The translations under genes were made by a program, and so were the position numbers. Shown here in pieces: positions 1 through 64,000 of a stretch of 64,000 nt of DNA. How positions within the stretch are numbered: position 1 is the stretch's first letter; each line of letters begins with the position of its first letter. Below the pieces are notes generated by a model. It did no database searches. It was not told the DNA's origin and saw nothing but the letters and a program-made list of their open reading frames with translations. Source of the DNA: an uncultured Gammaproteobacteria bacterium (GTDB taxonomy: Bacteria; Patescibacteriota; Microgenomatia; UBA1406; GWC2-37-13); assembly GCA_964543535.1 (NCBI GenBank), contig CAZIYS010000001.1, positions 195,159-259,158 of the forward strand. The letters run 5' to 3'.

Positions 1-372
1 GGTTTAGATGAAATAAAAACCATGATCAAACAAAAAAAAATAAAAGCTTATATTATTACCGCCCGTTACAGTTTTCTAAAACAAGATCTGGAAAAATGGT
101 TAAAAAAAATAGATGTAGATCATTATTTCTCCGGCGTTTTTTACAATGAAAAAGATGAACAGCCACATCTTTTTAAAGAACGAATGATCAAAAAACTGAA
201 ACTTGATATGTTTGTTGAGGACAACTGGGATATTGTAAATTATTTATTAACCAAAAGTCGATCGCCCTCTGGGCAAAAAATCTACTGGATTTACAATATC
301 TTTGATAGAAATATTAAATATAAATATAAACTTTCTTCATTAAAAAACTTTATTAAATCTATAAGTCAATGA
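1..372 (+). CDS. HAD-superfamily-like hydrolase, C-terminal part; the frame is open to the window start
   Basis: No stop codon between position 1 and the listed ORF 22..372. Weak HAD-like C-terminal pattern (IITAR...FVEDNWD). Confidence 0.35.
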   Translation, partial: GLDEIKTMIKQKKIKAYIITARYSFLKQDLEKWLKKIDVDHYFSGVFYNEKDEQPHLFKERMIKKLKLDMFVEDNWDIVNYLLTKSRSPSGQKIYWIYNIFDRNIKYKYKLSSLKNFIKSISQ

Positions 373-1499
373 AAATCCTGATCGTTACTGATTATTTTTA
401 TCCTCACTGGACCGGTATCTCTAAATCGTTATATTACCTTGTTAAAACAAAGATAGAAAACATCAAATTTGACGTTTTAACAACAAAATACAAAAAAGAA
501 TTAAAAAGTAAGGAAAGAATATTTCAAACCACTATTTACAGAGAACCATATATTTTTTCCATGAGTCGAGTTAAATATTCCATCGCTGTTATATTTAGAT
601 TTATTTCACTCGCCCATAATTACGACGGAGTACTTATAAACTCTCCTTGCTCAAATATATTACCTATTTCCTTATTGACAAAAATACTTAATATAAAATT
701 ATTTATTTTCCATCAGGGAGATTTGATTCTTCCTAAAGGATTAAAAAATAGAATATTGGAAATAATTTTTGACATCTCATCACAGATATCTTTTTATATA
801 TCAAATAAAATTAGCACCTACTCAAGAGACTATGCCATACATTCACGAATTATGAAATCTTTTTTAAATAAATTTACTCCCCTATTAATGCCAGTGATTA
901 TTGATAAAAAAAGTATTGATAAAAATAATACCATATATCAAAAATTGTTAAATCTAAAAAAACAAAAAAAAATATTATTTGGATTTGCAGGTAGGTTTGT
1001 AGAAGAAAAAGGTTTTGATATTCTTTTAAACGCAATTCCAGAAACGATTAAAAAAAACCCCAATATTTATTTTGTTTTTGCCGGAGATACTAATATTGCT
1101 TATGAAAATTTTTATAATAAAAATCGTAATAAAATATCACTAGTAAAATCGCATTTAACTATGTTGGGTTTGTTAAAAGAAGTTAACTTACAGAATTTTT
1201 ATCATTTAATAGATTTTATTGTTATTCCTTCTCGTTCAGACTGCTTTAATCTTGTTCAGGCCGAAGCAATGCTTCAAGACAAACCGTCGATTGTTACCAA
1301 CATCCCTGGTGCTAGATTTTTGGTAAAAAATAGCGACTTTGGATTAATTGCAAATGTGAATGATTCTGTTGATTTAAGTTCAAAAATAATTGAGGCTGTC
1401 AAAAAAAAATCCCAGTTATTAAATAATTTTAAGCAATTAAAATTAATATTGAACAACAAAAAAATTATTGAAAATATTAACCAATTTTTAACAAATTAA
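369..1499 (+). CDS. GT-B glycosyltransferase (GT4/GT1-like)
   Basis: Motifs FGFAGRFVEEKGFD, FVFAGD and PSRSDCFNLVQAEAM are typical of the Glycos_transf_1 C-domain. ATGA start/stop overlap with the upstream ORF. Confidence 0.75.
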   Translation: MKILIVTDYFYPHWTGISKSLYYLVKTKIENIKFDVLTTKYKKELKSKERIFQTTIYREPYIFSMSRVKYSIAVIFRFISLAHNYDGVLINSPCSNILPISLLTKILNIKLFIFHQGDLILPKGLKNRILEIIFDISSQISFYISNKISTYSRDYAIHSRIMKSFLNKFTPLLMPVIIDKKSIDKNNTIYQKLLNLKKQKKILFGFAGRFVEEKGFDILLNAIPETIKKNPNIYFVFAGDTNIAYENFYNKNRNKISLVKSHLTMLGLLKEVNLQNFYHLIDFIVIPSRSDCFNLVQAEAMLQDKPSIVTNIPGARFLVKNSDFGLIANVNDSVDLSSKIIEAVKKKSQLLNNFKQLKLILNNKKIIENINQFLTN

Positions 1500-2778
1500 T
1501 AAATACAATTAAGATTAATGATAAATAAAAAAATAAAGGGAGAGCCTGAATTAATATGTCTTTCTTTTTAATATTAAATATTTTACTATTTGAAGATTCA
1601 CGTATAATCAAATAACCTATCCATATTAAAAAACTCGATACAATAAAAAAAACAATTGATTTGGTTATACTATTAAAATAAAAAAGATTATTGTATTCAA
1701 TCGTTGATATAAAAGAAGATATTGGACGTAATAATGTATGATCAAAAAGACCCGGGAACATTAATAAGGTATATATAAAATAACCATAATATAACCAAGG
1801 TAAACTATTAAATAGTTTCTTATTAACGCTTGCATTAAGCAGTAAAAACGGAACTAAAAAAAGATATCTTTGGACGAACCAAAAAGAAGTAAAAAAGTAT
1901 AAAGAAGAAAATAAAAATCCGTATTTTAAGATAGAATTAAAGTCTTTCTTTTTTTCTAATAATAATTTGCCCAATAATAAACCATAAAGAACTATATAAA
2001 AACTTACCTTAAAATTTCCAATAGATAAACCAGTGTTTAACATTTTATAATTTTCTGAGAATAAGAACATTTTTAGAAAATCATTATTATAAAAAGGAAT
2101 AACTGATATTAAATATGGGGCCAATAAAATAACAATAAATTTTATTTTTTCAAAAAAAGTTCTTGTTAAAATTATTAAAAAAGGTAGCGCTAATAAAAAT
2201 GGGTAGTGTTTAAATGCTCCTCCTAATCCAAGTAAAAAGGCGGTAATAAAAATGTTCTTTTTTTTTGCATAATACAGCGATGTTAAAACAAAAAATGCAG
2301 GAATAATGTCAAATTGACCTTGAATAAAAGTTATAAATATTACAATTGGATTTAATAACCACAATAGAAACCAAAAGAAACGATTCTTATTAAAAAACTT
2401 AGAAAAAAAGACTGCAGACAAAAAGTGTAATATTAAAAATGGTAATTTTGCCCAAAATAAAAAATTCTTATTTAAGATTAACTCAAAAATTGGGCATTGA
2501 TTAACAGAAAAAATAGATGAAGGAATAATTTTAAAAAATTGTAAAAATTTCAGATAAGATCCAATTGTTAAATAATAAAGAGGGGGCCAAGTCGCATCTA
2601 GCCATGGACATATATTTTTATTAAGTCTTACTAAAGAATAAATATTTCCTTTTCCTATCATATTTGGAACATAAAACATCGCAAATAAATCAGGAAAAGA
2701 AAAGGAAATCATTAAAATAATGAAAAAAATTATGATTATTCCCAAAAAAATCAATCTCTTATTTAATATTTTTTTCAT
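1477..2778 (-). CDS. polytopic membrane protein, putative GT-C-type glycosyltransferase
   Basis: 433 aa with more than 10 hydrophobic segments. Overlaps the next membrane glycosyltransferase-like gene by 20 nt. Sits in a glycosylation gene context. Confidence 0.45.
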   Translation of the reverse strand: MKKILNKRLIFLGIIIIFFIILMISFSFPDLFAMFYVPNMIGKGNIYSLVRLNKNICPWLDATWPPLYYLTIGSYLKFLQFFKIIPSSIFSVNQCPIFELILNKNFLFWAKLPFLILHFLSAVFFSKFFNKNRFFWFLLWLLNPIVIFITFIQGQFDIIPAFFVLTSLYYAKKKNIFITAFLLGLGGAFKHYPFLLALPFLIILTRTFFEKIKFIVILLAPYLISVIPFYNNDFLKMFLFSENYKMLNTGLSIGNFKVSFYIVLYGLLLGKLLLEKKKDFNSILKYGFLFSSLYFFTSFWFVQRYLFLVPFLLLNASVNKKLFNSLPWLYYGYFIYTLLMFPGLFDHTLLRPISSFISTIEYNNLFYFNSITKSIVFFIVSSFLIWIGYLIIRESSNSKIFNIKKKDILIQALPLFFYLSLILIVFINLLKIG

Positions 2779-4450
2779 TCTTATATATCATAACTTTCGG
2801 ATGATCATAAACAGTAAAATTTTCATCAGACCACTGGTCAGAAAGTTCTAATGGAATACCTAGATATTTTAAAGATGGATATGAAGTAAATTCTTTTATT
2901 TTTTTATAACCAGGATTTTTATCGGCTAATAATTCATTATAAAATTTAGATGTCAGGGGATATTTTTTGGGAACGGTCGGAATACTCCCCCATCCACGGT
3001 TAGAGGACAAAATATAATAATTAGCTTTTTCTAATGATTTATTGATTTTCTGCCATTTTTCCGGCGTATCCGGATCAAAAACGGGCAGCTGCTCTCCTGA
3101 AAATTGTTTACCATAACTGTTTGTGACCGGAAGCGGTAATGAATCATCCCATGATTCACTCAAAATATAAGAGCCATTGGGTAAATTTTTGTAAATCCAT
3201 TCTGATGCTTCAACGCGGGTATGTTTATTAAAATAAATTGAGGAAAACATTAGAGGCCATATTATTAAAAAAATTACAAATAATAAATTACAAATAACAA
3301 ATAAATTTTTATTTTTTATTTTTTCTAAAAGAAAATTTATACCTATGCCTGCAAAAATTGCCAAAAAGGGGTAGATGATAATAAAATATCTCAAGGTCGG
3401 AGTTACTTGTAAACTTTGATAAACAAAAAATCCTATCATCCAGATCAAAATAGCTAATAATTGCCAGCTTTTAGAAATTTGTTTTTTGAAAATTCCAATA
3501 ATTAAAAATATTGTTGGTATTATTCCAAATCCAAATACTGAATTATTAACTAAACTATGCAATACCGTATTCTTATTCAGCCACTGCACCATTGGCGGAA
3601 ACCAGTTGTTTATATCTTTAACCGTCATATTCTTTAATGACTTCATATTTTCAACAAAATTCTGGCTCAGTTGAGGATTAAAAAAATTGGCTGATTGAAA
3701 CAAATATGGATCGGCAAACCTTAACGTGAAATAAGAAATCCCTAAATAAATAAATACAATCAATAGCCACTTACCTATCCGTGACGGCCGTCCCAGATAG
3801 GTAAGGCTGATAAGAAGTAGATTAAGTGGTAAGATGAATAACGCTGTTATTTTACTGGCCAAGGCCAAACCGAAAAAAATGGCGGATAAAAATAAATATT
3901 GTACGGAACGCATATATGCGTTCCGTACAGAATATCGTAATGCAAAATAGAACGATCCAAACATAAAAAAATTCAAGAAAGTATCAACCGCGAAAAAATG
4001 AGACAGTTGAATCGGCAGAACGGCGATTGCGTAGAAAAAGGCAGCCCAATATTTGATATTCGGTGAAAATCCTTTATTTTTTTCAAATAATTTGACTATC
4101 TTAATGATCAGCAAAATAACCAACAGATCAAAAAAAGCTGATAACTGACGTCCTAAAATTGTAAAGTCATTATAGTTATCTAGGTTTAATTTAACGGCTA
4201 AAAATTTTGTAAAAATTAAGGGAAATCGGCCATAGACAAAGAAGTTGTAACCAATATTAGCCGGATTTAACAACGAAGTTTTCTGGTCAAAATATTGATT
4301 AACATTTGTTGGTAACTTCATTGCGTTCCCTACCATGGTCAAAAATCTCTCATCGGGATGAAGATGAAAATTGGCGTCCCAGTTAAGATTATTAAAACGG
4401 AAAAAAAACGCCAACAAAATAATCACTAATCCAATTATTATTTTTTTCAT
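2759..4450 (-). CDS. polytopic membrane protein, ArnT/PMT-like (GT-C) glycosyltransferase
   Basis: 563 aa. N-terminal HPDERFLTMV-type loop followed by many TM helices and a soluble C-terminal domain. Confidence 0.5.
   Translation of the reverse strand: MKKIIIGLVIILLAFFFRFNNLNWDANFHLHPDERFLTMVGNAMKLPTNVNQYFDQKTSLLNPANIGYNFFVYGRFPLIFTKFLAVKLNLDNYNDFTILGRQLSAFFDLLVILLIIKIVKLFEKNKGFSPNIKYWAAFFYAIAVLPIQLSHFFAVDTFLNFFMFGSFYFALRYSVRNAYMRSVQYLFLSAIFFGLALASKITALFILPLNLLLISLTYLGRPSRIGKWLLIVFIYLGISYFTLRFADPYLFQSANFFNPQLSQNFVENMKSLKNMTVKDINNWFPPMVQWLNKNTVLHSLVNNSVFGFGIIPTIFLIIGIFKKQISKSWQLLAILIWMIGFFVYQSLQVTPTLRYFIIIYPFLAIFAGIGINFLLEKIKNKNLFVICNLLFVIFLIIWPLMFSSIYFNKHTRVEASEWIYKNLPNGSYILSESWDDSLPLPVTNSYGKQFSGEQLPVFDPDTPEKWQKINKSLEKANYYILSSNRGWGSIPTVPKKYPLTSKFYNELLADKNPGYKKIKEFTSYPSLKYLGIPLELSDQWSDENFTVYDHPKVMIYKNEKNIK
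3770..3805. repeat. GC-rich palindromic element, family D, copy inside a CDS
   Basis: cttacctatccgtgacggccgtcccagataggtaag is near-identical to intergenic 20082-20112. Read in frame as LTYLGRPSRIGK within ORF 2759..4450. Confidence 0.8.
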
Positions 4451-4458
4451 GAATCAAC

Positions 4459-5355
4459 TTATTTCTTAAAAATTTTTTTAAACGGATTTAAGGATTTAAT
4501 AAAATTCCTTTTTTCATTATCAATATAAAAACGCAGAATATCTCGAGTAGTAATAATGCCTAAAGGATGCCTTTCTTTATCAACAATAATGACACTGCCA
4601 ATCTTTTTATTGACAATTAGGTTAATCACCTCAATTAATAGTTTTTCTTTTGATAAGGTTAGAACATAACTCTTGGCAAAATTTTTTACCCGATAATTAT
4701 AAAAGCTTATTCTGTCACTGCTTTTTTCGCCTCGATTAGAATACTTTGGACTAATCATTAGTCTGATTAAGTCGTAATAACTCAATACTCCTTTTAGTTT
4801 TCTTTCTTGATTAATGACGACTAATTTGGAGATTTTTTTGGTTTTAAAAAGGTGAATTGCCTGACTAATCATGTCATCTTCATAAACCGTGATTAAACCT
4901 TGCCATCTTTTTCTAATAATCTCTTCTACTTTAACTTTAAAAATCGGTTGATCTTTAAAATAAGATAATACTCGACGGGCGGAAATAATCCCTAAAAATT
5001 TCTCTGGGGATTTACCCTGAACCCTAAGTGGTTCAGGGTCAAAAACCGGTAAATAATGAATTTTTGATTGAATAAAAAGTTCGCAAACTTTAGATAAAGG
5101 ATAGTTAAGATAAATTTTTGAAGTATGAGTCAAACAATGTTCAACTTTAGTATTCCCAGGAAACGAAGATTTAATCATCGTAAAATACGGATTAATCACT
5201 CCTAAATATTTATCATTATCGTCAAAGACAAAGGCCGCGTCGTGCGAAGTTGATAATTTACTTAAAACTTTAGAAAGGTGATCTTCCGGAGAAACTTTTA
5301 TAATATTATTTTCTTTTAAGATATTTAAAAGCCGCATAAGATTGTTATAACACAA
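4459..5355 (-). CDS. CBS-domain protein (two CBS pairs)
   Basis: Repeated CBS-like blocks (LGVINPYF..., LGIISARRVL, KGVLSYYDLI, LGIITTRDIL). Confidence 0.7.
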   Translation of the reverse strand: MCYNNLMRLLNILKENNIIKVSPEDHLSKVLSKLSTSHDAAFVFDDNDKYLGVINPYFTMIKSSFPGNTKVEHCLTHTSKIYLNYPLSKVCELFIQSKIHYLPVFDPEPLRVQGKSPEKFLGIISARRVLSYFKDQPIFKVKVEEIIRKRWQGLITVYEDDMISQAIHLFKTKKISKLVVINQERKLKGVLSYYDLIRLMISPKYSNRGEKSSDRISFYNYRVKNFAKSYVLTLSKEKLLIEVINLIVNKKIGSVIIVDKERHPLGIITTRDILRFYIDNEKRNFIKSLNPFKKIFKK

Positions 5356-6544
5356 ACTGACCGCTTTTGTAAATGATTTTTTTTGATCCGTCTTTTAAAA
5401 TGGCTTCAACCATCTTATCATTGGTATTGATAATATCGCAGTGCTCAACCGATTCGTTAAAACCCAAATGCTCCCAATCTTTTTCTTTCATTTTTTTAAT
5501 ATCACCATTATAACAATCATGATATGAAGTTCCAACCGCCAAATGACTATTACCGAACTGGCCGCCGAAATTCTCATCATATAAAGTATTGGCCATGAAA
5601 CGGGAGATCTTGGAAAATCTAATATCCGTCAAGGAAAACTCACCGATTTTATTGGCATTTTTTTGGGCAATCAAAGCTTTAAGCAATCCTTCGTTTTGAT
5701 CAGCTTGTGCTTTGACAACGACTCCATCTTTGAATTCTAAATGAATATTTTTAATTATATTTCCATATCTATAAAGCGGAAAGTTAAAAAATATTTTTCC
5801 GTTAACACCTCGCCAGTCAGGCGAAGTAAAGATCTCAAAAGACGGAATATTTACTCCCGAGCCACCCTGCCAAATTCTTTTTTCACCCAAAGAAATATAT
5901 AGATCGGTTTTTTCAGAAACCATATGATATTTTTCTACCGGCAGTTCGTTTAATTTTTTCTTTAAGTCATTTATCTGTCGAAAAGTTGTTTTCCATGTAG
6001 GGATCGGGTTTCCCGATCCCAAATAACAAGCATTGATTATCTCTTGCCAGAATTCTTTGATTGACAACCCTGCCTCGTGGGCCATTCCTTTGGTTCCATA
6101 CAAACACAAAGTCCAGGTTAATTTGCCTTGATCTTCTTTTTCAAATAACCATTTTCGAAGTTGTTGTTTTTCGCTGTTAGCAATGATAATCTTTTTCGGA
6201 TCAATGTCTTTTAAAAGAAACGGGTCAGTCGGAGCGATCAAATATATCCTGTGATCAATCGTATTAACTAAAGTTTTAGTATATTCTTTAGGAAAAAATT
6301 TCAGTTGATGATCTTTGGCATTTTCAAACATTACTTTCTGAAAACTTTCATCAATATTTTTCACCATCGGATAAGCGCCTTTTTCCAGAATTCTTTTGTA
6401 AACCACCAAGGCTAACGGTAGAGCTTCTGAATCATATTGAAGATAGATTATTTGTTTTTCCTTAATTCCCTGTCCTTTCCCTAGTGCGAAGTCAATCAAC
6501 ACTTTAGCGTAGTTTTCGAGAATTTTTTTTGAAGGAATAAACAT
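5345..6544 (-). CDS. aminopeptidase, M29 (AmpS/PepS) family
   Basis: 399 aa. Conserved C-terminal block GGQFGNSHLAVGTSY...VEHCDII is typical of thermophilic-metalloprotease M29. Confidence 0.8.
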   Translation of the reverse strand: MFIPSKKILENYAKVLIDFALGKGQGIKEKQIIYLQYDSEALPLALVVYKRILEKGAYPMVKNIDESFQKVMFENAKDHQLKFFPKEYTKTLVNTIDHRIYLIAPTDPFLLKDIDPKKIIIANSEKQQLRKWLFEKEDQGKLTWTLCLYGTKGMAHEAGLSIKEFWQEIINACYLGSGNPIPTWKTTFRQINDLKKKLNELPVEKYHMVSEKTDLYISLGEKRIWQGGSGVNIPSFEIFTSPDWRGVNGKIFFNFPLYRYGNIIKNIHLEFKDGVVVKAQADQNEGLLKALIAQKNANKIGEFSLTDIRFSKISRFMANTLYDENFGGQFGNSHLAVGTSYHDCYNGDIKKMKEKDWEHLGFNESVEHCDIINTNDKMVEAILKDGSKKIIYKSGQFVL

Positions 6545-6577
6545 TATTTATTATATTCTATTTAACGAGTTATTTAT

Positions 6578-6610
6578 TTAGCGAGTTAAAAAAAATAGGT
6601 AACTCGCTAA
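6578..6610 (-). terminator. 11-bp-stem hairpin between the UPRT-like gene and the aminopeptidase gene
   Basis: ttagcgagtta / taactcgctaa arms with an A/T-run loop. Lies downstream of the stop at 6662. Confidence 0.4.
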
Positions 6611-6661
6611 ACTCGTAATAATTAATAAATTAATTATATTTAATTATAACAGTTTAACTGT

Positions 6662-7546
6662 TTATCTTTCCGGCAAAAAGTGGCGGAGAATGTGACCGGC
6701 GTCGCCAACCGCTCGGTCGCCTATTAAATAATAACTGGAGTTTAGCTCGTCAGCTACTCCAACACTATAAAAACAAGTTTTTATCCCCAACTCCTCCAAG
6801 GCTTTTTTCATTAGCAAAGTTCCCGCTTGAGTCAAACTGATTGACCGATGATAAATCTTAGACGGCTTTATTCCAAGTTTTTCGGCAGCTATTATGAAGG
6901 CGGAGCTTGAGGCGCCGGAGGCCGGATTAACAAAATCACTTATCAATATTGGCTGATTATTAATTTGCTCCAATTGTTTTTTATTTCGCCACAAAACCGT
7001 TACAGATAGATTGGTCGTCGGCTCCCCTTTCAAATGAGTTCTTTTGGTGACAACCCGAATTTCATTTTTAAGCGAAGAGTTCCTACTTTTTCCTAAAGCT
7101 AATCGGGTGGTCACTAACCCTGCTCTTTCCAAACTAATTGCCGGTAATTTTAAATCATCTATTTTAAACTGTTTTTCATGTTTTCGAAGCATTTCATAAC
7201 CATTTTTAGCCAGTTGAAAATATTCTTCAGCAATGCCGCTATCATGATAGAGATTGGAATTGAAAACGATTTTCTGAGCAATATTGTTAATCTTATCCAT
7301 CAAGTGTTTGGCGTCTTTATAATAATTTTCCAAAATAAAGATCTGGTTTTTTTCTAGATTTTTTAGATTCCATTGACCAAATTGACCATGATATTTACCA
7401 ATTAATTTTTTAAACAAATCTTTAAATTTAACAATGTGGTCAACGAGAGGATTGCCAAAAAAACCATTAGGATCTAAAAGATAAGGCGAGACATTAATTT
7501 TTTTTCCATTCTTTCCTGATTGAATAGTTACTTTGTCGAAAATCAC
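6662..7546 (-). CDS. uracil phosphoribosyltransferase-like protein with ~130-aa N-terminal extension
   Basis: The C-terminal half carries the UPRT-type order ERAG...D-x-x-NPASGAS...DR-x-x-GDAG. Adjacent to pyrF. Confidence 0.5.
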   Translation of the reverse strand: MIFDKVTIQSGKNGKKINVSPYLLDPNGFFGNPLVDHIVKFKDLFKKLIGKYHGQFGQWNLKNLEKNQIFILENYYKDAKHLMDKINNIAQKIVFNSNLYHDSGIAEEYFQLAKNGYEMLRKHEKQFKIDDLKLPAISLERAGLVTTRLALGKSRNSSLKNEIRVVTKRTHLKGEPTTNLSVTVLWRNKKQLEQINNQPILISDFVNPASGASSSAFIIAAEKLGIKPSKIYHRSISLTQAGTLLMKKALEELGIKTCFYSVGVADELNSSYYLIGDRAVGDAGHILRHFLPER

Positions 7547-7555
7547 AATTAGTAA

Positions 7556-8410
7556 TTAGTAATTGGTAATTAGAAATTTATTTATCTCGTTTCTCAATTT
7601 CTCCGCTTCTTCACGCGGGTTTTTGGCGAAGATAATACCCCGGGAGGAATTTATTATTAATCCTTGTTTTTTAGAATTTAATCCTGCTTTAAGAGTCGCT
7701 TCCAAATCGCCTCCCTGAGCGCCAATACCTGGAATCAACAACGTCATATCCCCCACTATCTTTCTTACTTCCTTAAGTTCAGAAGGATAAGTAGCGCCAA
7801 CTACCAACATGCAGTTTTTGTTCTTGTTCCACTTTTTGGCAATGTTTTTAGCAACAATTTGATATAAAGGTCTTACCATCTTTGCTCGATCGTGCAGAGA
7901 TGGTATAGAAACCTGGAGATTTTGAAATTCATCACTACCCGGATTAGATGTTTTACATAAAATTATTATTCCTTTATCAATGCAATCCAAAAATGGTCTT
8001 ATAGCCTCTTCTCCTAAATACGGATGAACGGTCACGGCATCAGCACCAAGGTATGTAAAAACAAATTGAACATAACCTTTATTTGTATTGCCAATATCGG
8101 CCCGCTTGGCATCGATGATGATGGGAATTTCCGGATATTTTGCTTTTAAATAATCACAGGTGTCTTTTAAAGCATTTATTCCTTCATGTCCTATAGACTC
8201 ATAGAAGGCTGTGTTCAATTTGTAAGAACAAACCAGGTCATGGGTGGCTTCAATTATCTTCTTATTGAACGAAAGCTGATTCCGTGGAGCGGAATCATCC
8301 TGAGCGAACGTTGTAAGTCGAAGGATCTTCTCCATATCACTATCTAACCCCACACAAACCAAAGACTTGTTTTTTTTGACGATTGCGTCAAGTTTTTCTT
8401 GAAAGATCAT
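7556..8410 (-). CDS. pyrF: orotidine 5'-phosphate decarboxylase (type 2)
   Basis: LVCVGLD, IIDAKRADIGNT and PGIGAQGG motifs. Confidence 0.85.
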   Translation of the reverse strand: MIFQEKLDAIVKKNKSLVCVGLDSDMEKILRLTTFAQDDSAPRNQLSFNKKIIEATHDLVCSYKLNTAFYESIGHEGINALKDTCDYLKAKYPEIPIIIDAKRADIGNTNKGYVQFVFTYLGADAVTVHPYLGEEAIRPFLDCIDKGIIILCKTSNPGSDEFQNLQVSIPSLHDRAKMVRPLYQIVAKNIAKKWNKNKNCMLVVGATYPSELKEVRKIVGDMTLLIPGIGAQGGDLEATLKAGLNSKKQGLIINSSRGIIFAKNPREEAEKLRNEINKFLITNY

Positions 8411-8425
8411 AAGATTAAAATTAAT

Positions 8426-9727
8426 TTATAATAAATAAGCCGGAAAAAAAAGTACCCAAATATCTTGGTGTTTTTTAACAGTCAATAAATTTTTCGTTAT
8501 TACAACAGCTTTTTTTTGCTTATACTTATTTAAAAAGTTATGAAAACTCCGAGTAAGATTCGTGTCTGGCGATTCTTGATATTTTACTTCTAAGGGAATT
8601 AATTCGTTTTGAAACTCAATCACAAAATCTACTTCCGCTCCTTGTTTAGTCCGCCAATATTTAATTTCATAGCGAAAATTGTTTTCTAATCTGCGACGAA
8701 AATATAATTGTTGAAAAACAAAACATTCAACCAAATTTCCTTTATCTTGGCGGGAATCTATTGGCCGAAAATCATTAATTAGACTATTTCTTAGGCCAAT
8801 ATCCAAGAAGTAAGCTTTTGGAGTTTTTTTTATTTCCGTAGTTTTGTTAGTCGCATAAGAATTAATTAACTTAATAATAAAAGTGTTTTCCAACTGTGAT
8901 AGATATTGTTTTACCTGACGGTATGGCGTACCCATTTCTTTTGACAATGAGGAATAATTTAACATTCCTCCATTAATCGCCGAAAGAGATTTAACAAAAT
9001 TTTGAAATTGCAAAAAATCCCCAATCCGTAAATATTTAATAATATCTTTTTCTACGTAAGTCTCTAATAAATTAGTCAGTGTTTCCTGTTTTAATGAAGA
9101 GTCTATCGTGTTTACCCGCGGATAACCACCATACATCAGATATGATTCAAAAGATTTTGTTAGTTCATTGTTAAAAATCAGTTTTGGCAAATAATCGACA
9201 AATCCCGTCTTTAAATAATTTCTGAAAAAACTATTATTTTTTTTCCAGTAGTGATAAAGCGGTTTTTCTTGTAATAAAAGTGACTCTCCGAATGAAAAAG
9301 GGTAAAGATTCAAATATATTATTCGGCCAACCAAAGCGCTAGCTATTTCTCGTATTGCCAGGCTGGCTGATCCGGTGATTATGAATTTTGCTTGTGGAAA
9401 AGTATCATATAGTTCTTTTAATATCTTACCTCCATTTTTGACATATTGAAATTCATCAAAAAGAAAATAAACTTTATTTTTTTTTTGACAATAGGCTGAT
9501 ATAAATTCTTTTGGTGAAGTAATAAAAGAAGTTAAACTTTGATTATTTTCAAAACTGATGTATATGGTATTATCCAATGGGAGTTTTTCTTTAATTTTAT
9601 TCAAAAGAGTAGTTTTACCAGATTGACGAGGTCCGTTTAATGCAATTATTTCTTTTTCTTTAATCCAGGGCAAAATACGGCTAAAAACCTCCCTTTCAAC
9701 AATATTAACATTACTTTTTTTACTCAT
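8426..9727 (-). CDS. AAA+ ATPase of the DUF4143 type
   Basis: Walker A GPRQSGKTTLL, Walker B-like FLFDEFQ, and a C-terminal DUF4143-like region. Has its own promoter. Confidence 0.8.
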   Translation of the reverse strand: MSKKSNVNIVEREVFSRILPWIKEKEIIALNGPRQSGKTTLLNKIKEKLPLDNTIYISFENNQSLTSFITSPKEFISAYCQKKNKVYFLFDEFQYVKNGGKILKELYDTFPQAKFIITGSASLAIREIASALVGRIIYLNLYPFSFGESLLLQEKPLYHYWKKNNSFFRNYLKTGFVDYLPKLIFNNELTKSFESYLMYGGYPRVNTIDSSLKQETLTNLLETYVEKDIIKYLRIGDFLQFQNFVKSLSAINGGMLNYSSLSKEMGTPYRQVKQYLSQLENTFIIKLINSYATNKTTEIKKTPKAYFLDIGLRNSLINDFRPIDSRQDKGNLVECFVFQQLYFRRRLENNFRYEIKYWRTKQGAEVDFVIEFQNELIPLEVKYQESPDTNLTRSFHNFLNKYKQKKAVVITKNLLTVKKHQDIWVLFFPAYLL

Positions 9728-9736
9728 ACTGTAATA

Positions 9737-9765
9737 ATAGTATTACTTTTATAACGGCTTGTCAA
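9737..9765 (-). promoter_or_regulatory. sigma70-like promoter of the ATPase gene
   Basis: Minus strand reads TTGACA, 17 nt, TACTAT, 9 nt, ATG. Confidence 0.5.
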
Positions 9766-9783
9766 GAGTATTTTGCTAAAAGT

Positions 9784-9823
9784 GTCATTCCCGCGGAGGC
9801 GGGCTATAGTCCCCTTTAGGGGA
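9784..9823. repeat. GC-rich palindromic element family A plus an adjacent small hairpin
   Basis: gtcattcccgcggaggcggg is the exact reverse complement of 58208-58227. Followed by the hairpin tcccctttagggga. Confidence 0.75.
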
Positions 9824-9921
9824 AATCCAGTCTAAAATTACTACTATGAAGTTTATAGATACGAAGCGATTCTTTTTGTTTTGAAATAATCTTATCTCGT
9901 TCTTATTGAATGATCACAATG

Positions 9922-10548
9922 TTATTTTTTCAAAATATTTTTTCTTGATTCTAAAGTAAATTTTAAACATTTATCATTTAATTTTTTATCAATTCTTTTA
10001 TGCTTAAGTAATATTGCAAAAACCTCTTTTACATTATAAATAACATGACACTTGTATCCTTGTTTCTCAATTATTTCTGGTCCTCCCTGCCACCTATCAA
10101 GTAAAACAACGATGTCTTTTACCGTCAAACCCTCATCCAAAACTGGTTTAATTGTCTCTAGTTTACTGTCACCATTGGTTATAACATCATCTACTATGAT
10201 AGCTTTTTGACCATTATGATAGTTGCCTTCAATTAATTTACTAGTTCCATATGATTTTCTTTCTTTTCTGACAAAAACCATGCGTTGATTTTGGTATAAG
10301 GAAATTGCAGTAGCTATTGGAATGGCTGTGTAAGGTACACCAACCATGACATCAAAGTATAATGTCCTCATTGTTTCCCAAAATACATTCGCGGTTAATT
10401 TGAGAAGATATGGATAAGAAACTATCATACGGAGATCGATGTAATATGGAGACATTATCCCAGACTTAAGTTTAAATTCTCCAAATTTAATACCATTAAC
10501 TGCAAACAAATCGAGAATCAGTTTTTCTCTTTGGGTAATTTTATCCAT
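9922..10548 (-). CDS. pyrE: orotate phosphoribosyltransferase
   Basis: PRPP-binding loop AIIVDDVITNGDS and an N-terminal FKLKSG-type motif. Confidence 0.85.
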   Translation of the reverse strand: MDKITQREKLILDLFAVNGIKFGEFKLKSGIMSPYYIDLRMIVSYPYLLKLTANVFWETMRTLYFDVMVGVPYTAIPIATAISLYQNQRMVFVRKERKSYGTSKLIEGNYHNGQKAIIVDDVITNGDSKLETIKPVLDEGLTVKDIVVLLDRWQGGPEIIEKQGYKCHVIYNVKEVFAILLKHKRIDKKLNDKCLKFTLESRKNILKK

Positions 10549-10554
10549 AGGATT

Positions 10555-10776
10555 TTATTTTAAAACTAATAATTTTTCCAACTCTGTTTCTGATAATAAT
10601 TTTTTTTCCAGAATAATTTCTCTCATTGTCTTACCCGTTGCAACGGATTCTTTAACAACTTTGGAGACAGCGTCTTTATTAATATAGACGCTTCCATGCT
10701 TTCCAGAAGTATAAACAAAGTGGCTATCAGTAATCACCGCCCCGACTTTTTTTAAGATATCAACAACATTGTCCAT
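10555..10776 (-). pseudogene. chimeric relic ORF: PRTase N-terminus joined to an aspartase/fumarase-type C-terminal tail
   Basis: Residues 1-37 (ILKKVGAVITDSHFVYTSGKHGSVYIN) look like a PyrE-type N-terminus. The last ~30 aa (ATGKTMREIILEKKLLSETELEKLL) look like the C-terminus of aspartate ammonia-lyase or class II fumarase. Confidence 0.35.
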
Positions 10777-10818
10777 AAGTATATAAATAATTTATAATAT
10801 TTAATAAATTAAAACATT

Positions 10819-11730
10819 TTAATGAGCCATTCCAATTAAATTTTCAACATTTTTTATTTTTTCTTTTACTAAAAAGTCTTTCATACCGGCAATAATTTCT
10901 TTATATATTTTATAGCCACGTAAATATACACTTGATCCAACGCCGATCAAAGTCGCGCCAGCCATCATCATCTCAACCGCATCCTGCCATTTCTCCACTC
11001 CGCCCATACCAAGGATAGGAATTTTTACTGATTCGTATATTTCATATATTTTTGCAATCGCAACCGGCCTGATGCCAGGTCCGGACAAACCACCTTTTTT
11101 TGCCCCAAGAATCGGCTTCCGCTTGTAAATATCAATTATCATGCTTGGAGCAACAGTGTTTATGGCGGCAATCGCCGAAGCGCCTGCTTCCTCACAGGCT
11201 TTTGCTATTTCGCTAATTTGTTCAACGTTTGGAGAAAGTTTGGCAATTAAAGGAATTTTTCCTGCTTCTTTTTTCACTGAACTAACGACTTGATAAGACG
11301 ACTTACTTTTATTACTAATCATTTCACCAAATTCACCCTCAACATTAGGACAAGATAAATTTAACTCAATGGCAAAAGGCTTTATTTCAGCAATTTCAGC
11401 CACTAATTTTTTAAATTCTTTGATACTGGCCGCAAAAACACTTACTATCACAGGAACTTTTGCTTGTCTTAAGAATATTTTTATCTGTTTTTTTCCTTCT
11501 TTTAATCCTGGATTTTTTAATCCAACCGAATTAAGAATGCCATATTCATATTTAGCCACTCGAGGAATTGGATTGCCTTCTCGCGGCTCTAAAGTAATCG
11601 ATTTTAATACAACTGTTGACGCTCCAGCATCAATAGCTAATTGATGGCCGGGAATATCATTGATAATTCCTGAAGGAAGAAATAATGGATTTTCCAATTT
11701 CTTATTAAATAATTTTATTTTAAGATCCAT
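10819..11730 (-). CDS. pyrD: dihydroorotate dehydrogenase, class 1 catalytic subunit
   Basis: NLSCPN active-site block, and GGLSGP and GGV motifs. No pyrK-like partner is seen. Confidence 0.85.
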   Translation of the reverse strand: MDLKIKLFNKKLENPLFLPSGIINDIPGHQLAIDAGASTVVLKSITLEPREGNPIPRVAKYEYGILNSVGLKNPGLKEGKKQIKIFLRQAKVPVIVSVFAASIKEFKKLVAEIAEIKPFAIELNLSCPNVEGEFGEMISNKSKSSYQVVSSVKKEAGKIPLIAKLSPNVEQISEIAKACEEAGASAIAAINTVAPSMIIDIYKRKPILGAKKGGLSGPGIRPVAIAKIYEIYESVKIPILGMGGVEKWQDAVEMMMAGATLIGVGSSVYLRGYKIYKEIIAGMKDFLVKEKIKNVENLIGMAH

Positions 11731-11757
11731 ATTTTTAAAAATTATAAATAATTTAAT

Positions 11758-12810
11758 TTATAATGGTTTTATAACTTTTCCAAAACCAGATTTAATTAAT
11801 AATTTACCACCTTCAAATACTTTTTTTCCTCGAATATAAACTTTTTTTATTCTGCCTTTTACTTTCCATCCATTAAACGATGACCAACCGCACTTTGTCT
11901 TTAAGTTTTTATTATCAATAATATACTCTTCTTTTGGATCGATTTCTACAAAAGTATTTTTATCAGTTTTTATATTAAAAATTCTTTTTGGATTTTCAAA
12001 ACAAAGTTCGACTAATCGATTAATCGTTAATCTTTTTTCTGAAACTGCAGTTAGCAAAAGTGGTAAAGTCGTCTCCAGCCCTGGGACGCCAAAAGGTGGT
12101 TTATCCGATTTTTTTTCTTCGATAGTGTGAGGGGCATGATCGGATTCTATAATATCAATATCTTTTAAGTGGCCCCAAAGAAAATCAACGTCTTTTTTTG
12201 ATTTTAAAGATGGCTTCATCATGCCGAATGGACCGAGTTTTTTTTCATCAGCAACAGTTAAAAATAGATGATGAGGAGTAACACCACAGGTAATCGGCAA
12301 TCCTTGATTTTTTGCTTTAATAACTGATTCCAATTCGTATTTAGTTGATATATGAACAATGTGAACTCTTTTTCCTGTTTTTGCCGCCAATTTAATGACA
12401 ATATCAATGACATCCGCCTCAGCATGAGCGAGAATTGGTTTATTACTTTTCCAAGTTCGAAAAATTTTTTTTAGTTTTTCTTCATTAATAATAAAATTGC
12501 CGGTAGTTTCATTTAAATAAAGTTTAAGTCCAAAAACATACGGTTTCATTTTTCTTAATTCATCTAAATTCTCTCCAAGACTTCCCGCATAAAAACCAAG
12601 TTCACAGACAATTTTTTGGCTGGCAATTTTTTGTTTTTTCCTTAATTCTTTTATTGAAGTAATTGGGGTTTTATTATTCGGCATATCTAAAACTGTAGTA
12701 AAACCACCGGCAAGTGCGGCCAAAGTCCCAGTCAAAAAATCTTCTTTATAAGTTTGACCCGGATCGCGCAGATGAACATGTATATCAATTAACCCTGGTA
12801 AACGCAACAT
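11758..12810 (-). CDS. pyrC: dihydroorotase
   Basis: IDIHVHLRDPG metal-binding start and SDHAPH motif. Confidence 0.85.
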   Translation of the reverse strand: MLRLPGLIDIHVHLRDPGQTYKEDFLTGTLAALAGGFTTVLDMPNNKTPITSIKELRKKQKIASQKIVCELGFYAGSLGENLDELRKMKPYVFGLKLYLNETTGNFIINEEKLKKIFRTWKSNKPILAHAEADVIDIVIKLAAKTGKRVHIVHISTKYELESVIKAKNQGLPITCGVTPHHLFLTVADEKKLGPFGMMKPSLKSKKDVDFLWGHLKDIDIIESDHAPHTIEEKKSDKPPFGVPGLETTLPLLLTAVSEKRLTINRLVELCFENPKRIFNIKTDKNTFVEIDPKEEYIIDNKNLKTKCGWSSFNGWKVKGRIKKVYIRGKKVFEGGKLLIKSGFGKVIKPL

Positions 12811-12832
12811 ATTTTATCTATAAATCTATAAT

Positions 12833-13552
12833 TTATATCACCCTCTTGATTTCCTGTTCCAAAATATTTTTAAAGTTTTTAATAATTGCCCAGTGATTTT
12901 TTGGGAGAAACATCTTTAATTCTTTTTCAAATTGAATATTTTGCTTACTGAGTACGATTAATACTTTTTTTAGCACGTTTTTTCCACTCGCGGGTAGAAG
13001 ATTAGCTCTCAGAATATAATACAGATCATAAAAGTCCCTGGCTTTTTGTCTATCAAGTAAAGCGTGGACTTTTCCTGATATAAGTTGTCCCTGCTTAAGA
13101 GCCATGATAGTATATGGTGGAATAAAATCATTAACAACTGTAGCTATTTCTCCTATATTTTTTTCCTTTCTTTGAGAAATTTCAAGCTGAATATCTATTC
13201 TCTGACCATGCAAAAAAAAATTAATGATAGCTAAATATCCTCCAGTTGTCTTTTTTGACTCTTTTATATCAATTTTAATTCCTTCCCGTTCAATTTCCCT
13301 GACTGTTTGAATAATAATATCCTCTATTTTGCTCATCGTTGTTGTATTTGAACTAAAGTCCAAGTCCTCAGAAAATCTTGGGCTATGGTAAATTATTCTT
13401 AAAGCCGTACCGCCTTTAAAATATATTTTGTTCGATTCCGAATGACGATAAAAATAGGAGAGAAAAAGATGTTGAATGTATTCTCGACGAACATTTAGTT
13501 CGCTTGTCTGCCATTTTATAGATAAGTCTTTGATGAATTGATTGGAAATCAT
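12833..13552 (-). CDS. AbiEii/AbiGii-family nucleotidyltransferase toxin (DUF1814)
   Basis: FKGGTALRIIYHSPRFSEDLDF motif. 4-nt overlap with the upstream AbiEi-like gene. Confidence 0.8.
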   Translation of the reverse strand: MISNQFIKDLSIKWQTSELNVRREYIQHLFLSYFYRHSESNKIYFKGGTALRIIYHSPRFSEDLDFSSNTTTMSKIEDIIIQTVREIEREGIKIDIKESKKTTGGYLAIINFFLHGQRIDIQLEISQRKEKNIGEIATVVNDFIPPYTIMALKQGQLISGKVHALLDRQKARDFYDLYYILRANLLPASGKNVLKKVLIVLSKQNIQFEKELKMFLPKNHWAIIKNFKNILEQEIKRVI

Positions 13553-14145
13553 ATAAAAGCTTCGATTAAATTATTTAATTTTTTATTTTTGAATAAAGCT
13601 GCATAAAAAATTATTTTTTCTTTATCAAAACCTTTTGTCTCTAATCGATCATTTTCTGGGCTTTTTTTCAACGATACAAAATATAGATAATCAATTAATG
13701 CTTTTTCTTTTTCGGCAATCAAAAAAATCTTGTCTCCAATTTTATTTAATGAATAACCTGTAAACGCTTCTTTTTTAATGGTTTGATAAGAAAACACTTT
13801 TCCAGAAACATCAAAAAGCCGCGTCGGCTTAGTTGTAGCCGATGTAATTGTATATACCATCTCCGGAATTAAATTATAATAAGCTAATGCATATTCGAAG
13901 GAAATATATGATGGTTTGTAGATGGCATTGGCTATTTCTTCTTCCGATGGTTGGTCAGTTTTTAGCATATATATTCCCCGCTTTAACCTTGAAAGAAAGC
14001 CTTCTTTTACTTGTGTCTCTAAAAAATATTTAGTTGAGTGAGACGAAGTTTGAAAGATGCGTGTAAATTCTTGCCCAGTAAAAACACGAAGATTGCGTTT
14101 TAGTAACTCTTCACGTATTTGAATTGGTTTCAGTAAAGTGTACAT
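13549..14145 (-). CDS. AbiEi-family antitoxin / transcriptional regulator
   Basis: RLKRGIYML...PSYISFEYALAYYNLIPE is typical of AbiEi. Translationally coupled to AbiEii. Confidence 0.7.
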   Translation of the reverse strand: MYTLLKPIQIREELLKRNLRVFTGQEFTRIFQTSSHSTKYFLETQVKEGFLSRLKRGIYMLKTDQPSEEEIANAIYKPSYISFEYALAYYNLIPEMVYTITSATTKPTRLFDVSGKVFSYQTIKKEAFTGYSLNKIGDKIFLIAEKEKALIDYLYFVSLKKSPENDRLETKGFDKEKIIFYAALFKNKKLNNLIEAFI

Positions 14146-14165
14146 ATTTATACTTAACTGAAATG

Positions 14166-14194
14166 ATTATAAGACTAAACCACTTATTTGTCAA
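14166..14194 (-). promoter_or_regulatory. consensus sigma70 promoter of the AbiE pair
   Basis: Minus strand reads TTGACA, 17 nt, TATAAT, about 20 nt before the AbiEi ATG. Confidence 0.55.
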
Positions 14195-14206
14195 GTCCTT
14201 ACATTC

Positions 14207-14226
14207 GGGACGGATAAATCCGTCCC
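14207..14226 (-). terminator. hairpin 5 nt after the carB stop
   Basis: gggacgga-taaa-tccgtccc, 8-bp GC-rich stem. No clear U-tract follows. Confidence 0.4.
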
Positions 14227-14231
14227 CTACA

Positions 14232-17200
14232 TTATAAATACTCGTCCCAGCTCTTAATCTTTAAATCGCTTATTTTGTATCTGTCCAGAGCATTGACAAA
14301 AAAACGGGCGGAATTTAAATCAGTGAACAATGGAATGTTGTTGTCAATCGCCGCCCGCCGGATCAGATATCCGTCGGTCTGATGTTTTTTTAATAAAACA
14401 ACATTATTATAATCTTCACTCAAATTAATCACCAAAGAAACTTGTTTTGATTTGATAATATCAACGACGTTCGGGTTTTTGCCTTCATAGACTTTATAAA
14501 CCAGACTAGTCCGAACCCCTTTAGTTTTTAAAAATTTATGAGTATTCAAAGTCGCGTACAGTTTATAACCCAGACTTTTCAAACGCCAGATTGACTCGGC
14601 AAAACGAAGTTTAAAATCATCCCCGCCAATTGTGACTAGTGCCGTCTTATTTTTTAAAGATAAACCAGTGGAAAACAGAGATTTCAAATAAGCTTCCTCA
14701 GCCGTCTCACCAAAACAAGCCACTTCTCCGGTTGAAGACATCTCAACCCGTAAAATAGGATCAGCCCCTTCCAACCTGGCAAAAGAAAATTGCGGCGCTT
14801 TGACCGCCACGTAATTGGGATATTTTATTTTGTATTCTTTACTCTTTCCAAAAAAACTGTCAACTATTACTTCGGCAAAGTTAACTCCGGTGACTTTAGA
14901 AATAAATGGAAAAGTTCGAGACGCCCGTAAATTCATTTCAATCACATAAACTTCATTGTCTTTGACCATAAACTGGATATTAAAAGGTCCGGTTATATTT
15001 AAAGAGGCGCTTAATTGATTTGCAATCTCAACCATCCGAGTACCGCTAAAGAACCGTACTCTTTCGGCCGGATAGACAATCGTTGCGTCTCCGGAATGAA
15101 CGCCGGCGTGTTCAATGTGATTGGAAATCGCATAAACTTTGACTTTACCCTCTTCCGCCACTCCGTCAAATTCGATTTCCCGGGCGTTGATAATAAATTT
15201 GGAGATTGTGACCGGATGAGTTCTGTTAATATCAGTCGCCTTTTTAATAAAATGTTTTAGTTCGGTTTCGTTATAACAAAGATTCATTGCCGCGCCGGAC
15301 AAAACATAAGATGGTCTGACTAAAATTGGATAACCAACTGTTTGACTGAACTTTAAAGCCGCCTCCATAATGGAAAAACTATTCCAAACCGGCTGCTTAA
15401 TTTTTAAGCTGTCTAATAAATGAGAAAACTTTTTCCTATCCTCAGCCCGGTCAATATCAGCGGCTTTCGTTCCTAAAATTTTGATACCGTATTGAGTAAT
15501 CTTTTGAGCAATATTATTAGGAGTCTGGCCGCCAACCGAAACCACCACTGCTGATGACTGTTCAAATTCATAGATATCAGCTACCCGTTCAAAATTTAGT
15601 TCTTCGAAATAAAGTCGGTCAGAAATATCATAGTCAGTCGAAACCGTTTCCGGATTACAGTTAACAATAATTGACTTTTTTCCATATTTTTTTAAGAATA
15701 GAGAGCTATTGACGCAGGTCCAATCAAACTCAACTGATGAGCCGATCCGGTACGGCCCAGAGCCTAAAACCATCACTCCTTTATCACCGATCGGTTTAAC
15801 ATCATGATGACTACCGTTATAGGTGGTGTATAAATAGTTTGTTTTGGCGGGAAATTCTCCGGCTAAGGTATCAATTTGGAAAACGGACGGAAATAATTTC
15901 CATTTATTTCTTAATTTCCTAATTTCTAATTCCTTGACTCCTAACAGCTCCCCGATTTTCTTATCCGAAAACCCTAATTGTTTTAGGCGTAACATTTGTT
16001 CCAGTTGTAAGGAACAAAAATTTTTGTTCCTTACGGAAGAAATTTCACGTTCTGCCTCCACAATCACCTTTAATCGATATAAAAACCAAGGATCAATACC
16101 AGATAACTGGTAGATTTTTTCCACTGACACTCCTAGTTTTAAGGCTTTAGCAATAAAAAATATTCTTTTTGAGTTAGCCTGTTTAATATTCGCCAAAACT
16201 TCCTCTTCGGTCATATCAAAATTATTATCAGTTATTCCTTGAACGCCAATATCTAACATTCTCACTCCTTTTTGAATCGCTTCCTCAAACCGGCGGCCAA
16301 TCGCCATAATCTCACCCACTGACTTCATTGAGCTGCCGATTTTTTCCGTTGTTCCTTTAAATTTATCCATATCCCAACGAGGAATTTTCACAACAATATA
16401 GTCTAAAGCCGGTTCAAAAAACGACTGAGTAACTTGAGTTACCTGATTTTTTATCTCCATTAGACTTTTACCCATTATTAATTTGGCGGCCACGTAAGCT
16501 AAAGGATAACCAGTGGCTTTGGAAGCCAAGGCTGAAGAGCGGGATAAGCGGGCATTGACTTCGATAACATAATATTCTATTTGAGGCGAGACAGGCCCCG
16601 TCGAAGGATGAGGATTGAGCGCGAATTGAACGTTACACTCCCCCACAATCCCCAAGCTCCTAACGATTTTAATTGAAAGTTCCCGCAGATAATGATATTC
16701 AAAATTAGTCAACGTCTGACTGGGAGCCACAACAATTGACTCGCCGGTATGAACGCCTAAAGGATCCATATTTTCCATATTGCAAACCGTCACACAGTTA
16801 TCATATTGGTCTCGAACTACTTCGTATTCAACTTCCTTATAATGATGGAGATATTTTTCCACCAATATCTGCGGAGAAAAAGCCAAAGCCTCTTGAGCAA
16901 TAACAATAAATTCATTTTCATTTTTAGCGATTCCCGATTTCTGGCCGCCTAAAGAAAAGCCTGCCCGGATCATCACCGGATAACCGATTTCTTGAGCTTT
17001 TTTCAAACCAACTTCAACAGAACTAACGGCAGAACTTCTCGGTGTTGCTACTTTAATTTTATGAAGATGATTGGCAAACTTTTCCCTGTCTTCAGTTAAA
17101 ATAATTGAAGAAACTGGTGTTCCCAAAACTTGAACATGATATTTACGTAAAACTCCTTTTTTGTAAAGATCCATTCCGCAGTTTAAGGCTGTCTGGCCGC

Positions 17201-17453
17201 CAAAAGACAAAACAATTGCGTCAGGTTTTTCTTTTTTAATTACCTCGGTGACAAAGTCCGGAGTCACCGGCAAAAAATAAATTTTGTCAGCCAGCTCTTT
17301 TGAAGTCTGAATCGTGGCAATATTGGGATTAATCAAAACCGTCTTAATCCCCTCTTCCTTAAAAGCCTTGATTGCTTGACTTCCTGAATAGTCAAATTCT
17401 CCAGCCTGGCCGATTTTGAGGGCTCCGGAACCAAGAATTAGTATTTTTTTCAT
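14232..17453 (-). CDS. carB: carbamoyl-phosphate synthase large subunit
   Basis: 1073 aa with two ATP-grasp halves and an MGS-like C-terminus. Collinear with CarB throughout. Confidence 0.95.
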   Translation of the reverse strand: MKKILILGSGALKIGQAGEFDYSGSQAIKAFKEEGIKTVLINPNIATIQTSKELADKIYFLPVTPDFVTEVIKKEKPDAIVLSFGGQTALNCGMDLYKKGVLRKYHVQVLGTPVSSIILTEDREKFANHLHKIKVATPRSSAVSSVEVGLKKAQEIGYPVMIRAGFSLGGQKSGIAKNENEFIVIAQEALAFSPQILVEKYLHHYKEVEYEVVRDQYDNCVTVCNMENMDPLGVHTGESIVVAPSQTLTNFEYHYLRELSIKIVRSLGIVGECNVQFALNPHPSTGPVSPQIEYYVIEVNARLSRSSALASKATGYPLAYVAAKLIMGKSLMEIKNQVTQVTQSFFEPALDYIVVKIPRWDMDKFKGTTEKIGSSMKSVGEIMAIGRRFEEAIQKGVRMLDIGVQGITDNNFDMTEEEVLANIKQANSKRIFFIAKALKLGVSVEKIYQLSGIDPWFLYRLKVIVEAEREISSVRNKNFCSLQLEQMLRLKQLGFSDKKIGELLGVKELEIRKLRNKWKLFPSVFQIDTLAGEFPAKTNYLYTTYNGSHHDVKPIGDKGVMVLGSGPYRIGSSVEFDWTCVNSSLFLKKYGKKSIIVNCNPETVSTDYDISDRLYFEELNFERVADIYEFEQSSAVVVSVGGQTPNNIAQKITQYGIKILGTKAADIDRAEDRKKFSHLLDSLKIKQPVWNSFSIMEAALKFSQTVGYPILVRPSYVLSGAAMNLCYNETELKHFIKKATDINRTHPVTISKFIINAREIEFDGVAEEGKVKVYAISNHIEHAGVHSGDATIVYPAERVRFFSGTRMVEIANQLSASLNITGPFNIQFMVKDNEVYVIEMNLRASRTFPFISKVTGVNFAEVIVDSFFGKSKEYKIKYPNYVAVKAPQFSFARLEGADPILRVEMSSTGEVACFGETAEEAYLKSLFSTGLSLKNKTALVTIGGDDFKLRFAESIWRLKSLGYKLYATLNTHKFLKTKGVRTSLVYKVYEGKNPNVVDIIKSKQVSLVINLSEDYNNVVLLKKHQTDGYLIRRAAIDNNIPLFTDLNSARFFVNALDRYKISDLKIKSWDEYL

Positions 17454-17462
17454 AATTTATAT

Positions 17463-17624
17463 AAAGCTTGATACCGTATTTTTTCGCAGACTTCACCCTA
17501 AAGGGACCCAAGTCATTTGCTCAAAAATAGGTATCTGCGCTTTAGCATATTTTAAAAAGCGAAGATATCAAATTTTTTACGGTTTTTTGTTTTCCGTTAA
17601 AAAATTTTTGATATCGAGCTTTTT
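17463..17624. repeat. composite hairpin element (module X + module E), left arm
   Basis: aaagcttgataccgt...gatatcgagcttt. It is the reverse complement of 18699-18847, with the first ~80 nt nearly identical. Confidence 0.85.
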
Positions 17625-17627
17625 CTT

Positions 17628-18689
17628 TCATATCTTTTTCAAAAAATAATCAAATATCCATTCTGTATCTGTTGGCCCCGGACTCGCCTCAGGATGAAAC
17701 TGAACTGACATAAACAGATATTTTTTATGGATAATGCCTTCATTAGTATTATCATTAGCATTAACAAACCATGGAGAAAATCCTTCAGGGATTCTTCCAA
17801 TAGCAAAACCATGGTTTTGCGTCGTCAGATAGCAACGCTTAGTACCAACCATGATGCACGGTTGATTTTGTCCGCGGTGACCAAACTTCATTTTATAAGT
17901 ATCGCCGCCGGCTGCCAAAGCGAGAATCTGATTTCCCAGACAAATTCCCAAAAGAGGAATTTTTTTTGCTAAAACTTTCTTAACGGTTTCAATCGTCACA
18001 TCAGCCATTTTCGGATCTCCTGGCCCATTCGAGACAATCATGGCATCAAAATTTAAATTCGAATTAAAAATATCAAAATCCCAAGGTACAGTAATTACTC
18101 TTACTCCCCGATTAATTAGACATCTCTTTATATTATTTTTAACACCACAATCTATTAAAACAATTGTTTTAACTTTGTTTCTATCTTGTCCACGATCGTT
18201 GTTAAGATAATATTCTTTAATAACCTTTTTTGTTGAAACAGCATTAACTAAGTTACTCAAGTTTGGATCAACAAAATTAATATCTTTGTCAAAGATAATC
18301 TTTGCCAGCTGAGCCCCTTGATCTCTTAATTTTTGGGTCAAATAGCGAGTATCTGGAATCACTAAACCGGGGATTTTTTCTTTTTTTAACCAATCACTCA
18401 AGGTCATCTGGCTTTGAAAATGCGACGGTGTATCAATATATTGAGAAACAATCAAGCCGGAAACATGAATCCTGTCCGACTCCCAAAATTTTTTATCCGG
18501 GACTCCGTAGTTACCAATAATCGGATAAGTAGCCACTAAAATTTGCCCTTCATATGAAGGATCAGTTAAACTTTCCGGATAGCCAACCATACCTGTCGAA
18601 AAGACTAACTCTCCGGATTTAGCTTGTTCATAGCCGAAGCTTTGCCCTTCAAAAACTTCGCCATCTTTTAAGATTAGTTTTGCTAACAT
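17628..18689 (-). CDS. carA: carbamoyl-phosphate synthase small (glutaminase) subunit
   Basis: GICLGNQ catalytic Cys block and HRG.N/HGF motifs. Confidence 0.95.
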   Translation of the reverse strand: MLAKLILKDGEVFEGQSFGYEQAKSGELVFSTGMVGYPESLTDPSYEGQILVATYPIIGNYGVPDKKFWESDRIHVSGLIVSQYIDTPSHFQSQMTLSDWLKKEKIPGLVIPDTRYLTQKLRDQGAQLAKIIFDKDINFVDPNLSNLVNAVSTKKVIKEYYLNNDRGQDRNKVKTIVLIDCGVKNNIKRCLINRGVRVITVPWDFDIFNSNLNFDAMIVSNGPGDPKMADVTIETVKKVLAKKIPLLGICLGNQILALAAGGDTYKMKFGHRGQNQPCIMVGTKRCYLTTQNHGFAIGRIPEGFSPWFVNANDNTNEGIIHKKYLFMSVQFHPEASPGPTDTEWIFDYFLKKI

Positions 18690-18698
18690 AATTTATTT

Positions 18699-18847
18699 AA
18701 AAAGCTCGATATATAAATTTTTACGAAAAACTAAAAAGTCGCAAAAATTATATATCTTCGCTTTTGAAAAAGTGCAGATACCTTTTTTGAGCAAATGACT
18801 TGGGTCCCTTTAGGGTGAAGTCTGCGAAAAAAACGGTATCAAGCTTT
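18699..18847. repeat. composite hairpin element (module E + module X), right arm, inverted
   Basis: Reverse complement of 17463-17624. Its terminal aagcttt supplies the last codons and the stop of pyrB. Confidence 0.85.
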
Positions 18848-19792
18848 TTCATCTCCTAAAATTAAACTAAACAACGCCATTCTTACGTACATCCCATTTT
18901 TCGCTTCGGTCGTTAGATAGACTGCTCGTGGATCCGAATCAACCGCAGTTTCAATTTCCCCAACCCGCGGCAAAGGATGCATTATTAAGGTGTTCTTTCC
19001 AGCTTTTTTATCAACTAGCTTTTTAGTTAAAATAAAACTGTGCTTTAATTTTTCATATTCATTTTTATCACTAAATCGCTCTTTCTGCACCCGCGTCCAG
19101 TACCAAAAATGGCAGTCAGAGGGAATTTCTTCAAATGATTTTATTTCTATTAACTTTATATTTCTTTTTTCTGACGCCTGAAAATCTTCTTTTGACAACT
19201 TTAATTCTTTTGGTGATAAAAGATAAAGAGTGTTTTTGGGAAAAATTGACAAGCCGCGAATCAGTGAATGGACGGTCCGGCCGTTTAAAAGATCGCCAAC
19301 TAAAAGACCTTTCAGATGATCAAGATGTTGGTGTTTTTCATAAATTGTAAACATATCAAGAAGGGCTTGGGTCGGGTGTTCGCCAATTCCGTCGCCGGCG
19401 TTGATGATAGGAATATCAGAAATATTACTGACCTTTTTAGCAATTCCGACCTGAGGATGACGGATGACAATCGCGTCGGAATACTGCTCAAACATTTTTA
19501 TTGTATCTTCAATCGTTTCTCCTTTAACCACCGAAGATGTTAATAAAGGATTTTGATATTCGATTGTCTGACCGCCGAGCCGTTTAACGGCTGACGAATT
19601 CGAGCTAAAAGTCCGAGTCGATGGTTCGAAAAATAGAAGAGCGACTACTTTTCCAGAAAGAATCTTTAATAATTTTTTTGTTGGGGTTTTTTTAATCTTG
19701 ATTACCTGACGAAACAATAAATCTATTGATTTTTGATCAAACTGATCAAGGGAAATAACATCTTTCCCAAAAAAAACCTCAGAAATTTTCAT
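18839..19792 (-). CDS. pyrB: aspartate carbamoyltransferase catalytic subunit
   Basis: STRTF, HPTQ and HPLPR motifs. Confidence 0.9.
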   Translation of the reverse strand: MKISEVFFGKDVISLDQFDQKSIDLLFRQVIKIKKTPTKKLLKILSGKVVALLFFEPSTRTFSSNSSAVKRLGGQTIEYQNPLLTSSVVKGETIEDTIKMFEQYSDAIVIRHPQVGIAKKVSNISDIPIINAGDGIGEHPTQALLDMFTIYEKHQHLDHLKGLLVGDLLNGRTVHSLIRGLSIFPKNTLYLLSPKELKLSKEDFQASEKRNIKLIEIKSFEEIPSDCHFWYWTRVQKERFSDKNEYEKLKHSFILTKKLVDKKAGKNTLIMHPLPRVGEIETAVDSDPRAVYLTTEAKNGMYVRMALFSLILGDEKA

Positions 19793-19871
19793 AGTCTCTG
19801 AGAATTATATTCTATACGATTTATAAAAAAAAGCAAGGGGAAAATTTTAAGTTATTGATATAATATAAATA

Positions 19872-19910
19872 GCCAGGGTGGCGGAACTGGTAGACGCGCA
19901 GGTTTCAAAT
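19872..19910 (+). pseudogene. orphan tRNA-Leu-like 5' half (acceptor strand, D-arm, anticodon loop with CAA)
   Basis: GCCAGGG-TG-GCG-GAACTGGTAGA-CGC-G-CAGGT-TTCAAAT. No matching 3' anticodon stem, T-arm or acceptor strand follows. Confidence 0.4.
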
Positions 19911-19922
19911 CCCGCCAAGAAA

Positions 19923-20006
19923 GGCGCGGTGTTGGAATGGTAGACAAGCCAGTCTCAAAAACTGGTGGCTGCATAAGCCGTGAGAGTTCGAGTCTCTCCC
20001 GCGCCA
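19923..20006 (+). tRNA. tRNA-Leu(CAA)
   Basis: Hand-folded cloverleaf: acceptor GGCGCGG/CCGCGCC, anticodon arm CCAGT-CTCAAAA-ACTGG, long variable arm, T-arm GAGAG-TTCGAGT-CTCTC. CCA is not encoded. Confidence 0.85.
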
Positions 20007-20081
20007 CTTTAGGCGGGACAATTCCCTCCCCCGGTACTAATTAACGATTATACAATCTATCTTACTTAAAAAAGTTTTATA

Positions 20082-20112
20082 ACCTATCTGTGACGGCCGT
20101 CTCAAATAGGTA
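20082..20112. repeat. GC-rich palindromic element family D, intergenic copy
   Basis: acctatctgtgacggccgtctcaaataggta matches 3770-3805. Confidence 0.8.
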
Positions 20113-20151
20113 AATAAAAATCATCAAAAAGAAATGTGTTTTCATCGCCTC

Positions 20152-20189
20152 TTGACAAGAAGAAGAAGAAGAAGAAGAAGAAGTAAAAT
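20152..20189 (+). promoter_or_regulatory. promoter-like TTGACA and TAAAAT hexamers separated by the (AAG)9 tract
   Basis: The spacer is 26 nt as sequenced. It would be 17 nt with three fewer repeat units. The -10 lies 7 nt from the ATG at 20197. Confidence 0.4.
20157..20183. repeat. (AAG)9 trinucleotide microsatellite
   Basis: Nine perfect AAG units counted directly in the sequence. Confidence 0.95.
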
Positions 20190-20196
20190 ATCAACC

Positions 20197-20553
20197 ATGA
20201 TAAATCAAGAAGTCAGGAAAGATCAATTCAATCATCTTAAAAAAAGGGCTTTGTTGGTTTTTTCGACTGCTCTTCGTGGCCCTTTACTTCTCATGTTAGG
20301 CTGTGGAACAACTGTCAAAGGGATTTCTGTTCATGACCATGGTGGTCAAAAGTGGACCAAAGGTTATTTATTACCAGAAACATTTGATGAATCAACCCAC
20401 GGAAAAATCAAAGATTGGAGAGAAGAGGGTGAAGAAGTTAATATTGATTTAAGAGGTAAAAATGGAAGTAAACCTATTCATCGTCATCCAAAACATATAG
20501 GAGACGGAGACTACGACGGATATTTGGGAGCTCAAGAATTCAAATTTGAGTGA
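20197..20553 (+). CDS. small putative lipoprotein, function unknown
   Basis: Lipobox-like LLMLGC after a hydrophobic segment. The alternative start at 20134 would add an N-terminal poly-Arg tract encoded by the microsatellite. Confidence 0.5.
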   Translation: MINQEVRKDQFNHLKKRALLVFSTALRGPLLLMLGCGTTVKGISVHDHGGQKWTKGYLLPETFDESTHGKIKDWREEGEEVNIDLRGKNGSKPIHRHPKHIGDGDYDGYLGAQEFKFE

Positions 20554-20562
20554 TTAAACCCT

Positions 20563-21621
20563 TTATATCTCCTCCACGTCATGAGGCATTGATTCGATTA
20601 GAGAACTCTGGGTAATCTGGATAAACTCGGCTTTTTGCCAAAGCTCTTTTGTATTTTTCGCTCCACAGTATGAAAAACCCGAGCGCACTCCGCCCAACAT
20701 CTGTCTAATTAATTCAGAAACCGTCCCTTGATAAGGGACAACTGCCTCGACCCCTTCAGCCGCATATTCTTTTAAATCCTTTTTTACTTTTATATCGTTT
20801 TTCTGTCGATCATGATTGGCCATAAGAGACGCCATTCCCCTGGTTAATTTAAATTTTCGGTTATTTTTAAAAAATGTCAGAGCCGGTGATTCGTCACAGC
20901 CGGCAAAAAGTGTTCCGATCATGACAGTTGAGGCGCCAACGGCCAGAGCTTTCACCATATCTCCGGAATTTCTGATTCCGCCGTCGGCAATAATCGGTAC
21001 ACCGTATTTTTTCGCGACCGTCGCACACTCAGAAATTGCCGTTAATTGAGGGACACCAGCTCCCGCCACAATTCTTGTGATACACAGGGCGCCAGGACCG
21101 ATTCCAACTTTAATTGCAGCGGCGCCACTTTTTATCAACTCTTCAGTCGCCTCAGCGGTTGCCACATTACCGGCAATAATATCAACTTTAGGAAATTTTT
21201 TCTTTAAATCTTTTAGAACTTTAATTAAATAAATCGAATGACCATGCGCAATATCAATAACAATGACATCAGCTCCCGCTTTAACCAATGCCTCTGTTCT
21301 TTTAATATAATCATCCTTTATCCCAACAGCCGCACCGACTAATAATTTTTCTTTTTTTACCGCCGCTACCATCTCTGCTTCTCTTGTTAGAGTGGCAAAT
21401 CGGTGAATAATACCGACACCGCCCTCACGCGCCAGAGCAATGGCCATTTCCGCTTCAGTTACCGTATCCATATTTGATGAGATAATTGGAATTTTTAATT
21501 TGATTTTTTTGGTTAAGTTAGTTGATAAATCAACCGAGGTCCGGGAAACCAAATTAGTTTTTTGCGGAATCAATAAAACATCATCAAAGGTCAAACCGAT
21601 GTCTTTTCTTATGTTTAGCAT
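20563..21621 (-). CDS. IMP dehydrogenase/GMP reductase family enzyme lacking the CBS subdomain
   Basis: GIGPGALCITR catalytic loop and ADGGIR. At 352 aa it has no CBS insertion. Confidence 0.8.
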   Translation of the reverse strand: MLNIRKDIGLTFDDVLLIPQKTNLVSRTSVDLSTNLTKKIKLKIPIISSNMDTVTEAEMAIALAREGGVGIIHRFATLTREAEMVAAVKKEKLLVGAAVGIKDDYIKRTEALVKAGADVIVIDIAHGHSIYLIKVLKDLKKKFPKVDIIAGNVATAEATEELIKSGAAAIKVGIGPGALCITRIVAGAGVPQLTAISECATVAKKYGVPIIADGGIRNSGDMVKALAVGASTVMIGTLFAGCDESPALTFFKNNRKFKLTRGMASLMANHDRQKNDIKVKKDLKEYAAEGVEAVVPYQGTVSELIRQMLGGVRSGFSYCGAKNTKELWQKAEFIQITQSSLIESMPHDVEEI

Positions 21622-21646
21622 ATAATCATTATAAAATTTATAATTT

Positions 21647-22927
<1,281 letters not shown>

Positions 22928-22960
22928 TCATTATTTAACCAAATTTGATAAAATTAGTCA

Positions 22961-23509
22961 ATGGCATTTTTTATAATCTTTATAGTTTTAATAATCATTA
23001 TAATTTTTATTTTTTCTTCGAAAAAATTTTCCCCCATTCCCTACTTTCCCTCCCAATCAGTTGATTTGTCAAAAATAATTAAGGCTCTAAATTTAAAAAA
23101 TAATCAAACTGTCATTGACCTGGGCGCCGGCGACGGAATTGTGATTTTCGAAGCGGCTAAATCGTCATATCAGCAAAAATTAAACACAAAGTTTGTTGCC
23201 GTAGAAATAAATCCTGTTTTAATTTTAATTCTCCACCTCCGCCGTCTATTTCACATTAATAAAAATAATATAAAAATTATCTACGGCGACATTTTTACAA
23301 TGGATTTTTCCCCCCTAACTCCTAACTCCTATCTCCTAACTTTTTATCTCTACATTTCCCCCTGGTTTCTCGAAAAAACAATCTCAAATATCAAAAATCA
23401 AATATCAAAGTTTTCTGTTATCTCGTATATGTATCCAATTAAATCGTTGACAAAGAAGAGCAAAGAAATAATTCAAGGGAAAAATCGTATTTTTGTTTAT
23501 AATAATTAG
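22961..23509 (+). CDS. membrane-anchored class I SAM-dependent methyltransferase
   Basis: N-terminal TM helix and VIDLGAGDGIV motif I. Confidence 0.6.
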   Translation: MAFFIIFIVLIIIIIFIFSSKKFSPIPYFPSQSVDLSKIIKALNLKNNQTVIDLGAGDGIVIFEAAKSSYQQKLNTKFVAVEINPVLILILHLRRLFHINKNNIKIIYGDIFTMDFSPLTPNSYLLTFYLYISPWFLEKTISNIKNQISKFSVISYMYPIKSLTKKSKEIIQGKNRIFVYNN

Positions 23510-23540
23510 CCTCATACAACTGACGCAGTTGTACAGGCTA
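23507..23540. repeat. palindromic element family I between convergent genes (bidirectional-terminator-like)
   Basis: tagcctcatacaactgacgcagttgtacaggcta. Related copy at 46714-46746. Confidence 0.7.
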
Positions 23541-24185
23541 TCTTGATATTATTTTCAAAATGTCGATCGGCTTATTGACAATATAGTCAACGCCATTTTT
23601 TTTCAACGCTTCAACCGTATTCAATCCCCAGGAAACACCAATCATTTTAATGCCGACTTTATGACAAGCTTCAACATCGCGGATCTCATCGCCAATATAA
23701 ATTACTTCCGATTTTTTTAAATTAAAATCTTTAAGAAATTTTTTCAAATAACCGGCTTTGCCAAAAAGATCTGTCTTTCCATGTACAAAATCAAAAATAT
23801 TGAGTTTGTTAAATTTTATAAACTTATCAATATTTTCTTTTCTGTTTGAAGAAATAATTACTAATTTGTATCCTTCTTTTTTTAAGTCAAAAAGAAACTT
23901 TTTTATTCCGGGAAATAGCTTGATTTTATCCATTTCTTTTTCTAATTCTACCTGCATATTTTTTATCATATTAACTACAAAAGGAAGTTTGAGCCAAGCT
24001 TTTTTAAAACTGCCGCTTAATAATTCCTGATAACTCTTTGATCTGATTTCATTGATTATCTGTTTATCGTTAAGATTGTCTATTTGCAGTAGTTTGGCCA
24101 TTTCCAAAAATTTTTGAAAACTAAAAGGAAGAGTATCGGCAATCGTTCCGTCAAAGTCAAAAATAACGAACTTAATTTTTTTCAT
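23538..24185 (-). CDS. HAD-family hydrolase (phosphoglycolate phosphatase-like)
   Basis: FDFDGTIADT motif I and a GD-x-x-x-D motif near the C-terminus. Confidence 0.75.
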   Translation of the reverse strand: MKKIKFVIFDFDGTIADTLPFSFQKFLEMAKLLQIDNLNDKQIINEIRSKSYQELLSGSFKKAWLKLPFVVNMIKNMQVELEKEMDKIKLFPGIKKFLFDLKKEGYKLVIISSNRKENIDKFIKFNKLNIFDFVHGKTDLFGKAGYLKKFLKDFNLKKSEVIYIGDEIRDVEACHKVGIKMIGVSWGLNTVEALKKNGVDYIVNKPIDILKIISR

Positions 24186-24208
24186 TAGAGATAAATTATA
24201 ATATATTT

Positions 24209-24790
24209 ATGGAAAAAATTATCTCTGTTGATTATTTTATTACTAACTTAATAAATAAATTTTTTCCTCATAATATTTTTTTCGATTATTTTTTCTCTTT
24301 TTTTTCCTTAAAAGGTAGCTCAATTTTAATCTGGTTGTTGGTGATTTTGTTGTCAGTGATTTTGGAAGAACGAAAAAATCCCGGTGTCAACAAAAAGGAC
24401 AAAAAGTTTATTATCTTGTTTTCTGTTTCTTTTTTACTGACTTTCCTTTTTAGTGACGTTGTTCTAAAAAATCTTTTTCATCGCCCCCGCCCACAATTAA
24501 TTTCTACAAATTTCAATTTATTTCAATTTATTTCTAACTCTTGCCCAACCGATCTCTCCTTCCCCTCCACTCATGCCGCCACCGCTTTCGCGGCAGCAAC
24601 AGTTTTGACTTTTTTTGACAAAAAACGCCGTTGGTTTTATTACACCGTCGCCGTTTTAATTTCCTTTTCAAGAATTTACCTTGGTTGTCATTATTTTTTG
24701 GATGTCATCGCCGGAGCAATAATCGGATATATCATCAGTCAACTACTTCTATTCGTCCACGATACATTCCCATCCCGCAGGAAAAGTTGA
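24209..24790 (+). CDS. PAP2-family phosphatase
   Basis: RPRP...PSTHAATAFAAA...SRIYLGCHYFLDV acid-phosphatase motifs. Confidence 0.75.
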   Translation: MEKIISVDYFITNLINKFFPHNIFFDYFFSFFSLKGSSILIWLLVILLSVILEERKNPGVNKKDKKFIILFSVSFLLTFLFSDVVLKNLFHRPRPQLISTNFNLFQFISNSCPTDLSFPSTHAATAFAAATVLTFFDKKRRWFYYTVAVLISFSRIYLGCHYFLDVIAGAIIGYIISQLLLFVHDTFPSRRKS

Positions 24791-26048
24791 TGAAACCGGA
24801 GTCTTTCGGAGTAAACTCAAAAATATTTTCGCCTTCGTTTAAAGCTTTTTGAATCCCAAGCGAAGGAACGACAAAATAACCCTGGCAGCCAAAGACATTT
24901 TTCCCGTCAACAATCCATTTAACAGGAATTCTCTTTTTAACAATAAAATAATTGGGAACATAACCGCCGCTAACCACTGCCATATTGATAATTTGCTTGC
25001 CGTTTTCTATCTTTACGTTTGAAGCAGTTCCCTTGTTAATTTGATTGAAACCTAAATTAATCCCATAAATGGAAAGAAAATTTGCCGTATAATATAAGCC
25101 TAAAATCAAAACTCCAACCGCCATCACTTTCATAAAGTATTGATAGATTGTACTTTTTAGCAAACCTCTCAAATTACCGATGAATAAAATGGCCGGCGCT
25201 GTCCCGAGGGCAAAAACCGCCATGGTTAAAGCGCTCTGCCAAGGAGATGCTAAACCCAAAGCATAGACTTGCGTCGCCTGGGTAAAGCCACAAGGAAGAA
25301 AGTATGTAATCAATCCTAACAAAAAAGCTGATTTATGGGGATCTTTAATTAAGCGATTCTCCAACTTTCTGAAAACATTGGAAGAAACACCATAAGGAAT
25401 AATGGCGGCAAAAGAAACAATCTTTAACATATCCAGACCCAGAAGAATCATAAATACGGCTGCTAATAAAGTTAAAACCGATCCGAATTTAAAGTTAATG
25501 ATAATGACGCTGCCGATTAAACCGGCGATGAATCCGAAAAATCCGTAGGAAATAATCCTTCCCGAACTAAAATAAATTGCCTGTTTTAAATTATTGGTTT
25601 TTCTGCCGATTGTTGATAAAAATAGCGCTCCTGAAGTTGCCATGCAGGTAGAGATAGACGCCACTAGACCTAAAAACAAAATGGTTAATAAATTCAAATT
25701 GCCGGTAATATTAATAGCCGGAATAATATTAATTTCTTTGGCAATTAAATAAATTAAGACTAAACCTGCCGTGATTAAAACCGCTTCAAAAATCTTTTTA
25801 CCCAAGGGTTCTTTGTCTTCAATATCATTGTGCCGTTCCGTTATCTCATAACCAAACGGTCGAATTTTTTTATTAATGATGTCTTGATCCAAATGACCGG
25901 TAAAATAAACTTCTGCCTCCTGTTTATTAAAATTAGACTTCACTTCAGTAACATTAGGTACTTCTTTAAATTTATCGGTAATTAAGATCTCGCAGGAAGG
26001 ACAGTGCATTCCTTTGATATGAATGGTTTTTTTACTTATTTTAGGCAT
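24735..26048 (-). CDS. fusion protein: HMA metal-binding domain, polytopic membrane domain, C-terminal cupredoxin-like domain
   Basis: N-terminal GMHCPSC, about 7 TM segments, and C-terminal FSCGMGMYRG resembling ORF 37279..37632. Confidence 0.7.
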   Translation of the reverse strand: MPKISKKTIHIKGMHCPSCEILITDKFKEVPNVTEVKSNFNKQEAEVYFTGHLDQDIINKKIRPFGYEITERHNDIEDKEPLGKKIFEAVLITAGLVLIYLIAKEINIIPAINITGNLNLLTILFLGLVASISTCMATSGALFLSTIGRKTNNLKQAIYFSSGRIISYGFFGFIAGLIGSVIIINFKFGSVLTLLAAVFMILLGLDMLKIVSFAAIIPYGVSSNVFRKLENRLIKDPHKSAFLLGLITYFLPCGFTQATQVYALGLASPWQSALTMAVFALGTAPAILFIGNLRGLLKSTIYQYFMKVMAVGVLILGLYYTANFLSIYGINLGFNQINKGTASNVKIENGKQIINMAVVSGGYVPNYFIVKKRIPVKWIVDGKNVFGCQGYFVVPSLGIQKALNEGENIFEFTPKDSGFINFSCGMGMYRGRIEVVD

Positions 26049-26107
26049 AAAGAAAATTAAACCATTTTAAAAAAGATTTTGCAAATGAAGATACTTTTTA
26101 TTGCCAA

Positions 26108-26284
26108 TCAACAATTTTTTCCATCTTTATAGCACTTCATGCATAATCTCTCATTGCTGCAACTATAATCAGGCAGTTGTTGAAAAAGTTTTTCTATAAT
26201 TACATTTTTAATATTATTACCAAAAAACAACATAATAAAAATAGCCAATAATAGTATTCCTCCAATAATTAATTTGATCTTCAT
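26108..26284 (-). CDS. 58-aa membrane-anchored Cys-rich peptide (not in the ORF track)
   Basis: My own translation: MKIKLIIGGILLLAIFIMLFF...YSCSNERLCMKCYKDGKNC. ATGA overlap with the stop of the CcdA gene. Confidence 0.4.
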   Translation of the reverse strand: MKIKLIIGGILLLAIFIMLFFGNNIKNVIIEKLFQQLPDYSCSNERLCMKCYKDGKNC

Positions 26285-26889
26285 ATGTATCCCTGTAAAG
26301 AGAAATAGATAAGATAGACTGCCGCTGCCAACATTAATACCCCGCCAATTCTTTGAACTAATGTCATATGTCTCATTAATTTAAATTGAAAAACTTTATC
26401 GGTTATGATTAAACCAAACACAAAAAACGGGGTAATAAAACCAATCCCGTAAAAAATAATCATAAAAATCCCGTTGACCAAACTTCTTTGAGCAATAATA
26501 AATGTCAAAAGTGAAGCCAGTTGCGGACCAATACAACCTAAAATAACTGCACCGTAAAGGAGTCCGTCAATAAAGGCATGTGAATGTTTGTTAGGCTCTT
26601 GTATGTGAGGTAGTTCTAATTTAATGGCGCCCAACATCCCCAATCCTGAAATTAAGGTAACAATACCGGCTATAAAATAAAGATAGCGATTAACAGAATT
26701 AGTAAAAACAATACCGGTCAGAGAAGCAACGATTCCTAAAGAAATAAAAACAAGAAGCATTCCAGAAAAAAAATAGATTACCCCAATCAATGATTTTTTT
26801 ATTTTACTGAGAATTACCGGCACCATGATAAAGGTACAGGGGCCAACGATTGAAAGAATACCTAAAATAAATGCATAGAGATAGTTCAT
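26281..26889 (-). CDS. ccdA: CcdA/DsbD-family thiol:disulfide transmembrane electron transporter
   Basis: Six TM segments with one Cys in each half (GPCTF and GCIGPQ). Confidence 0.7.
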   Translation of the reverse strand: MNYLYAFILGILSIVGPCTFIMVPVILSKIKKSLIGVIYFFSGMLLVFISLGIVASLTGIVFTNSVNRYLYFIAGIVTLISGLGMLGAIKLELPHIQEPNKHSHAFIDGLLYGAVILGCIGPQLASLLTFIIAQRSLVNGIFMIIFYGIGFITPFFVFGLIITDKVFQFKLMRHMTLVQRIGGVLMLAAAVYLIYFSLQGYI

Positions 26890-26919
26890 CTTTGTATTTT
26901 ATTGGAAATTAATTATTAT

Positions 26920-26948
26920 CCCTCGACTCGTTTTACTCGCTCGGGATG
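26920..26948. repeat. GC-rich palindromic element family C, intergenic copy
   Basis: ccctcgactcg-ttttac-tcgctcgggatg. Related inverted copy at 39036-39064. Confidence 0.75.
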
Positions 26949-26958
26949 AAGATTAGGT

Positions 26959-27561
26959 TTATTTAAATCTAATCTTCACTTTTTTCCCTTTAAGATTGTC
27001 TTCATTTGCAGGTTTAAGATCTTCGTTTTTAAGACAGTAACCGGTGACATCGCAAATTATTTTGGCCAAATTTTCCTTGGAGATATATCCATCAACCGTA
27101 TATTCTTTCGAGTCTTTTTTTGTAGAAAATACAAAACCAGGAGTAAGACTTAATTTATATTTTTGCATGATGTCATTACAACTTTCCCGGGTATATTTTT
27201 CCAGTTTGAAAGCCTGGCCCTCTTTTTGCAAAAGCTCGTCCAAATGCTGATCTTCCAATATGCACCAAAAACAGACCGGAGAGTAAAAATATTTTATCGT
27301 TAAGTCTGCGTCAGGATTTCCCGCTTGCTCATCCGGACATTTGGATTCAAGCTTAATTTTTTTCGTAAACTCAGGTTTTAACTGTTGCTTTTTTAATATT
27401 AATAATTGTTTTTGAGAAATAATTAATTTTTTTTTATTAAAATTTATTAAATTCCTTAAAGCAATATTGGCAAAAATAAACAAAAAAATAATTAGCAAAC
27501 CGATTACCAACAAAAAATATCGTTTTTCATCCTTTTCAATAACAATTTTAGGAAAACTCAT
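26959..27561 (-). CDS. membrane-anchored thioredoxin-like protein (CxxC)
   Basis: N-terminal TM helix. CFWC motif after a beta-strand-like YFYSPV. Confidence 0.55.
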   Translation of the reverse strand: MSFPKIVIEKDEKRYFLLVIGLLIIFLFIFANIALRNLINFNKKKLIISQKQLLILKKQQLKPEFTKKIKLESKCPDEQAGNPDADLTIKYFYSPVCFWCILEDQHLDELLQKEGQAFKLEKYTRESCNDIMQKYKLSLTPGFVFSTKKDSKEYTVDGYISKENLAKIICDVTGYCLKNEDLKPANEDNLKGKKVKIRFK

Positions 27562-27562
27562 A

Positions 27563-27790
27563 TTAACAACCTCCCACCTGTTGGGGAATATCTTTTAAAG
27601 CTGCCGGTAAATTTGATTTACCTACTGAAGTAGTAGTCCCATCCGCTTGTTTCTTACCAAGAAGGCTTGTTAATACCACTGTTTGGATTACGGAAATGAA
27701 GACTAAAATTGACAAAAGTCCTAAAACAAGCATGTTAATATTAAAGCGAAAAGTTATCTGTTTGTTTTGACGTTTTAATTCTTCTACCAT
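27563..27790 (-). CDS. 75-aa single-TM protein ending in QQVGGC
   Basis: Strong SD (aaggaggtg) 7 nt upstream. One TM helix. C-terminal Cys is the last residue. Confidence 0.5.
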   Translation of the reverse strand: MVEELKRQNKQITFRFNINMLVLGLLSILVFISVIQTVVLTSLLGKKQADGTTTSVGKSNLPAALKDIPQQVGGC

Positions 27791-27889
27791 TATTTCTCAC
27801 CTCCTTTAGAGATTGTTTGCGAACTTATAATAGTGAGCATTACAATCTCTTAAGTCCTTCCGTAGCTAATTGAGCGAAGGAGGACTCCA

Positions 27890-28510
27890 TCATTTTCCAT
27901 TTTCCAACTGTTGTAACATCGATTGCTCTATACTAACTATTGACAGCCGTTCGCTCATCCAGTCATTAACGGAAACTGATTTCGGATCAGTACCTTTCGA
28001 TTGTAAATACGTTGCCGCAATCGCATAGTGTTTTGGCCACCAGAAGCGGTACCATAAGAATAATTCTTCCTTAATTTTTTTGTCATCCCATCCTTGAGTA
28101 ATAAGATATTTTGCTAGTCCCATAGCCGCCTGGGCATGAAGACAGTCTTTAGTGTCAATGGGAGCATCGCAACAGGGGTGAGGCAATTTACCTAAACTTT
28201 CCAGTCTCTTTTTCTGATCGGCCGTTAAGCTGGAATCAGCAATTTCTTTTTCCATCTCAATCATTTGCTGACCGTTGGTCTCAACATATTTACTTAAAGT
28301 CACCGGTTCATCTTTCCATTTATATGGTCTGACTTCATCTTTATCAGTTGGGAGAATATCGGTTGATCCACTGTTAACGGATGCAGCTGATAAAGTAATT
28401 GCTCCGGAAGACAAAGCGTAGATTACCTGGGTCAAAAGAATTTGTTTAACGGCTGTTACCAAAATTGCAATAATTAAAAAACTTTTTATTAATTTTGACT
28501 TGAATATCAT
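27890..28510 (-). CDS. secreted Cys-rich protein, P-C-C-D...D-C-x-H family (paralog 1), unknown function
   Basis: Signal-anchor N-terminus. PHPCCDAPIDTKDCLHAQA aligns with RPCCDNSTAFPDCNHGMA of ORF 37634..38563. Confidence 0.6.
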   Translation of the reverse strand: MIFKSKLIKSFLIIAILVTAVKQILLTQVIYALSSGAITLSAASVNSGSTDILPTDKDEVRPYKWKDEPVTLSKYVETNGQQMIEMEKEIADSSLTADQKKRLESLGKLPHPCCDAPIDTKDCLHAQAAMGLAKYLITQGWDDKKIKEELFLWYRFWWPKHYAIAATYLQSKGTDPKSVSVNDWMSERLSIVSIEQSMLQQLENGK

Positions 28511-28532
28511 AAGAAGTAATTTTACTCAAATA

Positions 28533-28554
28533 TTTATGAAGATTTTATGAAGAG
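28533..28554 (-). promoter_or_regulatory. direct-repeat box (TCTTCAT-N4-TCTTCAT), candidate response-regulator site
   Basis: atgaaga at 28536 and 28547 (11-bp period), 11 nt upstream of a TAAAAT -10 for the gene starting at 28510. Confidence 0.5.
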
Positions 28555-28615
28555 AAAATATAAAAACGACCCACCTTTGAATGGTTATAATCATTTACCG
28601 TAACAAAATTGATAA

Positions 28616-28891
28616 TTACTTTTTTGCAAAATAATTATATAAATTGGCAAAAAGATAGCCGACTAACCAGGTGCCGATCGTTGACGTTGTTAGTCCCAGG
28701 ACGAATGAACCTAATGACAGATTTAATTCAGAAATTTGGGTTAATTGAATACCATGGAACCACGACTGGGCAATCGTCATTGCCAGATCTGGGAAAAGAG
28801 CAACTCCTACACGACAAACAATATAAACTATGGCGACGGTTACTGCCGCCGCATTGGCTGTGGCTTTTGGATCATGTTTCATATTTTTCAC
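28616..28891 (-). CDS. small membrane protein, unknown function
   Basis: 91 aa with two hydrophobic helices and an SD-like aaggaggtg upstream. The plus-strand ORF 28609..28911 is judged to be an antisense artefact. Confidence 0.5.
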   Translation of the reverse strand: MKNMKHDPKATANAAAVTVAIVYIVCRVGVALFPDLAMTIAQSWFHGIQLTQISELNLSLGSFVLGLTTSTIGTWLVGYLFANLYNYFAKK

Positions 28892-28911
28892 CTCCTTTCA
28901 TATATTTATAA

Positions 28912-29391
28912 TTATAACTCCCATTTCAACTTCCTCTGCGAAACACCGCCAACATCTTTGATGATTAACTCAACGAACTTTGTTTCTGATAAGACTGTAT
29001 TAAAAGTCAAGGTTCCCTCTCGATGATGGCCGCCTGGAACAGTGCCTTTCCAATTCGAATTAGAGTAGATATTGCTTTTGTCATCAACAAATGAACTTAT
29101 CTGAGCTACATCAAATGCTAAATCCACCGAGTGAGTCTCAAATACAATGTTAAAACTTGGTTTTTCCCCGATTTTCAAAACTTTTGGCTTAACTTTTACT
29201 GTAACATTGCCGCCTTCATTTTCCTGAGAATTTAGATTTTCTTCCTGCTTACTAACACTGCTAACAGCTTTAATCCCGGCAGATTTTTTATCGGTTTTTT
29301 TGACGGCATTAATTCCCAAAAATAAAACTACGAAGACTAAAATTATTAGTAAAAAATTATTGATTTTTGACATGGGTTTTGATCTTAGCAA
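28912..29391 (-). CDS. membrane-anchored secreted protein with GGHH motif, unknown function
   Basis: N-terminal TM helix, beta-rich ectodomain, GTVPGGHHREG. Confidence 0.5.
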   Translation of the reverse strand: MLRSKPMSKINNFLLIILVFVVLFLGINAVKKTDKKSAGIKAVSSVSKQEENLNSQENEGGNVTVKVKPKVLKIGEKPSFNIVFETHSVDLAFDVAQISSFVDDKSNIYSNSNWKGTVPGGHHREGTLTFNTVLSETKFVELIIKDVGGVSQRKLKWEL

Positions 29392-29806
29392 TTGTTTTTA
29401 ACATATATAAAATCCCCAATAAGTTCATCGATATTCCGAAAATGATGATGGGAATTTGATATCTCGTCAGAAATATGGCAAAGCCTGATAGACCGATTAT
29501 GGGCAGAACTTCGCTTAGGTGATGTGCACAGCAGGCAATCATTGAGGCAGATGAAGTACCTGTAGAAGCGGCCGTGACGGCTCCGGCTTGATTTGTGACT
29601 GGCGAATGACTGATTAGCCTCTTCAACCGTGTAAATAAACCAATCTGAACTCCAAATCCTAAGGACAAAGTTATCATCCAATACCAGAGTTCTTTAAATT
29701 GGAAAATGGTGGCTGACCAACTTCTTGAAGCAAATGTCATCACTAAAAAATAAAAAAACAGCAGTCCGAAAAACCCGGCTAACCCGCTTAAAATTTCTTT
29801 TTTCAT
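29357..29806 (-). CDS. 4-TM membrane protein with intramembrane C-C-A-H-H motif
   Basis: SASMIACCAHHLSEVLP lies within a hydrophobic segment. Confidence 0.55.
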   Translation of the reverse strand: MKKEILSGLAGFFGLLFFYFLVMTFASRSWSATIFQFKELWYWMITLSLGFGVQIGLFTRLKRLISHSPVTNQAGAVTAASTGTSSASMIACCAHHLSEVLPIIGLSGFAIFLTRYQIPIIIFGISMNLLGILYMLKTIAKIKTHVKNQ

Positions 29807-29818
29807 AATCTTAATTAT

Positions 29819-29847
29819 ATGAAGACATTATTAAGAATTTATGAAGA
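29819..29847 (-). promoter_or_regulatory. triple direct-repeat box, candidate response-regulator site
   Basis: atgaaga (29819), attaaga (29830), atgaaga (29841): exact 11-bp period. The box abuts a TATAAT that lies 7 nt before the ATG at 29806. Confidence 0.55.
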
Positions 29848-29855
29848 ATGGAAGA

Positions 29856-30455
29856 TTAGAAAGTTCTTTTTTTATAGTCTAAGTAAGTCTTGCTAAATTT
29901 ATCTTCCATCTCCTTCTCTTCTTGTTTGGCCAAAATAAAATAACGGATAATCAAGATCGGCGCCATAAGAAGAGTAATTAAGGTTGGCCATTGGAGAAGA
30001 AAACCAATAATAATCAGAATAAAACCAATGTATTGAGGGTGGCGGACATATTTATAGACACCGGTTGTTGCCAAAATATTTTCTTTTTGCGCTTTGTATA
30101 AGACTTCCCAGGCAGTGGCAATGAGAACTAAACCGCCAATAATTAAGCCATTACTAATTAGATGAAGATAGTTAAAATGCGGATCTCCGGAAATATTCAG
30201 AAGTTTATTCAATACGTGGCCTGAATCGTGAGAAAAATCAATATTAAAAAATTTGTTACCAAACCACGAAGTTAACAGATAAATAGTTAAGGGAAATCCA
30301 TACATCTCGGCAAAAAGAGCGACTATAAATGCGGAAAACGTCTGATAAGTCCGCCAATCGGTTTTACTGCGGGGCTTAAAAGCCGATTTTAGAAACACTA
30401 AAAAAATGACTATGCTAATTATGACAAGAAACCAGTTTCCATACTCGTATTTCAT
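29856..30455 (-). CDS. isoprenylcysteine carboxyl methyltransferase (ICMT/PEMT) family membrane methyltransferase
   Basis: VYKYVRHPQYIGFILIIIGFLL motif. Confidence 0.75.
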   Translation of the reverse strand: MKYEYGNWFLVIISIVIFLVFLKSAFKPRSKTDWRTYQTFSAFIVALFAEMYGFPLTIYLLTSWFGNKFFNIDFSHDSGHVLNKLLNISGDPHFNYLHLISNGLIIGGLVLIATAWEVLYKAQKENILATTGVYKYVRHPQYIGFILIIIGFLLQWPTLITLLMAPILIIRYFILAKQEEKEMEDKFSKTYLDYKKRTF

Positions 30456-30496
30456 AGTTCGATAAACTCACTATAACCCTGAGCAAAGTCGAAGGG

Positions 30497-30763
30497 TCAT
30501 AATGACAAAATCTTGCTGATGAACTTCTTTTTATCCAGAGTACCGCTAGAAAAAAGTTTTCCGTTGATGATAATTCCCGGGTTGGATAAAACCGAATGTT
30601 CAACGGCCAGATCTAAACCCTTTGCAGTGATGATATTAATTTTTTCAATATGTAGTTTAAGATAAGAAAATTCTTTTTTGACTTCCTGGAATATGATTTT
30701 AGCCCGCTCACATTCCGTACACCCGGGAGCAGTCAAAAACTGGACTTGAATTACCGGTTTCAT
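30497..30763 (-). CDS. small thioredoxin-fold protein (glutaredoxin-like, CxxC)
   Basis: 88 aa with TAPGCTECE motif. Confidence 0.7.
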   Translation of the reverse strand: MKPVIQVQFLTAPGCTECERAKIIFQEVKKEFSYLKLHIEKINIITAKGLDLAVEHSVLSNPGIIINGKLFSSGTLDKKKFISKILSL

Positions 30764-31458
30764 GGATTATTTTTTGGGTTCTGTAATTGATCAATATGAC
30801 TTAAAAGAACATTGGCCGGGACATTCATGTTGGGAAAATCAGCTGATGAATGTATTTTCCCATCCGGAGTAATATGAATATAGGTATGGCCAGCCCGATC
30901 GTCATGCATTGATGAAGGTGTACCTAAGGCTTTATATGCTTTTGTTACTTTCCGGTCGGCATCAATAAGAATCGGAGTAGTAATTCTTTCTTCTTTAAGA
31001 ATTGGGTTCCAGGTTGCCTGATCATCCACGCTAACCGGAATAATTATTGTATTCAATTTCTCAAAATCATTCTTAAACCGTTCCAACCGAGATATTTCCT
31101 GCCAGCAAGGAGCACACATCACTCCTTCGTTAAAAAAAAGAAAAATATTTTTTCCTTTATATTCTGATAGTGAAATTGTTTTTCCTGATGTTGAGGGAAG
31201 ACTGAAATCTGGAGCTATTGTTCCAGGGGCGAGTGGTACAAATTTTTTATTGCTTGCGGCTCCTCCCCCGCCATGATGATCAGCCATCGGATCGGCAGCG
31301 GCAACCTGTTTATTATCAGCTTTGACTTGATTTTTACTGCTGGCCATCGAATACCCGACCACAACCGTCATAATAATAAGAATAATAAGGGCATAGGTTA
31401 ATATTTTATCCTTTGATAACGAAAAAACAACCTGATCTGTATCTGTAATATCTTTCAT
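30760..31458 (-). CDS. membrane-anchored redoxin (AhpC/TSA / ResA-like thiol-disulfide oxidoreductase)
   Basis: TM anchor. FFNEGVMCAPCWQE CxxC block in a thioredoxin fold. Confidence 0.75.
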   Translation of the reverse strand: MKDITDTDQVVFSLSKDKILTYALIILIIMTVVVGYSMASSKNQVKADNKQVAAADPMADHHGGGGAASNKKFVPLAPGTIAPDFSLPSTSGKTISLSEYKGKNIFLFFNEGVMCAPCWQEISRLERFKNDFEKLNTIIIPVSVDDQATWNPILKEERITTPILIDADRKVTKAYKALGTPSSMHDDRAGHTYIHITPDGKIHSSADFPNMNVPANVLLSHIDQLQNPKNNP

Positions 31459-31482
31459 ATCTCTATTTATATACTTTTAATA

Positions 31483-31500
31483 ATTAAGATTTTATTAAGG
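31483..31500 (-). promoter_or_regulatory. direct-repeat box, candidate response-regulator site
   Basis: attaaga (31483) and attaagg (31494), 11-bp period, upstream of a TATA-rich -10 and the ATG at 31458. Confidence 0.45.
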
Positions 31501-31508
31501 GCTCGTTC

Positions 31509-31579
31509 GTCCCGCTTAGCGGGACGATTACGGCCCTTTATGCCGCATCCTTAAAGATCGTATTATTAGCGGATGCGGC
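31509..31579 (-). terminator. two GC-rich hairpins directly after the CcdA-like gene stop
   Basis: gccgcatcc...ggatgcggc (9-bp stem) abuts the stop codon. It is followed by gtcccgc-tta-gcgggac. Confidence 0.5.
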
Positions 31580-32428
31580 TTAAGACTGCCGGGATTTTCC
31601 TTTAAGAAAAAATCCTATGCCAATTAATATAATGATTAACAGAAATATCCAGTCCGGCACTCCGCCAGTCAAATTTAAAATTTTTCTTTGCATTAAAGTC
31701 ATCGTCGCCACTAACCGTGTTTGCGAAGGAGTGATCGATGTTATCTGATTGGTCGTTGCCAGATAAAGAATATAAATCCCGATTATTAAAAAAACCATAC
31801 CGGTTATAAGATTGGTCGAATGAATCATTAACTGTCTATTAAAAACTTTAAACCGGAAAGTAAATCCCCTGACAAACCGGCTTTCTGAAAAGTTAAAGCT
31901 TTCCCAAAAAAAAGCGAGAATGAAAAGAGGAAAAACCATACCAAAGACATAGACTAAAGACAGAATCAAGGCCTGAAAAGTACTCGCTGAAAGAGCAGTC
32001 AACGTTAATACTCCAGCCAAAACCGGCGCACAGCAGGATGAGGCTAAGCCGGAAAATAGACCCAGTCCAAAGACAGAAAAGACATCATGCTTTTTTAAGA
32101 GCGGGGCGGTTTTGAAAGGCGGGTTGAATTTTTTTCCGGAAAAAGAAAGCAGCGCCAATAAAATCATAAAAACTCCGCCTAAATAAAAAACCTGGGTATG
32201 ATAATTCTTAAAGAGCGAGCTTAAAAATGAAACGCCTAAACCGATCGGTACTAAAATAGCGGCTACTCCCAAGAAAAAAACAAAGGTCATCAAAAGAATC
32301 GCCTTCTTTTGTTTGAAAGTATAGGCAAAATAGGCAGGGAGCATAAAAGTTATACAACAAGGGGCAAACAGAGCTAACATTCCTCCTAAAAACGAGGCAA
32401 TAATTGAGGTTTCAAATAAAATATTCAT
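31580..32428 (-). CDS. CcdA-like membrane protein with vicinal Cys-Cys in both halves (copy 1)
   Basis: LFAPCCITFMLPAY and SSCCAPVLAG. Paralog of ORF 38560..39393. Confidence 0.7.
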   Translation of the reverse strand: MNILFETSIIASFLGGMLALFAPCCITFMLPAYFAYTFKQKKAILLMTFVFFLGVAAILVPIGLGVSFLSSLFKNYHTQVFYLGGVFMILLALLSFSGKKFNPPFKTAPLLKKHDVFSVFGLGLFSGLASSCCAPVLAGVLTLTALSASTFQALILSLVYVFGMVFPLFILAFFWESFNFSESRFVRGFTFRFKVFNRQLMIHSTNLITGMVFLIIGIYILYLATTNQITSITPSQTRLVATMTLMQRKILNLTGGVPDWIFLLIIILIGIGFFLKGKSRQS

Positions 32429-32560
32429 TTAATGACAACTTTTTTTTGAATTTTTATCATTATCACCACCATGACCACCATGGTTTCTCATCATAATTAT
32501 ATGAATAAGCGGACATAACAGTAATATTGCGTAGGGAAGGATGCTTTTTATAATATCCAT
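32429..32560 (-). CDS. 43-aa DUF2933-like membrane peptide (not in the ORF track)
   Basis: My own translation: MDIIKSILPYAILLLCPLIHIIMMRNHGGHGGDNDKNSKKSCH. Its stop is immediately followed by the ATG of the next gene. Confidence 0.55.
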   Translation of the reverse strand: MDIIKSILPYAILLLCPLIHIIMMRNHGGHGGDNDKNSKKSCH

Positions 32561-32583
32561 AGCCCAAGAATACCTGATTGGTT

Positions 32584-32601
32584 ATTAAGAAATTATGAAG
32601 A
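32584..32601 (-). promoter_or_regulatory. direct-repeat box, candidate response-regulator site
   Basis: attaaga (32584) and atgaaga (32595), 11-bp period. Overlaps the kinase stop codon, upstream of the ATG at 32560. Confidence 0.45.
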
Positions 32602-33600
32602 AACAAGAGGCAGGCTGATCGTAAAAACAGTCTTTTTGCCGACTTTGCTTTTTACTTCTATCTCTCCCCGATGAGAGTTAACTATGGCTTTAGCAATCGC
32701 CAGTCCTAATCCCGACCCGAGGGTCTTTTCTCCGGAGGATCCCCGGTAAAAACGGTCAAAAATACGGGAGATATCTTTTTGAGATATGCCTACACCATTA
32801 TCTTTTATTTCTATAATTGCCTGATATTTATTCTTCTTAAGAACGATTTCAACTTTGTCTTTTGTAGGAGTGTATTTGATCGCATTATCAATAATATTTA
32901 AGAGTGCCCGTCCCAGCTTTTCTTTAAAACCAATAATTTCGATGTTTTTATCAAAAGAACCGGAGACTTTAATATTTTTCTTTAGAGCCATTTTCTGAGC
33001 CAGTTCAAATAATTCTTCCATTAGTTCACTGAGATTAAATGAAATAGCATTTTTTTGTTCCATCGGTGTCTCCGACCAGGCCAGATCCAGAACATTTTTT
33101 AACGTCGTTGAGACGCGGTGAGTTTCTTGAACTGCCTCTTTAAGAGTTTGGCGGTATTCATCTTCGGTTCTTTTTTGATTCAAAGCGATTTCTAGAGTAC
33201 TTCGTAACGTTGATAAAGGTGTTTTCAGTTCATGAGCCACATCGGCAATAAACTGTTGTTCGCGCTTAAAAGCAAAATGCAGGCGATCAAGCAGTTGGTT
33301 GAATGTCTGTGCAAGTTCACCGATCTCATCGCGACTGTCAATTCCGTCAACCCTCTCATCAAGATTTTTACTGGAAATCATTCGCATCCGCGAGGATAGA
33401 TAGGTAAGGGATTCGGTGATTTTATAGATGATAATAAAACCAAATAGAGCCAAAGTTAAAAAAAGAAGCAGAATAAAATAAAAACCGTTTTTAAAAGCAA
33501 ACACGTGGACAACTAAAACAATAAATATTCCTAACAAAGCAAGGCTGCCTATATACCAAAAAAAAAGTTTTTTTATTAAACTGTCAACCGGCTTTCTCAT
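32593..33600 (-). CDS. sensor histidine kinase (HAMP-HisKA-HATPase; CusS/CopS-like architecture)
   Basis: H-box ADVAHELKTPL, N-box IIDNAIKYT, G-box GSGLGLAIAK. Two N-terminal TM helices. Confidence 0.85.
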   Translation of the reverse strand: MRKPVDSLIKKLFFWYIGSLALLGIFIVLVVHVFAFKNGFYFILLLFLTLALFGFIIIYKITESLTYLSSRMRMISSKNLDERVDGIDSRDEIGELAQTFNQLLDRLHFAFKREQQFIADVAHELKTPLSTLRSTLEIALNQKRTEDEYRQTLKEAVQETHRVSTTLKNVLDLAWSETPMEQKNAISFNLSELMEELFELAQKMALKKNIKVSGSFDKNIEIIGFKEKLGRALLNIIDNAIKYTPTKDKVEIVLKKNKYQAIIEIKDNGVGISQKDISRIFDRFYRGSSGEKTLGSGLGLAIAKAIVNSHRGEIEVKSKVGKKTVFTISLPLVSS

Positions 33601-33602
33601 CT

Positions 33603-34274
33603 TTATTTTTTGCCAATTTTATAACCGACCCCGTGGACGGTCTGGATTAATTTATTTTTAAATCCGGAGTCGACTTTCTTCCTTAAAGTAGCCACAAAAA
33701 CGTCAACCACATTAGACAGTGCATCGAAGTTATAGTCCCAGACATGTTCGGTAATCTGGGTTCGGGTGACTACTTCACCCTGATGTCTTAGTAAAAATTC
33801 AAGAATAGAAAATTCCTTGGGAGTTAAAAAAATTATTTTATTGCCTCTTTTAGCAGTATGCTTAACCGGATCAACTTCCAAATCCTCAACCTGAAGAGTG
33901 GTTTGCGTTTGATTATGACTGCGGCGAAGAAGAGCTTGAAGGCGGGCTTTCAGTTCGGTAAAAGCAAATGGTTTGGTGAGATAGTCATCAGCACCAACAT
34001 TTAAGCCTTCGACTTTATCTTCAACCGTGGTTTTGGCGGTTAACATAAGAATGGGTGTAGTAATTTTTTTATTTCTCAAGCTCCGGCAAACATCCAGTCC
34101 GTTAATTTTAGGCAGCATGACATCAAGAATGATTAGGTCATAACTTTCTGATTCAGCTAAATACTGTCCTTCTTCTCCGTCAAATGCCTGGTCGACGGCA
34201 AATCCTTCCTCAATCAATCCTTTTCTGACAATATTAGAAAGTTTTCGCTCGTCCTCAATAATTAAGATTCTCAT
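33603..34274 (-). CDS. OmpR/PhoB-family response regulator
   Basis: Receiver domain DLIILDVMLP...LTAK and a winged-helix C-terminus. ATG at 34274 is preferred over the track's TTG at 34280. Confidence 0.9.
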   Translation of the reverse strand: MRILIIEDERKLSNIVRKGLIEEGFAVDQAFDGEEGQYLAESESYDLIILDVMLPKINGLDVCRSLRNKKITTPILMLTAKTTVEDKVEGLNVGADDYLTKPFAFTELKARLQALLRRSHNQTQTTLQVEDLEVDPVKHTAKRGNKIIFLTPKEFSILEFLLRHQGEVVTRTQITEHVWDYNFDALSNVVDVFVATLRKKVDSGFKNKLIQTVHGVGYKIGKK

Positions 34275-34285
34275 AGGCAAATGAT

Positions 34286-34315
34286 ATTATAGCTAATATG
34301 AAGATATCATTAAGT
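34286..34315 (-). promoter_or_regulatory. autoregulatory promoter: direct-repeat box plus TATAAT
   Basis: atgaaga (34298) and attaagt (34309), 11-bp period, 6 nt upstream of TATAAT (34286-34291). Confidence 0.5.
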
Positions 34316-34370
34316 TTTAAAGTTATATCTTAATTAAACCTTCACAAACTGATTGCTATTATTTTTACAT

Positions 34371-34532
34371 ATGGAGGATAAATTTTCAAAGTTTTCATTA
34401 TATGTTTTTATTACTGGAGTCATTATTGCTTTGTATGTTTTAATTAACTCTCTTCTTCATACCTCAATTGGCTCAAAGATTGTCAATCCACCGCCTGCCT
34501 CACAATTTATGGGACCAAATGCCAAAGAATAA
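34371..34532 (+). CDS. possible 53-aa single-TM protein on the opposite strand (not in the ORF track)
   Basis: MEDKFSKFSLYVFITGVIIALYVLINSLL... fills an otherwise unexplained 254-bp gap. TTAAAC-17-TATTAT lies 8 nt upstream. No SD. Confidence 0.3.
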   Translation: MEDKFSKFSLYVFITGVIIALYVLINSLLHTSIGSKIVNPPPASQFMGPNAKE

Positions 34533-34534
34533 AT

Positions 34535-34882
34535 TTAGGGAAGAAGAAATCCTCCTTTATAACCGGGAATCCACCAGGGAATAAAGACGTAGATCATAAA
34601 AGCAATACGAAAGATAATAGAAAATACTACGTAAAAAATAATTAAAAGCAAGTGGTCTCTTATGTTCTTATGTCCCTTTTTCTCACAACATCTTCCGTAA
34701 TATTGATACAAAAAAAAGAAAAGCCCTCCCACAAGAAGAAGCGGGAGAAGAAAAATTTTCTTATCCCCCTCTTGACGAACCAACAAAAGATAACCGGAAG
34801 CGGCAAGAAAAATAATCAGGCCGCCACAACAAACAAGATGGAACAAAAAAAACGGCACCACTGACCCAATAAACTTTTTCAT
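34535..34882 (-). CDS. MerF/MerT-like small membrane protein with two vicinal Cys-Cys pairs
   Basis: HLVCCGG lies in TM1 and GRCCEKKGH in a loop. The layout resembles mercury/metal uptake proteins. Confidence 0.5.
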   Translation of the reverse strand: MKKFIGSVVPFFLFHLVCCGGLIIFLAASGYLLLVRQEGDKKIFLLPLLLVGGLFFFLYQYYGRCCEKKGHKNIRDHLLLIIFYVVFSIIFRIAFMIYVFIPWWIPGYKGGFLLP

Positions 34883-34924
34883 TTTTTCTTTCCGCCACCG
34901 TGACAGCCTTCGTGTTTCATAGGT

Positions 34925-37165
34925 TTATATTTTTGCTTTTTTTAGAAAAAGCGAATTTGTAACTACTGAAATGCTAGAAATTGCCATTGCTCCTGAGGCT
35001 AAAATCGGACTAATCCACCCCATCATGGCCACCGGTATCAAAACTACATTATACGCGAAAGCCCAAAATAAATTAAGCTTAATTGTTTTCATTGTTTGTT
35101 TGGATAATTTAATCGCCGAAACCACTGACATTAAATTTTTATTAACTAAGGTAATCCCGGCCGCTTCAATCGCAACGTCGGTGCCGCTTCCCATAGCAAT
35201 CCCGATGTCAGCGGAGGCAAGCGCCGGCGCATCATTAATTCCGTCTCCGATCATAGCAACTATTTTTCCTTGTAATTGAATCTTTTTTACTTCTTTTTCT
35301 TTGTCCTGTGGCAAAACTTCGGCTAAAACGTTTTCTTTTTTAATCCCAACTTGATTAGCAATTGCTATTGCTGTTTGATTGTTGTCTCCGGTAATCATAA
35401 ATATCTCAATCTCTAAATCTCTCAATCTCTGAATTGCTTCTTTAGCCGTTTCTTTAATCGTATCGGCAATGGCAATTGCGCCTACTAATTTTTCATCTAT
35501 ATAAACATAAACTACGGTTTTGCCTTGATTTTTTAGTTTTTGAGCCTGGTCACCCTTAGGGTGTTCAGCCACGAGTTTACCTACATAAATCTTTTTTCCG
35601 TTGATCATCCCTTCAACACTTTGACCGGTAATTGATTTAAACTTAGAGACTTTAATTAATTGAAGTTTTTCTTCTTGCGCTTTATTAACAATTGCTTCGC
35701 CCAAAGGATGCTCGGAATTTTTTTCGACAGATGCGGATAGAGTTAAAAGCGAAGATATTAAATTTTTTGCGGTTTGTGGTTTTCCGTCAAAAAATTTCGA
35801 TATCGAGCTTTTATTTATCACAATAATGTCTGTCACTTCTGGTTTGCCTTTCGTCAATGTCCCTGTCTTGTCAAAAATTATTGCTTTGATTTTATGGGCA
35901 GTTTCCAAGCTCTCAGCATCTTTAATTAATATTCCATGTTGAGCCCCGATTCCTGTTCCAACCATAATCGCAGTCGGGGTTGCCAGTCCCATTGCGCAAG
36001 GACAGGCAATAATTAAAACGGCAATCGAGTTAAGCATTGCCAAAATGAATCCGCCGGCTGACGGCCCAAAAACATACCAACCAACAAATGTTGAGATAGC
36101 CAACATTATCACAATAGGAACAAAATAAGAAGAAATAATATCGGCCAATCTTTGAATTGGGGCTTTGCTTCCCTGTGCTTCTTCAACCATTTTAATAATT
36201 TGGGAAAGCATGGTATCTTTACCGACTTTAGTGGCTTTATAAACAAAACTTCCCGATTTGTTCATCGTCGCTCCAATTACCATATCTCCTTTATATTTTG
36301 AAGCGGGCATGCTTTCACCAGTCACCATCGACTCATCAATTGCTGATTCTCCTTCAATAATGACTCCGTCAACAGGAATTTTTTCTCCCGGTCGAACCCT
36401 GATTAAATCACCAGCAACAACCGCATCAATTGAAATATCGATTTCTTTTTTATTTCGAATTACTCGAGCAGTTTTTGCCTGAAGGCCGATTAATTTTTTA
36501 ATCGCTTCTCCTGTCCCGGCTTTAGCTTGAGCTTCCAAGAACCGGCCCAACAAAATCAAACCAATAATAACTGTTGAGACGTCAAAATACGGTTCGGTTT
36601 TTAAATTTAGTCTTTCAAAAAAACCAGGAAAAAATACTACTGCGGCAGAATAAAGATAAGCTACCGTTGTTCCAATCACTACCAAAGTATCCATGTTGGC
36701 AAGGCGGTGTTTTAAAGAAGAAATCGCCGCTTTGTAAAAATCATAAGCTCCCCAAAACTGGACAATTGACGCCAGGAAAAAATGATAGAACATGTTTTTT
36801 AAGATATTTGGAGCCGTATTCAAAAGCCCTGGAAAACTCCCCCAAACGACTAAGCCAGCTAAAATTAGGCTGACAGTAGTTTTAATCTGGAGGTCTTTCA
36901 ATTCTTTTTCCTTTTCTTCTTTGATCTTCTCATCCAATGAATCTTCCTCGTGGGTTTCATCTAACATCGCTTCGTAACCAACACTTTCTACTGCACTTTT
37001 TATAGCATCATTTCCAATTGGCATAGCCGCAGTTATAGTGGCTTTGCCAGTATTCAAATTAACAACCGCTTCAGTAACTCCGGGAATTGCTTTTAATGCT
37101 TTCTCATTGGAATAAACGCACGAAGCACAGTGCATGCCTTTAATGGCAAAAGTTTGTTTATTCAT
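34925..37165 (-). CDS. copA: copper-translocating P1B-type ATPase
   Basis: N-terminal [37 protein letters not shown]. Confidence 0.95.
35745..35812. repeat. AT-rich hairpin element family E, in-frame copy inside copA
   Basis: Differs by only a few bases from 37175-37240. Translated as [23 protein letters not shown] between DKTGT and SEHPL. Confidence 0.85.
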
Positions 37166-37174
37166 ATGTTTTTC

Positions 37175-37240
37175 AAAGCGAAGATATCAAATTTTTTGCG
37201 GTTTTTTGTTTTCCGTCAAAAAATTTCGATATCGAGCTTT
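37175..37240. repeat. AT-rich hairpin element family E, copy in the copA upstream region
   Basis: aaagcgaagatatcaaattttttgcgg...ccgtcaaaaaatttcgatatcgagcttt. The arms are self-complementary. Confidence 0.85.
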
Positions 37241-37278
37241 AAATAACCCGTTAACATGTTAACTCGTTAACCAAATAA

Positions 37279-37632
37279 CTATTTAATAATTAGTTTGCCG
37301 TGGAACATACCCATGGCACAGGAAAAATCAAACTCCCCTTTTTTATCGGGGGTGATTTCAACAGTTACTTTCTCATTCAGAGGTAATGATTTTTTAATTT
37401 TAAAGTCGGCAAAAATCACTTCTTCCAAACAACTATTACTGTCTTTTCTTTGAAAAACTAGTTTTGTTGTTTTCCCATATGGAATTGCAATCCTTTCCGG
37501 TTTATAACCACCATCAACTAAGATATCAATTCTTCCTTCTGCTTGAATTGTATTAACTTTTTTCATAAAAAAGAACCAATAAGTAAATATTATGCCTAAG
37601 ATGCCAGAAACAGCAACAATTATTTTATCCAT
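37279..37632 (-). CDS. membrane-anchored cupredoxin-like domain protein
   Basis: TM anchor and FSCAMGMFHGKLIIK C-terminus. Same motif as the C-terminus of ORF 24735..26048. Confidence 0.65.
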   Translation of the reverse strand: MDKIIVAVSGILGIIFTYWFFFMKKVNTIQAEGRIDILVDGGYKPERIAIPYGKTTKLVFQRKDSNSCLEEVIFADFKIKKSLPLNEKVTVEITPDKKGEFDFSCAMGMFHGKLIIK

Positions 37633-37633
37633 A

Positions 37634-38563
37634 TTAAACCCCGCATCCTCCTCCGGTTTTTGGCGGCTGTTCGACTATTCCTTTATTAATTAACCACTGT
37701 TTAGCCGCTTGCCAACCTGAGGAAGAAGAAAATTCTTTACCTAATATTATCTGGGCTGGAACCTGGCTAAATTTTTTCCCTTCCTTATTTTTAAAGTATA
37801 ACGCCAAATCATAGTAATTACTTGGGAACCAAAATGCATTAAAGTATTTGGCCGCTTCAAACATCTGATTTTCCGTGGCATTATTTCCTGCCATCAACTG
37901 TAACACTGCCAGTAACGCCATTCCGTGGTTGCAGTCCGGAAAAGCAGTCGAATTATCACAACAAGGACGATAGATATTGCCAGCTACTTTTGCCACTAAC
38001 GCCTGTTGTTGATCGTTTAATGAAATCAGGCTTTCTTTTGAAAAATAATTCATTGGGTCACCGGCCGCCAAGCTCCAGCCACCGGTTGAGGCAAAATTAC
38101 CAACCTTGCCTTCACCGTACTTAACAATATCGCCTTCATCTAAAACCTTTGATTTATTGTTTAAACCAACGGCCCAGAAAAAGTTGAGCAAAAAATAAGA
38201 ATTGTCACGATCTATCTTGATTTTTTTATCTGATCCTTTAGTCAAAATTTCCAGCTGCTCTTTAGTTAACGGCTGAGCGCTCTTTTCATATGTCTGTTTA
38301 AACTTTTCCAGATCAATCACTCCGGAAGCAACCATTTTAGGCCCTAAATCGTCATATTTCGCATTAATCTCAAAGCCTTTTTCCGGATTAATTTCATCAA
38401 ATAAATTTGCCGTTTCTTTTTTCGCGGCAGTTTCTTTGCTTTTTGAGATTAACTTATTAACCTGCGGCTTTAACACATAGGCTAAAGCTAAAATATTTAA
38501 CCCCAAACTCAATCCCAAAACAATAAGCCAAAGATTTTTGGCTGGTTTTTTTGTTCTTTTCAT
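37634..38563 (-). CDS. secreted Cys-rich protein, P-C-C-D...D-C-x-H family (paralog 2), ends in GGGCGV
   Basis: Signal anchor. YRPCCDNSTAFPDCNHG. ATGA overlap with the upstream CcdA-like gene. Confidence 0.6.
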   Translation of the reverse strand: MKRTKKPAKNLWLIVLGLSLGLNILALAYVLKPQVNKLISKSKETAAKKETANLFDEINPEKGFEINAKYDDLGPKMVASGVIDLEKFKQTYEKSAQPLTKEQLEILTKGSDKKIKIDRDNSYFLLNFFWAVGLNNKSKVLDEGDIVKYGEGKVGNFASTGGWSLAAGDPMNYFSKESLISLNDQQQALVAKVAGNIYRPCCDNSTAFPDCNHGMALLAVLQLMAGNNATENQMFEAAKYFNAFWFPSNYYDLALYFKNKEGKKFSQVPAQIILGKEFSSSSGWQAAKQWLINKGIVEQPPKTGGGCGV

Positions 38564-39393
38564 TTTTTTTTAATTAATTTATAAAAAATAAAAATAATAA
38601 AACTGAAAATTAATAAATCGATGATCGGATTTTGAAAATATTTGGAGATATTAAAAACCATCAGCCGTAAAGGTTTAGTATAAACTTCCATCTGATACAT
38701 CTGGATCTTATTGTAATAATTAAAAATAATAATCAAAACTCCGGAGATGATAAAAATTCCTGCTCCTAAAGCCTGAAAGATTTTGTAGATTTTTTCCCGA
38801 TTAGAACCGGAAATTTTATTGGTTAGTTTATTGTAGAAAAGAGACAGAATAAAAAGCGGGAAAACTATCCCCAATACATAAGCTAAAGAGACAATTAAGG
38901 CCTGAAATAAAGTCGGTGATAAACTGGTCAGAGTGACGGCCGCAAACAAAACCGGCGCGCAACAGGAAGAAGAAAGCCCTGACATTACCCCTAAACTAAA
39001 CACCGAAAATATATTTATTTTTTCTCCCCCCTTGTCATCCCGAGCGAGCGGAGCGAGTCGAGGGAGCTTAAAAAGTTGGGGGAAATGAAAGATTGGTTTA
39101 ATCGTCATAAATCCCATAAAAATCAAAAACAATCCTCCAAAATAATAAATTTGCTTATGCCAACTGTCAAAAAAGAAGATAAAAAATCTAAATCCCAAAG
39201 CGACCGGAATTAAGATTATCGATAAACCCAGTGCAAATACCAAGGTATAAAACATTACTTTTGTTCCGCTTTTGAAAACCGTTCCCAGATAAGAAGGAAA
39301 TAAAAATGTGATACAGCATGGGGCAAACAAAGCCAAGACTCCGGCCAAAAACGAAGCGGTCAAGGAAATGCCGAAGAAAAAGTTGCTATTCAT
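38560..39393 (-). CDS. CcdA-like membrane protein with vicinal Cys-Cys in both halves (copy 2)
   Basis: LFAPCCITFLFPSY and SSCCAPVLFA. Carries the family C repeat in a loop. Confidence 0.7.
   Translation of the reverse strand: MNSNFFFGISLTASFLAGVLALFAPCCITFLFPSYLGTVFKSGTKVMFYTLVFALGLSIILIPVALGFRFFIFFFDSWHKQIYYFGGLFLIFMGFMTIKPIFHFPQLFKLPRLAPLARDDKGGEKINIFSVFSLGVMSGLSSSCCAPVLFAAVTLTSLSPTLFQALIVSLAYVLGIVFPLFILSLFYNKLTNKISGSNREKIYKIFQALGAGIFIISGVLIIIFNYYNKIQMYQMEVYTKPLRLMVFNISKYFQNPIIDLLIFSFIIFIFYKLIKKK
39036..39064. repeat. GC-rich palindromic element family C, in-frame copy inside a CDS
   Basis: catcccgagcgag-cggag-cgagtcgaggg, translated as part of PRLAPLARDD. The paralog at 31580..32428 lacks these residues. 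Confidence 0.75.
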
Positions 39394-39401
39394 AAATTTT
39401 T

Positions 39402-39505
39402 ATTGATATTTTCGCTTTTAGCAGACGAGGTAAGCGTAATTTTTTCACCTTTTGAGTGATAAAATTACCTTACCGAGTCCAATAAACACGGTGTCAAGCT
39501 TTTAT
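39402..39505. repeat. hairpin element related to module X/E termini
   Basis: Reverse complement starts aaagcttgacaccgt and ends aaaagcgaaaatatcaa, as at 17463-17624. Internal stem ggtaagcgtaatttt/aaaattaccttacc. Confidence 0.5.
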
Positions 39506-39999
39506 TTGACAGTCGCTTTAACCTTAAATATTAATTTTTGATTGTCCGGATCATTGGTTGTCACATAAACTTCCCTCTCTACCACTCCATAAACCGGCAT
39601 TATGGAAGGTCTGTAAGTTACTTTAATGATCGCTTCTTTCCCCGGCAGTACTTCTCCGGCAAAATCTGAAATATTATGCATCCCAAAAAGCTCAGACTCT
39701 TTACCGTTTATTACGATCTGACCAAAAGCGCAGTTACAACTTGAAGAAACGTTGCTCAACTGCAAAGGTTTTTGACCGATATTTTTTATCTTAAAGTTGG
39801 CTGATTTATCGTCGGAAACCTTCATCTTCCCCAAATCAGCAAAAGTCGTTTTAGCTTCCACCCTTGGCTTTTCTTTATTTGTAGTTGAATAAGACGCGAT
39901 TTGCGGTTGCGGCTTTTGTCCACCCACTAACATAAAATACGAACCGCCAATAACAACGATTGAAAAAATAATTATCCCGATGATTAAAATTTTTGACAT
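39502..39999 (-). CDS. DUF1573-domain protein (membrane-anchored)
   Basis: FKIKNIGQKPLQLSNVSSSCNCAFG matches the DUF1573 hallmark. Confidence 0.7.
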   Translation of the reverse strand: MSKILIIGIIIFSIVVIGGSYFMLVGGQKPQPQIASYSTTNKEKPRVEAKTTFADLGKMKVSDDKSANFKIKNIGQKPLQLSNVSSSCNCAFGQIVINGKESELFGMHNISDFAGEVLPGKEAIIKVTYRPSIMPVYGVVEREVYVTTNDPDNQKLIFKVKATVK

Positions 40000-40046
40000 A
40001 TGCTATATTTCGTACGGAACAAAAATTTTTGTTCCCTACAATTTAA

Positions 40047-40310
40047 TTATTTTCGTTTAAACACCTCAATCACCTCGGCCACTTTTTCGTCAATCCCCTT
40101 TCCACTAACAATAGACTCTCTAACACAGGTTTTTAAGTGGTTTTCCAAAATCAATTCCGCGACTTTTTCCAATGAACTTTCTACTGCCTGAGTCTGTTGA
40201 ATCACATCCAAACAGTACTGGTCCTTTTCCACCATCTCAATCACCTTCTCTAAATGCCCATGGGCAATTTTTAATCGATGAAGCAGATTCTTTTTATGCT
40301 GATTGTTCAT
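40047..40310 (-). CDS. csoR: CsoR/RcnR-family metal-sensing repressor
   Basis: 87 aa. RLKIAHGHLEKV...QYCLDV...HLKTC gives a C-H-C ligand pattern. Confidence 0.85.
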   Translation of the reverse strand: MNNQHKKNLLHRLKIAHGHLEKVIEMVEKDQYCLDVIQQTQAVESSLEKVAELILENHLKTCVRESIVSGKGIDEKVAEVIEVFKRK

Positions 40311-40348
40311 ATTTTTGATATTTGATATTTAATTTTTAATATTTCTTC

Positions 40349-40398
40349 TATCCTCCCCTCCACCATAGGATTGTAAAGTAAAAAAATATTTTTGTCAA
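40349..40398 (-). promoter_or_regulatory. csoR promoter (TTGACA-17-TACAAT) with candidate CsoR operator
   Basis: -35 at 40393-40398 and -10 at 40370-40375. An inverted repeat atcct-N12-aggat around a C-tract (40349-40369) lies just downstream. Confidence 0.5.
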
Positions 40399-40418
40399 TA
40401 AGATAATTTTCTTAAAAG

Positions 40419-40446
40419 TTGCAATTTATTTAAAATAGGTTATAAT
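40419..40446 (+). promoter_or_regulatory. sigma70-like promoter of the lipoprotein gene
   Basis: TTGCAA, 16 nt, TATAAT, 13 nt before the ATG at 40460. Confidence 0.45.
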
Positions 40447-40459
40447 AACGAGCAGAAAT

Positions 40460-40984
40460 ATGAATAACGAGGTCTTAAAAGAGCTATGGGCAATTACGAA
40501 AAAATATGGTCCAGGAGTTGGACTTACCGTTTTAGCCACTGTTCTATCTGCTTGTGGAGCTAAACCACAAATAACCACTACCATTGAATCTTGTGGTGGA
40601 CAGGAAGAAGTAGATGCTCAACCTGGGGTTTTAAGAAAGATAGTGGCACCAGGAATAACGATGGAATATATGGTTAATCCTGACGGTTCTACTACCTGGT
40701 TTTCTAAACCTCGTTTCACTGATATCCCCCCTTATGCAGGTAGACCTCTTGGTGGAACAACTGAAGAACATTTATTAGCTGATTTACAAGGGGATATCGA
40801 CGGTGACGGAAATCAAGATATAAAATTTAAATCAGTCTGTCCAACTCCTTCAAAACCAACACTTTCTCCTCAACCTCCTGCAACACCTACTGGTTATCTT
40901 GGAAAAGGGATTGGACGACTTGCTTCTTTACCAAGAGGTTTTCATCCTAATTCAGGAAAACCAGCTCTTTCACGAAGAATTTGA
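40460..40984 (+). CDS. putative lipoprotein, unknown function
   Basis: Lipobox VLSACG. Pro/Thr-rich C-terminus. Somewhat GC-richer than its neighbours by eye. Confidence 0.5.
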   Translation: MNNEVLKELWAITKKYGPGVGLTVLATVLSACGAKPQITTTIESCGGQEEVDAQPGVLRKIVAPGITMEYMVNPDGSTTWFSKPRFTDIPPYAGRPLGGTTEEHLLADLQGDIDGDGNQDIKFKSVCPTPSKPTLSPQPPATPTGYLGKGIGRLASLPRGFHPNSGKPALSRRI

Positions 40985-41000
40985 TTTCAATCTATTAAAG

Positions 41001-42335
41001 TTATTTCTCCACACTATAGAATTTTACGCGGTCTCCCCTAAACATCAAATCCATCTCGCCAATCGGGCCATTGCGGTGCTTGGCAATATAAAGTTTAATC
41101 AACTTTTTGTTTTGATCCAATATGTCTTCGCTTTCCTGCTCCAGATAAAGAAACATCACCACGTCCGCATCCTGTTCTATACTCCCGCTTTCCCTTAAAT
41201 CAGATAGTTGAGGCTTGCGGCTGCCCCGCTGTTCAACGGCTCGTGACAGCTGGGAAATCGCCAACACCGGAATCTTCAGTTCGCGGGCTAAGTTTTTTAA
41301 ATTTTGAGAAATAAAAGAAACTTCGTTAACCCGACTATCAAATCGGCGGCCAGCATCAACCAACTGAAGATAATCAACGATTAAAAATTTAATATTTTTT
41401 TCCATCTTTAATTTTCTTGCCTTAGTCCGCATTTCTAAAATCGACGCACCCGGCGTGTCATCAATAAATATCGGCGCTTCAGACAGCTCACCCATCGCCT
41501 CGGTCAACTTTTTATAATCATCATCAGAAAGCCTACCGGTTTTTAATCTCCAGGCATCAATATCTGCCTGACCAACCAATAAACGGTCAACTAATTCTTC
41601 CTTGCTCATCTCAAGAGAAAAATACCCGACCGCTGTTTTGTATTTTGTTGCCACTTGAAGAGCCATATTTAAAGCCAAAGTGGTCTTACCGATGGCCGGT
41701 CTGGCCGCCAAAATCAAAAGGTTTGAGTCCTGCATTCCGGCTAATTTATTGTCTAAATCAGGAAAGCCAGTCGGCACGCCTCTCAGATGAGTACCTCTTT
41801 TGACAAACTCTTCCAATCTCTCGAAACTTTCCGCCAGCACTTCTTTTAACTGGATAAAATCGCGATGAAGATGAGCTTGGGATAAAGCAAAAATCTCTAT
41901 TTCGGCTTCGTCCAATAATTCTTTTATGTCACCTTTTTCCTCAAATGATTTTTCCACCATCCGTGACGACAGCTCAATTAATTTTCTTTTGACAAATTGG
42001 TTTTTGACAATCCGAGCATACTGTTCGATATAGGCTGAAGTTGGAACTGTATTAATTAAGTCGGAAAGATAATTTTTGCCGCCGATCTGTTTTAAAGCAT
42101 CGTTCTTTTTTAACTCGTCCTGAATTGTCACCACATCAATTGGCTGTTGTTTTTCAAATAAAGTCAGCATGGACGAATAGATTAGTTGATTTTCGCGACT
42201 ATAAAAGTGTTCTTGTTTTAAAAACTCAGCCACCAAATTAATGGCGCCGGAGTCAATAAGAATTGCTCCAAGGACTGATCTTTCCGCTTCCAGATCATGA
42301 GGAGGGATTTTTAGGCCATTACTTGTTGTAGCCAT
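41001..42335 (-). CDS. dnaB: replicative DNA helicase
   Basis: PHDLEAERSVLG N-terminus and Walker A ARPAIGKTT. 444 aa, no intein. Confidence 0.95.
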   Translation of the reverse strand: MATTSNGLKIPPHDLEAERSVLGAILIDSGAINLVAEFLKQEHFYSRENQLIYSSMLTLFEKQQPIDVVTIQDELKKNDALKQIGGKNYLSDLINTVPTSAYIEQYARIVKNQFVKRKLIELSSRMVEKSFEEKGDIKELLDEAEIEIFALSQAHLHRDFIQLKEVLAESFERLEEFVKRGTHLRGVPTGFPDLDNKLAGMQDSNLLILAARPAIGKTTLALNMALQVATKYKTAVGYFSLEMSKEELVDRLLVGQADIDAWRLKTGRLSDDDYKKLTEAMGELSEAPIFIDDTPGASILEMRTKARKLKMEKNIKFLIVDYLQLVDAGRRFDSRVNEVSFISQNLKNLARELKIPVLAISQLSRAVEQRGSRKPQLSDLRESGSIEQDADVVMFLYLEQESEDILDQNKKLIKLYIAKHRNGPIGEMDLMFRGDRVKFYSVEK

Positions 42336-42339
42336 AATT

Positions 42340-42999
42340 TTAAATTTCTAGCACGATCACCTTCATTTCCTGCTCCATCTCTTCTTTTTTATAAATTAAC
42401 TTTGGTATTGGAGTTAAGTTTTCAATGCCGAATTTTTTGGTAAATTCACTCACCCCAGTTAACTGACCAAAGTTTTTCTGGTTAAGACGAGAGTGATTAT
42501 AATGCATGGGAATAACAATTGACGGTTCGATTTTTCTCACCAATTGAACTGCTTCCTCGGCATCAATCGTATAAAATCCGCCCACCGGCACCATGAGAAT
42601 ATCAACCTCGCCGATTGACTCAAGAAAACTTTCTTCAGGAATTACTCCCAGATCGCCGCAGTGTAAAACTGAAATCCCTTCGGCTTCAAATTTATAAAGA
42701 ATATTCTCCCCTCTTTCGCTGCCTTTAGTTTTATCATGAAAAGACTGAAAACCGAAAACCCGAACTCCCATTTTTTCAAACTCACCGGCCATATCAACTA
42801 CCAAAGGTGGAGCATCATTAATACCAATGACATTTTTTACTTGATTATGATCTTTATGTTGATGAGAAACTGTCACAATGTCCGCTTCGGTTTTCGGAAA
42901 CCTAAGACCAACCATTTCCGGATCATAAGGATCAGTAACGATTTTGGCCGTTTTAGTTTTAATCAAAAACGAGGCATGACCTAAGTATTTAATTTCCAT
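42340..42999 (-). CDS. MBL-fold metallo-hydrolase (UPF0173-like)
   Basis: YLGHASFLI...VSHQHKDH motif. Confidence 0.8.
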   Translation of the reverse strand: MEIKYLGHASFLIKTKTAKIVTDPYDPEMVGLRFPKTEADIVTVSHQHKDHNQVKNVIGINDAPPLVVDMAGEFEKMGVRVFGFQSFHDKTKGSERGENILYKFEAEGISVLHCGDLGVIPEESFLESIGEVDILMVPVGGFYTIDAEEAVQLVRKIEPSIVIPMHYNHSRLNQKNFGQLTGVSEFTKKFGIENLTPIPKLIYKKEEMEQEMKVIVLEI

Positions 43000-43095
43000 A
43001 TTTAAAAAGAAATTAAGAAATTATTTGAAACTAATAGAAATTTATTGTGAATAAAGAATAGCAAAATAATATTGTAATTGCAATTTAAATTAGTC

Positions 43096-43479
43096 TTATT
43101 CTGATTTCGCTTTATATGTTGAATTAATAAAATTATTTAGTTTTAAAGATAGTGTCTGACTCAAGTTTTTAAATTGCTTATACAAATCTTTATTAATTTT
43201 ATATCTTTTATTTATTAATTCAATCCAATGCTCATTAGCTTCGTTAAGCGATCCTCGACTATTGTAGTAAAATTTGATTTTATCAAGATAATGAAATCTA
43301 CTATAGCCCTCAGAGATATTTGCTCCAATAGAATCAACCGATTCGATAAATTGAAAACCTATAATCTTTTTGCTCTCCCAATCCATAAAACGATATATTT
43401 CCCATGCAATATCTGACAGCTGTCTGGAAATTTTATAAACTTCTAAGTCAGTTAATAAAATATATTGATGTTTTTGCAT
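43096..43479 (-). CDS. four-helix-bundle protein (23S rRNA intervening-sequence protein family)
   Basis: SIGANISEGYSRF...YYNSRGSLNE hallmark. Confidence 0.8.
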   Translation of the reverse strand: MQKHQYILLTDLEVYKISRQLSDIAWEIYRFMDWESKKIIGFQFIESVDSIGANISEGYSRFHYLDKIKFYYNSRGSLNEANEHWIELINKRYKINKDLYKQFKNLSQTLSLKLNNFINSTYKAKSE

Positions 43480-43510
43480 AACTTTATTTTACCTAATTTC
43501 CTAGTCTCCA

Positions 43511-43604
43511 TTAATCTCTAATTTCTATCAGTTTCCTAATCTCTCAATTTCAATTAGTTTCCTAATCTCTCAATTTCAATTAGTTTCTTAATCTCTAATT
43601 TCTA
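43511..43604. repeat. 26-bp tandem repeat (two perfect units plus partial flanking copies)
   Basis: agtttcctaatctctcaatttcaatt x2 at 43530-43581. ttaatctctaatttcta occurs on both sides. Confidence 0.8.
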
Positions 43605-44012
43605 TTTGCATATCTGCTCCTTTATCTTCTCCTGTTGGTCTTTTGGCAGTTTATCAACTTGTTCAACAATCTTGCCAATTGAATTTTCATAAATAATATT
43701 AGAAACAAAAGAACCGGCATCAGAACTTAACTTAGTAATAGTATCAGTTGCCTCCCCTAAAACTGCCTCACCAAGATCTTCGGCTTTTTTTATCGTATCA
43801 TTAATAAAATCGCTTTTTTGAACTTTTTCCACTAATTTTTTTTGGGTTTGTAGTTTTATTTCTTGAGTTTTGCCTAAAATACTTGGGATCTCTTTAGTTT
43901 TTCTTAAAAGTATTTTATTCAATAAAATACCAGTAATAATTAAAACAATTAACAAAGATAGTTTAAAAAGTAATGATCGATCGGTTTTTCCTTCAAGCGG
44001 TTTTATTGGCAT
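43602..44012 (-). CDS. membrane-anchored hypothetical protein
   Basis: 136 aa with one TM helix and a charged coiled C-terminal part. Confidence 0.4.
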   Translation of the reverse strand: MPIKPLEGKTDRSLLFKLSLLIVLIITGILLNKILLRKTKEIPSILGKTQEIKLQTQKKLVEKVQKSDFINDTIKKAEDLGEAVLGEATDTITKLSSDAGSFVSNIIYENSIGKIVEQVDKLPKDQQEKIKEQICK

Positions 44013-44043
44013 AAAATATGGATTTACCCTGAACTTGTGAATG

Positions 44044-44116
44044 GGTGACTGACGGGATTTGAACCCGCAACATTCGCCTCCACAGGGCGACGCTCTACCG
44101 TTGAGCTACAATCACC
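44044..44116 (-). tRNA. tRNA-His(GTG) with encoded G-1
   Basis: Hand-folded: G-1, acceptor GTGATTG/CAGTCAC, anticodon loop CTGTGGA, T-loop GGGTTCAAATCCC. Confidence 0.9.
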
Positions 44117-44170
44117 AGTAATGTAATTATACCTAATAAACAATTTATTTTTTGTATAATTTAAAGAACC

Positions 44171-44242
44171 GCCCGGATAGTTTAGCGGCAAAACAAACCC
44201 TTGGTAAGGGTTAGACTGTGAGTTCGATTCTCACTCCGGGCT
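44171..44242 (+). tRNA. tRNA-Thr(GGT)
   Basis: Acceptor GCCCGGA/TCCGGGC, anticodon arm AACCC-TTGGTAA-GGGTT, T-arm TGTGA-GTTCGATT-CTCAC. Confidence 0.9.
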
Positions 44243-44248
44243 CAAAAA

Positions 44249-44998
44249 TTAAAATTTTAGCCTCTTTACTTTTTTTTCAATTAAGCAAATTAAAGTAAGG
44301 CCTATTGGAGAAAAACCAATTAATGTTTCTAACTTTAGGAGCACAGAACAAAATGATGCAATCAATTTATTTAAGTTTGAAGCCCCGTATCTAAAATTTT
44401 CATTTATATGTTTTTTTAAAATTTTTTCGTAAAAAAAGTATATAAAAAAACCAAAAAAATTCCAGTAAGACATCATTTTTATTCTTCCTCCTAGATTTTT
44501 TGCCATTATGATTAGTCGAGATTTGTCATATCTGCGGAAATGGCCTAAGATAAAATCCCTTTTCCCATAGAGAAAAGAAAAAGCTGGAACGGTTATTATA
44601 AGTATCCCGCCAGGCTTAACAAAAGAAAAAAGATTTCCTAGGGCAGTATAATCATCTTTGATATGTTCTATTACATCGCTGGCCAAAACGAAATCATATG
44701 TTTCTCTTCCTCTTTTTTTTGTTATATCCTCATTAGTAATTTTTATCTTGTTAAATTTTTTTTTCCTTTTTAACATCTTAAAAATTTTATTTGAATATTC
44801 TATTCCAGCAACACTATAGCCTTTTGACTTAAAAAAAAGCAGCATCTGCCCATTGCCGCAACCAACATCTAATAATTTTCCGTTTTTTTTAGGAAGTTTT
44901 TTATAAATATACTTAGCTATATTCACTAATCTAAAATCACTTTTTTTATTTAAAAGAAGTTCCTGCTGTTTTTCGAGTGAATTTAACTTGTTGACCAT
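44249..44998 (-). CDS. class I SAM-dependent methyltransferase
   Basis: LLDVGCGNGQ motif I and DFVLASDVIEH. Confidence 0.75.
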   Translation of the reverse strand: MVNKLNSLEKQQELLLNKKSDFRLVNIAKYIYKKLPKKNGKLLDVGCGNGQMLLFFKSKGYSVAGIEYSNKIFKMLKRKKKFNKIKITNEDITKKRGRETYDFVLASDVIEHIKDDYTALGNLFSFVKPGGILIITVPAFSFLYGKRDFILGHFRRYDKSRLIIMAKNLGGRIKMMSYWNFFGFFIYFFYEKILKKHINENFRYGASNLNKLIASFCSVLLKLETLIGFSPIGLTLICLIEKKVKRLKF

Positions 44999-45048
44999 TT
45001 TATAAGAAGAATTTTATAAGAAGAAGATAGTATAATCAAGCTATCATT

Positions 45049-46164
45049 ATGCAAAAAGTACATCGTGTCGTTCTGATTGATGTTATTGACCCTCATCTGA
45101 ACAAAGAAGATGCTCTAAAAAATTTACAGGAATTAAAATCATTGGTGGCCACCTACAACGGGATTGATGTTGTCAATATTATCCAACACCGAACTCGTCC
45201 GGATAAAGCCACTTTTATTGGATCAGGAAAAGTTGTGGAATTAGCCCAAATCGTTGCTGAAAAACAAATCGACATTGTTGTTGTTAATGCGATTGTTAAC
45301 CCAGGCGTTTTATTTAACTTGACGCAAAACCTTTGGGATATTAACCCGAAAATCCAGGTCTGGGATAGGGTCGACTTAATCTTAAATATTTTTGATAAAC
45401 ATGCCTATACGACCGAGGCAAAACTACAAATAGAAATTGCCCGGATGCATCATATGGGTCCGAGAATTTATGGACTGGGTGAAACTTATTTTTCTCGTCA
45501 AGGCGGTGGCACAAACACAAAAGGTCAAGGAGAAACTAATATTGAACTGATGAAACGCCACTGGCGCGAGCAGATAAAAAAGAAAAAGGATCAATTAGAA
45601 AAAATTTCCAGCCAACATCTAACTCAACTTGAACGAAGAAAAACCAATAATATTACTGCTATTTCAATCGTTGGCTATACCAATGCCGGTAAAACATCGC
45701 TATTTAATCTCTTAACAAAAAAACAGAAAGCTGTTAAAGATGCCTTGTTTGTAACCCTTGACAGCGTCACCGGTAAATTCTACTTTCCAGTGCAAAAAAA
45801 AGAAGCCACCATTTCCGATACAATCGGCTTTATCAAAGGCCTGCCTTCATCCCTGATCGATTCTTTTAAGTCAACCTTAATGGAATCAATTTATGCCGAT
45901 CTTTTACTTCATATCATTGACATTAGCGATCCGGAAATGAGCGAAAAAATTGAAATAGTGGAAAAAATTTTAAAAGAACTTCAAGTCCGTACCAAAAAAA
46001 CTATCTTTGTCTTTAATAAAATTGACGCTTTTACCGGAGACGGCAAGAAAATTTTAAAAGAGATAGATGAAAAATATTCCCAGTTCTCACCTCAGTTTAT
46101 TTCCGCCACCACCGACTACGGAATTGAAAAACTAAAAAAAGCAGTCGAAAATGTTCTTTTTTAG
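45049..46164 (+). CDS. hflX: GTPase HflX
   Basis: HflX N-domain, G1 GYTNAGKTSLFN, DTIGF, NKID. Confidence 0.9.
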   Translation: MQKVHRVVLIDVIDPHLNKEDALKNLQELKSLVATYNGIDVVNIIQHRTRPDKATFIGSGKVVELAQIVAEKQIDIVVVNAIVNPGVLFNLTQNLWDINPKIQVWDRVDLILNIFDKHAYTTEAKLQIEIARMHHMGPRIYGLGETYFSRQGGGTNTKGQGETNIELMKRHWREQIKKKKDQLEKISSQHLTQLERRKTNNITAISIVGYTNAGKTSLFNLLTKKQKAVKDALFVTLDSVTGKFYFPVQKKEATISDTIGFIKGLPSSLIDSFKSTLMESIYADLLLHIIDISDPEMSEKIEIVEKILKELQVRTKKTIFVFNKIDAFTGDGKKILKEIDEKYSQFSPQFISATTDYGIEKLKKAVENVLF

Positions 46165-46176
46165 TATAATCAAGCC

Positions 46177-46716
46177 ATGAAAAACATCTGTGTTTTTTGT
46201 TCTTTCAATGAAGTCGATAAAAAATATACTGAAGTTACTAAGCAACTTGGATGCCTGATAGCAAAAAATAATTTTAACCTTGTTTGGGGTGGAGGTAATT
46301 CAGGATTAATGGAAGTTATTGCCAGTTCGGTCCAAGATAACGGAGGGAAAATATTTGGCGTCACTATTGAGTTTCTCAAAGGCTACCGAAGAATGAATGC
46401 CGATGAAATGGTAATTACCAAAGACTTTCCGGAAAGAAAAAAATTACTTCTCAAAAAAGCTGATGCTATTATCCTTTTAGCCGGAGGGGTTGGCTCTTTG
46501 GACGAAATAACGGAAGTAATAGAACTTAAAAAACATAGTTTTCATTTCAAACCGGTTGTTGTTTTGAATACGGATAAATTTTATGAAGGCTTGAAAATTC
46601 AACTACAGAGAATGGAAAAGGACGGTTTTTTGACAAAAGCTTTGGATGAATTCTTATATTTTGCCGATACTCCTTCCGAGGCAATTGATTACATTAATAA
46701 ATTTTTAAAGAATTAG
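46177..46716 (+). CDS. LOG-family (TIGR00730) Rossmann-fold protein
   Basis: GGGNSGLM and AGGVGSLDE(I)TE motifs. Confidence 0.8.
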   Translation: MKNICVFCSFNEVDKKYTEVTKQLGCLIAKNNFNLVWGGGNSGLMEVIASSVQDNGGKIFGVTIEFLKGYRRMNADEMVITKDFPERKKLLLKKADAIILLAGGVGSLDEITEVIELKKHSFHFKPVVVLNTDKFYEGLKIQLQRMEKDGFLTKALDEFLYFADTPSEAIDYINKFLKN

Positions 46717-46746
46717 CCTCATACAACCTACGAGGTTGGATGGGCT
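46714..46746. repeat. palindromic element family I between convergent genes
   Basis: tagcctcatacaacctacgaggttggatgggct shares its first 14 nt with 23507-23540. Confidence 0.7.
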
Positions 46747-46758
46747 TCACATTAATTT

Positions 46759-48276
46759 TCATTCAATGTAATGAGCTCCGAGGCTTTTGGGACGAGCTAA
46801 GGCCGCTTTAGTGATAATCGTCGCTACCTCTAATAAATTAATTACCTCAAGCAGTTTTTTTAATGTCTTACTATCCCCTTTTATTTTAACAACTTCATTC
46901 ATTTTCAAATTATTAATTTTATTTATTTCCTTAACTATTTTTTTCATTTTTACAAAATAATTAAGTGCTGATATTAATTCACTTTTTCTTCTTACGATGC
47001 CAACTTTTTCCCACATAATTTTTTTAATATCTTTTTTCATTTTATTTAATAAATCTTTATTTTTTTTATTAAATACAGCTGTTAAATTTTTATTTTTTCC
47101 CTGCCCCTCGAAGCCCGAAGGACGAAGTGGGGTTCTTTGATAATTATTCCTTATATATCCACTGACTTGTTTTCCAAAGACAACTGCCTCAAGAAGCGAA
47201 TTGGAAGAGAGCCGGTTTGCCCCATGGACTCCGGTCGCCGCTACCTCTCCAACTGCAAATAGATTTTTAACGGAAGTTTTCCCTTGGAGATCAGTCGTGA
47301 TTCCCCCACATAGATAATGAGCGGCCGGCGTGATGGGAATACGGTCTTTTGTCAAATCAAAACCATATGTTTTTAGTCTTTTGTAAATATTAGGAAATTT
47401 TTTAATGATCTGTCTTTTATCAATATGGCTCATTGTAAGATAGACCGCTGAATTTTTTTGTTTTTCATAAATTATCCGGGAAAGTTCGTCGCGAAGGATA
47501 AGTTCCGAAACAAATCGGTTGCCTTTTTCATCAATGATTTGCGCCCCTTCTCCCCGCAGCCGTTCTGATAATAAAAATAAAGGAGAGATTTTGTATTTTA
47601 ATGCCGTCGGATGGAACTGGACAAACTCAACATCAGACAAATCTGCTCTAGCCCTTTTACCAATAGCAATGCCGTCTCCGGTGGCTACTTTTGGATTGGT
47701 TGTCCATTGGTAAACTTGTCCGGCGCCACCAGTGGCTAAAATAATCGCTTTGGCAAAAAAAGCGATAATTTTATTATCTTCGGTTAAAACAAAGATTCCC
47801 TCGCAAATATTATTTTTAACAATTAAATCAATTGCTAAAGAATTGTTAAAAATATTGATCTGTTTATTTTTAGTTACTTTATTTAAAAGTGTTGCTACAA
47901 TATCTTGACCGGTAAAATCAGTCGTGTGAAAAATCCTAGGCCTTCGATGACCGGCTTCCAGTGAAGGCGTGGTATCAAACAAAACTCCTTGATTTTTTAA
48001 CCAAAAAAATGCTTCCCTGCTGTTTTTGACAAGAAGAGAAACTGCCTTTTTTTTGTTATGATAGTCCCCTGCCTTTATTGTATCTTCAACATGCCAACCG
48101 GCCCGGTCATTTTTAGCGGTCATGGCCGCCATTCCACCTTGGGCTAAATTAGTTGATGAATCAGAGGGATTTTTTTTAGTGAAGATGGCAACGCTATCTG
48201 AGTTTCTCAAAGTCAAGGCAGTCGTCAATCCGGCCAGACCGGAGCCGATGATAATGTAATCAAACTTGTTTTTCAT
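46759..48276 (-). CDS. nadB: L-aspartate oxidase
   Basis: FAD motif IIGSGLAGL, plus RPRIFH and GANRLSSNSLLE. Confidence 0.9.
   Translation of the reverse strand: MKNKFDYIIIGSGLAGLTTALTLRNSDSVAIFTKKNPSDSSTNLAQGGMAAMTAKNDRAGWHVEDTIKAGDYHNKKKAVSLLVKNSREAFFWLKNQGVLFDTTPSLEAGHRRPRIFHTTDFTGQDIVATLLNKVTKNKQINIFNNSLAIDLIVKNNICEGIFVLTEDNKIIAFFAKAIILATGGAGQVYQWTTNPKVATGDGIAIGKRARADLSDVEFVQFHPTALKYKISPLFLLSERLRGEGAQIIDEKGNRFVSELILRDELSRIIYEKQKNSAVYLTMSHIDKRQIIKKFPNIYKRLKTYGFDLTKDRIPITPAAHYLCGGITTDLQGKTSVKNLFAVGEVAATGVHGANRLSSNSLLEAVVFGKQVSGYIRNNYQRTPLRPSGFEGQGKNKNLTAVFNKKNKDLLNKMKKDIKKIMWEKVGIVRRKSELISALNYFVKMKKIVKEINKINNLKMNEVVKIKGDSKTLKKLLEVINLLEVATIITKAALARPKSLGAHYIE
47102..47133. repeat. GC-rich palindromic element family B, in-frame copy inside nadB
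   Basis: The reverse complement differs by 1 nt from 58226-58257. Translated here as TPLRPSGFEGQG. Confidence 0.8.
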
Positions 48277-48324
48277 TTGTTAGAAACTTATAATAGTACA
48301 CGCCAAAACAAATAACAAATTGTA

Positions 48325-48391
48325 ATGACTCGGCAACGCAAATTTTTCACAAAACCTACAAAAGTGAAAAATTTGCTTTTGCCTGCGTCAT
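48325..48391. repeat. long imperfect hairpin in the nadB/nadA divergent region
   Basis: atgactcggcaacgcaaatttttcac / gtgaaaaatttgcttttgcctgcgtcat. Followed at 48396-48432 by a partial family E-like segment. Confidence 0.6.
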
Positions 48392-48593
48392 ATTTAGCAA
48401 AAGCGAGGCGCTTAATTTTTTGCGACTTTTTTATTGGCAAATTAAAATTTATGAAAACAACCTGTCTGAGTCAGATTTGAGGGAATTAAAATAAATTTTA
48501 TATATAAAAATAACTTTAATTTAGTTAAAATTCCGAAAACCTGACGAGTTTTGTTTGAATAAATTTTAATTTATCAATAGTTATCATATAAAT

Positions 48594-49538
48594 ATGAAAG
48601 ACAAAAAACTAGTTAGTGAAATAAAAAAGTGGCGGAAAAAAAGAGGTGCTTTGATCCTTGCCCACAACTATCAAATTCCCGCTATTCAGGATCTGGCTAA
48701 CTTTGTTGGTGACTCTCTAGAGCTTTCAAAACAAGCAGCCTCTTCTTCGGAAAAACTAATTATTTTTTGCGGAGTTCATTTTATGGCAGAATCTGCCGCT
48801 ATTTTTTCTCCTGAAAAAACCATTCTTATTCCTGATCTCAAGGCCGGTTGTTCTTTAGCCGCTTCAATCGACGCTGAAGAGTTACGCCGTTGGAAAGCTA
48901 AATATCCCGACGCCGTCGTTGTCAGCTATGTTAATACGACCGCCGAAGTCAAAGCTGAATCAGATTACTGTTGTACTTCGACCAATGCAGTCTCTGTTGT
49001 TAACGCTATTCCAAAAGATAAACGAATACTTTTTGTTCCTGATATGTTTTTAGGTGCTTATGTCCAAAAGAAAACCGGAAGGGATTTGATTATTTATCCC
49101 GGCGAATGTCATGTCCATGCCAAAGCCCGACCGCAAGATATTTTAGAGAAAATGAAAGATAATCCCCAGGCAGATTTTTTGATTCATCCTGAATGCGGTT
49201 GCGTTACCAACTGTATGCATTTTGTCGCCAACGGTGATATTCCGGCCGATAAAACCCACATTTTGTCAACCGGCGGGATGCTAAAACATGCCAAACAATC
49301 GAAAAAATCTGACTTTATTGTGGCCACCGAAACCGGGATTATTTATCAACTGAAAAAGCAAAATCCGGATAAAAACTTCGCTCCCCTGCGCGATGACATG
49401 GTCTGTCAGTTTATGAAGATGATAACTTTGCCAAAACTTTTAAACTCTCTTATCAACTTGGAGTTTGAAGTCAAAGTCCCAAAAAAAATAGCTGAAAAAG
49501 CCCGGATTCCAATTGAGCGGATGTTTGCAGTTTTGTAG
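48594..49538 (+). CDS. nadA: quinolinate synthase
   Basis: ILAHNYQ, VHFMAE and HPECGC motifs. Confidence 0.9.
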   Translation: MKDKKLVSEIKKWRKKRGALILAHNYQIPAIQDLANFVGDSLELSKQAASSSEKLIIFCGVHFMAESAAIFSPEKTILIPDLKAGCSLAASIDAEELRRWKAKYPDAVVVSYVNTTAEVKAESDYCCTSTNAVSVVNAIPKDKRILFVPDMFLGAYVQKKTGRDLIIYPGECHVHAKARPQDILEKMKDNPQADFLIHPECGCVTNCMHFVANGDIPADKTHILSTGGMLKHAKQSKKSDFIVATETGIIYQLKKQNPDKNFAPLRDDMVCQFMKMITLPKLLNSLINLEFEVKVPKKIAEKARIPIERMFAVL

Positions 49539-49558
49539 TGGCGTGATTTATCACGCCA
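49539..49558 (+). terminator. GC-rich hairpin directly after the nadA stop
   Basis: tggcgtga-ttta-tcacgcca, 8-bp stem. No U-tract. Confidence 0.4.
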
Positions 49559-49574
49559 TGATATTCAATTTTAT

Positions 49575-50510
49575 ATGAACAAATACATTAAAACATATTT
49601 CGACAAAAGTCGCTTTCTGACAACTAAAAATAAAACCTATGCTGAGACGTGTCTACAACTTTTTGATTTTCTAACAAAAAATGATGTCAGCGAAAATGAT
49701 ATTACTTCAAAGATAATTAACAACCAGTACAAAAATACAAAAGCCTGTATCATTACCAAACAACCGGGAATCGTTAGCGGCATTGAAGAAGTTGTTTATC
49801 TGATTGAAAAAAAAACTAATCTAAAGATAAAAATTGTTACAAAAGATGGAACATTAGTTAATAAAAAAGATTTGCTAATCAAACTTTTTGGTGATCCTTT
49901 GGAAATTCTTTCCTTTGAAAGAACTGTTTTAAATATTCTGGCCCGAATGAGCGGAATCGCCACCTATACTAATTCTCTTATTAAAAAAAATAACCTGAAG
50001 ACACCACTGGCTTCGACTCGAAAGACTTTATGGGGACTATTGGATAAAAAAGCTGTTTCTATCGGTGGCGGCTTAACACATCGACTATCACTTTCTGATG
50101 AAGTTCTTATCAAAGATAACCATATTGATATAATGGCAAAAAATTCGCAACTTACTCGACTTGAGAGCTTAAAAAAAATACTAACTTTTATAAAAAAAAG
50201 TGGAACAAAAAACCCGTTTGAAATGGAAGTGGAAAACGAAAAGGAAGCTTATTTTCTCAGTAATTTTTGTCAAAAAATAAATATTACTGCCCCGTTAATT
50301 ATTATGCTTGACAATTTTGAGCCTAAAATAGCCGAAAAAACGATAAAAACAATTAAAAAACAGAATAATTCTCGGCAGATTTTTTTTGAACTATCAGGCG
50401 GCATTAATGAAAAAAATATTAAGGATTATGATCAAGTCGGCGCCGACGTCATCTCTCTCGGCTCCCTTACTCACTCCCCCAAAGCCCTGGATATCTCGAT
50501 TGAACTGTAG
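49575..50510 (+). CDS. nadC: nicotinate-nucleotide pyrophosphorylase (quinolinate PRTase)
   Basis: ERTVLNILARMSGIAT, KDNHI, LDN and SGGI blocks. Confidence 0.8.
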   Translation: MNKYIKTYFDKSRFLTTKNKTYAETCLQLFDFLTKNDVSENDITSKIINNQYKNTKACIITKQPGIVSGIEEVVYLIEKKTNLKIKIVTKDGTLVNKKDLLIKLFGDPLEILSFERTVLNILARMSGIATYTNSLIKKNNLKTPLASTRKTLWGLLDKKAVSIGGGLTHRLSLSDEVLIKDNHIDIMAKNSQLTRLESLKKILTFIKKSGTKNPFEMEVENEKEAYFLSNFCQKINITAPLIIMLDNFEPKIAEKTIKTIKKQNNSRQIFFELSGGINEKNIKDYDQVGADVISLGSLTHSPKALDISIEL

Positions 50511-50533
50511 TAATGTATATTTAATGTTATTTT

Positions 50534-51598
50534 TTATGCTGGTAATATTTCCTGTAATTTAAATGGTAAATGTGAAGTCCTGTTTCTTTCTAAACCTAAA
50601 GCATCCATTCCTCCAACAAGACCAAAAAGAAAGTCTATATTTTTAAAAACAACCGAACCAGGAATATCTGTTCCATTTATACTTATAGTATCCTCTCCTG
50701 GCTTTATACACATATCAATTCCATACAAATCTGTCAAGAAATGTCTAATTTGAATACCTAATTGATTAAATGTTTCATTATTTAACATTTTTCCTTTTAA
50801 ATAAGTCTCATATAATTGAAGTCCAAAGACTCTTCTATAATAAGCTGAGTCCGGAAATATTCTGTAGGATAAGTTTCCACTATTTCTTATGTTCCAATAC
50901 GGACGAAATTTGGTAATCTCCAAATCGTGACTTTCATCCTCATGATTAACAACTACAGGAGGGTTATAAAATAAACTAACATCTTTTCCCAAAATACTTA
51001 ATGGCAAAGCAAAAACACTAATCATTATTTGATCAAGATCCGGATGTCTAAATTCTCCGTGAACCCCAAACGCATCTAAAACCGATGGAAATACAGGTAA
51101 CCCTGGAACAATTCTTTCTTGAGGTAAAATAGCCGTCGCCAAGGGGCCGGACGATAGAACACTTTCTCTCTCTTTTAGATATGCGGGGTCATTATATAGG
51201 GCCTCCAAACGATCTTGACCAGCGTTTTCAATAATTCCATCGCGACTAATTTGTCGAATTCTTTCCGGAGTTGGAAATCTTGTACTACGAAAAAGCACTA
51301 TATAATGTTCATTTATTGGAAATTGCATCCTTTGTAAAAATGCTAATTCTTTCATGCCGGGAATTACCTTTAACAAGGGATCTCGCAAGACATCGTCGTC
51401 AATAAGCACTTCAGCTAAATTAATTTCGTCCAATAAATTACTATCTAAATTATCTTCAGAAAATAATCTTTGCCTAGTTGTTTCTGGAAGAGGGGCCCTA
51501 CTGAATTTTGTCACAGCCGGTTCAGTGGTTATCTTTTTCCACTTTCGGACTAATTCTCCTCGAACTAAATGTGACTGGAACTCATTTTTATTTGTCAT
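50534..51598 (-). CDS. hypothetical protein, no family recognised
   Basis: 354-aa uninterrupted ORF with no TM helix and no motif I can place. Slightly GC-richer than the flanks by eye. Confidence 0.5.
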   Translation of the reverse strand: MTNKNEFQSHLVRGELVRKWKKITTEPAVTKFSRAPLPETTRQRLFSEDNLDSNLLDEINLAEVLIDDDVLRDPLLKVIPGMKELAFLQRMQFPINEHYIVLFRSTRFPTPERIRQISRDGIIENAGQDRLEALYNDPAYLKERESVLSSGPLATAILPQERIVPGLPVFPSVLDAFGVHGEFRHPDLDQIMISVFALPLSILGKDVSLFYNPPVVVNHEDESHDLEITKFRPYWNIRNSGNLSYRIFPDSAYYRRVFGLQLYETYLKGKMLNNETFNQLGIQIRHFLTDLYGIDMCIKPGEDTISINGTDIPGSVVFKNIDFLFGLVGGMDALGLERNRTSHLPFKLQEILPA

Positions 51599-51753
51599 AA
51601 GATAATAAAATTTAATTCTGTATACGTGAATAATAACTTATAGCATACCATAAAGAGGCCATTTTACATCTTAGTTAGGGATTTAAAATAAACTAACTAA
51701 TATTTTAAAAAATATTTTATACAATAACATCCATTATCATTTTCAAAAAAAAT

Positions 51754-51894
51754 ATGAAACTCATTAGGAAACTTTTTGGGATTGTTATTCTTTTTTCAAT
51801 TGCTGCAACAATTTTCGGGCTTGGATACATTGGTTATATTCCCGTCATTGCTAATTTATTAGGTACGAACAAACCGCACAATAACCCACCCTAA
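51754..51894 (+). pseudogene. 46-codon ORF that looks like the N-terminus of a truncated membrane-anchored protein
   Basis: MKLIRKLFGIVILFSIAATIFGLGYIGYIPVIANLLGTNKP, then an abrupt change in sequence character and a stop. Confidence 0.3.
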
Positions 51895-51908
51895 GGGTGT
51901 CTGAGACT

Positions 51909-52010
51909 ACATCCTCCTAATCTTACCTCAAGATAACACCCTCCAATTCTTACTTCTCGCTTCCATCCACCACGTCTTACTTCAAGATTGCTATCCATCA
52001 CGTTTAAGAG
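51909..52010. repeat. four degenerate ~27-bp tandem repeats
   Basis: Units start at 51909, 51936, 51963 and 51991. Shared core (c)atcc-N-cc-N4-5-cttac(c/t)tc. Confidence 0.6.
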
Positions 52011-52021
52011 TCAATTACAAC

Positions 52022-52095
52022 CCTGTACCAGAAAACCTTCGGTTTACGGTACAGGATTTAGGGACTGTAATCCAGACTGAGTCGGGAACAGTCCC
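52022..52095. other. two adjacent stable hairpins (8-bp GC-rich stems)
   Basis: cctgtacc...ggtacagg (52022-52055) and gggactgt...acagtccc (52061-52095). Confidence 0.35.
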
Positions 52096-52098
52096 TAC

Positions 52099-52146
52099 AA
52101 AAAAACGCGCCGGGCCCTTCGATAAGTTCTCCGGACTCGGCTGCGT
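52099..52146 (-). terminator. intrinsic-terminator-like structure on the minus strand
   Basis: Minus strand: a GC-rich interrupted stem (cgcagccg...cggcgcg) followed by TTTTTTT. Confidence 0.4.
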
Positions 52147-52340
52147 ATGAGTTTGTTAGTAGCTATTAACGATTAGCTATTAACTATTTGAAACTTCTTT
52201 ATCCGCACCATAAACCTTGAGAATAGTTTTCATCTTCGAAAACTATCAGACGATAAGTTCTCATAGTTTTTTTTAGATTTATGATTAAAGTTTGATCAGT
52301 CTTTAATCAAAACTTATAATTAAATTTATCCTATAATTAA

Positions 52341-52369
52341 ACATTAAAGGATATATTTTAGTTTGTCAA
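52341..52369 (-). promoter_or_regulatory. sigma70-like promoter on the minus strand within the ORF-free region
   Basis: TTGACA (52364-52369), 17 nt, TAATGT (52341-52346). Confidence 0.4.
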
Positions 52370-52411
52370 GTGCATTTTATAATCAACAAATTTTTATCTT
52401 AAATGCACGAA

Positions 52412-52484
52412 GACCCTGAAGACTCGCCCCTCGGGAGTGCGAGGCTGAAAGCCTCCAGACCGAGGTAAGAGTTCTTCATGGGTC
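52412..52484. other. compact GC-rich multi-stem element downstream of the TrmH-like gene
   Basis: Outer stem gaccctgaaga/tcttca-t-gggtc encloses ctcgc...gcgag and gaggc-tgaaa-gcctc. gggtcaagg is repeated at 52480 and 52514. Confidence 0.3.
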
Positions 52485-52563
52485 AAGGAGTTAGAAATTA
52501 ACCGTTATACTGGGGTCAAGGTACTATCAAGAATCGGCGGGGAGAAATAACCCTATAGCTATT

Positions 52564-53205
52564 TTAAAAAGGATTGATTACCCAATAGCTAACAATGGCG
52601 GCTGACACGATAACATTCAATGACTTGTTAATTCCCCACATTGGGATCTCAACGATTTTATCACATAATTTTAGCGTCTCCTCAGTCACTCCATATGATT
52701 CATTGCCAAGAATTAATGCTAAAGGCAAAGAATAATCGGCTTTTTGATAAGGAATTGAGTTTTTGGCCTGTTCGACGGCAATAATAGAAATAGGAACATG
52801 GAAGTTGGGTTTTGATGCGGGTTTGGAAGATTGAAGCTGGAAATTAGAATTTCTTCTATCTTCAATTTCTATCTTCTTAACTCGTTTCCAAACCTTCCTT
52901 CTATTCTCCATTTTTCTAAGTTCTTCAATCGCCTCCCCGGCCGTCTTCTTATATTCCCATGGCACAACTTTATAAGTTCCAATTGAAGCCTTTTTAATTC
53001 TCGAATTCGGCGGTACTTCCATCTCCCCGCAAAGATAAATTTTTTCAATCGCCAGAGCGTCGGCCAAACGAAACAATCCGCCGATATTATAGGTATCATA
53101 GATATTCTCCAAAATAAAGTAGATCGGCCGCCGCTTGATTAACTTTAGTTTGTCCGCAACTTCTTTTTCATCAACATCACGAAGTTCTTTAGCGTTAAGT
53201 TTCAT
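52564..53205 (-). CDS. SpoU/TrmH-family RNA 2'-O-methyltransferase with an internal basic insertion
   Basis: NIGGLFR, LILGNESYGV and IPMWGINKSLNV motifs. A ~40-aa Lys/Arg-rich segment lies between them. Confidence 0.75.
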   Translation of the reverse strand: MKLNAKELRDVDEKEVADKLKLIKRRPIYFILENIYDTYNIGGLFRLADALAIEKIYLCGEMEVPPNSRIKKASIGTYKVVPWEYKKTAGEAIEELRKMENRRKVWKRVKKIEIEDRRNSNFQLQSSKPASKPNFHVPISIIAVEQAKNSIPYQKADYSLPLALILGNESYGVTEETLKLCDKIVEIPMWGINKSLNVIVSAAIVSYWVINPF

Positions 53206-53226
53206 AGAGACATTATATAAGATTCA

Positions 53227-53285
53227 AATCTACGAATGAATGCTAATCTACTAATTATTCGTTGATTAGAATAAATTCGTAGATT
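53227..53285. repeat. long hairpin with perfect 11-bp outer arms
   Basis: aatctacgaat ... attcgtagatt, with an inner ctaatc/gattag pairing. Confidence 0.6.
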
Positions 53286-53314
53286 GGCATCATGTTGTTG
53301 GTATTACCCTATAG

Positions 53315-53343
53315 TTGACATCTCTACAATCTTATAGTATAAT
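53315..53343 (+). promoter_or_regulatory. consensus promoter placed for a leaderless transcript
   Basis: TTGACA, 17 nt, TATAAT, then only 6 nt to the ATG at 53350. Confidence 0.55.
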
Positions 53344-53349
53344 ACTCGC

Positions 53350-53979
53350 ATGAAAAAAATATTTGCTTTTTTCGTTGTTATTTTTTCATTTCTTGCCATA
53401 ACTGTTTCTGCTTCTGCCGGTTGCGGCGGACAGTACGAATCCCCTTGTCAATCGTATTCAATATTGGTTGATAAGATGGTCGCAAAACCAGGTACTGAAA
53501 ATTATGTAGATAATTTATCAATCTCTGATTATCCTCGCTTTGCACCTGGTCAAACTGTTTTATTTAAAGTGACTATAAAAAATACCTCAACCACCACTTT
53601 TGGCGGCATGACTGCCAAAGATTTTGTTCCGGATTATTTAACTCCTATTGAAGGACCTGGAACCTTTGATTCAACTACCAGAACAATTTCTTGGGATGCT
53701 GGTTTTTTTAATGTTGATGAACAAAAAACCTATTATTTTAAAATGCAGATTAACTCACAAGCCAATTTACCAGCTGATAAGGGTTTATTTTGTCTCGTAA
53801 ATAAAGCTCAAGCATGGTCAAATACTACAACTGATGACGACACATCTCAGCTTTGTGTCGAAAAACAGGTAGTTGGCGCTCCAAAAGTCCCTTCTGCCGG
53901 ACCGGAATTAGGAATACTATTACTTTCAGGTCAGGTAGCCTTATTAGGCGTTGGAATATACCTTAAAAGAAAAGTTTAA
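53350..53979 (+). CDS. secreted surface protein (DUF11-like repeat domain) with C-terminal sorting-signal-like tail
   Basis: Signal peptide. FKVTIKNTSTTTF...DFVPDYL. C-terminus is VPSAGPE, then a TM helix, then KRKV. Confidence 0.6.
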   Translation: MKKIFAFFVVIFSFLAITVSASAGCGGQYESPCQSYSILVDKMVAKPGTENYVDNLSISDYPRFAPGQTVLFKVTIKNTSTTTFGGMTAKDFVPDYLTPIEGPGTFDSTTRTISWDAGFFNVDEQKTYYFKMQINSQANLPADKGLFCLVNKAQAWSNTTTDDDTSQLCVEKQVVGAPKVPSAGPELGILLLSGQVALLGVGIYLKRKV

Positions 53980-54145
53980 TTTCTTACTCCATTTAATCAT
54001 TTCGTCATTTGTTCATTTTTTCATTTATTTGATTATTAGATTATTTGTTTATTTGATTATTTATTAGTCCTGTATTTCTTCGAAATAGGTCTATGTGTTT
54101 TCCTTGTGCATAAAAAAACCTATCTTTTCCCAATCAGCACTATAA

Positions 54146-54174
54146 TTGATTTTTGACTCTTGATGTGCTATACT
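54146..54174 (+). promoter_or_regulatory. strong sigma70-like promoter with extended -10
   Basis: TTGATT, 17 nt, (TGc)TATACT. Confidence 0.55.
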
Positions 54175-54180
54175 ATGGGG

Positions 54181-54486
54181 CATATGAAAACAGTTTTGCT
54201 GAGACTGGTTTCGTTGATACCCAAGGAGAGGATTGTAATTAAAAAACTACGATCTTGGCCTTGGGTTTTTGCGTATAGAAGCTTGATCTCAGGGATCGAG
54301 GGATAGGAGAATGAATCAGCACCTATCCCCCGTTTCTTGGGGTTAAAATCTCAAGTTTTTCCCGCCGAAGGGGCGGGACCAAAAAGGAAGTTGTGACAAT
54401 TAGCCGTCACAAATCTTCCTTAATGGTAGATCGTGACGGAAATGAGTTGTTCATAAGCTAGAACAACTATTGAAAATATTTTTTTC
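54181..54486 (+). ncRNA. candidate structured non-coding RNA (~300 nt), class unknown
   Basis: Downstream of the promoter lie at least 5 stable hairpins: 54220-54265, 54300-54329, 54361-54377, 54386-54419, 54445-54468. A T-run follows at 54479-54485. No ORF with an SD. Confidence 0.35.
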
Positions 54487-54815
54487 CGTCGCACGTTTAC
54501 AAAATGGGTTTACCCGAACAAATTTTTTCTCGGGAATCAATAATAGCTATTGAAGAACCGAAAATTTCGACGGGTATTTTACTCGAAAGAGTAAATCAGG
54601 TTACTATATTTTATATGGGCATTTTATGGGCACATGGGAAACATGGCAGATTTGAACACGAACCTGAAAATCATCATCCTTTCTTTCCGAAAGAAATAAT
54701 TCTAGAAATAGGATTATTTTAAGTAGGGAAAGATTGGCTTGCACTTTGGCGCTAACTAATCGTTAGCCTCAGAGAGCAAGTCAATCTAAAAATCAGAAAA
54801 AGGAGAAAATGAAAA

Positions 54816-54962
54816 ATGAATACAATCGTATCAGTAGGTCTGAGTGGCCTTTTAACATGGGCACTCAAAAAAACATCCAAAGACATTGGGAATAAAATCC
54901 CTTTGTTAATTTGGATAATTATTTTCGTTGTGTTTGCGATTGGTTTCGCAAACATTAAGTAA
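54816..54962 (+). CDS. 48-aa two-TM peptide (not in the ORF track)
   Basis: SD aggag 10 nt upstream. MNTIVSVGLSGLLTWALKKTSKDIGNKIPLLIWIIIFVVFAIGFANIK. Confidence 0.4.
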   Translation: MNTIVSVGLSGLLTWALKKTSKDIGNKIPLLIWIIIFVVFAIGFANIK

Positions 54963-55115
54963 GATCGCCTTTTGAAAGGAGGTGATAAATAAGAAAAAGG
55001 GAGTGTACTCAACCCCTACTTACACCATACGGTGTAGATAATTCCAACAGGCCTGCAAAAGGTACTGACGGAAAACGAGAGAAAACGAAAAGTAAGATAA
55101 GAACAAGGAGTTAAA

Positions 55116-55796
55116 ATGAACCCGCAACTAGGACGACAGCAACAACAAGCACCCGCCGCAGCCGCACAACAAGCGCCGCAACCAGGACAGCAACCGCGCC
55201 CACAGCAACCGACGTGGTTTGCTCGAAACCGAAATTGGGTGATCCCTATGATCATCTTGATCGCAATCGTTTTTTGCCTTTCCTGCTTGGTCATCACAGG
55301 CCTCGTTGGATATGCATTCACGCGATCCGCCGCCGCTGTTCCCACCGCCCCGTACGCCCCCCCCGCTTCAACCGAAGCCCCCGCTCTGCCCACCCCCGCC
55401 GCGCCCGCGAATTCCTCATGTCCCACCACTCAAGAGGCCAAGAACCTCACTGGTGTTGACGTCCAACGCTTAGGCACAGAACCTTGTGCTTGGGTTTGGA
55501 GAGGAGTTCCCCCTGCCACTACGTTCGCCCGCTGTCCATCTGGATTCGCCTGCACCTGGGATGTCGTCAACGACATAACTGTTGTGCATTCTGGCGTCAA
55601 CCAGACTGCTGAAATTCACGCGGGAACGTGGAGATTTGTGGCGGCTTACCCGACCAGTGATGCAGTGCACGATATTTGTGCGCTCTATCAGAAAGAAAAG
55701 GCCTTCGGCTTGTCCGAAGTTCCTAGCTTTCAGGTTAGGTTTCAGTCCGTCACAGACGGCTCTTTGGGCCCTATTGGTCCGCAAACCTGTCCGTAA
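55116..55796 (+). CDS. GC-rich foreign-looking gene: Gln/Pro/Ala-rich tail, one TM helix, Cys-rich ectodomain
   Basis: SD aaggag 7 nt upstream. 226 aa. Six ectodomain Cys. Base composition is sharply different from the flanks. Confidence 0.6.
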   Translation: MNPQLGRQQQQAPAAAAQQAPQPGQQPRPQQPTWFARNRNWVIPMIILIAIVFCLSCLVITGLVGYAFTRSAAAVPTAPYAPPASTEAPALPTPAAPANSSCPTTQEAKNLTGVDVQRLGTEPCAWVWRGVPPATTFARCPSGFACTWDVVNDITVVHSGVNQTAEIHAGTWRFVAAYPTSDAVHDICALYQKEKAFGLSEVPSFQVRFQSVTDGSLGPIGPQTCP

Positions 55797-56048
55797 AAGG
55801 ACGTGAATGTGCCGTGCCGGCACTGTATAAGTATCCAATCGGATACTCGGCACAACCTGCAACCCACTGAGAGACTGAGAGAAATCTCAGAAAAAAGGAG
55901 GAAGAAGCTCTGTTATGTTTTTTGTTTGAACCGGAAGGTCAATTGCAGCCATTCGGCTCCAATTGCTTTCCGCAATTCAAACAAACTCATAATATCTTCT
56001 CCTCTTTTTTCTCATAATCATCAAGCACTTGGTGGTTATAGGAAAAAT

Positions 56049-56813
56049 ATGAAAACAATAAGTTTTGTCATCCCCGTTTATAACGAGGAAAAAAGAATTG
56101 AGAAGACTTTTAAAGCCTTGATGAAAGGTGTCTCTTTTAATGGGATAAAATTGGAAAAAGTAATTTTTGTCGACGACGGAAGTAGAGACGAAACAAAATC
56201 AAAAATCCAAATGACAAAATCTAAACTGGTAAGAAAATTAAAGGCAAAAATAAAGATAATCTCTTACAGTAAAAATCGCGGTAAAGGACATGCCATAAAA
56301 AGAGGCATGTTGGTTTCTAAATCAGATTATACTCTGATGTTTGATGCTGATATGTCAACTGAAATTAAAGAGTTAAGGAAGTTTTTATCTTTTATGAAAA
56401 AAGGTGTTGATATTATCATCGGCACCCGCAAAAACGGAGAGTCAACCGTCATCAAACACCAACCATTGTACCGTGAGCTTTTGGGACGCGGTTTTACCCT
56501 TTTATCAAACATTATCCTTGATACCTGGGTGACGGACTTTACCTGTGGATTTAAAGTTTTTTCAAAATTCGCCAAAAATAGAATTTTTGAAAATACTATC
56601 ATAGACCGTTGGTCATATGACGCGGAAATTATTTATCTGGCCAAAAAAATGAATCTGCTCATTCAAGAAAAATCTGTCGTCTGGAAAAATGATCCTCAAA
56701 CAAAAGTTGATTTAGCAAAAGATTTGCCTCAAACTTTAACTGACCTTATTAAAATAAAAATTCATGACTACAACTTACTAATTTCATTTTCTAAAAAACC
56801 AGCATTCATATGA
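56049..56813 (+). CDS. GT2 glycosyltransferase (polyprenyl-phosphate glycosyltransferase-like)
   Basis: ISFVIPVYNEE, VDDGSRDET and FDADMS motifs. ATG at 56049 is preferred over the track start at 55803. Confidence 0.85.
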   Translation: MKTISFVIPVYNEEKRIEKTFKALMKGVSFNGIKLEKVIFVDDGSRDETKSKIQMTKSKLVRKLKAKIKIISYSKNRGKGHAIKRGMLVSKSDYTLMFDADMSTEIKELRKFLSFMKKGVDIIIGTRKNGESTVIKHQPLYRELLGRGFTLLSNIILDTWVTDFTCGFKVFSKFAKNRIFENTIIDRWSYDAEIIYLAKKMNLLIQEKSVVWKNDPQTKVDLAKDLPQTLTDLIKIKIHDYNLLISFSKKPAFI

Positions 56814-57877
56814 AAAACAAAGTAATTGTTATTTCAAGCTATCCGGAAAAGTCCCTGACTCATGGTGAAAAGACCGTCGGTGTAGCTTCATACACTAAGA
56901 ATCTTTTATTGAATTTGAAAAATATCAATTTTGAGGTCTTGGCGGAAATTCATAATAAAAAAGAGAAATATGAAGAACAAGGTATTCTTGTCAATCGTGT
57001 TTGGAGGCGTAATTCTATCACCTCAATGATCGATTTGATGAACTACGTCACCAAAAGTCAAGTGATGACAATCGTTGTTCCTCTCGAATTTTATATGTTT
57101 GGAGGGTTAGTACAAAATATTGTTTTTCTTTACTCGCTTTTAGTATGGAAACTGTCTGGAAAAAAAATAATCTTAATTTTGCACCAAGTCGTGCTTTTTG
57201 TGAAAATATTCTATTTGCCGTTAATATTTTTGTCAGAAGAGGTCGTTGTTTTTGAAGAAAAATTTAGAAAAGTTTTAGGAAGTAAAAAAGTTGTCTTTAT
57301 TCCTCATGCCGTTGAATCGGTTCACATAGAAAAAACAAAAATAAATAAAAAATTCTCTGCTTTATATTTTGGTTTTCTTTCTCCATATAAAGGAGTAAAA
57401 GAATTAATAAATCTTTGGGATAAAAAGTTTGGTGCATTAATCATTGCGGGAGGCGGTAACCCTAACCATATGAAAAATAAACGGTATTTTGATTTCCTAA
57501 AAAATATTAAGGCCACCGGTTTTGTACCGGAAGATAAAATCGCCGATTATTTTTCAAAAACCAACCTAGTTATTTTACCTTATAAAATGTTTTTTTCTTC
57601 ATCCGGTCCTTTATCATTGGCTTTTTCTTTTGAAAAACCGTTTATTTTGTCAAAACCGCTCGAAGGGTATTTTGATAGCCCGGATTTTGACGAAGCTTTG
57701 AAAGAAACTGGATTAAAAAAGGAAGATTTTCTTTTTGATTTTAATAGCGAAAGTTTTGAAAATCGATTGAATTGGGCGAAGAAAAATCTCAACAAATTGA
57801 CTGCGTTTTCAAGGATAATGAAAGAAAAGAGAGCTTGGAAAAACGTCGCCAAACAATATGAAACACTTCTTAAGTAA
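56810..57877 (+). CDS. GT-B glycosyltransferase (GT1/GT4-like)
   Basis: C-terminal GFVPEDKIADYF...LPY block. ATGA overlap with the GT2 gene. Confidence 0.65.
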   Translation: MKNKVIVISSYPEKSLTHGEKTVGVASYTKNLLLNLKNINFEVLAEIHNKKEKYEEQGILVNRVWRRNSITSMIDLMNYVTKSQVMTIVVPLEFYMFGGLVQNIVFLYSLLVWKLSGKKIILILHQVVLFVKIFYLPLIFLSEEVVVFEEKFRKVLGSKKVVFIPHAVESVHIEKTKINKKFSALYFGFLSPYKGVKELINLWDKKFGALIIAGGGNPNHMKNKRYFDFLKNIKATGFVPEDKIADYFSKTNLVILPYKMFFSSSGPLSLAFSFEKPFILSKPLEGYFDSPDFDEALKETGLKKEDFLFDFNSESFENRLNWAKKNLNKLTAFSRIMKEKRAWKNVAKQYETLLK

Positions 57878-60728
57878 ATATAGATATCAGTTATTACTTT
57901 TTCTTATTGCTGCCATTCTCTTTTGGGTGAATTATTCACCGGGAACATACCTTTCCGGCTGGGACAATCTGCAGACTGAATTAAATCCCGAACTGGCTGT
58001 CAAACGGGCGTTTTTTAGCGTCTGGGAAGAGTATCAAAGCTTTGGTTTAACGGCCGGTATGGCTCATGCGGCTGATCTGCCCAGAGCGGTTCTCTTATGG
58101 CTCGTTTCGTTTGTCTTACCCCAAAATATGATCCGGTATTTTTATCATTTTTTGATGTTATTGTTAGGAGGGTTGGGAATGTTTAAGGTAATTATAGGAC
58201 TGGATCCCCGCCTCCGCGGGAATGACCCCACTTCGCCCTTCGGGCTTCGAGGGGCAAGCAATAAAACAATTGCCTTCCTTGGCGCTCTGTTTTATATGCT
58301 CAACCTTGGTACTGTCCAGATTTTTTATCTGCCGTTTGAATCTTTCTCGACTTTCTTTGCTCTCCTGCCGTGGGGGGTGTGGACGTTTATAAAAATAATA
58401 TCAAATATCAAATATCGAATATTAAAAAGAGATCTTCTGATTTTTTTTCTTATCAACCTTTTGGGCACACCCGCCTTTTATACCCAACAACTTTTTATTG
58501 TGTATATGCTGGTTTTAGGATGCATTGCTTTGGGAAAACTTAAAAATATAAAGAGAATATTTCTCGCTTTTTTTCTAATTTTAATTATAAATTCTTTCTG
58601 GATTCTACCGCAGGTATATTTTTTGAAAACCAATGGCGGTTGGCTAACTCAGGCCAAATCCAATCAAATCACCACCGAAGACACTCTTTATCAAAACTTA
58701 GAAAAAGGAACACTTGGTAATTTTTTAAGACTTGAGGGGTTTTACTTTGACCTCAGAGGAATACATAGCACTCCCCTTTTTTCGCCTTGGAAAGATCATT
58801 TTCAGGGAGCTTTTGAATTGCTCTCATATGCTTTTGCCGGATTGATGATTTTGGGTTTTTTAAAAACTATCAAAGAAAAAAAAATTGGCTTTGTTTTAAT
58901 TTTCGTTCTCTCTGCCACAGTTCTGCTTTTAGCAACACCGCCTTTTTCCTGGATCAACGAACTAATCAGACAGATTCCTATCATTAATCAAATCTTTCGT
59001 TCCCCTTTTACGAAGTTTATTATTCCTTATTCGTTGGTTTATAGTTATTTCGTCGTAAAAGGACTGTCCTTTTTCGGAACTAATTTGAAAAAGGTCAGTC
59101 CTTATATAATAGTTTTGATTTTTCTCTACTCTCTTCCCGCTTTCCAAGGCTATTTCTTTTCTCCGGAAATGAAAGTTACAATCCCAAATGATTATTCTCA
59201 AGTGATGAATTATTTTAAAACTGCTGAGAAAAACAAAAGGATTGCTCTTCTTCCCGATTATACTTTTTGGGGCTGGTTTTTTAATAAATGGGGTTATAAC
59301 GGGTCAGGATTTTTATGGTATGGGATTGAACAGCCGATTGTTTCCCGGACTTTTGACGTCTGGAGCTCAAAGAGCGAGTCATATTTTTGGGAAGAAAAAC
59401 AGGCGCTTGAGGCAGAAGATCTAACCCAATTTGAAAAAGTTCTTGATAAATACAACATAGATTATTTAATCATGGACTATTCTCTGATTCCGGTTGTCTC
59501 AAGTTATAAAAGTTTGGCCACCGATAGAATAGAAAATCTAATATACGCAAGTCAAAAGATTTCTTTAGTTTTCCGAGGAGAAAATGTCGCCCTTTATCAA
59601 GTCAGCCATCCGCAAAAAATAGAAAGTTTCGTTACTTTGTCATCAGGATTAAAAAATATCGGACCGGAAGTAAAGTTGATGATCGAGGACCGTGCTTATC
59701 AAGAAAATGGCGATTATATTTTGGATTCCCGCCCTGATATTTATTATCCGTTTGCTGATCTAACAACCCAAACGAGAATCAAAGATAAACAGTGGAACAT
59801 AAAAGAGTTAATTAACTCTTTTTCTATCAACTCTGATGTTGGTTTAGATCTTAACAACTATCAATTTAACATGCCATTGACCTCTACTGCCGGTATTTCC
59901 AATGATCAAGTAATAGCTAATTTAAAACTTAATCTAAATCCTTTTTTTGAAGACAAAAAAATCAAAATTAACTTTGAAAAAGTGTTAGTTAAATCGTTTG
60001 ATGTTAGTGGTTTCAATAATAATTTGACGGAATACGCTTTGACTGCGCCGGAATTGCCACAAAAATATGGTTATCTAATCAAAATCCGAAGTAAAAATAT
60101 CAAAGGTTCTCCATTATTTTTTTATATTGTTGATGAAACAAAAAAACAGTCGATGCTCGAAGAAAAATTAAGAGTCGATACCGAATATTTTATTTTACCT
60201 CATAAATTCGATTACGGCCTCGGATATTCTTTTGTCTTTCAAAATAAATCTTACAAAAACTATCCCTCGGAAAATTTGCTGGAAGAAGTATCTGTCTATT
60301 TGTTTCCATACGAAGAGTTAAAAAGTGCCAAGTTTATTAAAAATAATTCAACTCTAACAATACCAAGCTTTTCTGATGAATTTGAAGCTAAAAAAATTAA
60401 TTATTTTACCTACAAAGTCGTTATTAACAATGAAGTAATAAAACGATCCAATAATTTGATTTTATATCAATCCTACGACGACGGCTGGATTGCCATCTCC
60501 GGCGGAAAAAAACTTGACCATGTCTTAGTCAACAACTGGGCCAACGGATGGGAAATCAGTAGTCAGAAGTTAGAAGTTAGTAGTCAGCTAAAAGGAAAAA
60601 AACTAATTCCTAACTACCAACTACCAACTACTATTATCATCATCTTCTGGCCGCAGTACCTGGAGTTTTTGGGGTTTGGACTACTAATCGTTGCTTTTTT
60701 ATTTATTATTAAACAGAAGAATCTTTAA
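57858..60728 (+). CDS. large polytopic membrane protein, GT-C-like with soluble C-terminal domain
   Basis: 956 aa. N-terminal YLSGWDNLQTELNP loop, more than 12 TM helices, and a final TM helix. Carries repeat elements A+B in frame. Confidence 0.6.
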   Translation: MKHFLSKYRYQLLLFLIAAILFWVNYSPGTYLSGWDNLQTELNPELAVKRAFFSVWEEYQSFGLTAGMAHAADLPRAVLLWLVSFVLPQNMIRYFYHFLMLLLGGLGMFKVIIGLDPRLRGNDPTSPFGLRGASNKTIAFLGALFYMLNLGTVQIFYLPFESFSTFFALLPWGVWTFIKIISNIKYRILKRDLLIFFLINLLGTPAFYTQQLFIVYMLVLGCIALGKLKNIKRIFLAFFLILIINSFWILPQVYFLKTNGGWLTQAKSNQITTEDTLYQNLEKGTLGNFLRLEGFYFDLRGIHSTPLFSPWKDHFQGAFELLSYAFAGLMILGFLKTIKEKKIGFVLIFVLSATVLLLATPPFSWINELIRQIPIINQIFRSPFTKFIIPYSLVYSYFVVKGLSFFGTNLKKVSPYIIVLIFLYSLPAFQGYFFSPEMKVTIPNDYSQVMNYFKTAEKNKRIALLPDYTFWGWFFNKWGYNGSGFLWYGIEQPIVSRTFDVWSSKSESYFWEEKQALEAEDLTQFEKVLDKYNIDYLIMDYSLIPVVSSYKSLATDRIENLIYASQKISLVFRGENVALYQVSHPQKIESFVTLSSGLKNIGPEVKLMIEDRAYQENGDYILDSRPDIYYPFADLTTQTRIKDKQWNIKELINSFSINSDVGLDLNNYQFNMPLTSTAGISNDQVIANLKLNLNPFFEDKKIKINFEKVLVKSFDVSGFNNNLTEYALTAPELPQKYGYLIKIRSKNIKGSPLFFYIVDETKKQSMLEEKLRVDTEYFILPHKFDYGLGYSFVFQNKSYKNYPSENLLEEVSVYLFPYEELKSAKFIKNNSTLTIPSFSDEFEAKKINYFTYKVVINNEVIKRSNNLILYQSYDDGWIAISGGKKLDHVLVNNWANGWEISSQKLEVSSQLKGKKLIPNYQLPTTIIIIFWPQYLEFLGFGLLIVAFLFIIKQKNL
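58208..58257. repeat. composite GC-rich palindromic elements A+B, in-frame inside a CDS
   Basis: 58208-58227 is the reverse complement of 9784-9803. 58226-58257 matches 47102-47133. Translated as DPRLRGNDPTSPFGLRGAS. Confidence 0.85.
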
Positions 60729-61062
60729 TATCTTTTTTCACTTTTTCTATTAGCTTTTTAGTCTCTGGAAGGACTTTAATTATTGTACTCCAGATTCTTT
60801 CAGATACAATATCAGCATAGTTATGGATAGCCACGTCTCTAAGCCCTGCCATTTTCTTCCAGGGAATTTCTGGATATTTTTCTCGAATAGCAATTGGAAC
60901 ATGTTTTGTGGCTTCACCGATAATTTCCAATCTGCGCATAACTGAATCCTGAAGTTGAAAATCTTCATAAAAATCATCTTCGGATTTTCCTTTAATATAA
61001 GACTTGATCATATCAATACAGTCCAAGATGTCTTGAATTCGTAGATTATAATCTCTTTTCAT
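60709..61062 (-). CDS. HepT-like (DUF86) RNase toxin
   Basis: RLEIIGEA and RDVAIHNYADI (R-x4-H-x-Y) motifs. Confidence 0.85.
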   Translation of the reverse strand: MKRDYNLRIQDILDCIDMIKSYIKGKSEDDFYEDFQLQDSVMRRLEIIGEATKHVPIAIREKYPEIPWKKMAGLRDVAIHNYADIVSERIWSTIIKVLPETKKLIEKVKKDIKDSSV

Positions 61063-61346
61063 TTAGAAGATGGATAAATTGGTAATTGACTGGAAAGAAT
61101 ACTTTGTCTTAAAGCTGGTTTTATTCCTTTAAATTCAACTAAATCTACTTTTTTTTTCAGCACATCTTCCAGCTCAAATTGAATATCCATCATATCAAAT
61201 AAACTTTTGTCCTTCGGTACTTCAACCAAAATATCTATGTCACTTTTTTTATGAGTATCGCCCCGGACAACTGACCCAAACAAAGAGGCGCGACTGACGC
61301 CGTATTTTTTCAAAATTGGTATTATTTTGACTGTTATTTTATCCAT
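61059..61346 (-). CDS. MNT-type minimal nucleotidyltransferase antitoxin
   Basis: LFGSVVRGDTHKKSDIDILV motif. 4-nt overlap with HepT. Confidence 0.85.
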   Translation of the reverse strand: MDKITVKIIPILKKYGVSRASLFGSVVRGDTHKKSDIDILVEVPKDKSLFDMMDIQFELEDVLKKKVDLVEFKGIKPALRQSILSSQLPIYPSSK

Positions 61347-61392
61347 ACAAGTATTATAGCACTAATAACGGATTAGTCATCATTGCTTAAAA

Positions 61393-61632
61393 TTGTTTTT
61401 TGCCAACGGAAAAATCCTTGATCATGTTTTAGTCAACAACTGGGCTAACGGTTTTCGATTAAACCAAGTAAATAATTTTAATAAATTTCAACCCTTCGAT
61501 TTCACTCAGGGTAAACCAGTTTCTACTAATTTCAATGTTTTTATAATATTTTGGCCGCAGTATCTGGAGTTTTTGGGGTTTGGATTGATGATTCTGGCGT
61601 TGTCTACAACCACAATCGCATTTAAAAAATAA
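61393..61632 (+). pseudogene. displaced second copy of the 3' end of gene 57858..60728
   Basis: KILDHVLVNNWANG...IIFWPQYLEFLGFGL parallels KKLDHVLVNNWANG...IIFWPQYLEFLGFGL at 60504-60728. Confidence 0.6.
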
Positions 61633-61702
61633 CTCATTTTCCTTTTTTCCTGTAACTTTTTTCATAAACCTTTTTCCTAAACCTTAAAGTTCTAAACTAA
61701 TA

Positions 61703-61723
61703 ACAACTCTCGTGCGGCCGCAT
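61703..61723. repeat. 21-bp direct repeat, copy 1 (contains the palindrome tgcggccgca)
   Basis: acaactctcgtgcggccgcat is identical to 62353-62373. Confidence 0.9.
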
Positions 61724-61743
61724 CAAAGTTGTCATTACAGACT

Positions 61744-62340
61744 CTAACTATAAAGACCGAAGTAAGTCTTTAGCTGACTTTCTCGCTCTAATTTTTCGGC
61801 AATAATATAGCTTATATATTTTCCGCCTTCGACTATTTTTTTGATTAAACCAATCTCCTTCTCACATTCATAAGGAAAAACATAAACGCTTTGGTTGTAA
61901 GGATAAAAACTAATCTCCTTTAAAAAACTTCTTAAATAATTACGTTTATTTCTCTCCTCTTCTGGTACATCAAAAACCACTATAAACCATTTTCCTTGCC
62001 ACTTCTTTTTTTTCTTAAGATTTAAAACTTCTCGTAGTGAATATTTCAAAATAGAAACATCATCTTTATTTTTTACAGTCACAGAAATTTCTTCTCCTTT
62101 TCTTTCAATTTGAATTAATTTCTTTTTTTCAAGCTGCTTTAATACTCGTTTTGCTTTTTCTTTCGGTATTTTTATTCCTTTAAATTCTTCAATAATCTTA
62201 AGTATTCCTCCCAAAACAATGGGAAAATTTGGCGTGATAAAAATGGAGCCGCCTAAAACCAAACCGATTCCTAAAGCGGCTAGGATATATTGTTTTAATT
62301 CATTCGGTTTAAATTTTTTCTCTTTTTGGTTATTAGTCAT
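61744..62340 (-). CDS. membrane-anchored protein with PaaX-C / Cas2-fold-like C-terminal domain
   Basis: WQGKWFIVVFDVPEEERNKRNYLRSFLKEISFYPYNQSVYVFP. ATG at 62340 is preferred, because the track's N-terminus is encoded by the repeat. Confidence 0.5.
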   Translation of the reverse strand: MTNNQKEKKFKPNELKQYILAALGIGLVLGGSIFITPNFPIVLGGILKIIEEFKGIKIPKEKAKRVLKQLEKKKLIQIERKGEEISVTVKNKDDVSILKYSLREVLNLKKKKKWQGKWFIVVFDVPEEERNKRNYLRSFLKEISFYPYNQSVYVFPYECEKEIGLIKKIVEGGKYISYIIAEKLERESQLKTYFGLYS

Positions 62341-62352
62341 AATCCTTAGCAT

Positions 62353-62373
62353 ACAACTCTCGTGCGGCCGCAT
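62353..62373. repeat. 21-bp direct repeat, copy 2
   Basis: Identical to 61703-61723. Similarity continues for ~10 nt further. Confidence 0.9.
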
Positions 62374-62411
62374 TCAAGTGGTATGGTAATCGGTTAAATA
62401 AAAATAAAGAG

Positions 62412-62633
62412 TTATAAATTTTTTATTAAACTTCCTATTTTTATTTTCAAAATTTTGGCAATTTTATGAAGAAATCTGATTGATGGATTAGCTTTACCTT
62501 CTTCAACCTCAGCCAGATAACTGCGATCAACATCAGAGAGAATCGCCACTTGCTGTTGAGATAACTTAAGTTTTTTTCGATGAGTGATAATGCTTTCCCC
62601 CAGCCTTTTATAATAGAAATTACCTCGCGTCAT
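62412..62633 (-). CDS. XRE-family HTH regulator (paralog 1)
   Basis: LSQQQVAILSDVDRSYLAEVEEGKANPS helix-turn-helix. Confidence 0.8.
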   Translation of the reverse strand: MTRGNFYYKRLGESIITHRKKLKLSQQQVAILSDVDRSYLAEVEEGKANPSIRFLHKIAKILKIKIGSLIKNL

Positions 62634-62667
62634 TCAGCAATCATATTGGAATCAATATCAAAAAACA

Positions 62668-62683
62668 GTAGGTTATAACCTAC
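62668..62683. promoter_or_regulatory. perfect 16-bp palindrome, candidate XRE operator
   Basis: gtaggttataacctac lies 35 nt upstream of the ATG at 62633. Confidence 0.5.
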
Positions 62684-62770
62684 AAAATATATATTTTAGA
62701 TATCTATAACAAGCTAAATTTTAGCATATACCATGTGGGATATATCCAAGCTAATAATATTAATGTTAAT

Positions 62771-62989
62771 TTATAATCCTTTTAACAAATTACAAATCTT
62801 AATTTTGAGGACACGGCAGATTTTATTTAATATTTTAACCGATGGATTAGCTTTGCCTTTTTCAATTCGCGAGAGATATGTACGATTAAGGTCACAAAGT
62901 AATGATAGCTGCTCCTGAGTCAGCTTTCTTTTTTTTCTTATCTTAAAAATGATTTCTCCTAAACGCCGGTAGAAGAAATTTTCACGCAT
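62771..62989 (-). CDS. XRE-family HTH regulator (paralog 2)
   Basis: MRENFFYRRLGEIIF...LTQEQLSLLCDLNRTYLSRIEKGKANPS. Collinear with paralog 1. ATG at 62989 preferred. Confidence 0.8.
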   Translation of the reverse strand: MRENFFYRRLGEIIFKIRKKRKLTQEQLSLLCDLNRTYLSRIEKGKANPSVKILNKICRVLKIKICNLLKGL

Positions 62990-63032
62990 ATTGGAAAATA
63001 AGATATAAAAAAATAATATTGAAGTCAATCGC

Positions 63033-63046
63033 TTATAACCTACAAA
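63033..63046. promoter_or_regulatory. half-site copy of the XRE operator
   Basis: ttataacctacaaa is identical to 62673-62686 and sits at the same distance from the second XRE start. Confidence 0.4.
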
Positions 63047-63096
63047 GTATGCGAGTTGGATTATTATGGCAATATATTTTTTACGATAGACCAACA

Positions 63097-63207
63097 AGTC
63101 AAAATTCAAAACTCAAAAGTCAAAAATATAAGTCAAAATTAAAAAGTTTTAATTACTTTTAACTTTTTACTTTAACTTTTGAATTCTAACTTTTTACTTT
63201 TAACTTC
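63097..63207. repeat. low-complexity imperfect inverted repeat (~45-bp arms)
   Basis: Arms are built from aaaagt(c/t)aaaa-type units and are centred near 63149. Confidence 0.5.
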
Positions 63208-63214
63208 ACCTATC

Positions 63215-63229
63215 TGTTATAATTTTTTT
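63215..63229 (+). promoter_or_regulatory. extended -10 (TGtTATAAT) 6 nt from the ATG
   Basis: tgttataat at 63215-63223, then tttttt, then the ATG at 63230. Confidence 0.4.
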
Positions 63230-64000
63230 ATGTCTATCCTTTCCCATCTGCAAATCCGCAATCCAAAAGATGACGAGACGCCGATTGAGTCGGCCACCCA
63301 GATTTTTTCCTCGCTTCTCCCCTATCCTTATATTCCTTTATGGCGGCGGATTTTTGTTCATCCAAAAACCTATGCTTTTGAACTTTATTTTATCTCCCAG
63401 ATTCTTTATTTTTATGTCACCGCACCCTGTGAAAGCGAAATTTTTGTCTCAAGTTTAATTTCCTCATCATTTCCCACCTCAAACGTCAAAAAAACTTCTG
63501 ATCCGATGAATATTATTTTAAAATCTTCTCGATTAACTTATGGCGAAGTAGCTTTAAACTCTTATTTTTACTTGCCAACTAAAACTTATTTTGATTTTAA
63601 AGATGTTGATCCGTTATCATCGCTTTTAGGCTTCCTATCAAAACAGCCGCCTCACTTGAAAATGGCGATTCAGATTGTCATGACACCGGCTTATTTTTCC
63701 TGGGCTGATGAAGCGGTTAAGGCGGCCAAACATTTAGCCTACGACGAAACGGCAGATAAATATGGCCAAAATCCGCAAAAACTCTTAATTATGAAAAAGG
63801 CCTCATTTCAAGGCGGCAAGGTAGCAATTCGGCTCCTTGTGGGATCAACATCAAAAACAATCGACCCATACCCATATTTGACTCAATTAGCCGGAACTTT
63901 TGGAACGTTTTCTTTAGGCGAAGGCAATCAATATATCTTTAAAAAGCGAATTTTTTTCAAAAATAATTTTCTAAAAAGAGTTAAAGAAAGAAAGATTAGC
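63230..64000 (+). CDS. hypothetical protein, N-terminal 257 codons (open to the window end; not in the ORF track)
   Basis: My own translation shows no in-frame stop from 63230 to 64000 in AT-rich DNA: MSILSHLQIRNPKDDETPIESATQIFSSL... Confidence 0.6.
   Translation, partial: MSILSHLQIRNPKDDETPIESATQIFSSLLPYPYIPLWRRIFVHPKTYAFELYFISQILYFYVTAPCESEIFVSSLISSSFPTSNVKKTSDPMNIILKSSRLTYGEVALNSYFYLPTKTYFDFKDVDPLSSLLGFLSKQPPHLKMAIQIVMTPAYFSWADEAVKAAKHLAYDETADKYGQNPQKLLIMKKASFQGGKVAIRLLVGSTSKTIDPYPYLTQLAGTFGTFSLGEGNQYIFKKRIFFKNNFLKRVKERKIS

Follow-up and report, generated by a model that had tools for sequence, protein, structure and literature searches.

A GC-rich island in an AT-rich Microgenomates genome contains a probably native gene for a membrane-tethered surface protein

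A single strongly GC-rich island interrupts the AT-rich window, by which we mean the whole 64-kb stretch of DNA that was analysed. In the reading that we consider fairly probable, it is a native, vertically maintained gene of the Microgenomates (CPR) that encodes a membrane-tethered surface protein, leads a glycosylation cassette, has an intrinsic GC excess, and yields a product that is probably glycosylated and abundant. The GC excess is intrinsic to the whole class of genes that occupy this position, here called slot genes, and is not a mark of import.

The island and its product

In 200-nt windows a GC content of 0.33-0.38 gives way to one of 0.50-0.645 between about 55000 and 55900, after which it drops to 0.29-0.36, and among the 1-kb bins of the 64 kb only 55001-56000 exceeds 0.42 (0.527). 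With 700-nt windows GC peaks at 55151-55850 with 0.571, against a background of 0.345 ± 0.040 with a maximum of 0.446 (z = 5.6), and 55116-55870 is the single strong GC outlier in the 64 kb. A preliminary description of this DNA had noted an ~800-bp GC-rich island in an AT-rich background, and the sliding-window analysis shows that it is real; its estimate of roughly twice the GC of the flanks was too high, the measured ratio being ~1.65. By segment, GC is 0.39 in the leader (54975-55115), 0.575 in the coding sequence, 0.53 in the 3' hairpins (55797-55860) and 0.38 in 55861-56048, and the sharp edges of the island coincide with the coding sequence of a 226-aa ORF that ranks first among the 56 ORFs of the window for GC, GC3, fourfold-site C and NNY-C. 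The same AT-GC-AT layout is found in more than 15 independent assemblies, and homology crosses both edges – from leader to coding sequence in the related locus L015, which also matches 55894-56055, and from coding sequence to 3' UTR in loci L001 and L008 – such that a mis-join at the island boundaries is very unlikely.

The slot coding sequence (55116..55796, + strand), recognized as an ORF, by its homologues and by codon-position divergence, encodes a protein of the family that we refer to as family A. Its four parts, all on the + strand, are a cytoplasmic Gln/Pro/Ala tail (aa 1-33, 55116-55214), a TM anchor (aa ~39-64, 55230-55307; AF2 helix 39-64), a Pro/Ala/Thr linker with low AF2 pLDDT of 46-60 (aa 65-101, 55308-55418), and a 6-Cys ectodomain, or head, with pLDDT of 94-97 (aa 102-226, 55419-55793). 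This is the plan that the preliminary description had read from the ORF (a Gln/Pro/Ala tail, one TM helix, a Pro/Ala linker and an ectodomain with six Cys), and its assignment of a gene for a single-pass, Cys-rich membrane or surface protein is likewise upheld. Eight Cys residues are present, two in the TM helix and six in the ectodomain (C102, C124, C140, C146, C188 and C225), the latter being invariant or nearly so across the family; in the family alignment Cys and Trp are invariant and indels are of whole codons.

Close homologues number 45, with 254 clusters at 50% identity. Divergence between homologues is 0.24, 0.20 and 0.62 at codon positions 1, 2 and 3 of the + frame, and to judge from such alignments the slot ORF is a real protein under purifying selection. 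The long opposite-strand ORFs, previously dismissed as spurious, do exist at 55016-55429 and 55470-55862, but since homologue divergence follows the + frame they are by-products of composition, and antisense genes are ruled out by a substitution periodicity that fits the + frame only. The slot protein is of type II and tethered to the membrane: a signal-anchor helix follows the short cytoplasmic tail, and a disordered stalk of Pro/Ala/Thr carries a very conserved head of 125 aa, the topology being read from the N-terminal anchor. Across the family the anchors comprise 54 TM segments and 9 lipoboxes, a lipoprotein signal standing in for the helix in some homologues. Pooled family linkers consist of A 16%, P 14.5%, T 13% and S 7% and range in length from 11 to 215; in that of the window Ala/Pro outnumber Ser/Thr, with 8 Ser/Thr in ~35 residues.

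Searches of Pfam, NCBIfam, PHROGs and PADLOC with the slot protein gave nothing meaningful (cytochrome b561 TM 0.12, GltJ 0.0096, Zot-like 0.02), and these weak profile matches are confined to low-complexity or TM sequence. A profile of the protein found no match among PDB sequences, and Foldseek with the full-length model, including its disordered N-terminal half, returned nothing below E 0.5 from PDB and BFVD. Echoes of cupin and CBM32 beta-sandwich folds in the model are not significant.

Exchange of heads and the source of the GC excess

Further loci anchored by the GT-C glycosyltransferase gene described below carry, in 31 of 54 cases, a GC-outlier ORF in the slot with the same plan and an unrelated head, and at least 15 unrelated head families occupy this position. 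In the window a recombination junction identified by alignment and blastn lies at the linker/ectodomain boundary (55409..55419, + strand). Upstream of it the sequence is common to L015, which has a family-B head, and downstream to L001 and L012, which have family-A heads; by blastn, the match to L015 covers 55176-55408 and that to L001 runs from 55409 to 55850. The intergenic segment before the GT2 gene (55894..56055, + strand) has by blastn 81.5% of its nucleotides shared with L015, despite the different head and different GT gene of that locus, and forms the 3' anchor of the exchangeable head cassette. The CLIPPER and GT-C genes of the window are closest to those of L016-type genomes (76% and 70% aa), whereas its head, GT2 and GT1 are closest to those of L001/L008/L012-type genomes (74-82%), and L015 has the window's leader, anchor and linker but another head. 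Heads and GT sets evidently pass between related lineages by recombination, which takes place at leader/anchor and intergenic sequences that are conserved.

Variable surface-antigen loci of atypical GC, such as vls of Borrelia, resemble the slot gene in being GC-rich within an AT-rich genome and in having the exposed part of the surface protein exchanged by recombination. The slot gene differs in that neither silent cassettes nor a second copy of it are present in the 64-kb window, in that sequence within a head family is highly conserved and not hypervariable, and in that exchange is between lineages and not within one cell.

From a background GC of 0.351, the value expected from the amino acids of the window gene is 0.512 and that observed is 0.575; some 70% of the excess is due to amino-acid composition and ~30% to G/C-ending synonymous codons. 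The protein is rich in Ala/Pro/Gln/Thr/Cys/Trp and poor in Lys/Ile/Leu/Asn, with A at 14.2% vs 5.6% in the comparison, P at 11.5% vs 3.7%, and K at 1.3% vs 9.9%. GC3 is high in 28 of 30 slot genes, and at the synonymous sites of these 30 genes C is raised by 0.11 and G by 0.055 at fourfold sites, with NNR-G at 0.44 vs 0.25; L001, L013 and L019 have GC3 near background in the same slot. Ordinary translational codon bias is weakened as a candidate, as G-ending codons are raised too and five ribosomal-protein genes in related loci, a small sample, have no GC3 excess, which indicates that the synonymous bias is not of the kind usual in strongly expressed genes.

The synonymous excess could instead result from GC-biased gene conversion at a recombination hot spot, where exchange of the slot between strains would be frequent enough for conversion tracts to drive fixation of G/C, with the Ala/Pro linker partly a by-product. 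In favour of this are module swaps with defined junctions, a rise of both G and C at the synonymous sites of the 30 slot genes, an absence of bias from the ribosomal-protein genes, and an unconstrained linker that is the most GC-rich part of the gene (0.743, GC3 0.714). We nonetheless regard such an origin as unlikely, since the excess ends at the edges of the coding sequence, the recombination-anchor leader and downstream intergenic segment having a GC of just 0.38-0.39. Moreover, GT2 and GT1 are also exchanged and yet are AT-rich, L001, L013 and L019 retain near-background GC3 with the same slot, and the increase in C is about twice that in G.

The glycosylation cassette

The order of the cassette is conserved, with the slot gene first, followed by GT2, GT1 and GT-C. 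The GT2 glycosyltransferase (GT-A fold, 254 aa, 56049..56813, + strand; PF00535 at 6e-25) is encoded directly after the slot gene in every family-A locus. Its best NCBIfam match is PgfS (1.9e-22; 79.9 bits against a cut-off of 500), with PpgS, ArnC, AglJ and a Dol-P-hexose transferase also matching, all below curated cut-offs, and it does not have the C-terminal TM helices of GtrB-type enzymes; its best matches suggest that it is closest to polyprenyl-phosphate-sugar synthases. The start of the GT1 glycosyltransferase gene (GT-B type, 355 aa, 56810..57877, + strand; PF00534 at 2e-6), whose position is conserved across loci, overlaps the GT2 stop, and translational coupling is therefore likely.

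The last gene encodes a 956-aa GT-C-fold membrane glycosyltransferase (57858..60728, + strand), identified by hydropathy, AF2 and Foldseek, with about nine N-terminal TM helices, an extracytoplasmic beta-rich domain of ~490 aa, a C-terminal TM segment, and an invariant G34-W35-D36 just after TM1. Its AF2 model (pLDDT 83, pTM 0.83) matches AftD (6w98; E 2.9e-19, TMq 0.52) and STT3/PglB (1e-5 to 7e-4) in Foldseek with a probability of 1.00. AftD (PDB 6W98; PF11847), a mycobacterial arabinofuranosyltransferase, is its best structural match and its sole PDB sequence match (E 0.3), and is built alike, from a GT-C module of N-terminal TM helices, large beta-rich domains on the extracytoplasmic side and a C-terminal TM; it differs in having ~10% identity and a length of ~1400 aa vs 956 aa, the window GT-C falls below the Pfam model, and AftD modifies polysaccharide, not protein. 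Homologues of the GT-C number more than 464, a few of which match PF11847, PF09586 or PF20176 (among the 120 listed, PF09586 in 1 and PF11847 in 3), and Pfam gave no match to the window GT-C, which is thus not assigned to the YfhO family (PF09586). Neither arabinogalactan nor LAM is known from CPR bacteria.

On the left the slot is bordered by a gene for a CLIPPER/DUF11-domain surface protein with a C-terminal sorting-signal-like tail (53350..53979, + strand; PF01345 at 7e-8), which is the conserved left-hand neighbour in L001, L004, L006, L012, L016-L019 and L100. The 840-bp ORF-poor stretch that follows (53980-54820) was searched for a sortase pseudogene and none was found. Upstream of the leader is a 48-aa small hydrophobic protein ORF (54816..54962, + strand) with no family match; L001 and L018 likewise have small membrane ORFs here (43 aa and 63 aa, respectively), though of dissimilar sequence, and it is uncertain whether the 48-aa ORF is part of the slot system.

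There is precedent for a pathway in which a GT-A and a GT-C enzyme attach glycan to disordered, Ser/Thr-rich parts of proteins tethered to the membrane; the Pgf cluster also encodes its own substrates (PMC12041528), which in S. mutans are adhesins. The cassette resembles the streptococcal Pgf and GtrB-PgtC2 systems (PMC12041528, PMC5856776) in that the best family match of its GT2 is PgfS, a large GT-C-fold membrane enzyme is encoded alongside, and the membrane-tethered protein has an extracytoplasmic low-complexity stalk bearing hydroxy amino acids. It differs in its GT-C (YfhO-type in PgfM1 and PgtC2, AftD-like here), its extra GT1, its stalk (Ser/Thr-rich there, Pro/Ala/Thr-rich here), its anchor (LPXTG there, an N-terminal TM or lipobox here), and in belonging to a CPR bacterium, in which glycosylation is predicted; neither of these two papers reports a parallel to the strong GC anomaly or to the exchangeable heads. 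Actinobacterial O-mannosylation (Ppm1 GT2, PMT GT-C) of Ala/Pro-rich secreted proteins and of lipoproteins, Apa being an example (PMC12331936), likewise concerns exported proteins with Ala/Pro/Thr-rich acceptor regions and a GT2-made polyprenyl-phosphate sugar donor used by a GT-C outside the membrane, as would be the case for the slot cassette. However, the slot protein and GT-C have no sequence homology to Apa or PMT (GT39), and genes that are clustered in the slot cassette are dispersed in mycobacteria. The composition of the slot gene stands out because its host genome, unlike those of Actinobacteria, is AT-rich, and its likeness to the actinobacterial O-mannosylated proteins explains why the gene looked actinobacterial on first reading.

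The slot product is probably an abundant, O-glycosylated surface protein. We propose that GT2 and GT1 would build a polyprenyl-phosphate-linked sugar donor inside the cell and that the GT-C would move the sugar onto stalk Ser/Thr residues outside the membrane, the outcome being a protease-protected, mucin-like stalk displaying a disulfide-bonded head on the cell surface. The head would be a binding module, with alternative heads reflecting different partners.

It is rather improbable that the slot protein is instead a partner of the glycosylation machinery and not its acceptor. In that case GT2, GT1 and GT-C would make an envelope glycopolymer, and the slot protein might recognise substrate, control chain length, or serve as a chaperone or as a subunit that binds carbohydrate. 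Such a role would accord with a head that exceeds every other part of the operon in conservation (65-81% aa vs 30-64% for GT1, GT2 and GT-C), with a slot gene that is always first, with a GT-C that is nearest to a polysaccharide-building enzyme, AftD, and with the CBM32 and cupin fold echoes, were these significant. However, a dedicated enzyme partner should be harder to replace than the 15 or more unrelated heads found beside homologous GT-C genes would suggest, and the sole features common to slot proteins – an anchor, a Pro/Thr/Ala stalk and a small head – form the typical layout of a displayed glycoprotein.

Origin, expression and significance of the slot gene

The preliminary description took the island for recent foreign DNA, a proposal contradicted by relatives, whose homologues at this locus are GC-biased as well, an outcome that the description itself had named as counting against it. 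GC in the gene and in the rest of the locus contrasts at the same position in each of four pairs of values (0.506/0.368, 0.543/0.41, 0.584/0.356 and 0.535/0.312), and in one relative the slot gene is at 0.669 and the adjoining GT2 at 0.317. Family-A genes with GC bias are in the same slot in L001, L004, L006, L008, L011-L014, L032, L046, L100 and L101, and in closer relatives the slot is filled by other GC-rich heads. Fourfold-site divergence between lineages is 0.63-0.77 for the slot gene and 0.67-0.74 for GT2, both saturated alike, and thus the GC bias is ancient and maintained, not un-ameliorated. A donor among high-GC Actinobacteria or Chloroflexi, as had been suggested, did not emerge from the donor search, in which the named homologues are all Patescibacteria/Microgenomates. 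A scan of GTDB genomes gave five loci, four of them titled 'uncultured Gammaproteobacteria', a doubtful label, yet with CPR-type synteny, and both of the two distant family members examined are in a CPR-type gene context.

The slot gene was not found in phage genomes, PHROGs, BFVD or PADLOC, with PHROGs giving just a 0.02 low-complexity match, and PADLOC found nothing on the four operon genes; the further suggestion of a host- or phage-derived surface or exclusion protein thus received no signal from the phage and defence searches. A HepT/MNT pair lies downstream, and its conservation does not follow that of the slot. Anti-phage defence or exclusion as a role is not supported by these results. 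The neighbours of the island are envelope genes, and neither a tRNA, an integrase nor flanking direct repeats are present at it, the nearest tRNA being ~11 kb away and the repeat search yielding short A-rich chance repeats only.

Import from a high-GC phylum or phage is not supported by these comparisons, and it is very improbable that the gene was lately taken up by horizontal transfer from a donor of high GC, whether one of the Actinobacteria or Chloroflexi, the host of the symbiont or a phage, with the GC as an un-ameliorated donor signature. Such a transfer would fit a compositional outlier that is strong and sharp-edged, a locus that is a recombinational mosaic, and the similar Ala/Pro-rich style of the secreted proteins of Actinobacteria. 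It fits poorly with homologues that are all from Patescibacteria, with empty phage and defence searches, with an island free of mobility features, with the same bias in the same slot across deep Microgenomates divergence, and with a GC3 that is still high despite saturated synonymous sites. Furthermore, the GT2 and GT1 exchanged alongside are AT-rich, so that the GC is not explained by exchange, and slot-gene GC of 0.50-0.67 is above that of every sampled host genome (0.28-0.49), so that no CPR donor pool accounts for it.

The untranslated regions suggest how a native gene of this kind might be expressed. The 12-nt complement of the 16S rRNA 3' end, GAAAGGAGGTGA (54974..54985, + strand), lies 131-142 nt upstream of the start codon and has no start codon at workable spacing after it; the 8-mer AAGGAGGT has 3 occurrences in the 64 kb. 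Of 14 slot genes, 10-11 have a similar 16S-complementary site between about -110 and -176, and such a site lies upstream of 7 of 17 further slot genes, compared with 7 of 515 control ORFs (1.4%), giving a total of ~17/31; the slot genes that have none, about half, are mostly from more distant, higher-GC lineages. We consider GAAAGGAGGTGA a candidate STAB-SD-like element, which would bind the 30S subunit and stabilise the mRNA. As summarized in PMC12970973, cry3Aa and cry3Ca of Bacillus thuringiensis have a STAB-SD, at -125 in cry3Ca (Agaisse and Lereclus 1996), in which an SD-like GAAAGGAGG lies over 100 nt ahead of the start codon and does not start translation. That element, from another phylum, is tied in the same summary to a very strongly expressed gene, the likeness of the slot gene being one of sequence and position only. 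The true Shine-Dalgarno, AAGGAG (55105..55110, + strand), is read from the sequence 5 nt before the ATG, in agreement with the local-type site noted earlier. Between the two is a 7-bp hairpin in the 5' leader, UUACACC-AUAC-GGUGUAG (55020..55037, + strand; fold z = -2.5), for which L015 has an identical stem and a different loop, a weak comparison of two sequences only.

Downstream of the gene is a hairpin cluster (55798..55890, + strand; fold z = -2.6) in which 55809-55823 and 55830-55847 are nested in a stem at 55798-55858, and which thus includes the nested GC hairpins reported at first, with a third hairpin at 55875-55890. No U-tract follows and terminator prediction on the + strand made no call; having no U-tract, the hairpins are not canonical terminators, and the cluster is possibly a stabiliser or a partial terminator before GT2. 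L001 and L008 retain the hairpins, a single pair of compensatory substitutions apart (GTATCC/GGATAC vs GTTTCC/GGAAAC), and no consensus structure was predicted for the 3' UTR over seven loci, the hairpins being common to the three closest loci only. High expression would come from a long-lived mRNA, with its STAB-SD-like site ~140 nt upstream, its 3' hairpins and its GC-rich body. That the island is a structured non-coding or dual-function RNA with an incidental ORF, as GC-rich islands in AT-rich genomes often are RNA genes, is ruled out by the codon-position pattern and the Rfam search, for although fold z is slightly negative (CDS -2.2, UTRs -2.3 and -2.6), Rfam has no match even at E <= 1, substitutions are strongly third-position periodic, indels are of whole codons, Cys and Trp are invariant, and structure prediction gives the translated product a confident fold.

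More speculatively, slot genes may represent an undescribed modular surface-glycoprotein class in the Microgenomates, with an anchor, a Pro/Thr/Ala stalk and interchangeable disulfide-bonded heads encoded in one recombining slot before an AftD-like GT-C operon. The heads would then be the main partner- or host-recognition determinants of ultrasmall, probably episymbiotic cells, and synonymous G/C would be actively held far above that of the genome by a gene-specific force, either selection for a durable mRNA through the 16S-complementary leader and GC-rich body or biased gene conversion. We put this forward tentatively; a search of the literature on CPR bacteria found no relevant prior description of the slot system.

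For genome scanning, the slot gene is a counter-example to the assumption that a GC island means foreign DNA, in that a native gene class can keep its GC 20-35 points above the genome over a time long enough for synonymous sites to saturate. The gene-specific GC3 excess, seen in 28/30 lineages and not in ribosomal-protein genes, provides a tractable case in which to weigh mRNA selection against biased gene conversion. For CPR biology, the results point to a conserved, probably abundant surface-protein family with swappable heads and a dedicated glycosylation operon, in the Microgenomates, whose cell-surface and host-recognition molecules are essentially uncharacterised. Because nothing in Pfam, PDB or viral structure libraries matches the family-A head, confidently modelled though it is, the slot genes offer concrete candidate attachment determinants and targets for structural and biochemical work.

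The slot gene and its GC island

In 200-nt windows the GC content rises from 0.33-0.38 to 0.50-0.645 between approximately 55000 and 55900 and then returns to 0.29-0.36, and 55001-56000 (0.527) is the only 1-kb bin in the whole window that exceeds 0.42. The sharp island noted in the preliminary description is thus borne out, with a peak of 0.571 at 55151-55850 against a background of 0.345 ± 0.040 and a maximum of 0.446 (700-nt windows; z = 5.6); the GC content, described as twice that of the flanks, was overstated, the actual ratio being approximately 1.65. The steps coincide with the boundaries of a coding sequence, that of the slot gene (55116-55796, plus strand; GC 0.575), preceded by a 5' leader (54975-55115; 0.39) and followed by 3' hairpins (55797-55860; 0.53) and intergenic DNA (55861-56048; 0.38).

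The 226-aa product has the tail, transmembrane (TM) helix, Pro/Ala linker and six ectodomain cysteines previously described, with two further cysteines in the helix, and this architecture supports its reading as a surface membrane protein; the local-type Shine-Dalgarno (SD) sequence is confirmed as AAGGAG, 5 nt ahead of the ATG. A database search yielded 45 homologues, and a profile search of 1.84 billion representatives yielded 254 clusters at E ≤ 0.001 and 185 at E ≤ 1e-10. In the alignment the N-terminal part is variable and the C-terminal domain comprises 125 aa, with C102, C124, C140, C146, C188, C225 and W128 among the invariant or near-invariant positions. Indels are confined to whole codons, and a codon alignment of nine loci gives mean pairwise differences of 0.24 at the first, 0.20 at the second and 0.62 at the third codon position, a pattern that marks purifying selection on the plus-strand frame. 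Because divergence follows this frame, both the opposite-strand ORFs, already suspected of being spurious, and a non-coding-RNA reading of the island are ruled out; Rfam returned no match for the island even at E ≤ 1. The ectodomain, or head, is modelled with a pLDDT of 94-97 and is an unclassified domain, with no match in PDB or BFVD by structure, nor in Pfam or PDB sequences by profile.

Origin of the GC excess

The island had been read as recent foreign DNA from a high-GC donor, possibly of phage origin, and this reading is refuted on a condition that the preliminary description itself had set, since equally GC-biased homologues occupy the same locus in relatives. In every locus fetched that carries the window's head type (family A), the slot gene lies immediately 5' of the glycosyltransferase genes GT2 and GT1 and a gene for a 900-1100-aa membrane protein, usually with a CLIPPER/DUF11 surface-protein gene upstream and a DUF87/TrwB ATPase gene downstream, and in every one it is much more GC-rich than its surroundings: 0.506 in locus L001 (rest of locus 0.368), 0.543 in L004 (0.41), 0.584 in L006 (0.356), 0.535 in L012 (locus 0.312), 0.549 in L101 (locus 0.367) and 0.669 in L100 (adjacent GT2 0.317). 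With the bias common to relatives, GC-richness does not serve as evidence of import. All homologues with names are from Patescibacteria (Gottesman-, Roizman- and Levybacteria, and Microgenomates). We note that L007, L008, L010 and L011 (GTDB CAZJFG01, CAYJKR01, CAYSVP01 and CAZXND01) have Microgenomates-type gene content and CPR-type synteny, so that their titles of 'uncultured Gammaproteobacteria bacterium' look like mislabels. At fourfold-degenerate sites of identical amino acids the window differs from other lineages by 0.63-0.77, equal to the 0.67-0.74 of the adjacent GT2, and these sites are therefore saturated. The high protein identity of the head thus reflects constraint rather than recent transfer, and the high GC3 cannot be a donor relic. 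The suggested phage origin or exclusion role gains no link from phage genomes, PHROGs, BFVD or PADLOC for the gene or its operon, and the island has no tRNA, integrase or flanking repeats.

With the window's own codon usage, amino acid composition alone predicts a GC content of 0.512, compared with a background of 0.351 and an observed 0.575, so that protein composition accounts for approximately 70% of the excess. Enriched over background are Ala (14.2% versus 5.6%), Pro (11.5% versus 3.7%), Gln (8.4% versus 3.1%), Thr (8.4% versus 4.9%), Cys (3.5% versus 0.8%) and Trp (2.7% versus 0.9%), and depleted are Lys (1.3% versus 9.9%), Ile (4.4% versus 9.7%) and Leu (4.9% versus 10.6%). The remainder is synonymous: GC3 is 0.553 versus an expected 0.377 and is raised in all four gene segments, and among the 56 ORFs of the window the slot gene is the extreme outlier on every measure. 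When 30 slot genes from many lineages are each compared with their own locus, fourfold C is higher by 0.113 (28 of 30 loci) and fourfold G by 0.055 (22 of 30), with C in 0.57 versus 0.30 of NNY codons and G in 0.44 versus 0.25 of NNR codons. The effect depends on lineage: L001 and L013 show next to none, and it is large in the window, L006, L012 and L100.

One candidate source of this synonymous excess is selection on the transcript, which accords with GC edges that are sharp at the CDS and with a leader element complementary to 16S rRNA. The sequence GAAAGGAGGTGA (54974-54985) pairs over 12 nt with the 3' end of 16S rRNA and lies approximately 140 nt upstream of the start codon, with no usable start codon of its own downstream; the window has only three copies of the 8-mer AAGGAGGT. 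Similar sites are present at approximately -110 to -176 in 10-11 of a first 14 slot genes and 7 of 17 further ones, compared with 7 of 515 control ORFs. In a passage of PMC12970973 citing Agaisse and Lereclus 1996, the STAB-SD of Bacillus thuringiensis cry3Aa and cry3Ca is an SD-like sequence at approximately -125 that protects a stable mRNA; by likeness of a far-upstream SD-like site to the one in that passage, the leader complement is a candidate STAB-SD-like element. A small leader hairpin (55020-55037) shared with L015, and 3' hairpins that L001 and L008 also have, with a single compensatory change, are putative functional elements. The GC hairpins reported after the gene are present, nested at 55798-55858 with another at 55875-55890, and are without the U-tract of a canonical terminator. 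The motif AAACC(T/A)(G)(A/C)ACCC lies beyond the stop codon, at 55855-55870 in the window and in the 3' UTRs of L001, L006, L008, L012 and L046, recurring in family-A genes even where the hairpins around it differ.

GC-biased gene conversion at a recombination hot spot is a second candidate, since the locus is mosaic and G and C rise jointly at synonymous sites, although the recombination anchors and the co-exchanged glycosyltransferase genes are AT-rich. The ordinary codon bias of highly expressed genes is disfavoured, as five ribosomal-protein genes within the loci lack the bias (GC3 0.26-0.34).

Exchange of heads and glycosyltransferase sets

By CLIPPER and GT-C identity the closest relatives of the window are L016, L018 and L019, which match its two flanks (approximately 74% nucleotide identity) without a match across approximately 54820-57858, where they hold other GC-rich genes and other glycosyltransferase sets. 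L016 has a slot gene with an unrelated, family-B head (GC 0.533, GC3 0.515), L018 has one with a family-B head (0.531, 0.597) and one with a third head type (0.499, 0.486), and L019 encodes a 389-aa PT-rich protein (0.450, 0.256); a double GT2 accompanies the slot genes of L016 and L018. L015 resembles the window in its leader, tail, TM helix and linker (54975-55408), all of which the two share, as they do the intergenic region 55894-56055 (81.5%); the head of L015 is of family B and is followed by a double GT2, and identity collapses precisely at the linker/head boundary (55409-55419). Protein identities across the cassette are discordant, with the window closest to L016-type genomes in CLIPPER (76%) and GT-C (70%), and to L001, L008 and L012 in the head (74-82%), GT2 (64-82%) and GT1 (61-62%). 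These identities and the L015 junction support recombinational exchange at the locus.

A further 54 loci were scanned, with GT-C homologues of as little as 33% identity as anchor points; in 31 of them the most GC-rich upstream ORF is at least 0.095 above its locus, and typically 0.13-0.25. The products of these ORFs contain a hydrophobic anchor and 2-9 Cys, with 25-38% Pro/Ala/Thr and no more than 6% Lys. Clustering of slot proteins gives at least 15 unrelated head families, and four different heads are found with one anchor motif, P[TS]WF.RN..W, and the Cys-containing helix after it. Of the family-A proteins, 54 are anchored by a TM helix and nine by a lipobox, and the linker spans 11-215 residues (pooled Ala 16%, Pro 14.5%, Thr 13%, Ser 7%). 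What is constant is a plan of anchor, stalk and small Cys-containing head. A second GC-rich gene for a secreted Cys-protein lies in tandem with the slot gene in L011 (10513-11199), L018 (4664-5206) and L100 (8938-9372), and an extra C-terminal Cys domain ('...TLW[CD]...') in L100 and L101 is either fused to a family-A head or a separate ORF.

Several other features mark the region. The AT-rich intergenic segment 52087-52393 is more conserved (87-88% nucleotide identity to L016 and L019) than the adjoining genes. It contains a promoter-like TTGATC-17-TATAAT and the inverted repeat TATCCT...AGGATA, may have a 19-aa ORF on the minus strand, and at approximately 52100-52156 includes a GC-rich element, AAAAAACGCGCCGGGCCC...GGACTCGGCGGCG, that is conserved; it has no Rfam match. 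A hairpin at 52806-52896, within a SpoU methylase gene, has a sub-threshold match to plant miRNA MIR774 (36 bits versus a gathering threshold of 80), falls where nucleotide similarity to relatives is interrupted, and is most likely a chance hairpin or small insertion. The CLIPPER/DUF11 protein (53350-53979; L016 3514-4152, L018 2531-3166, L019 3314-3949) has a conserved C-terminal tail, 'VPSAGPE - hydrophobic helix - RKK', that resembles a sorting signal; a sortase gene directly adjoins it in L001-L003, and tblastn found none at the window's CLIPPER/slot locus. Between this gene and a small ORF are approximately 840 bp without a long ORF (53980-54820), with patches at 54021-54177, 54316-54512 and 54596-54820 conserved at 70-85% nucleotide identity with L015, L016 and L018, and terminator-like hairpins at 54336-54355 and 54391-54412. 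The ATPase gene (from approximately 63217), which directly follows GT-C in L001, L006 and L016, is separated from it in the window by an insertion comprising a HepT/MNT toxin-antitoxin pair (60709-61346), a gene for a PaaX/Cas2-like protein (61744-62373) and a segment matching HTH-protein genes of relatives (approximately 62405-62701).

Glycosyltransferase partners and a predicted surface glycoprotein

GT2 (56049-56813) matches PF00535, and its best NCBIfam matches, all below curated cut-offs, are the polyprenyl-phosphate-sugar synthases PgfS, PpgS, ArnC and AglJ and a Dol-P-hexose transferase. GT1 (56810-57877) overlaps the GT2 stop, and is followed by the gene for a 956-aa protein (57858-60728) with approximately nine N-terminal TM helices, an extracytoplasmic domain of approximately 490 aa and a C-terminal TM helix. 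This protein itself has no family match; it has more than 464 homologues, a few matching PF11847 (AftD-type), PF09586 (YfhO) or PF20176, with an invariant GWD directly past TM1. AftD provides its only PDB sequence matches (E 0.3), and its AF2 model (pLDDT 83, pTM 0.83) matches AftD (E 2.9e-19, TMq 0.52) and the oligosaccharyltransferases STT3 and PglB (1e-5 to 7e-4); it is a GT-C-fold glycosyltransferase that resembles AftD in fold only.

We regard the protein architecture, operon partners and their folds, conservation pattern, modular exchange and composition breakdown as established. As for mechanism, GT2 and GT1 would make a lipid-linked sugar donor from which GT-C would move the sugar to Ser/Thr of the stalk outside the membrane, and the outcome would be a protease-resistant stalk displaying a disulfide-bonded head. 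We infer this from a direct precedent in streptococci, where a GT-A (PgfS or GtrB) acts with a GT-C (PgfM1 or PgtC2) to O-glycosylate the disordered, Ser/Thr-rich stretches that membrane-tethered proteins expose outside the cytoplasm, which shields these proteins from proteolysis, the S. mutans Pgf cluster also encoding its adhesin substrates (PMC12041528). The window's cluster is predicted to work alike, yet we do not file it with Pgf/GtrB-PgtC2, because its GT-C tested negative for the YfhO family, its GT2 matches PgfS-type families only below curated cut-offs, and glycosylation is only predicted. The actinobacterial look of the slot gene is explained by a composition resembling that of the acceptors of actinobacterial PMT/Apa mannosylation, a likeness without homology. 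The window also encodes extracytoplasmic thiol-redox proteins, namely three DsbD_TM/CcdA-type membrane proteins (26281-26889, 31580-32428, 38560-39393), a thioredoxin-like protein (30497-30763) and a membrane-anchored AhpC/TSA redoxin (30760-31458), a set consistent with the handling of exported Cys-rich proteins; by eye, this thiol/metal-redox cluster (26281-39393) is accompanied by HMA-domain/copper-ATPase-like ORFs at 24735-26048 and 34925-37165.

The locus would belong to a known kind, that of surface glycoproteins served by a GT-A/GT-C cluster of their own. A recombining slot in Microgenomates whose GC-rich genes encode surface proteins with variable heads, and whose synonymous GC excess is actively maintained, appears to be undescribed in the literature. 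The GC island is ordinary in not being foreign DNA, and the general phenomenon behind it is testable.

Follow-up and report, generated by a model that had tools for sequence, protein, structure and literature searches.

Among the described systems closest to the repeats analysed here are the CGTC-type REPs of Neisseria and Rickettsia. In the searched text of the survey by Di Nocera et al. 2013 (PMC3733652), the CGTC-1 family is defined by an unpaired CGTC tag (TGTC or CCTC being allowed), a stem of 8 bp that opens with the pairs A-T/T-A, a loop of 4 nt, and a short CCA tail, and is described as dispersed and multicopy, occurring mostly as head-to-head dimers. The same portions of that survey equate RPE-6 and RPE-4 of Rickettsia with CGTC-1 and CGTC-4, cite Ogata/Claverie for the in-frame copies already known there, and list CGTC REPs as having no dedicated transposase. 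As for the Neisseria dRS3/NTS repeats, the searched sections of a later study (Nat Commun 2025, PMC11893778) report that the cutting of single-stranded DNA and the modulation of transformation by Ssn, rather than the transposition of repeats, have been demonstrated, with binding and cutting of single-stranded DNA at the repeat established only for SsnA of Neisseria and a small number of homologues. Two further classes are the GTAG REPs/BIMEs/REPINs, short and often paired hairpins thought to be mobilised as single-stranded DNA, and the MITEs (Correia/NEMIS, Nezha, RUP), non-autonomous elements of 70-300 bp with terminal inverted repeats and target-site duplications, which can lie inside genes. 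Mobile GC-rich palindromes are likewise found in the very AT-rich mitochondrial genome of yeast, where GC clusters have in-frame copies in var1; we know of no enzyme linked to them. These clusters are organellar, and their sequence family is unrelated to the elements treated here.

The window analysed in this study, that is, the whole 64-kb stretch of DNA (GC content 34.8%), contains two small GC-rich hairpins, designated elements A and B, lying side by side in host gene 1, an intact ORF (57858..60728, + strand) encoding a 956-aa polytopic membrane protein. The region 58197-58255 is the second-longest of 53 GC-rich islands in the window, the longest being 55317-55417 (101 nt).

The in-gene copy of element A is a 27-nt CGTC-1/NTS-like REP at 58200..58226 on the - strand, reading (G)GTC-ATTCCCGC-GGAG-GCGGGGAT-CCAG. 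A 20-mer derived from it, GTCATTCCCGCGGAGGCGGG, had two exact occurrences in the window, 9784-9803 (+) and 58207-58226 (-), and was matched in none of 100 dinucleotide shuffles even with two mismatches permitted. An earlier sequence-only reading had described this pair as exact reverse complements, which was correct, and had placed the in-gene partner at 58208-58227, one base too high. The second copy is intergenic (9783..9830, +), has a TGTC tag (9783-9786; GGTC in the 58.2 kb copy), and is split behind GCGGG by a further hairpin of 20 nt nested in it, CTATAGTCCCCTTTAGGGGA (9804-9823), the removal of which restores the canonical 27-mer GTCATTCCCGCGGAGGCGGGAATCCAG. No dimer and no further copy of element A were found in the 64-kb window.

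Element A has an 8-bp stem beginning with AT (with one T.G pair), a 4-nt loop and a CCA tail, and thus carries the tag as well as the stem, loop and tail by which CGTC-1 is recognised. Like dRS3/NTS as described in the searched text of PMC3733652 and PMC11893778, it is built on this anatomy and lies near the 28-nt NTS consensus: the 58.2 kb copy differs from the consensus CGTCATTCCCGCGMAVGCGGGAATCYRG at three positions, and the copies in the window depart from the NTS and SRM patterns at 1-3 positions apiece. A regex search of the 64-kb window with the strict SRM pattern as published gave no match, because each copy deviates at one or two positions and the intergenic copy is interrupted in addition. 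Judged from sequence and predicted anatomy, element A is a CGTC-1 REP of the family that comprises Neisseria dRS3/NTS and Rickettsia RPE-6, and not a new element. What differs from Neisseria is the host, a Patescibacteria genome of about 35% GC. The searched text of PMC3733652 and PMC11893778 makes no mention of Patescibacteria as a host of CGTC/NTS repeats.

About 0.92 Mb of related Microgenomates contigs yielded 51 non-redundant A-type copies, nearly all with a TGTC tag, and examples such as TGTCATTCCCGCGAAGGCGGGAATCCAG agreed with the NTS consensus save for the first base. As in Neisseria, head-to-head dimers were common (L020, L027, L038, L068, L091), one of them lying inside nadB of L091. 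The distribution departs from the Neisseria system in that about half of the copies are inside ORFs (28 in long ORFs and 23 intergenic in the relatives) and the window showed no ssn gene. In an alignment of sequences pre-selected for at most two stem mismatches, 97% of the stem cells were paired and four of the eight pairs had changed on both sides. In IMG/VR, A-type sequences were abundant, with at least 120 stretches.

Element B is a 33-nt GC-rich imperfect hairpin, CCCACTTCGCCCTTCGGGCTTCGAGGGGCAAGC, located directly behind element A at 58227..58259 (+). Its 31-mer CCCCACTTCGCCCTTCGGGCTTCGAGGGGCA at 58226-58256 (+) recurs with a single mismatch at 47102-47132 (-) and was matched in none of the shuffles, and the repeat search returned a 41-nt pair spanning the element (47093-47133 / 58225-58265, 90% identity). 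The one-mismatch pairing reported in the sequence-only reading was therefore reproduced, its coordinates being shifted by one base. The second copy, at 47099..47132 on the - strand, lies in host gene 2, nadB (46759..48276, -), which encodes an L-aspartate oxidase of 505 aa; no third copy is present in the 64-kb window.

Both elements lie in frame, as had been proposed, and both ORFs are intact. The product of host gene 1 reads ...VIIG-LDPRLRGND-PTSPFGLRGAS-NKTIA..., in which LDPRLRGND (aa 115-123) is encoded by element A and PTSPFGLRGAS (aa 124-134) by element B. NadB, which has a FAD_binding_2 match (E=7e-85), reads ...NNYQR-TPLRPSGFEGQG-KNKN... behind the FAD domain, the insert occupying aa 382-393 of the linker to the C-terminal domain. 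Relative to the two mRNAs, element B is oriented identically, and the two registers are one base apart, so that the claim of one repeat read in two frames held. Element A is open in five of the six frames and element B in all six, and the units of 27 and 33 nt are multiples of three. The near absence of stop codons is explained by the elements being GC-rich within an AT-rich genome, and the in-frame tolerance by unit lengths divisible by three, few stops, and permissive surface loops.

Beyond the window, element B was found in frame, with 100% identity, in CysRS of Peribacteria, in PheRS-alpha of Curtissbacteria (in the opposite orientation), and in RuvX of an Alphaproteobacterium, the cross-gene identity resting on an identical 28-29-mer that is also present in MAGs of Gammaproteobacteria, Saccharibacteria, Berkelbacteria and Kiritimatiellae. 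The peptides include TPLRPSGFEGQ, PTSPFGLRGAS, TPRSPKGEVG and CPSKPEGRSG, representing at least three frames and both orientations. Element B was absent from IMG/VR, and a literature search by sequence, which for element A led to PMC11893778, returned nothing for B; it is a second family, for which we found no published description. Such identity across phyla implies either that the element has spread between phyla very recently or that a master template has been conserved. We tentatively raise the possibility, without favouring it, that element B is an undescribed and currently active coding-compatible hairpin module moving between phyla. If so, it would insert as single-stranded DNA into hairpin loops and AT-rich linker-coding DNA by means of an enzyme, and its mechanism would be worth finding.

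A quite different account is that the shared sequences are a conserved functional peptide motif, or artefacts of assembly or chimera formation. The recurrence of an LDSRLRGND-like peptide in many orthologues, with 23 of the 28 genic A-type copies in one shared reading frame, could be taken in this sense; this frame bias comes partly from orthologous, non-independent sites. A peptide motif is at odds with the several frames and the two orientations of element B, with the intergenic copies of element A and its other readings (LDSRLRGND apart, these are SFPRRRES, VIPAKAGIQ and IPAFAGMT), and with the lack of inserts in the nearest orthologues; at both sites, other orthologues have different hairpin-derived peptides. 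An assembly artefact is unlikely because the same arrangements were recovered in independent JGI, ENA and NCBI assemblies (L088, L089, L090); an independent Logan assembly was, moreover, 100% identical to window positions 1-5361, which include another in-gene palindrome. Exact-protein look-ups with NadB and with the 956-aa protein retrieved no record, and those with neighbouring proteins led only to short Logan contigs, which end ahead of the element. This account is consequently considered highly improbable, and the view of the sequence-only reading that a mobile hairpin, rather than a conserved motif, is tolerated in coding sequence gained support from the copies outside these genes and in other frames, orientations and phyla.

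The protein encoded by host gene 1 had been called glycosyltransferase-like. Its membrane nature was upheld, and the enzymatic label is weakly backed: the protein gave no Pfam match, DUF6541 matched weakly in 3 of 28 orthologues, and the best PDB matches of the AF2 model in Foldseek were STT3/OST catalytic subunits (E=2e-4) at a TM of about 0.15-0.2. Since the confidence of the model is low (pLDDT 64.8), the GT-C assignment is merely suggestive; a GT1 gene lies directly upstream, and the product is probably a GT-C-type glycosyltransferase. In the model, elements A and B fall in a low-confidence coil (aa 121-135, pLDDT <50) between predicted helices 89-115 and 136-155.

The loop is hypervariable among orthologues. 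The closest ones, P0122/P0128 (79% identity), lack both elements, the shortest have no insert whatever, and in further ones the site is filled by element A, by variants of A, by A whose loop contains nested hairpins, or by hairpins of other kinds. On an NJ tree without support values, the state of element A at this loop changed at least 13 times over 74 tips. Across orthologues, element A at this loop always has one orientation and one frame, a constancy that would also be expected if a single ancient insertion, rather than repeated ones, had since been lost many times and altered in place. Element B appeared as a clean 33-nt insertion in the AT-rich tail behind element A: it is missing from L016 and L028 and present twice in one gene of L088, in which a composite of element A, tail and element B occupies two sites and element B is read in the NadB frame.

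The NadB linker is similarly variable. When orthologues were compared, as the sequence-only reading had suggested, element B was present down to about 69% identity and absent at 56% identity or below, so the inserts are not a feature of distant NadB proteins. Depending on the orthologue, the linker is occupied by element B, by A dimers, by A read in a different frame (VIPAKAGIQ), or by elements of other types; NadB was not found within the 10-kb flanks of the metagenome loci. The nadB genes of the window and L089 are 81.5% identical overall and 93-100% identical around the linker, where the sole change in the linker tract is a swapped hairpin core. In L089 this core equals the stem-loop of an A variant, and the inner hairpin of element B is apparently exchangeable. 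The gene is accordingly a mosaic produced by recombination, in which the linker with element B forms the centre of a tract of high identity. From these comparisons, both host sites are hotspots of insertion or turnover, not places of single clean insertions, and the alignment of nadB indicates that the spread has occurred in part via homologous recombination of the surrounding gene segment.

These features raise the possibility that the hairpins have ceased to transpose and are old residents of hypervariable loops, being inherited vertically, deleted, altered by slippage or template switching inside palindromes, and moved between lineages by homologous recombination only. The fixed orientation and frame of element A at the membrane-protein loop, the nadB tract with a core swapped in an otherwise identical segment, the lack of a transposase found in the window, and the lack of an evident target-site duplication would all fit such a history. 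It fails to account for the exact 20-nt (A) and one-mismatch 31-nt (B) matches that join unrelated loci of one genome, or for the composite at two sites of one L088 gene. Nor can flank recombination deliver identical copies of element B to unrelated genes of different phyla. We regard this history as a doubtful, though serious, candidate.

We instead consider it likely that elements A and B belong to the REP class, being small selfish repeats that form hairpins, are non-autonomous, and have settled in loop- or linker-coding segments of ordinary genes of Patescibacteria (Microgenomates). New copies would arise at the level of single-stranded DNA, favouring existing hairpins and AT-rich tails, inside or adjoining which they would insert; such a preference would give rise to nested and adjacent elements and make hotspots of certain loops. 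Surviving copies lie at permissive surface loops, to which they do no more than add 9-11 residues. Homologous recombination of the gene segment around a copy would also carry it from one related genome to another. A shared target motif, one of the checks proposed in the sequence-only reading, was not evident at the flanks of A or B, nor was a target-site duplication.

The stem pairing maintained by two-sided changes in orthologous and paralogous copies could alternatively mean that the hairpins are kept for a host function as nucleic-acid structures, either as Ssn cleavage sites delimiting recombination tracts in DNA uptake, like NTS in Neisseria, or as mRNA hairpins slowing ribosomes between transmembrane helices or between domains, with a selfish origin being secondary. 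Their positions at boundaries (the TM loops of GT-C-like and DsbD-like proteins, the NadB interdomain linker, and the linker between the catalytic and DALR parts of CysRS), the nadB tract centred on the B-bearing linker, and the modulation of Neisseria transformation by NTS and SsnA reported in the searched text of PMC11893778 point in the same direction. However, hairpins are missing from these sites in the closest orthologues, a position in loops is the expected outcome when purifying selection acts on random insertions, palindromes can stay paired without a host role, and the mosaic is a single example. A host function is hence judged unlikely as the main reason for their retention, and the selfish-repeat reading is kept as the preferred one.

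With regard to the mobilising enzyme, regex searches, tblastn with the RAYT-like protein of L091, and Pfam scans of unassigned small ORFs detected neither a GIY-YIG nor a Y1-transposase gene in the 64-kb window. ORF 9922-10548, which adjoins the intergenic element A and was suspected to be a RAYT, proved to encode a phosphoribosyltransferase. Among the relatives, L068, L092, L093 and L094 have GIY-YIG genes (PF01541, E=9e-16) with GTCAT-tagged hairpins on both sides, an arrangement that matches the SRM-ssn-SRM architecture described in the searched sections of PMC11893778 and is a further likeness to the Neisseria system. The hairpins around these genes are stem subtypes other than element A, and a PDB search with the GIY-YIG protein gave weak UPF0213/UvrC matches only. 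The literature and the related contigs together suggest that the cognate protein of element A would most likely be a single-strand nuclease of the Ssn-type GIY-YIG group, with its gene at another place in the genome.

GTAG REPs have been proposed to be moved by Y1 tyrosine transposases of the RAYT/IS200 type; an extension of this route to element B, and possibly A, would draw on the RAYT-like genes (NF047646, E=1e-19; Y1_Tnp) with flanking hairpins in L091, L030 and L025, and on a diverged B-like copy about 430 nt from the L025 gene. The hairpins beside those genes (CACCGCTTCGGTG; CCTGTC..GACCCCTGGGGTC..) are neither A nor B, so that element B was rejected as their REP, and both elements lack the GTAG tag by which GTAG REPs are distinguished; with no Y1 gene found in the window, this route seems quite improbable. 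The MITEs are also a poor match, since A and B are single hairpins of 27-33 nt with neither terminal inverted repeats nor target-site duplications.

A close parallel is offered by the Rickettsia RPEs and other protein-coding palindromic repeats. In both cases the repeats lie in frame in functional housekeeping genes and are missing from orthologues, certain genes have received two copies or a dimer, and the hosts include genes for tRNA synthetases and DNA repair; A and B interrupt no reading frame, orthologues lack them, and they are found at other loci and in other frames and orientations. The phylum and lifestyle differ, and element B is not an RPE. What is added here is the hotspot turnover at a single loop in many orthologues, the nested hairpins, and the swapped core. 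The present elements are new examples, in a new host, of a phenomenon known from Rickettsia, and not a new kind of element.

CGTC/NTS hairpins, and selfish DNA in protein genes, now extend to the Candidate Phyla Radiation, whose genomes are tiny and supposedly streamlined. For annotation, alignment and the building of protein families, LDSRLRGND, SFPRRRES, VIPAKAGIQ and TPLRPSGFEGQA in CPR and other metagenome proteins are to be treated as translated repeats, not domains. The hotspot loops provide a natural experiment on how repeats are gained, lost, nested and recombined and how their cores are swapped over dozens of orthologues, as well as a concrete place to ask what Ssn-type GIY-YIG nucleases do outside Neisseria.

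In the Rfam search, only tRNAs passed the gathering thresholds; at 58150-58320, the best match was FtrB at chance level (E=2; 16 bits, where the gathering score is 66). Besides A and B, the window contains three more palindromic repeat families, each with one in-frame and one intergenic copy.

The window has a GC content of 34.8%, and the GC-rich island at 58197-58255 was the second longest of its 53 such islands. The sole longer one (C+G-rich, 101 nt, 55317-55417) lies inside the overlapping ORFs 55016-55429 (-) and 55116-55796 (+) and may encode a proline-rich segment. A match search located the 20-mer GTCATTCCCGCGGAGGCGGG of element A at 9784-9803 (+) and, as the exact reverse complement, at 58207-58226 (-), and the 31-mer CCCCACTTCGCCCTTCGGGCTTCGAGGGGCA of element B at 58226-58256 (+) and, with one mismatch, at 47102-47132 (-). 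Both pairs were thus as the sequence-only reading had described them, and its coordinates, such as 58208-58227 for the A copy, were correct within one base. With up to two mismatches allowed, no further match to the A 20-mer was found in the window, and neither the A 20-mer in 100 dinucleotide-preserving shuffles nor the B 31-mer in shuffled sequences gave any match. Translation of the intact ORF 57858-60728, encoding a 956-aa membrane protein, gave ...VIIG LDPRLRGND PTSPFGLRGAS NKTIA..., while that of ORF 46759-48276 (-), the L-aspartate oxidase gene nadB, gave ...NNYQR TPLRPSGFEGQG KNKN.... As had been proposed, B is therefore read in two frames, one base apart, its orientation relative to the mRNA being the same in both genes. 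Direct reading of the sequences showed no stop codon in any frame of B, and one, in a single frame, in A.

Three more palindromic families in the window each had one in-frame and one intergenic copy. The GTCAT-tagged GTCATCCCGAGCGAGCGGAGCGAGTCGAGGGA occupies 39035-39065 in the DsbD_TM-like ORF 38560-39393 (-), in frame (aa 110-120, LPRLAPLARDD), and recurs with 87% identity at 26919-26949, with a thioredoxin-like ORF on one side and another DsbD-like ORF on the other. The 32-nt palindrome ACCTATCTGGGACGGCCGTCACGGATAGGTAA (ACCTATC..GATAGGT) lies at 3771-3802, in frame (TYLGRPSRIGK), in the GT-C-type PMT-like ORF 2759-4450 (-), and its second copy (88% identity) at 20082-20113, just after tRNA-Leu; the independent Logan contig L215 was 100% identical to window positions 1-5361, the in-gene copy included. 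The AT-rich 34-nt palindrome TTCCGTAAGGAACAAAAATTTTTGTTCCTTACAA is found in frame at 16005-16038 in the carB ORF 14232-17453 (-) (aa 472-483, SSVRNKNFCSLQ), within the oligomerisation domain of the carbamoyl-phosphate synthase large chain, and in an intergenic copy (91% identity) at 40008-40041, so that in-frame palindromes here are not GC-rich alone. The carA gene (17628-18689) lies between inverted repeats of about 170 nt (17479-17651 and 18672-18832), whose outer 49 nt are 100% complementary (17479-17527/18784-18832) and which contain a 69-nt repeat, D1, present again at 35743 and 37172; the bracketed segment could be invertible or mobile. At 43520-43597, in intergenic DNA upstream of ORF 43096-43479, the 26-nt unit AATTTCTATCAGTTTCCTAATCTCTC is repeated three times in tandem.

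Searching the literature with the A sequence led to a paper on the GIY-YIG nuclease Ssn (PMC11893778), according to which CGTCATTCCCGCGMAVGCGGGAATCYRG is the Neisseria transformation sequence (NTS) and contains dRS3, SsnA binds and cuts NTS as ssDNA, ssnA genes are typically bordered by NTS-type motifs, and several phyla have related "SRM" motifs. According to Di Nocera et al. (PMC3733652), CGTC-tagged REPs are defined by a CGTC (often TGTC) tag, an 8-bp stem beginning with A-T and T-A pairs, a 4-nt loop and a CCA tail, and are without a dedicated transposase; CGTC-1 is the dRS3 of Neisseria and the RPE-6 of Rickettsia conorii, where in-frame intragenic copies are documented. Element A, (T/G)GTC-ATTCCCGC-GGAG-GCGGG(G/A)AT-CCAG, has the tag, stem, loop and tail so defined. 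Each window copy deviates from the strict SRM search pattern at one or two positions, and the intergenic one, at 9784, is in addition split by a nested 20-nt hairpin, excision of which gives back the canonical 27-mer. A is thus a member of a described family, whose in-frame residence is already known from Rickettsia; its host phylum is mentioned in the searched text of neither paper. A-type elements are usually followed on their 3' side by CCAGACTATAAT or CTATATAAT (window 58190-58204; contigs L020, L027, L038, L091 and others), a flank that resembles a -10 box and in the membrane-protein gene encodes the conserved VIIG ahead of LDPRLRGND, and the repeat unit may therefore be longer than 27 nt.

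Related loci (80 found by scanning metagenomes with the membrane-protein alignment and 4 from exact-protein look-ups; ~0.92 Mb) contained 51 non-redundant A-type copies, 23 intergenic and 28 in long ORFs. Orientation and frame were shared by 23 of the 28 genic copies, giving L/M-D-S/P-R-L/F-R/H-G-N/D-D, but these are not independent because many occupy orthologous sites. The stem varied in pairs (CCCGC/GCGGG, CCCGT/ACGGG, CCTGC/GCAGG, CCCTC/GAGGG, CCTTC/GAAGG): among 26 distinct 28-mers, pre-selected for at most two stem mismatches, 97% of stem cells were paired, both-sided changes occurred in four of the eight pairs, and 0 of 500 shuffles reached the observed count of such changes or the covariation score. 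Head-to-head A dimers were common in these loci. In IMG/VR, the strict A pattern GTCATTCCCGCGNAGGCGGGRATCC occurred in at least 120 viral or proviral contigs (L095-L174+), often, among the matches listed, as inverted pairs 50-80 nt apart.

As for element B, in an alignment of the A-tail-B region (A3) A normally runs into an AT-rich tail, AACAATG-AAGCAATGAAACAATCG..., coding for NNETMKQSN-like peptides. In the related contigs L016 and L028 the tail was present and B absent, and in L088 the 33-nt AAACCCCACTTCGCCCTTCGGGCTTCGAGGGGC was inserted within the tail; B is a discrete 33-nt insertion. L088 carried the complete composite (A, tail and B) at two sites of one gene, with B translated as TPLRPSGFEGQA, i.e., in the NadB frame, while the membrane-protein gene of the window lacks 16-17 nt between A and B, and B reads PTSPFGLRGAS.

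A B 28-mer scanned against GTDB representatives (one genome per species) was found in seven genomes, of Berkelbacteria, Saccharibacteria, Peribacteria, Curtissbacteria, Alphaproteobacteria, Gammaproteobacteria and Kiritimatiellae, at a local GC of 43% to 67% and against an estimated chance expectation of ~1e-4 matches. Wherever the host gene was identifiable, B was in frame: in CysRS, between the catalytic and DALR domains; in PheRS-alpha, in opposite orientation, as TPRSPKGEVG; and in RuvX, as CPSKPEGRSGV. The gammaproteobacterial contig also carried a variant, CCCCACTTCGCCAAGGCTTCGCGGGG, 6.5 kb from B. Searches with B in the literature, Rfam and IMG/VR gave no match. Apparently, B represents an undescribed family, with identical copies in different phyla. 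The occurrence of B in frame in several genes, frames and orientations, together with the intergenic A, supported the earlier interpretation of a tolerated mobile hairpin rather than a protein motif.

The NadB linker after the FAD domain, presumed to be variable, was indeed hypervariable in the protein alignment (A1). NadB homologues with a named source were labelled Patescibacteria, Roizmanbacteria or Levybacteria, and an identical protein is encoded on an NCBI contig of 269,662 bp, which places the source genome in the CPR/Microgenomates. B or B-like peptides were present in orthologues P0002, P0004, P0017, P0020 and P0026 (69-80% identity); P0008 and P0010 had A dimers translated SFPRRRES...MDPRLRGDD, P0016 had A in another frame (VIPAKAGIQ), and further linkers held GC-rich (PACRQAG, FDVAQDDPERSR) or AT-rich repeat peptides. 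No repeat-derived linker peptide was seen in orthologues of 56% identity or less. The window nadB (46759-48276) is 81.5% identical overall to that of contig L089 (4094-5638), as a recombination mosaic: identity is 93-100% in two tracts (nt 510-720 and 1020-1290) and 65-80% in the remainder. B lies within the second tract, where nothing but the inner hairpin differs, being GTCCTTCGGGC in the window and TCCCGACTGAGTCGGGA, the stem-loop of an A variant, in L089. This comparison indicates that the segment has recombined recently, with a core swap following or accompanying.

The 956-aa protein had been called membrane glycosyltransferase-like. The label is plausible but weakly supported, with no Pfam match for the protein, weak DUF6541 matches in 3 of 28 orthologues, precomputed YfhO or GT-C (AftD) matches on a few homologues, and a polytopic AF2 model of low confidence (pLDDT 64.8), of which the best PDB matches were STT3 subunits (E=2e-4, yet TM just 0.15-0.2). 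A GT1 gene is directly upstream. In the model, A and B map to a coil (aa 121-135, pLDDT <50) between helices 89-115 and 136-155. Comparison of this loop among ~75 orthologues revealed some without insert (LLGG-GITA), an unrelated 15-residue loop in the nearest relatives, P0122/P0128, and others with A or its variants, with a second hairpin nested within the loop of A (L020, L026, L088b), with a different GTCAT subtype (L011, RSARND), or with a different, TAAVK-type palindrome. The loop is thus a hotspot. On an NJ tree of the protein (74 tips, loop left out, no support values), the A state of 18 tips needed at least 13 changes versus 16.3 with randomised labels; either gain was recurrent or loss frequent. 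The 3' end of the gene (60503-60697) is partly duplicated ~900 nt downstream (61407-61601, 78-89% identity), with a 117-aa ORF on the opposite strand between the copies, which looks like a remnant of rearrangement or insertion; further downstream, a 209-aa ORF (61744-62373, -) has a PaaX central Cas2-like domain (E=3e-19).

Neither a GIY-YIG gene nor a Y1 transposase gene was found in the 64-kb window. The related contig L068 encodes a 97-aa GIY-YIG protein (PF01541, E=9e-16) with GTCATTCTGGAG-type hairpins on both sides, and its homologues in L092, L093 and L094 are also flanked by GTCAT-tagged hairpins, an arrangement that agrees with the SRM-ssn-SRM layout of the Ssn paper. From that paper and these related contigs we infer that A may be linked to Ssn; the mechanism mobilising A and B is likewise putative. 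Genes for RAYT-like Y1 transposases (NF047646, E=1e-19) were present in the related Microgenomates contigs L091 (3618-4256), L030 (13209-13835) and L025 (2781-3407), flanked by their own hairpins unrelated to A/B, e.g., CACCGCTTCGGTG in inverted orientation. A DnaB gene of L091 matched intein-splicing and LAGLIDADG domains.
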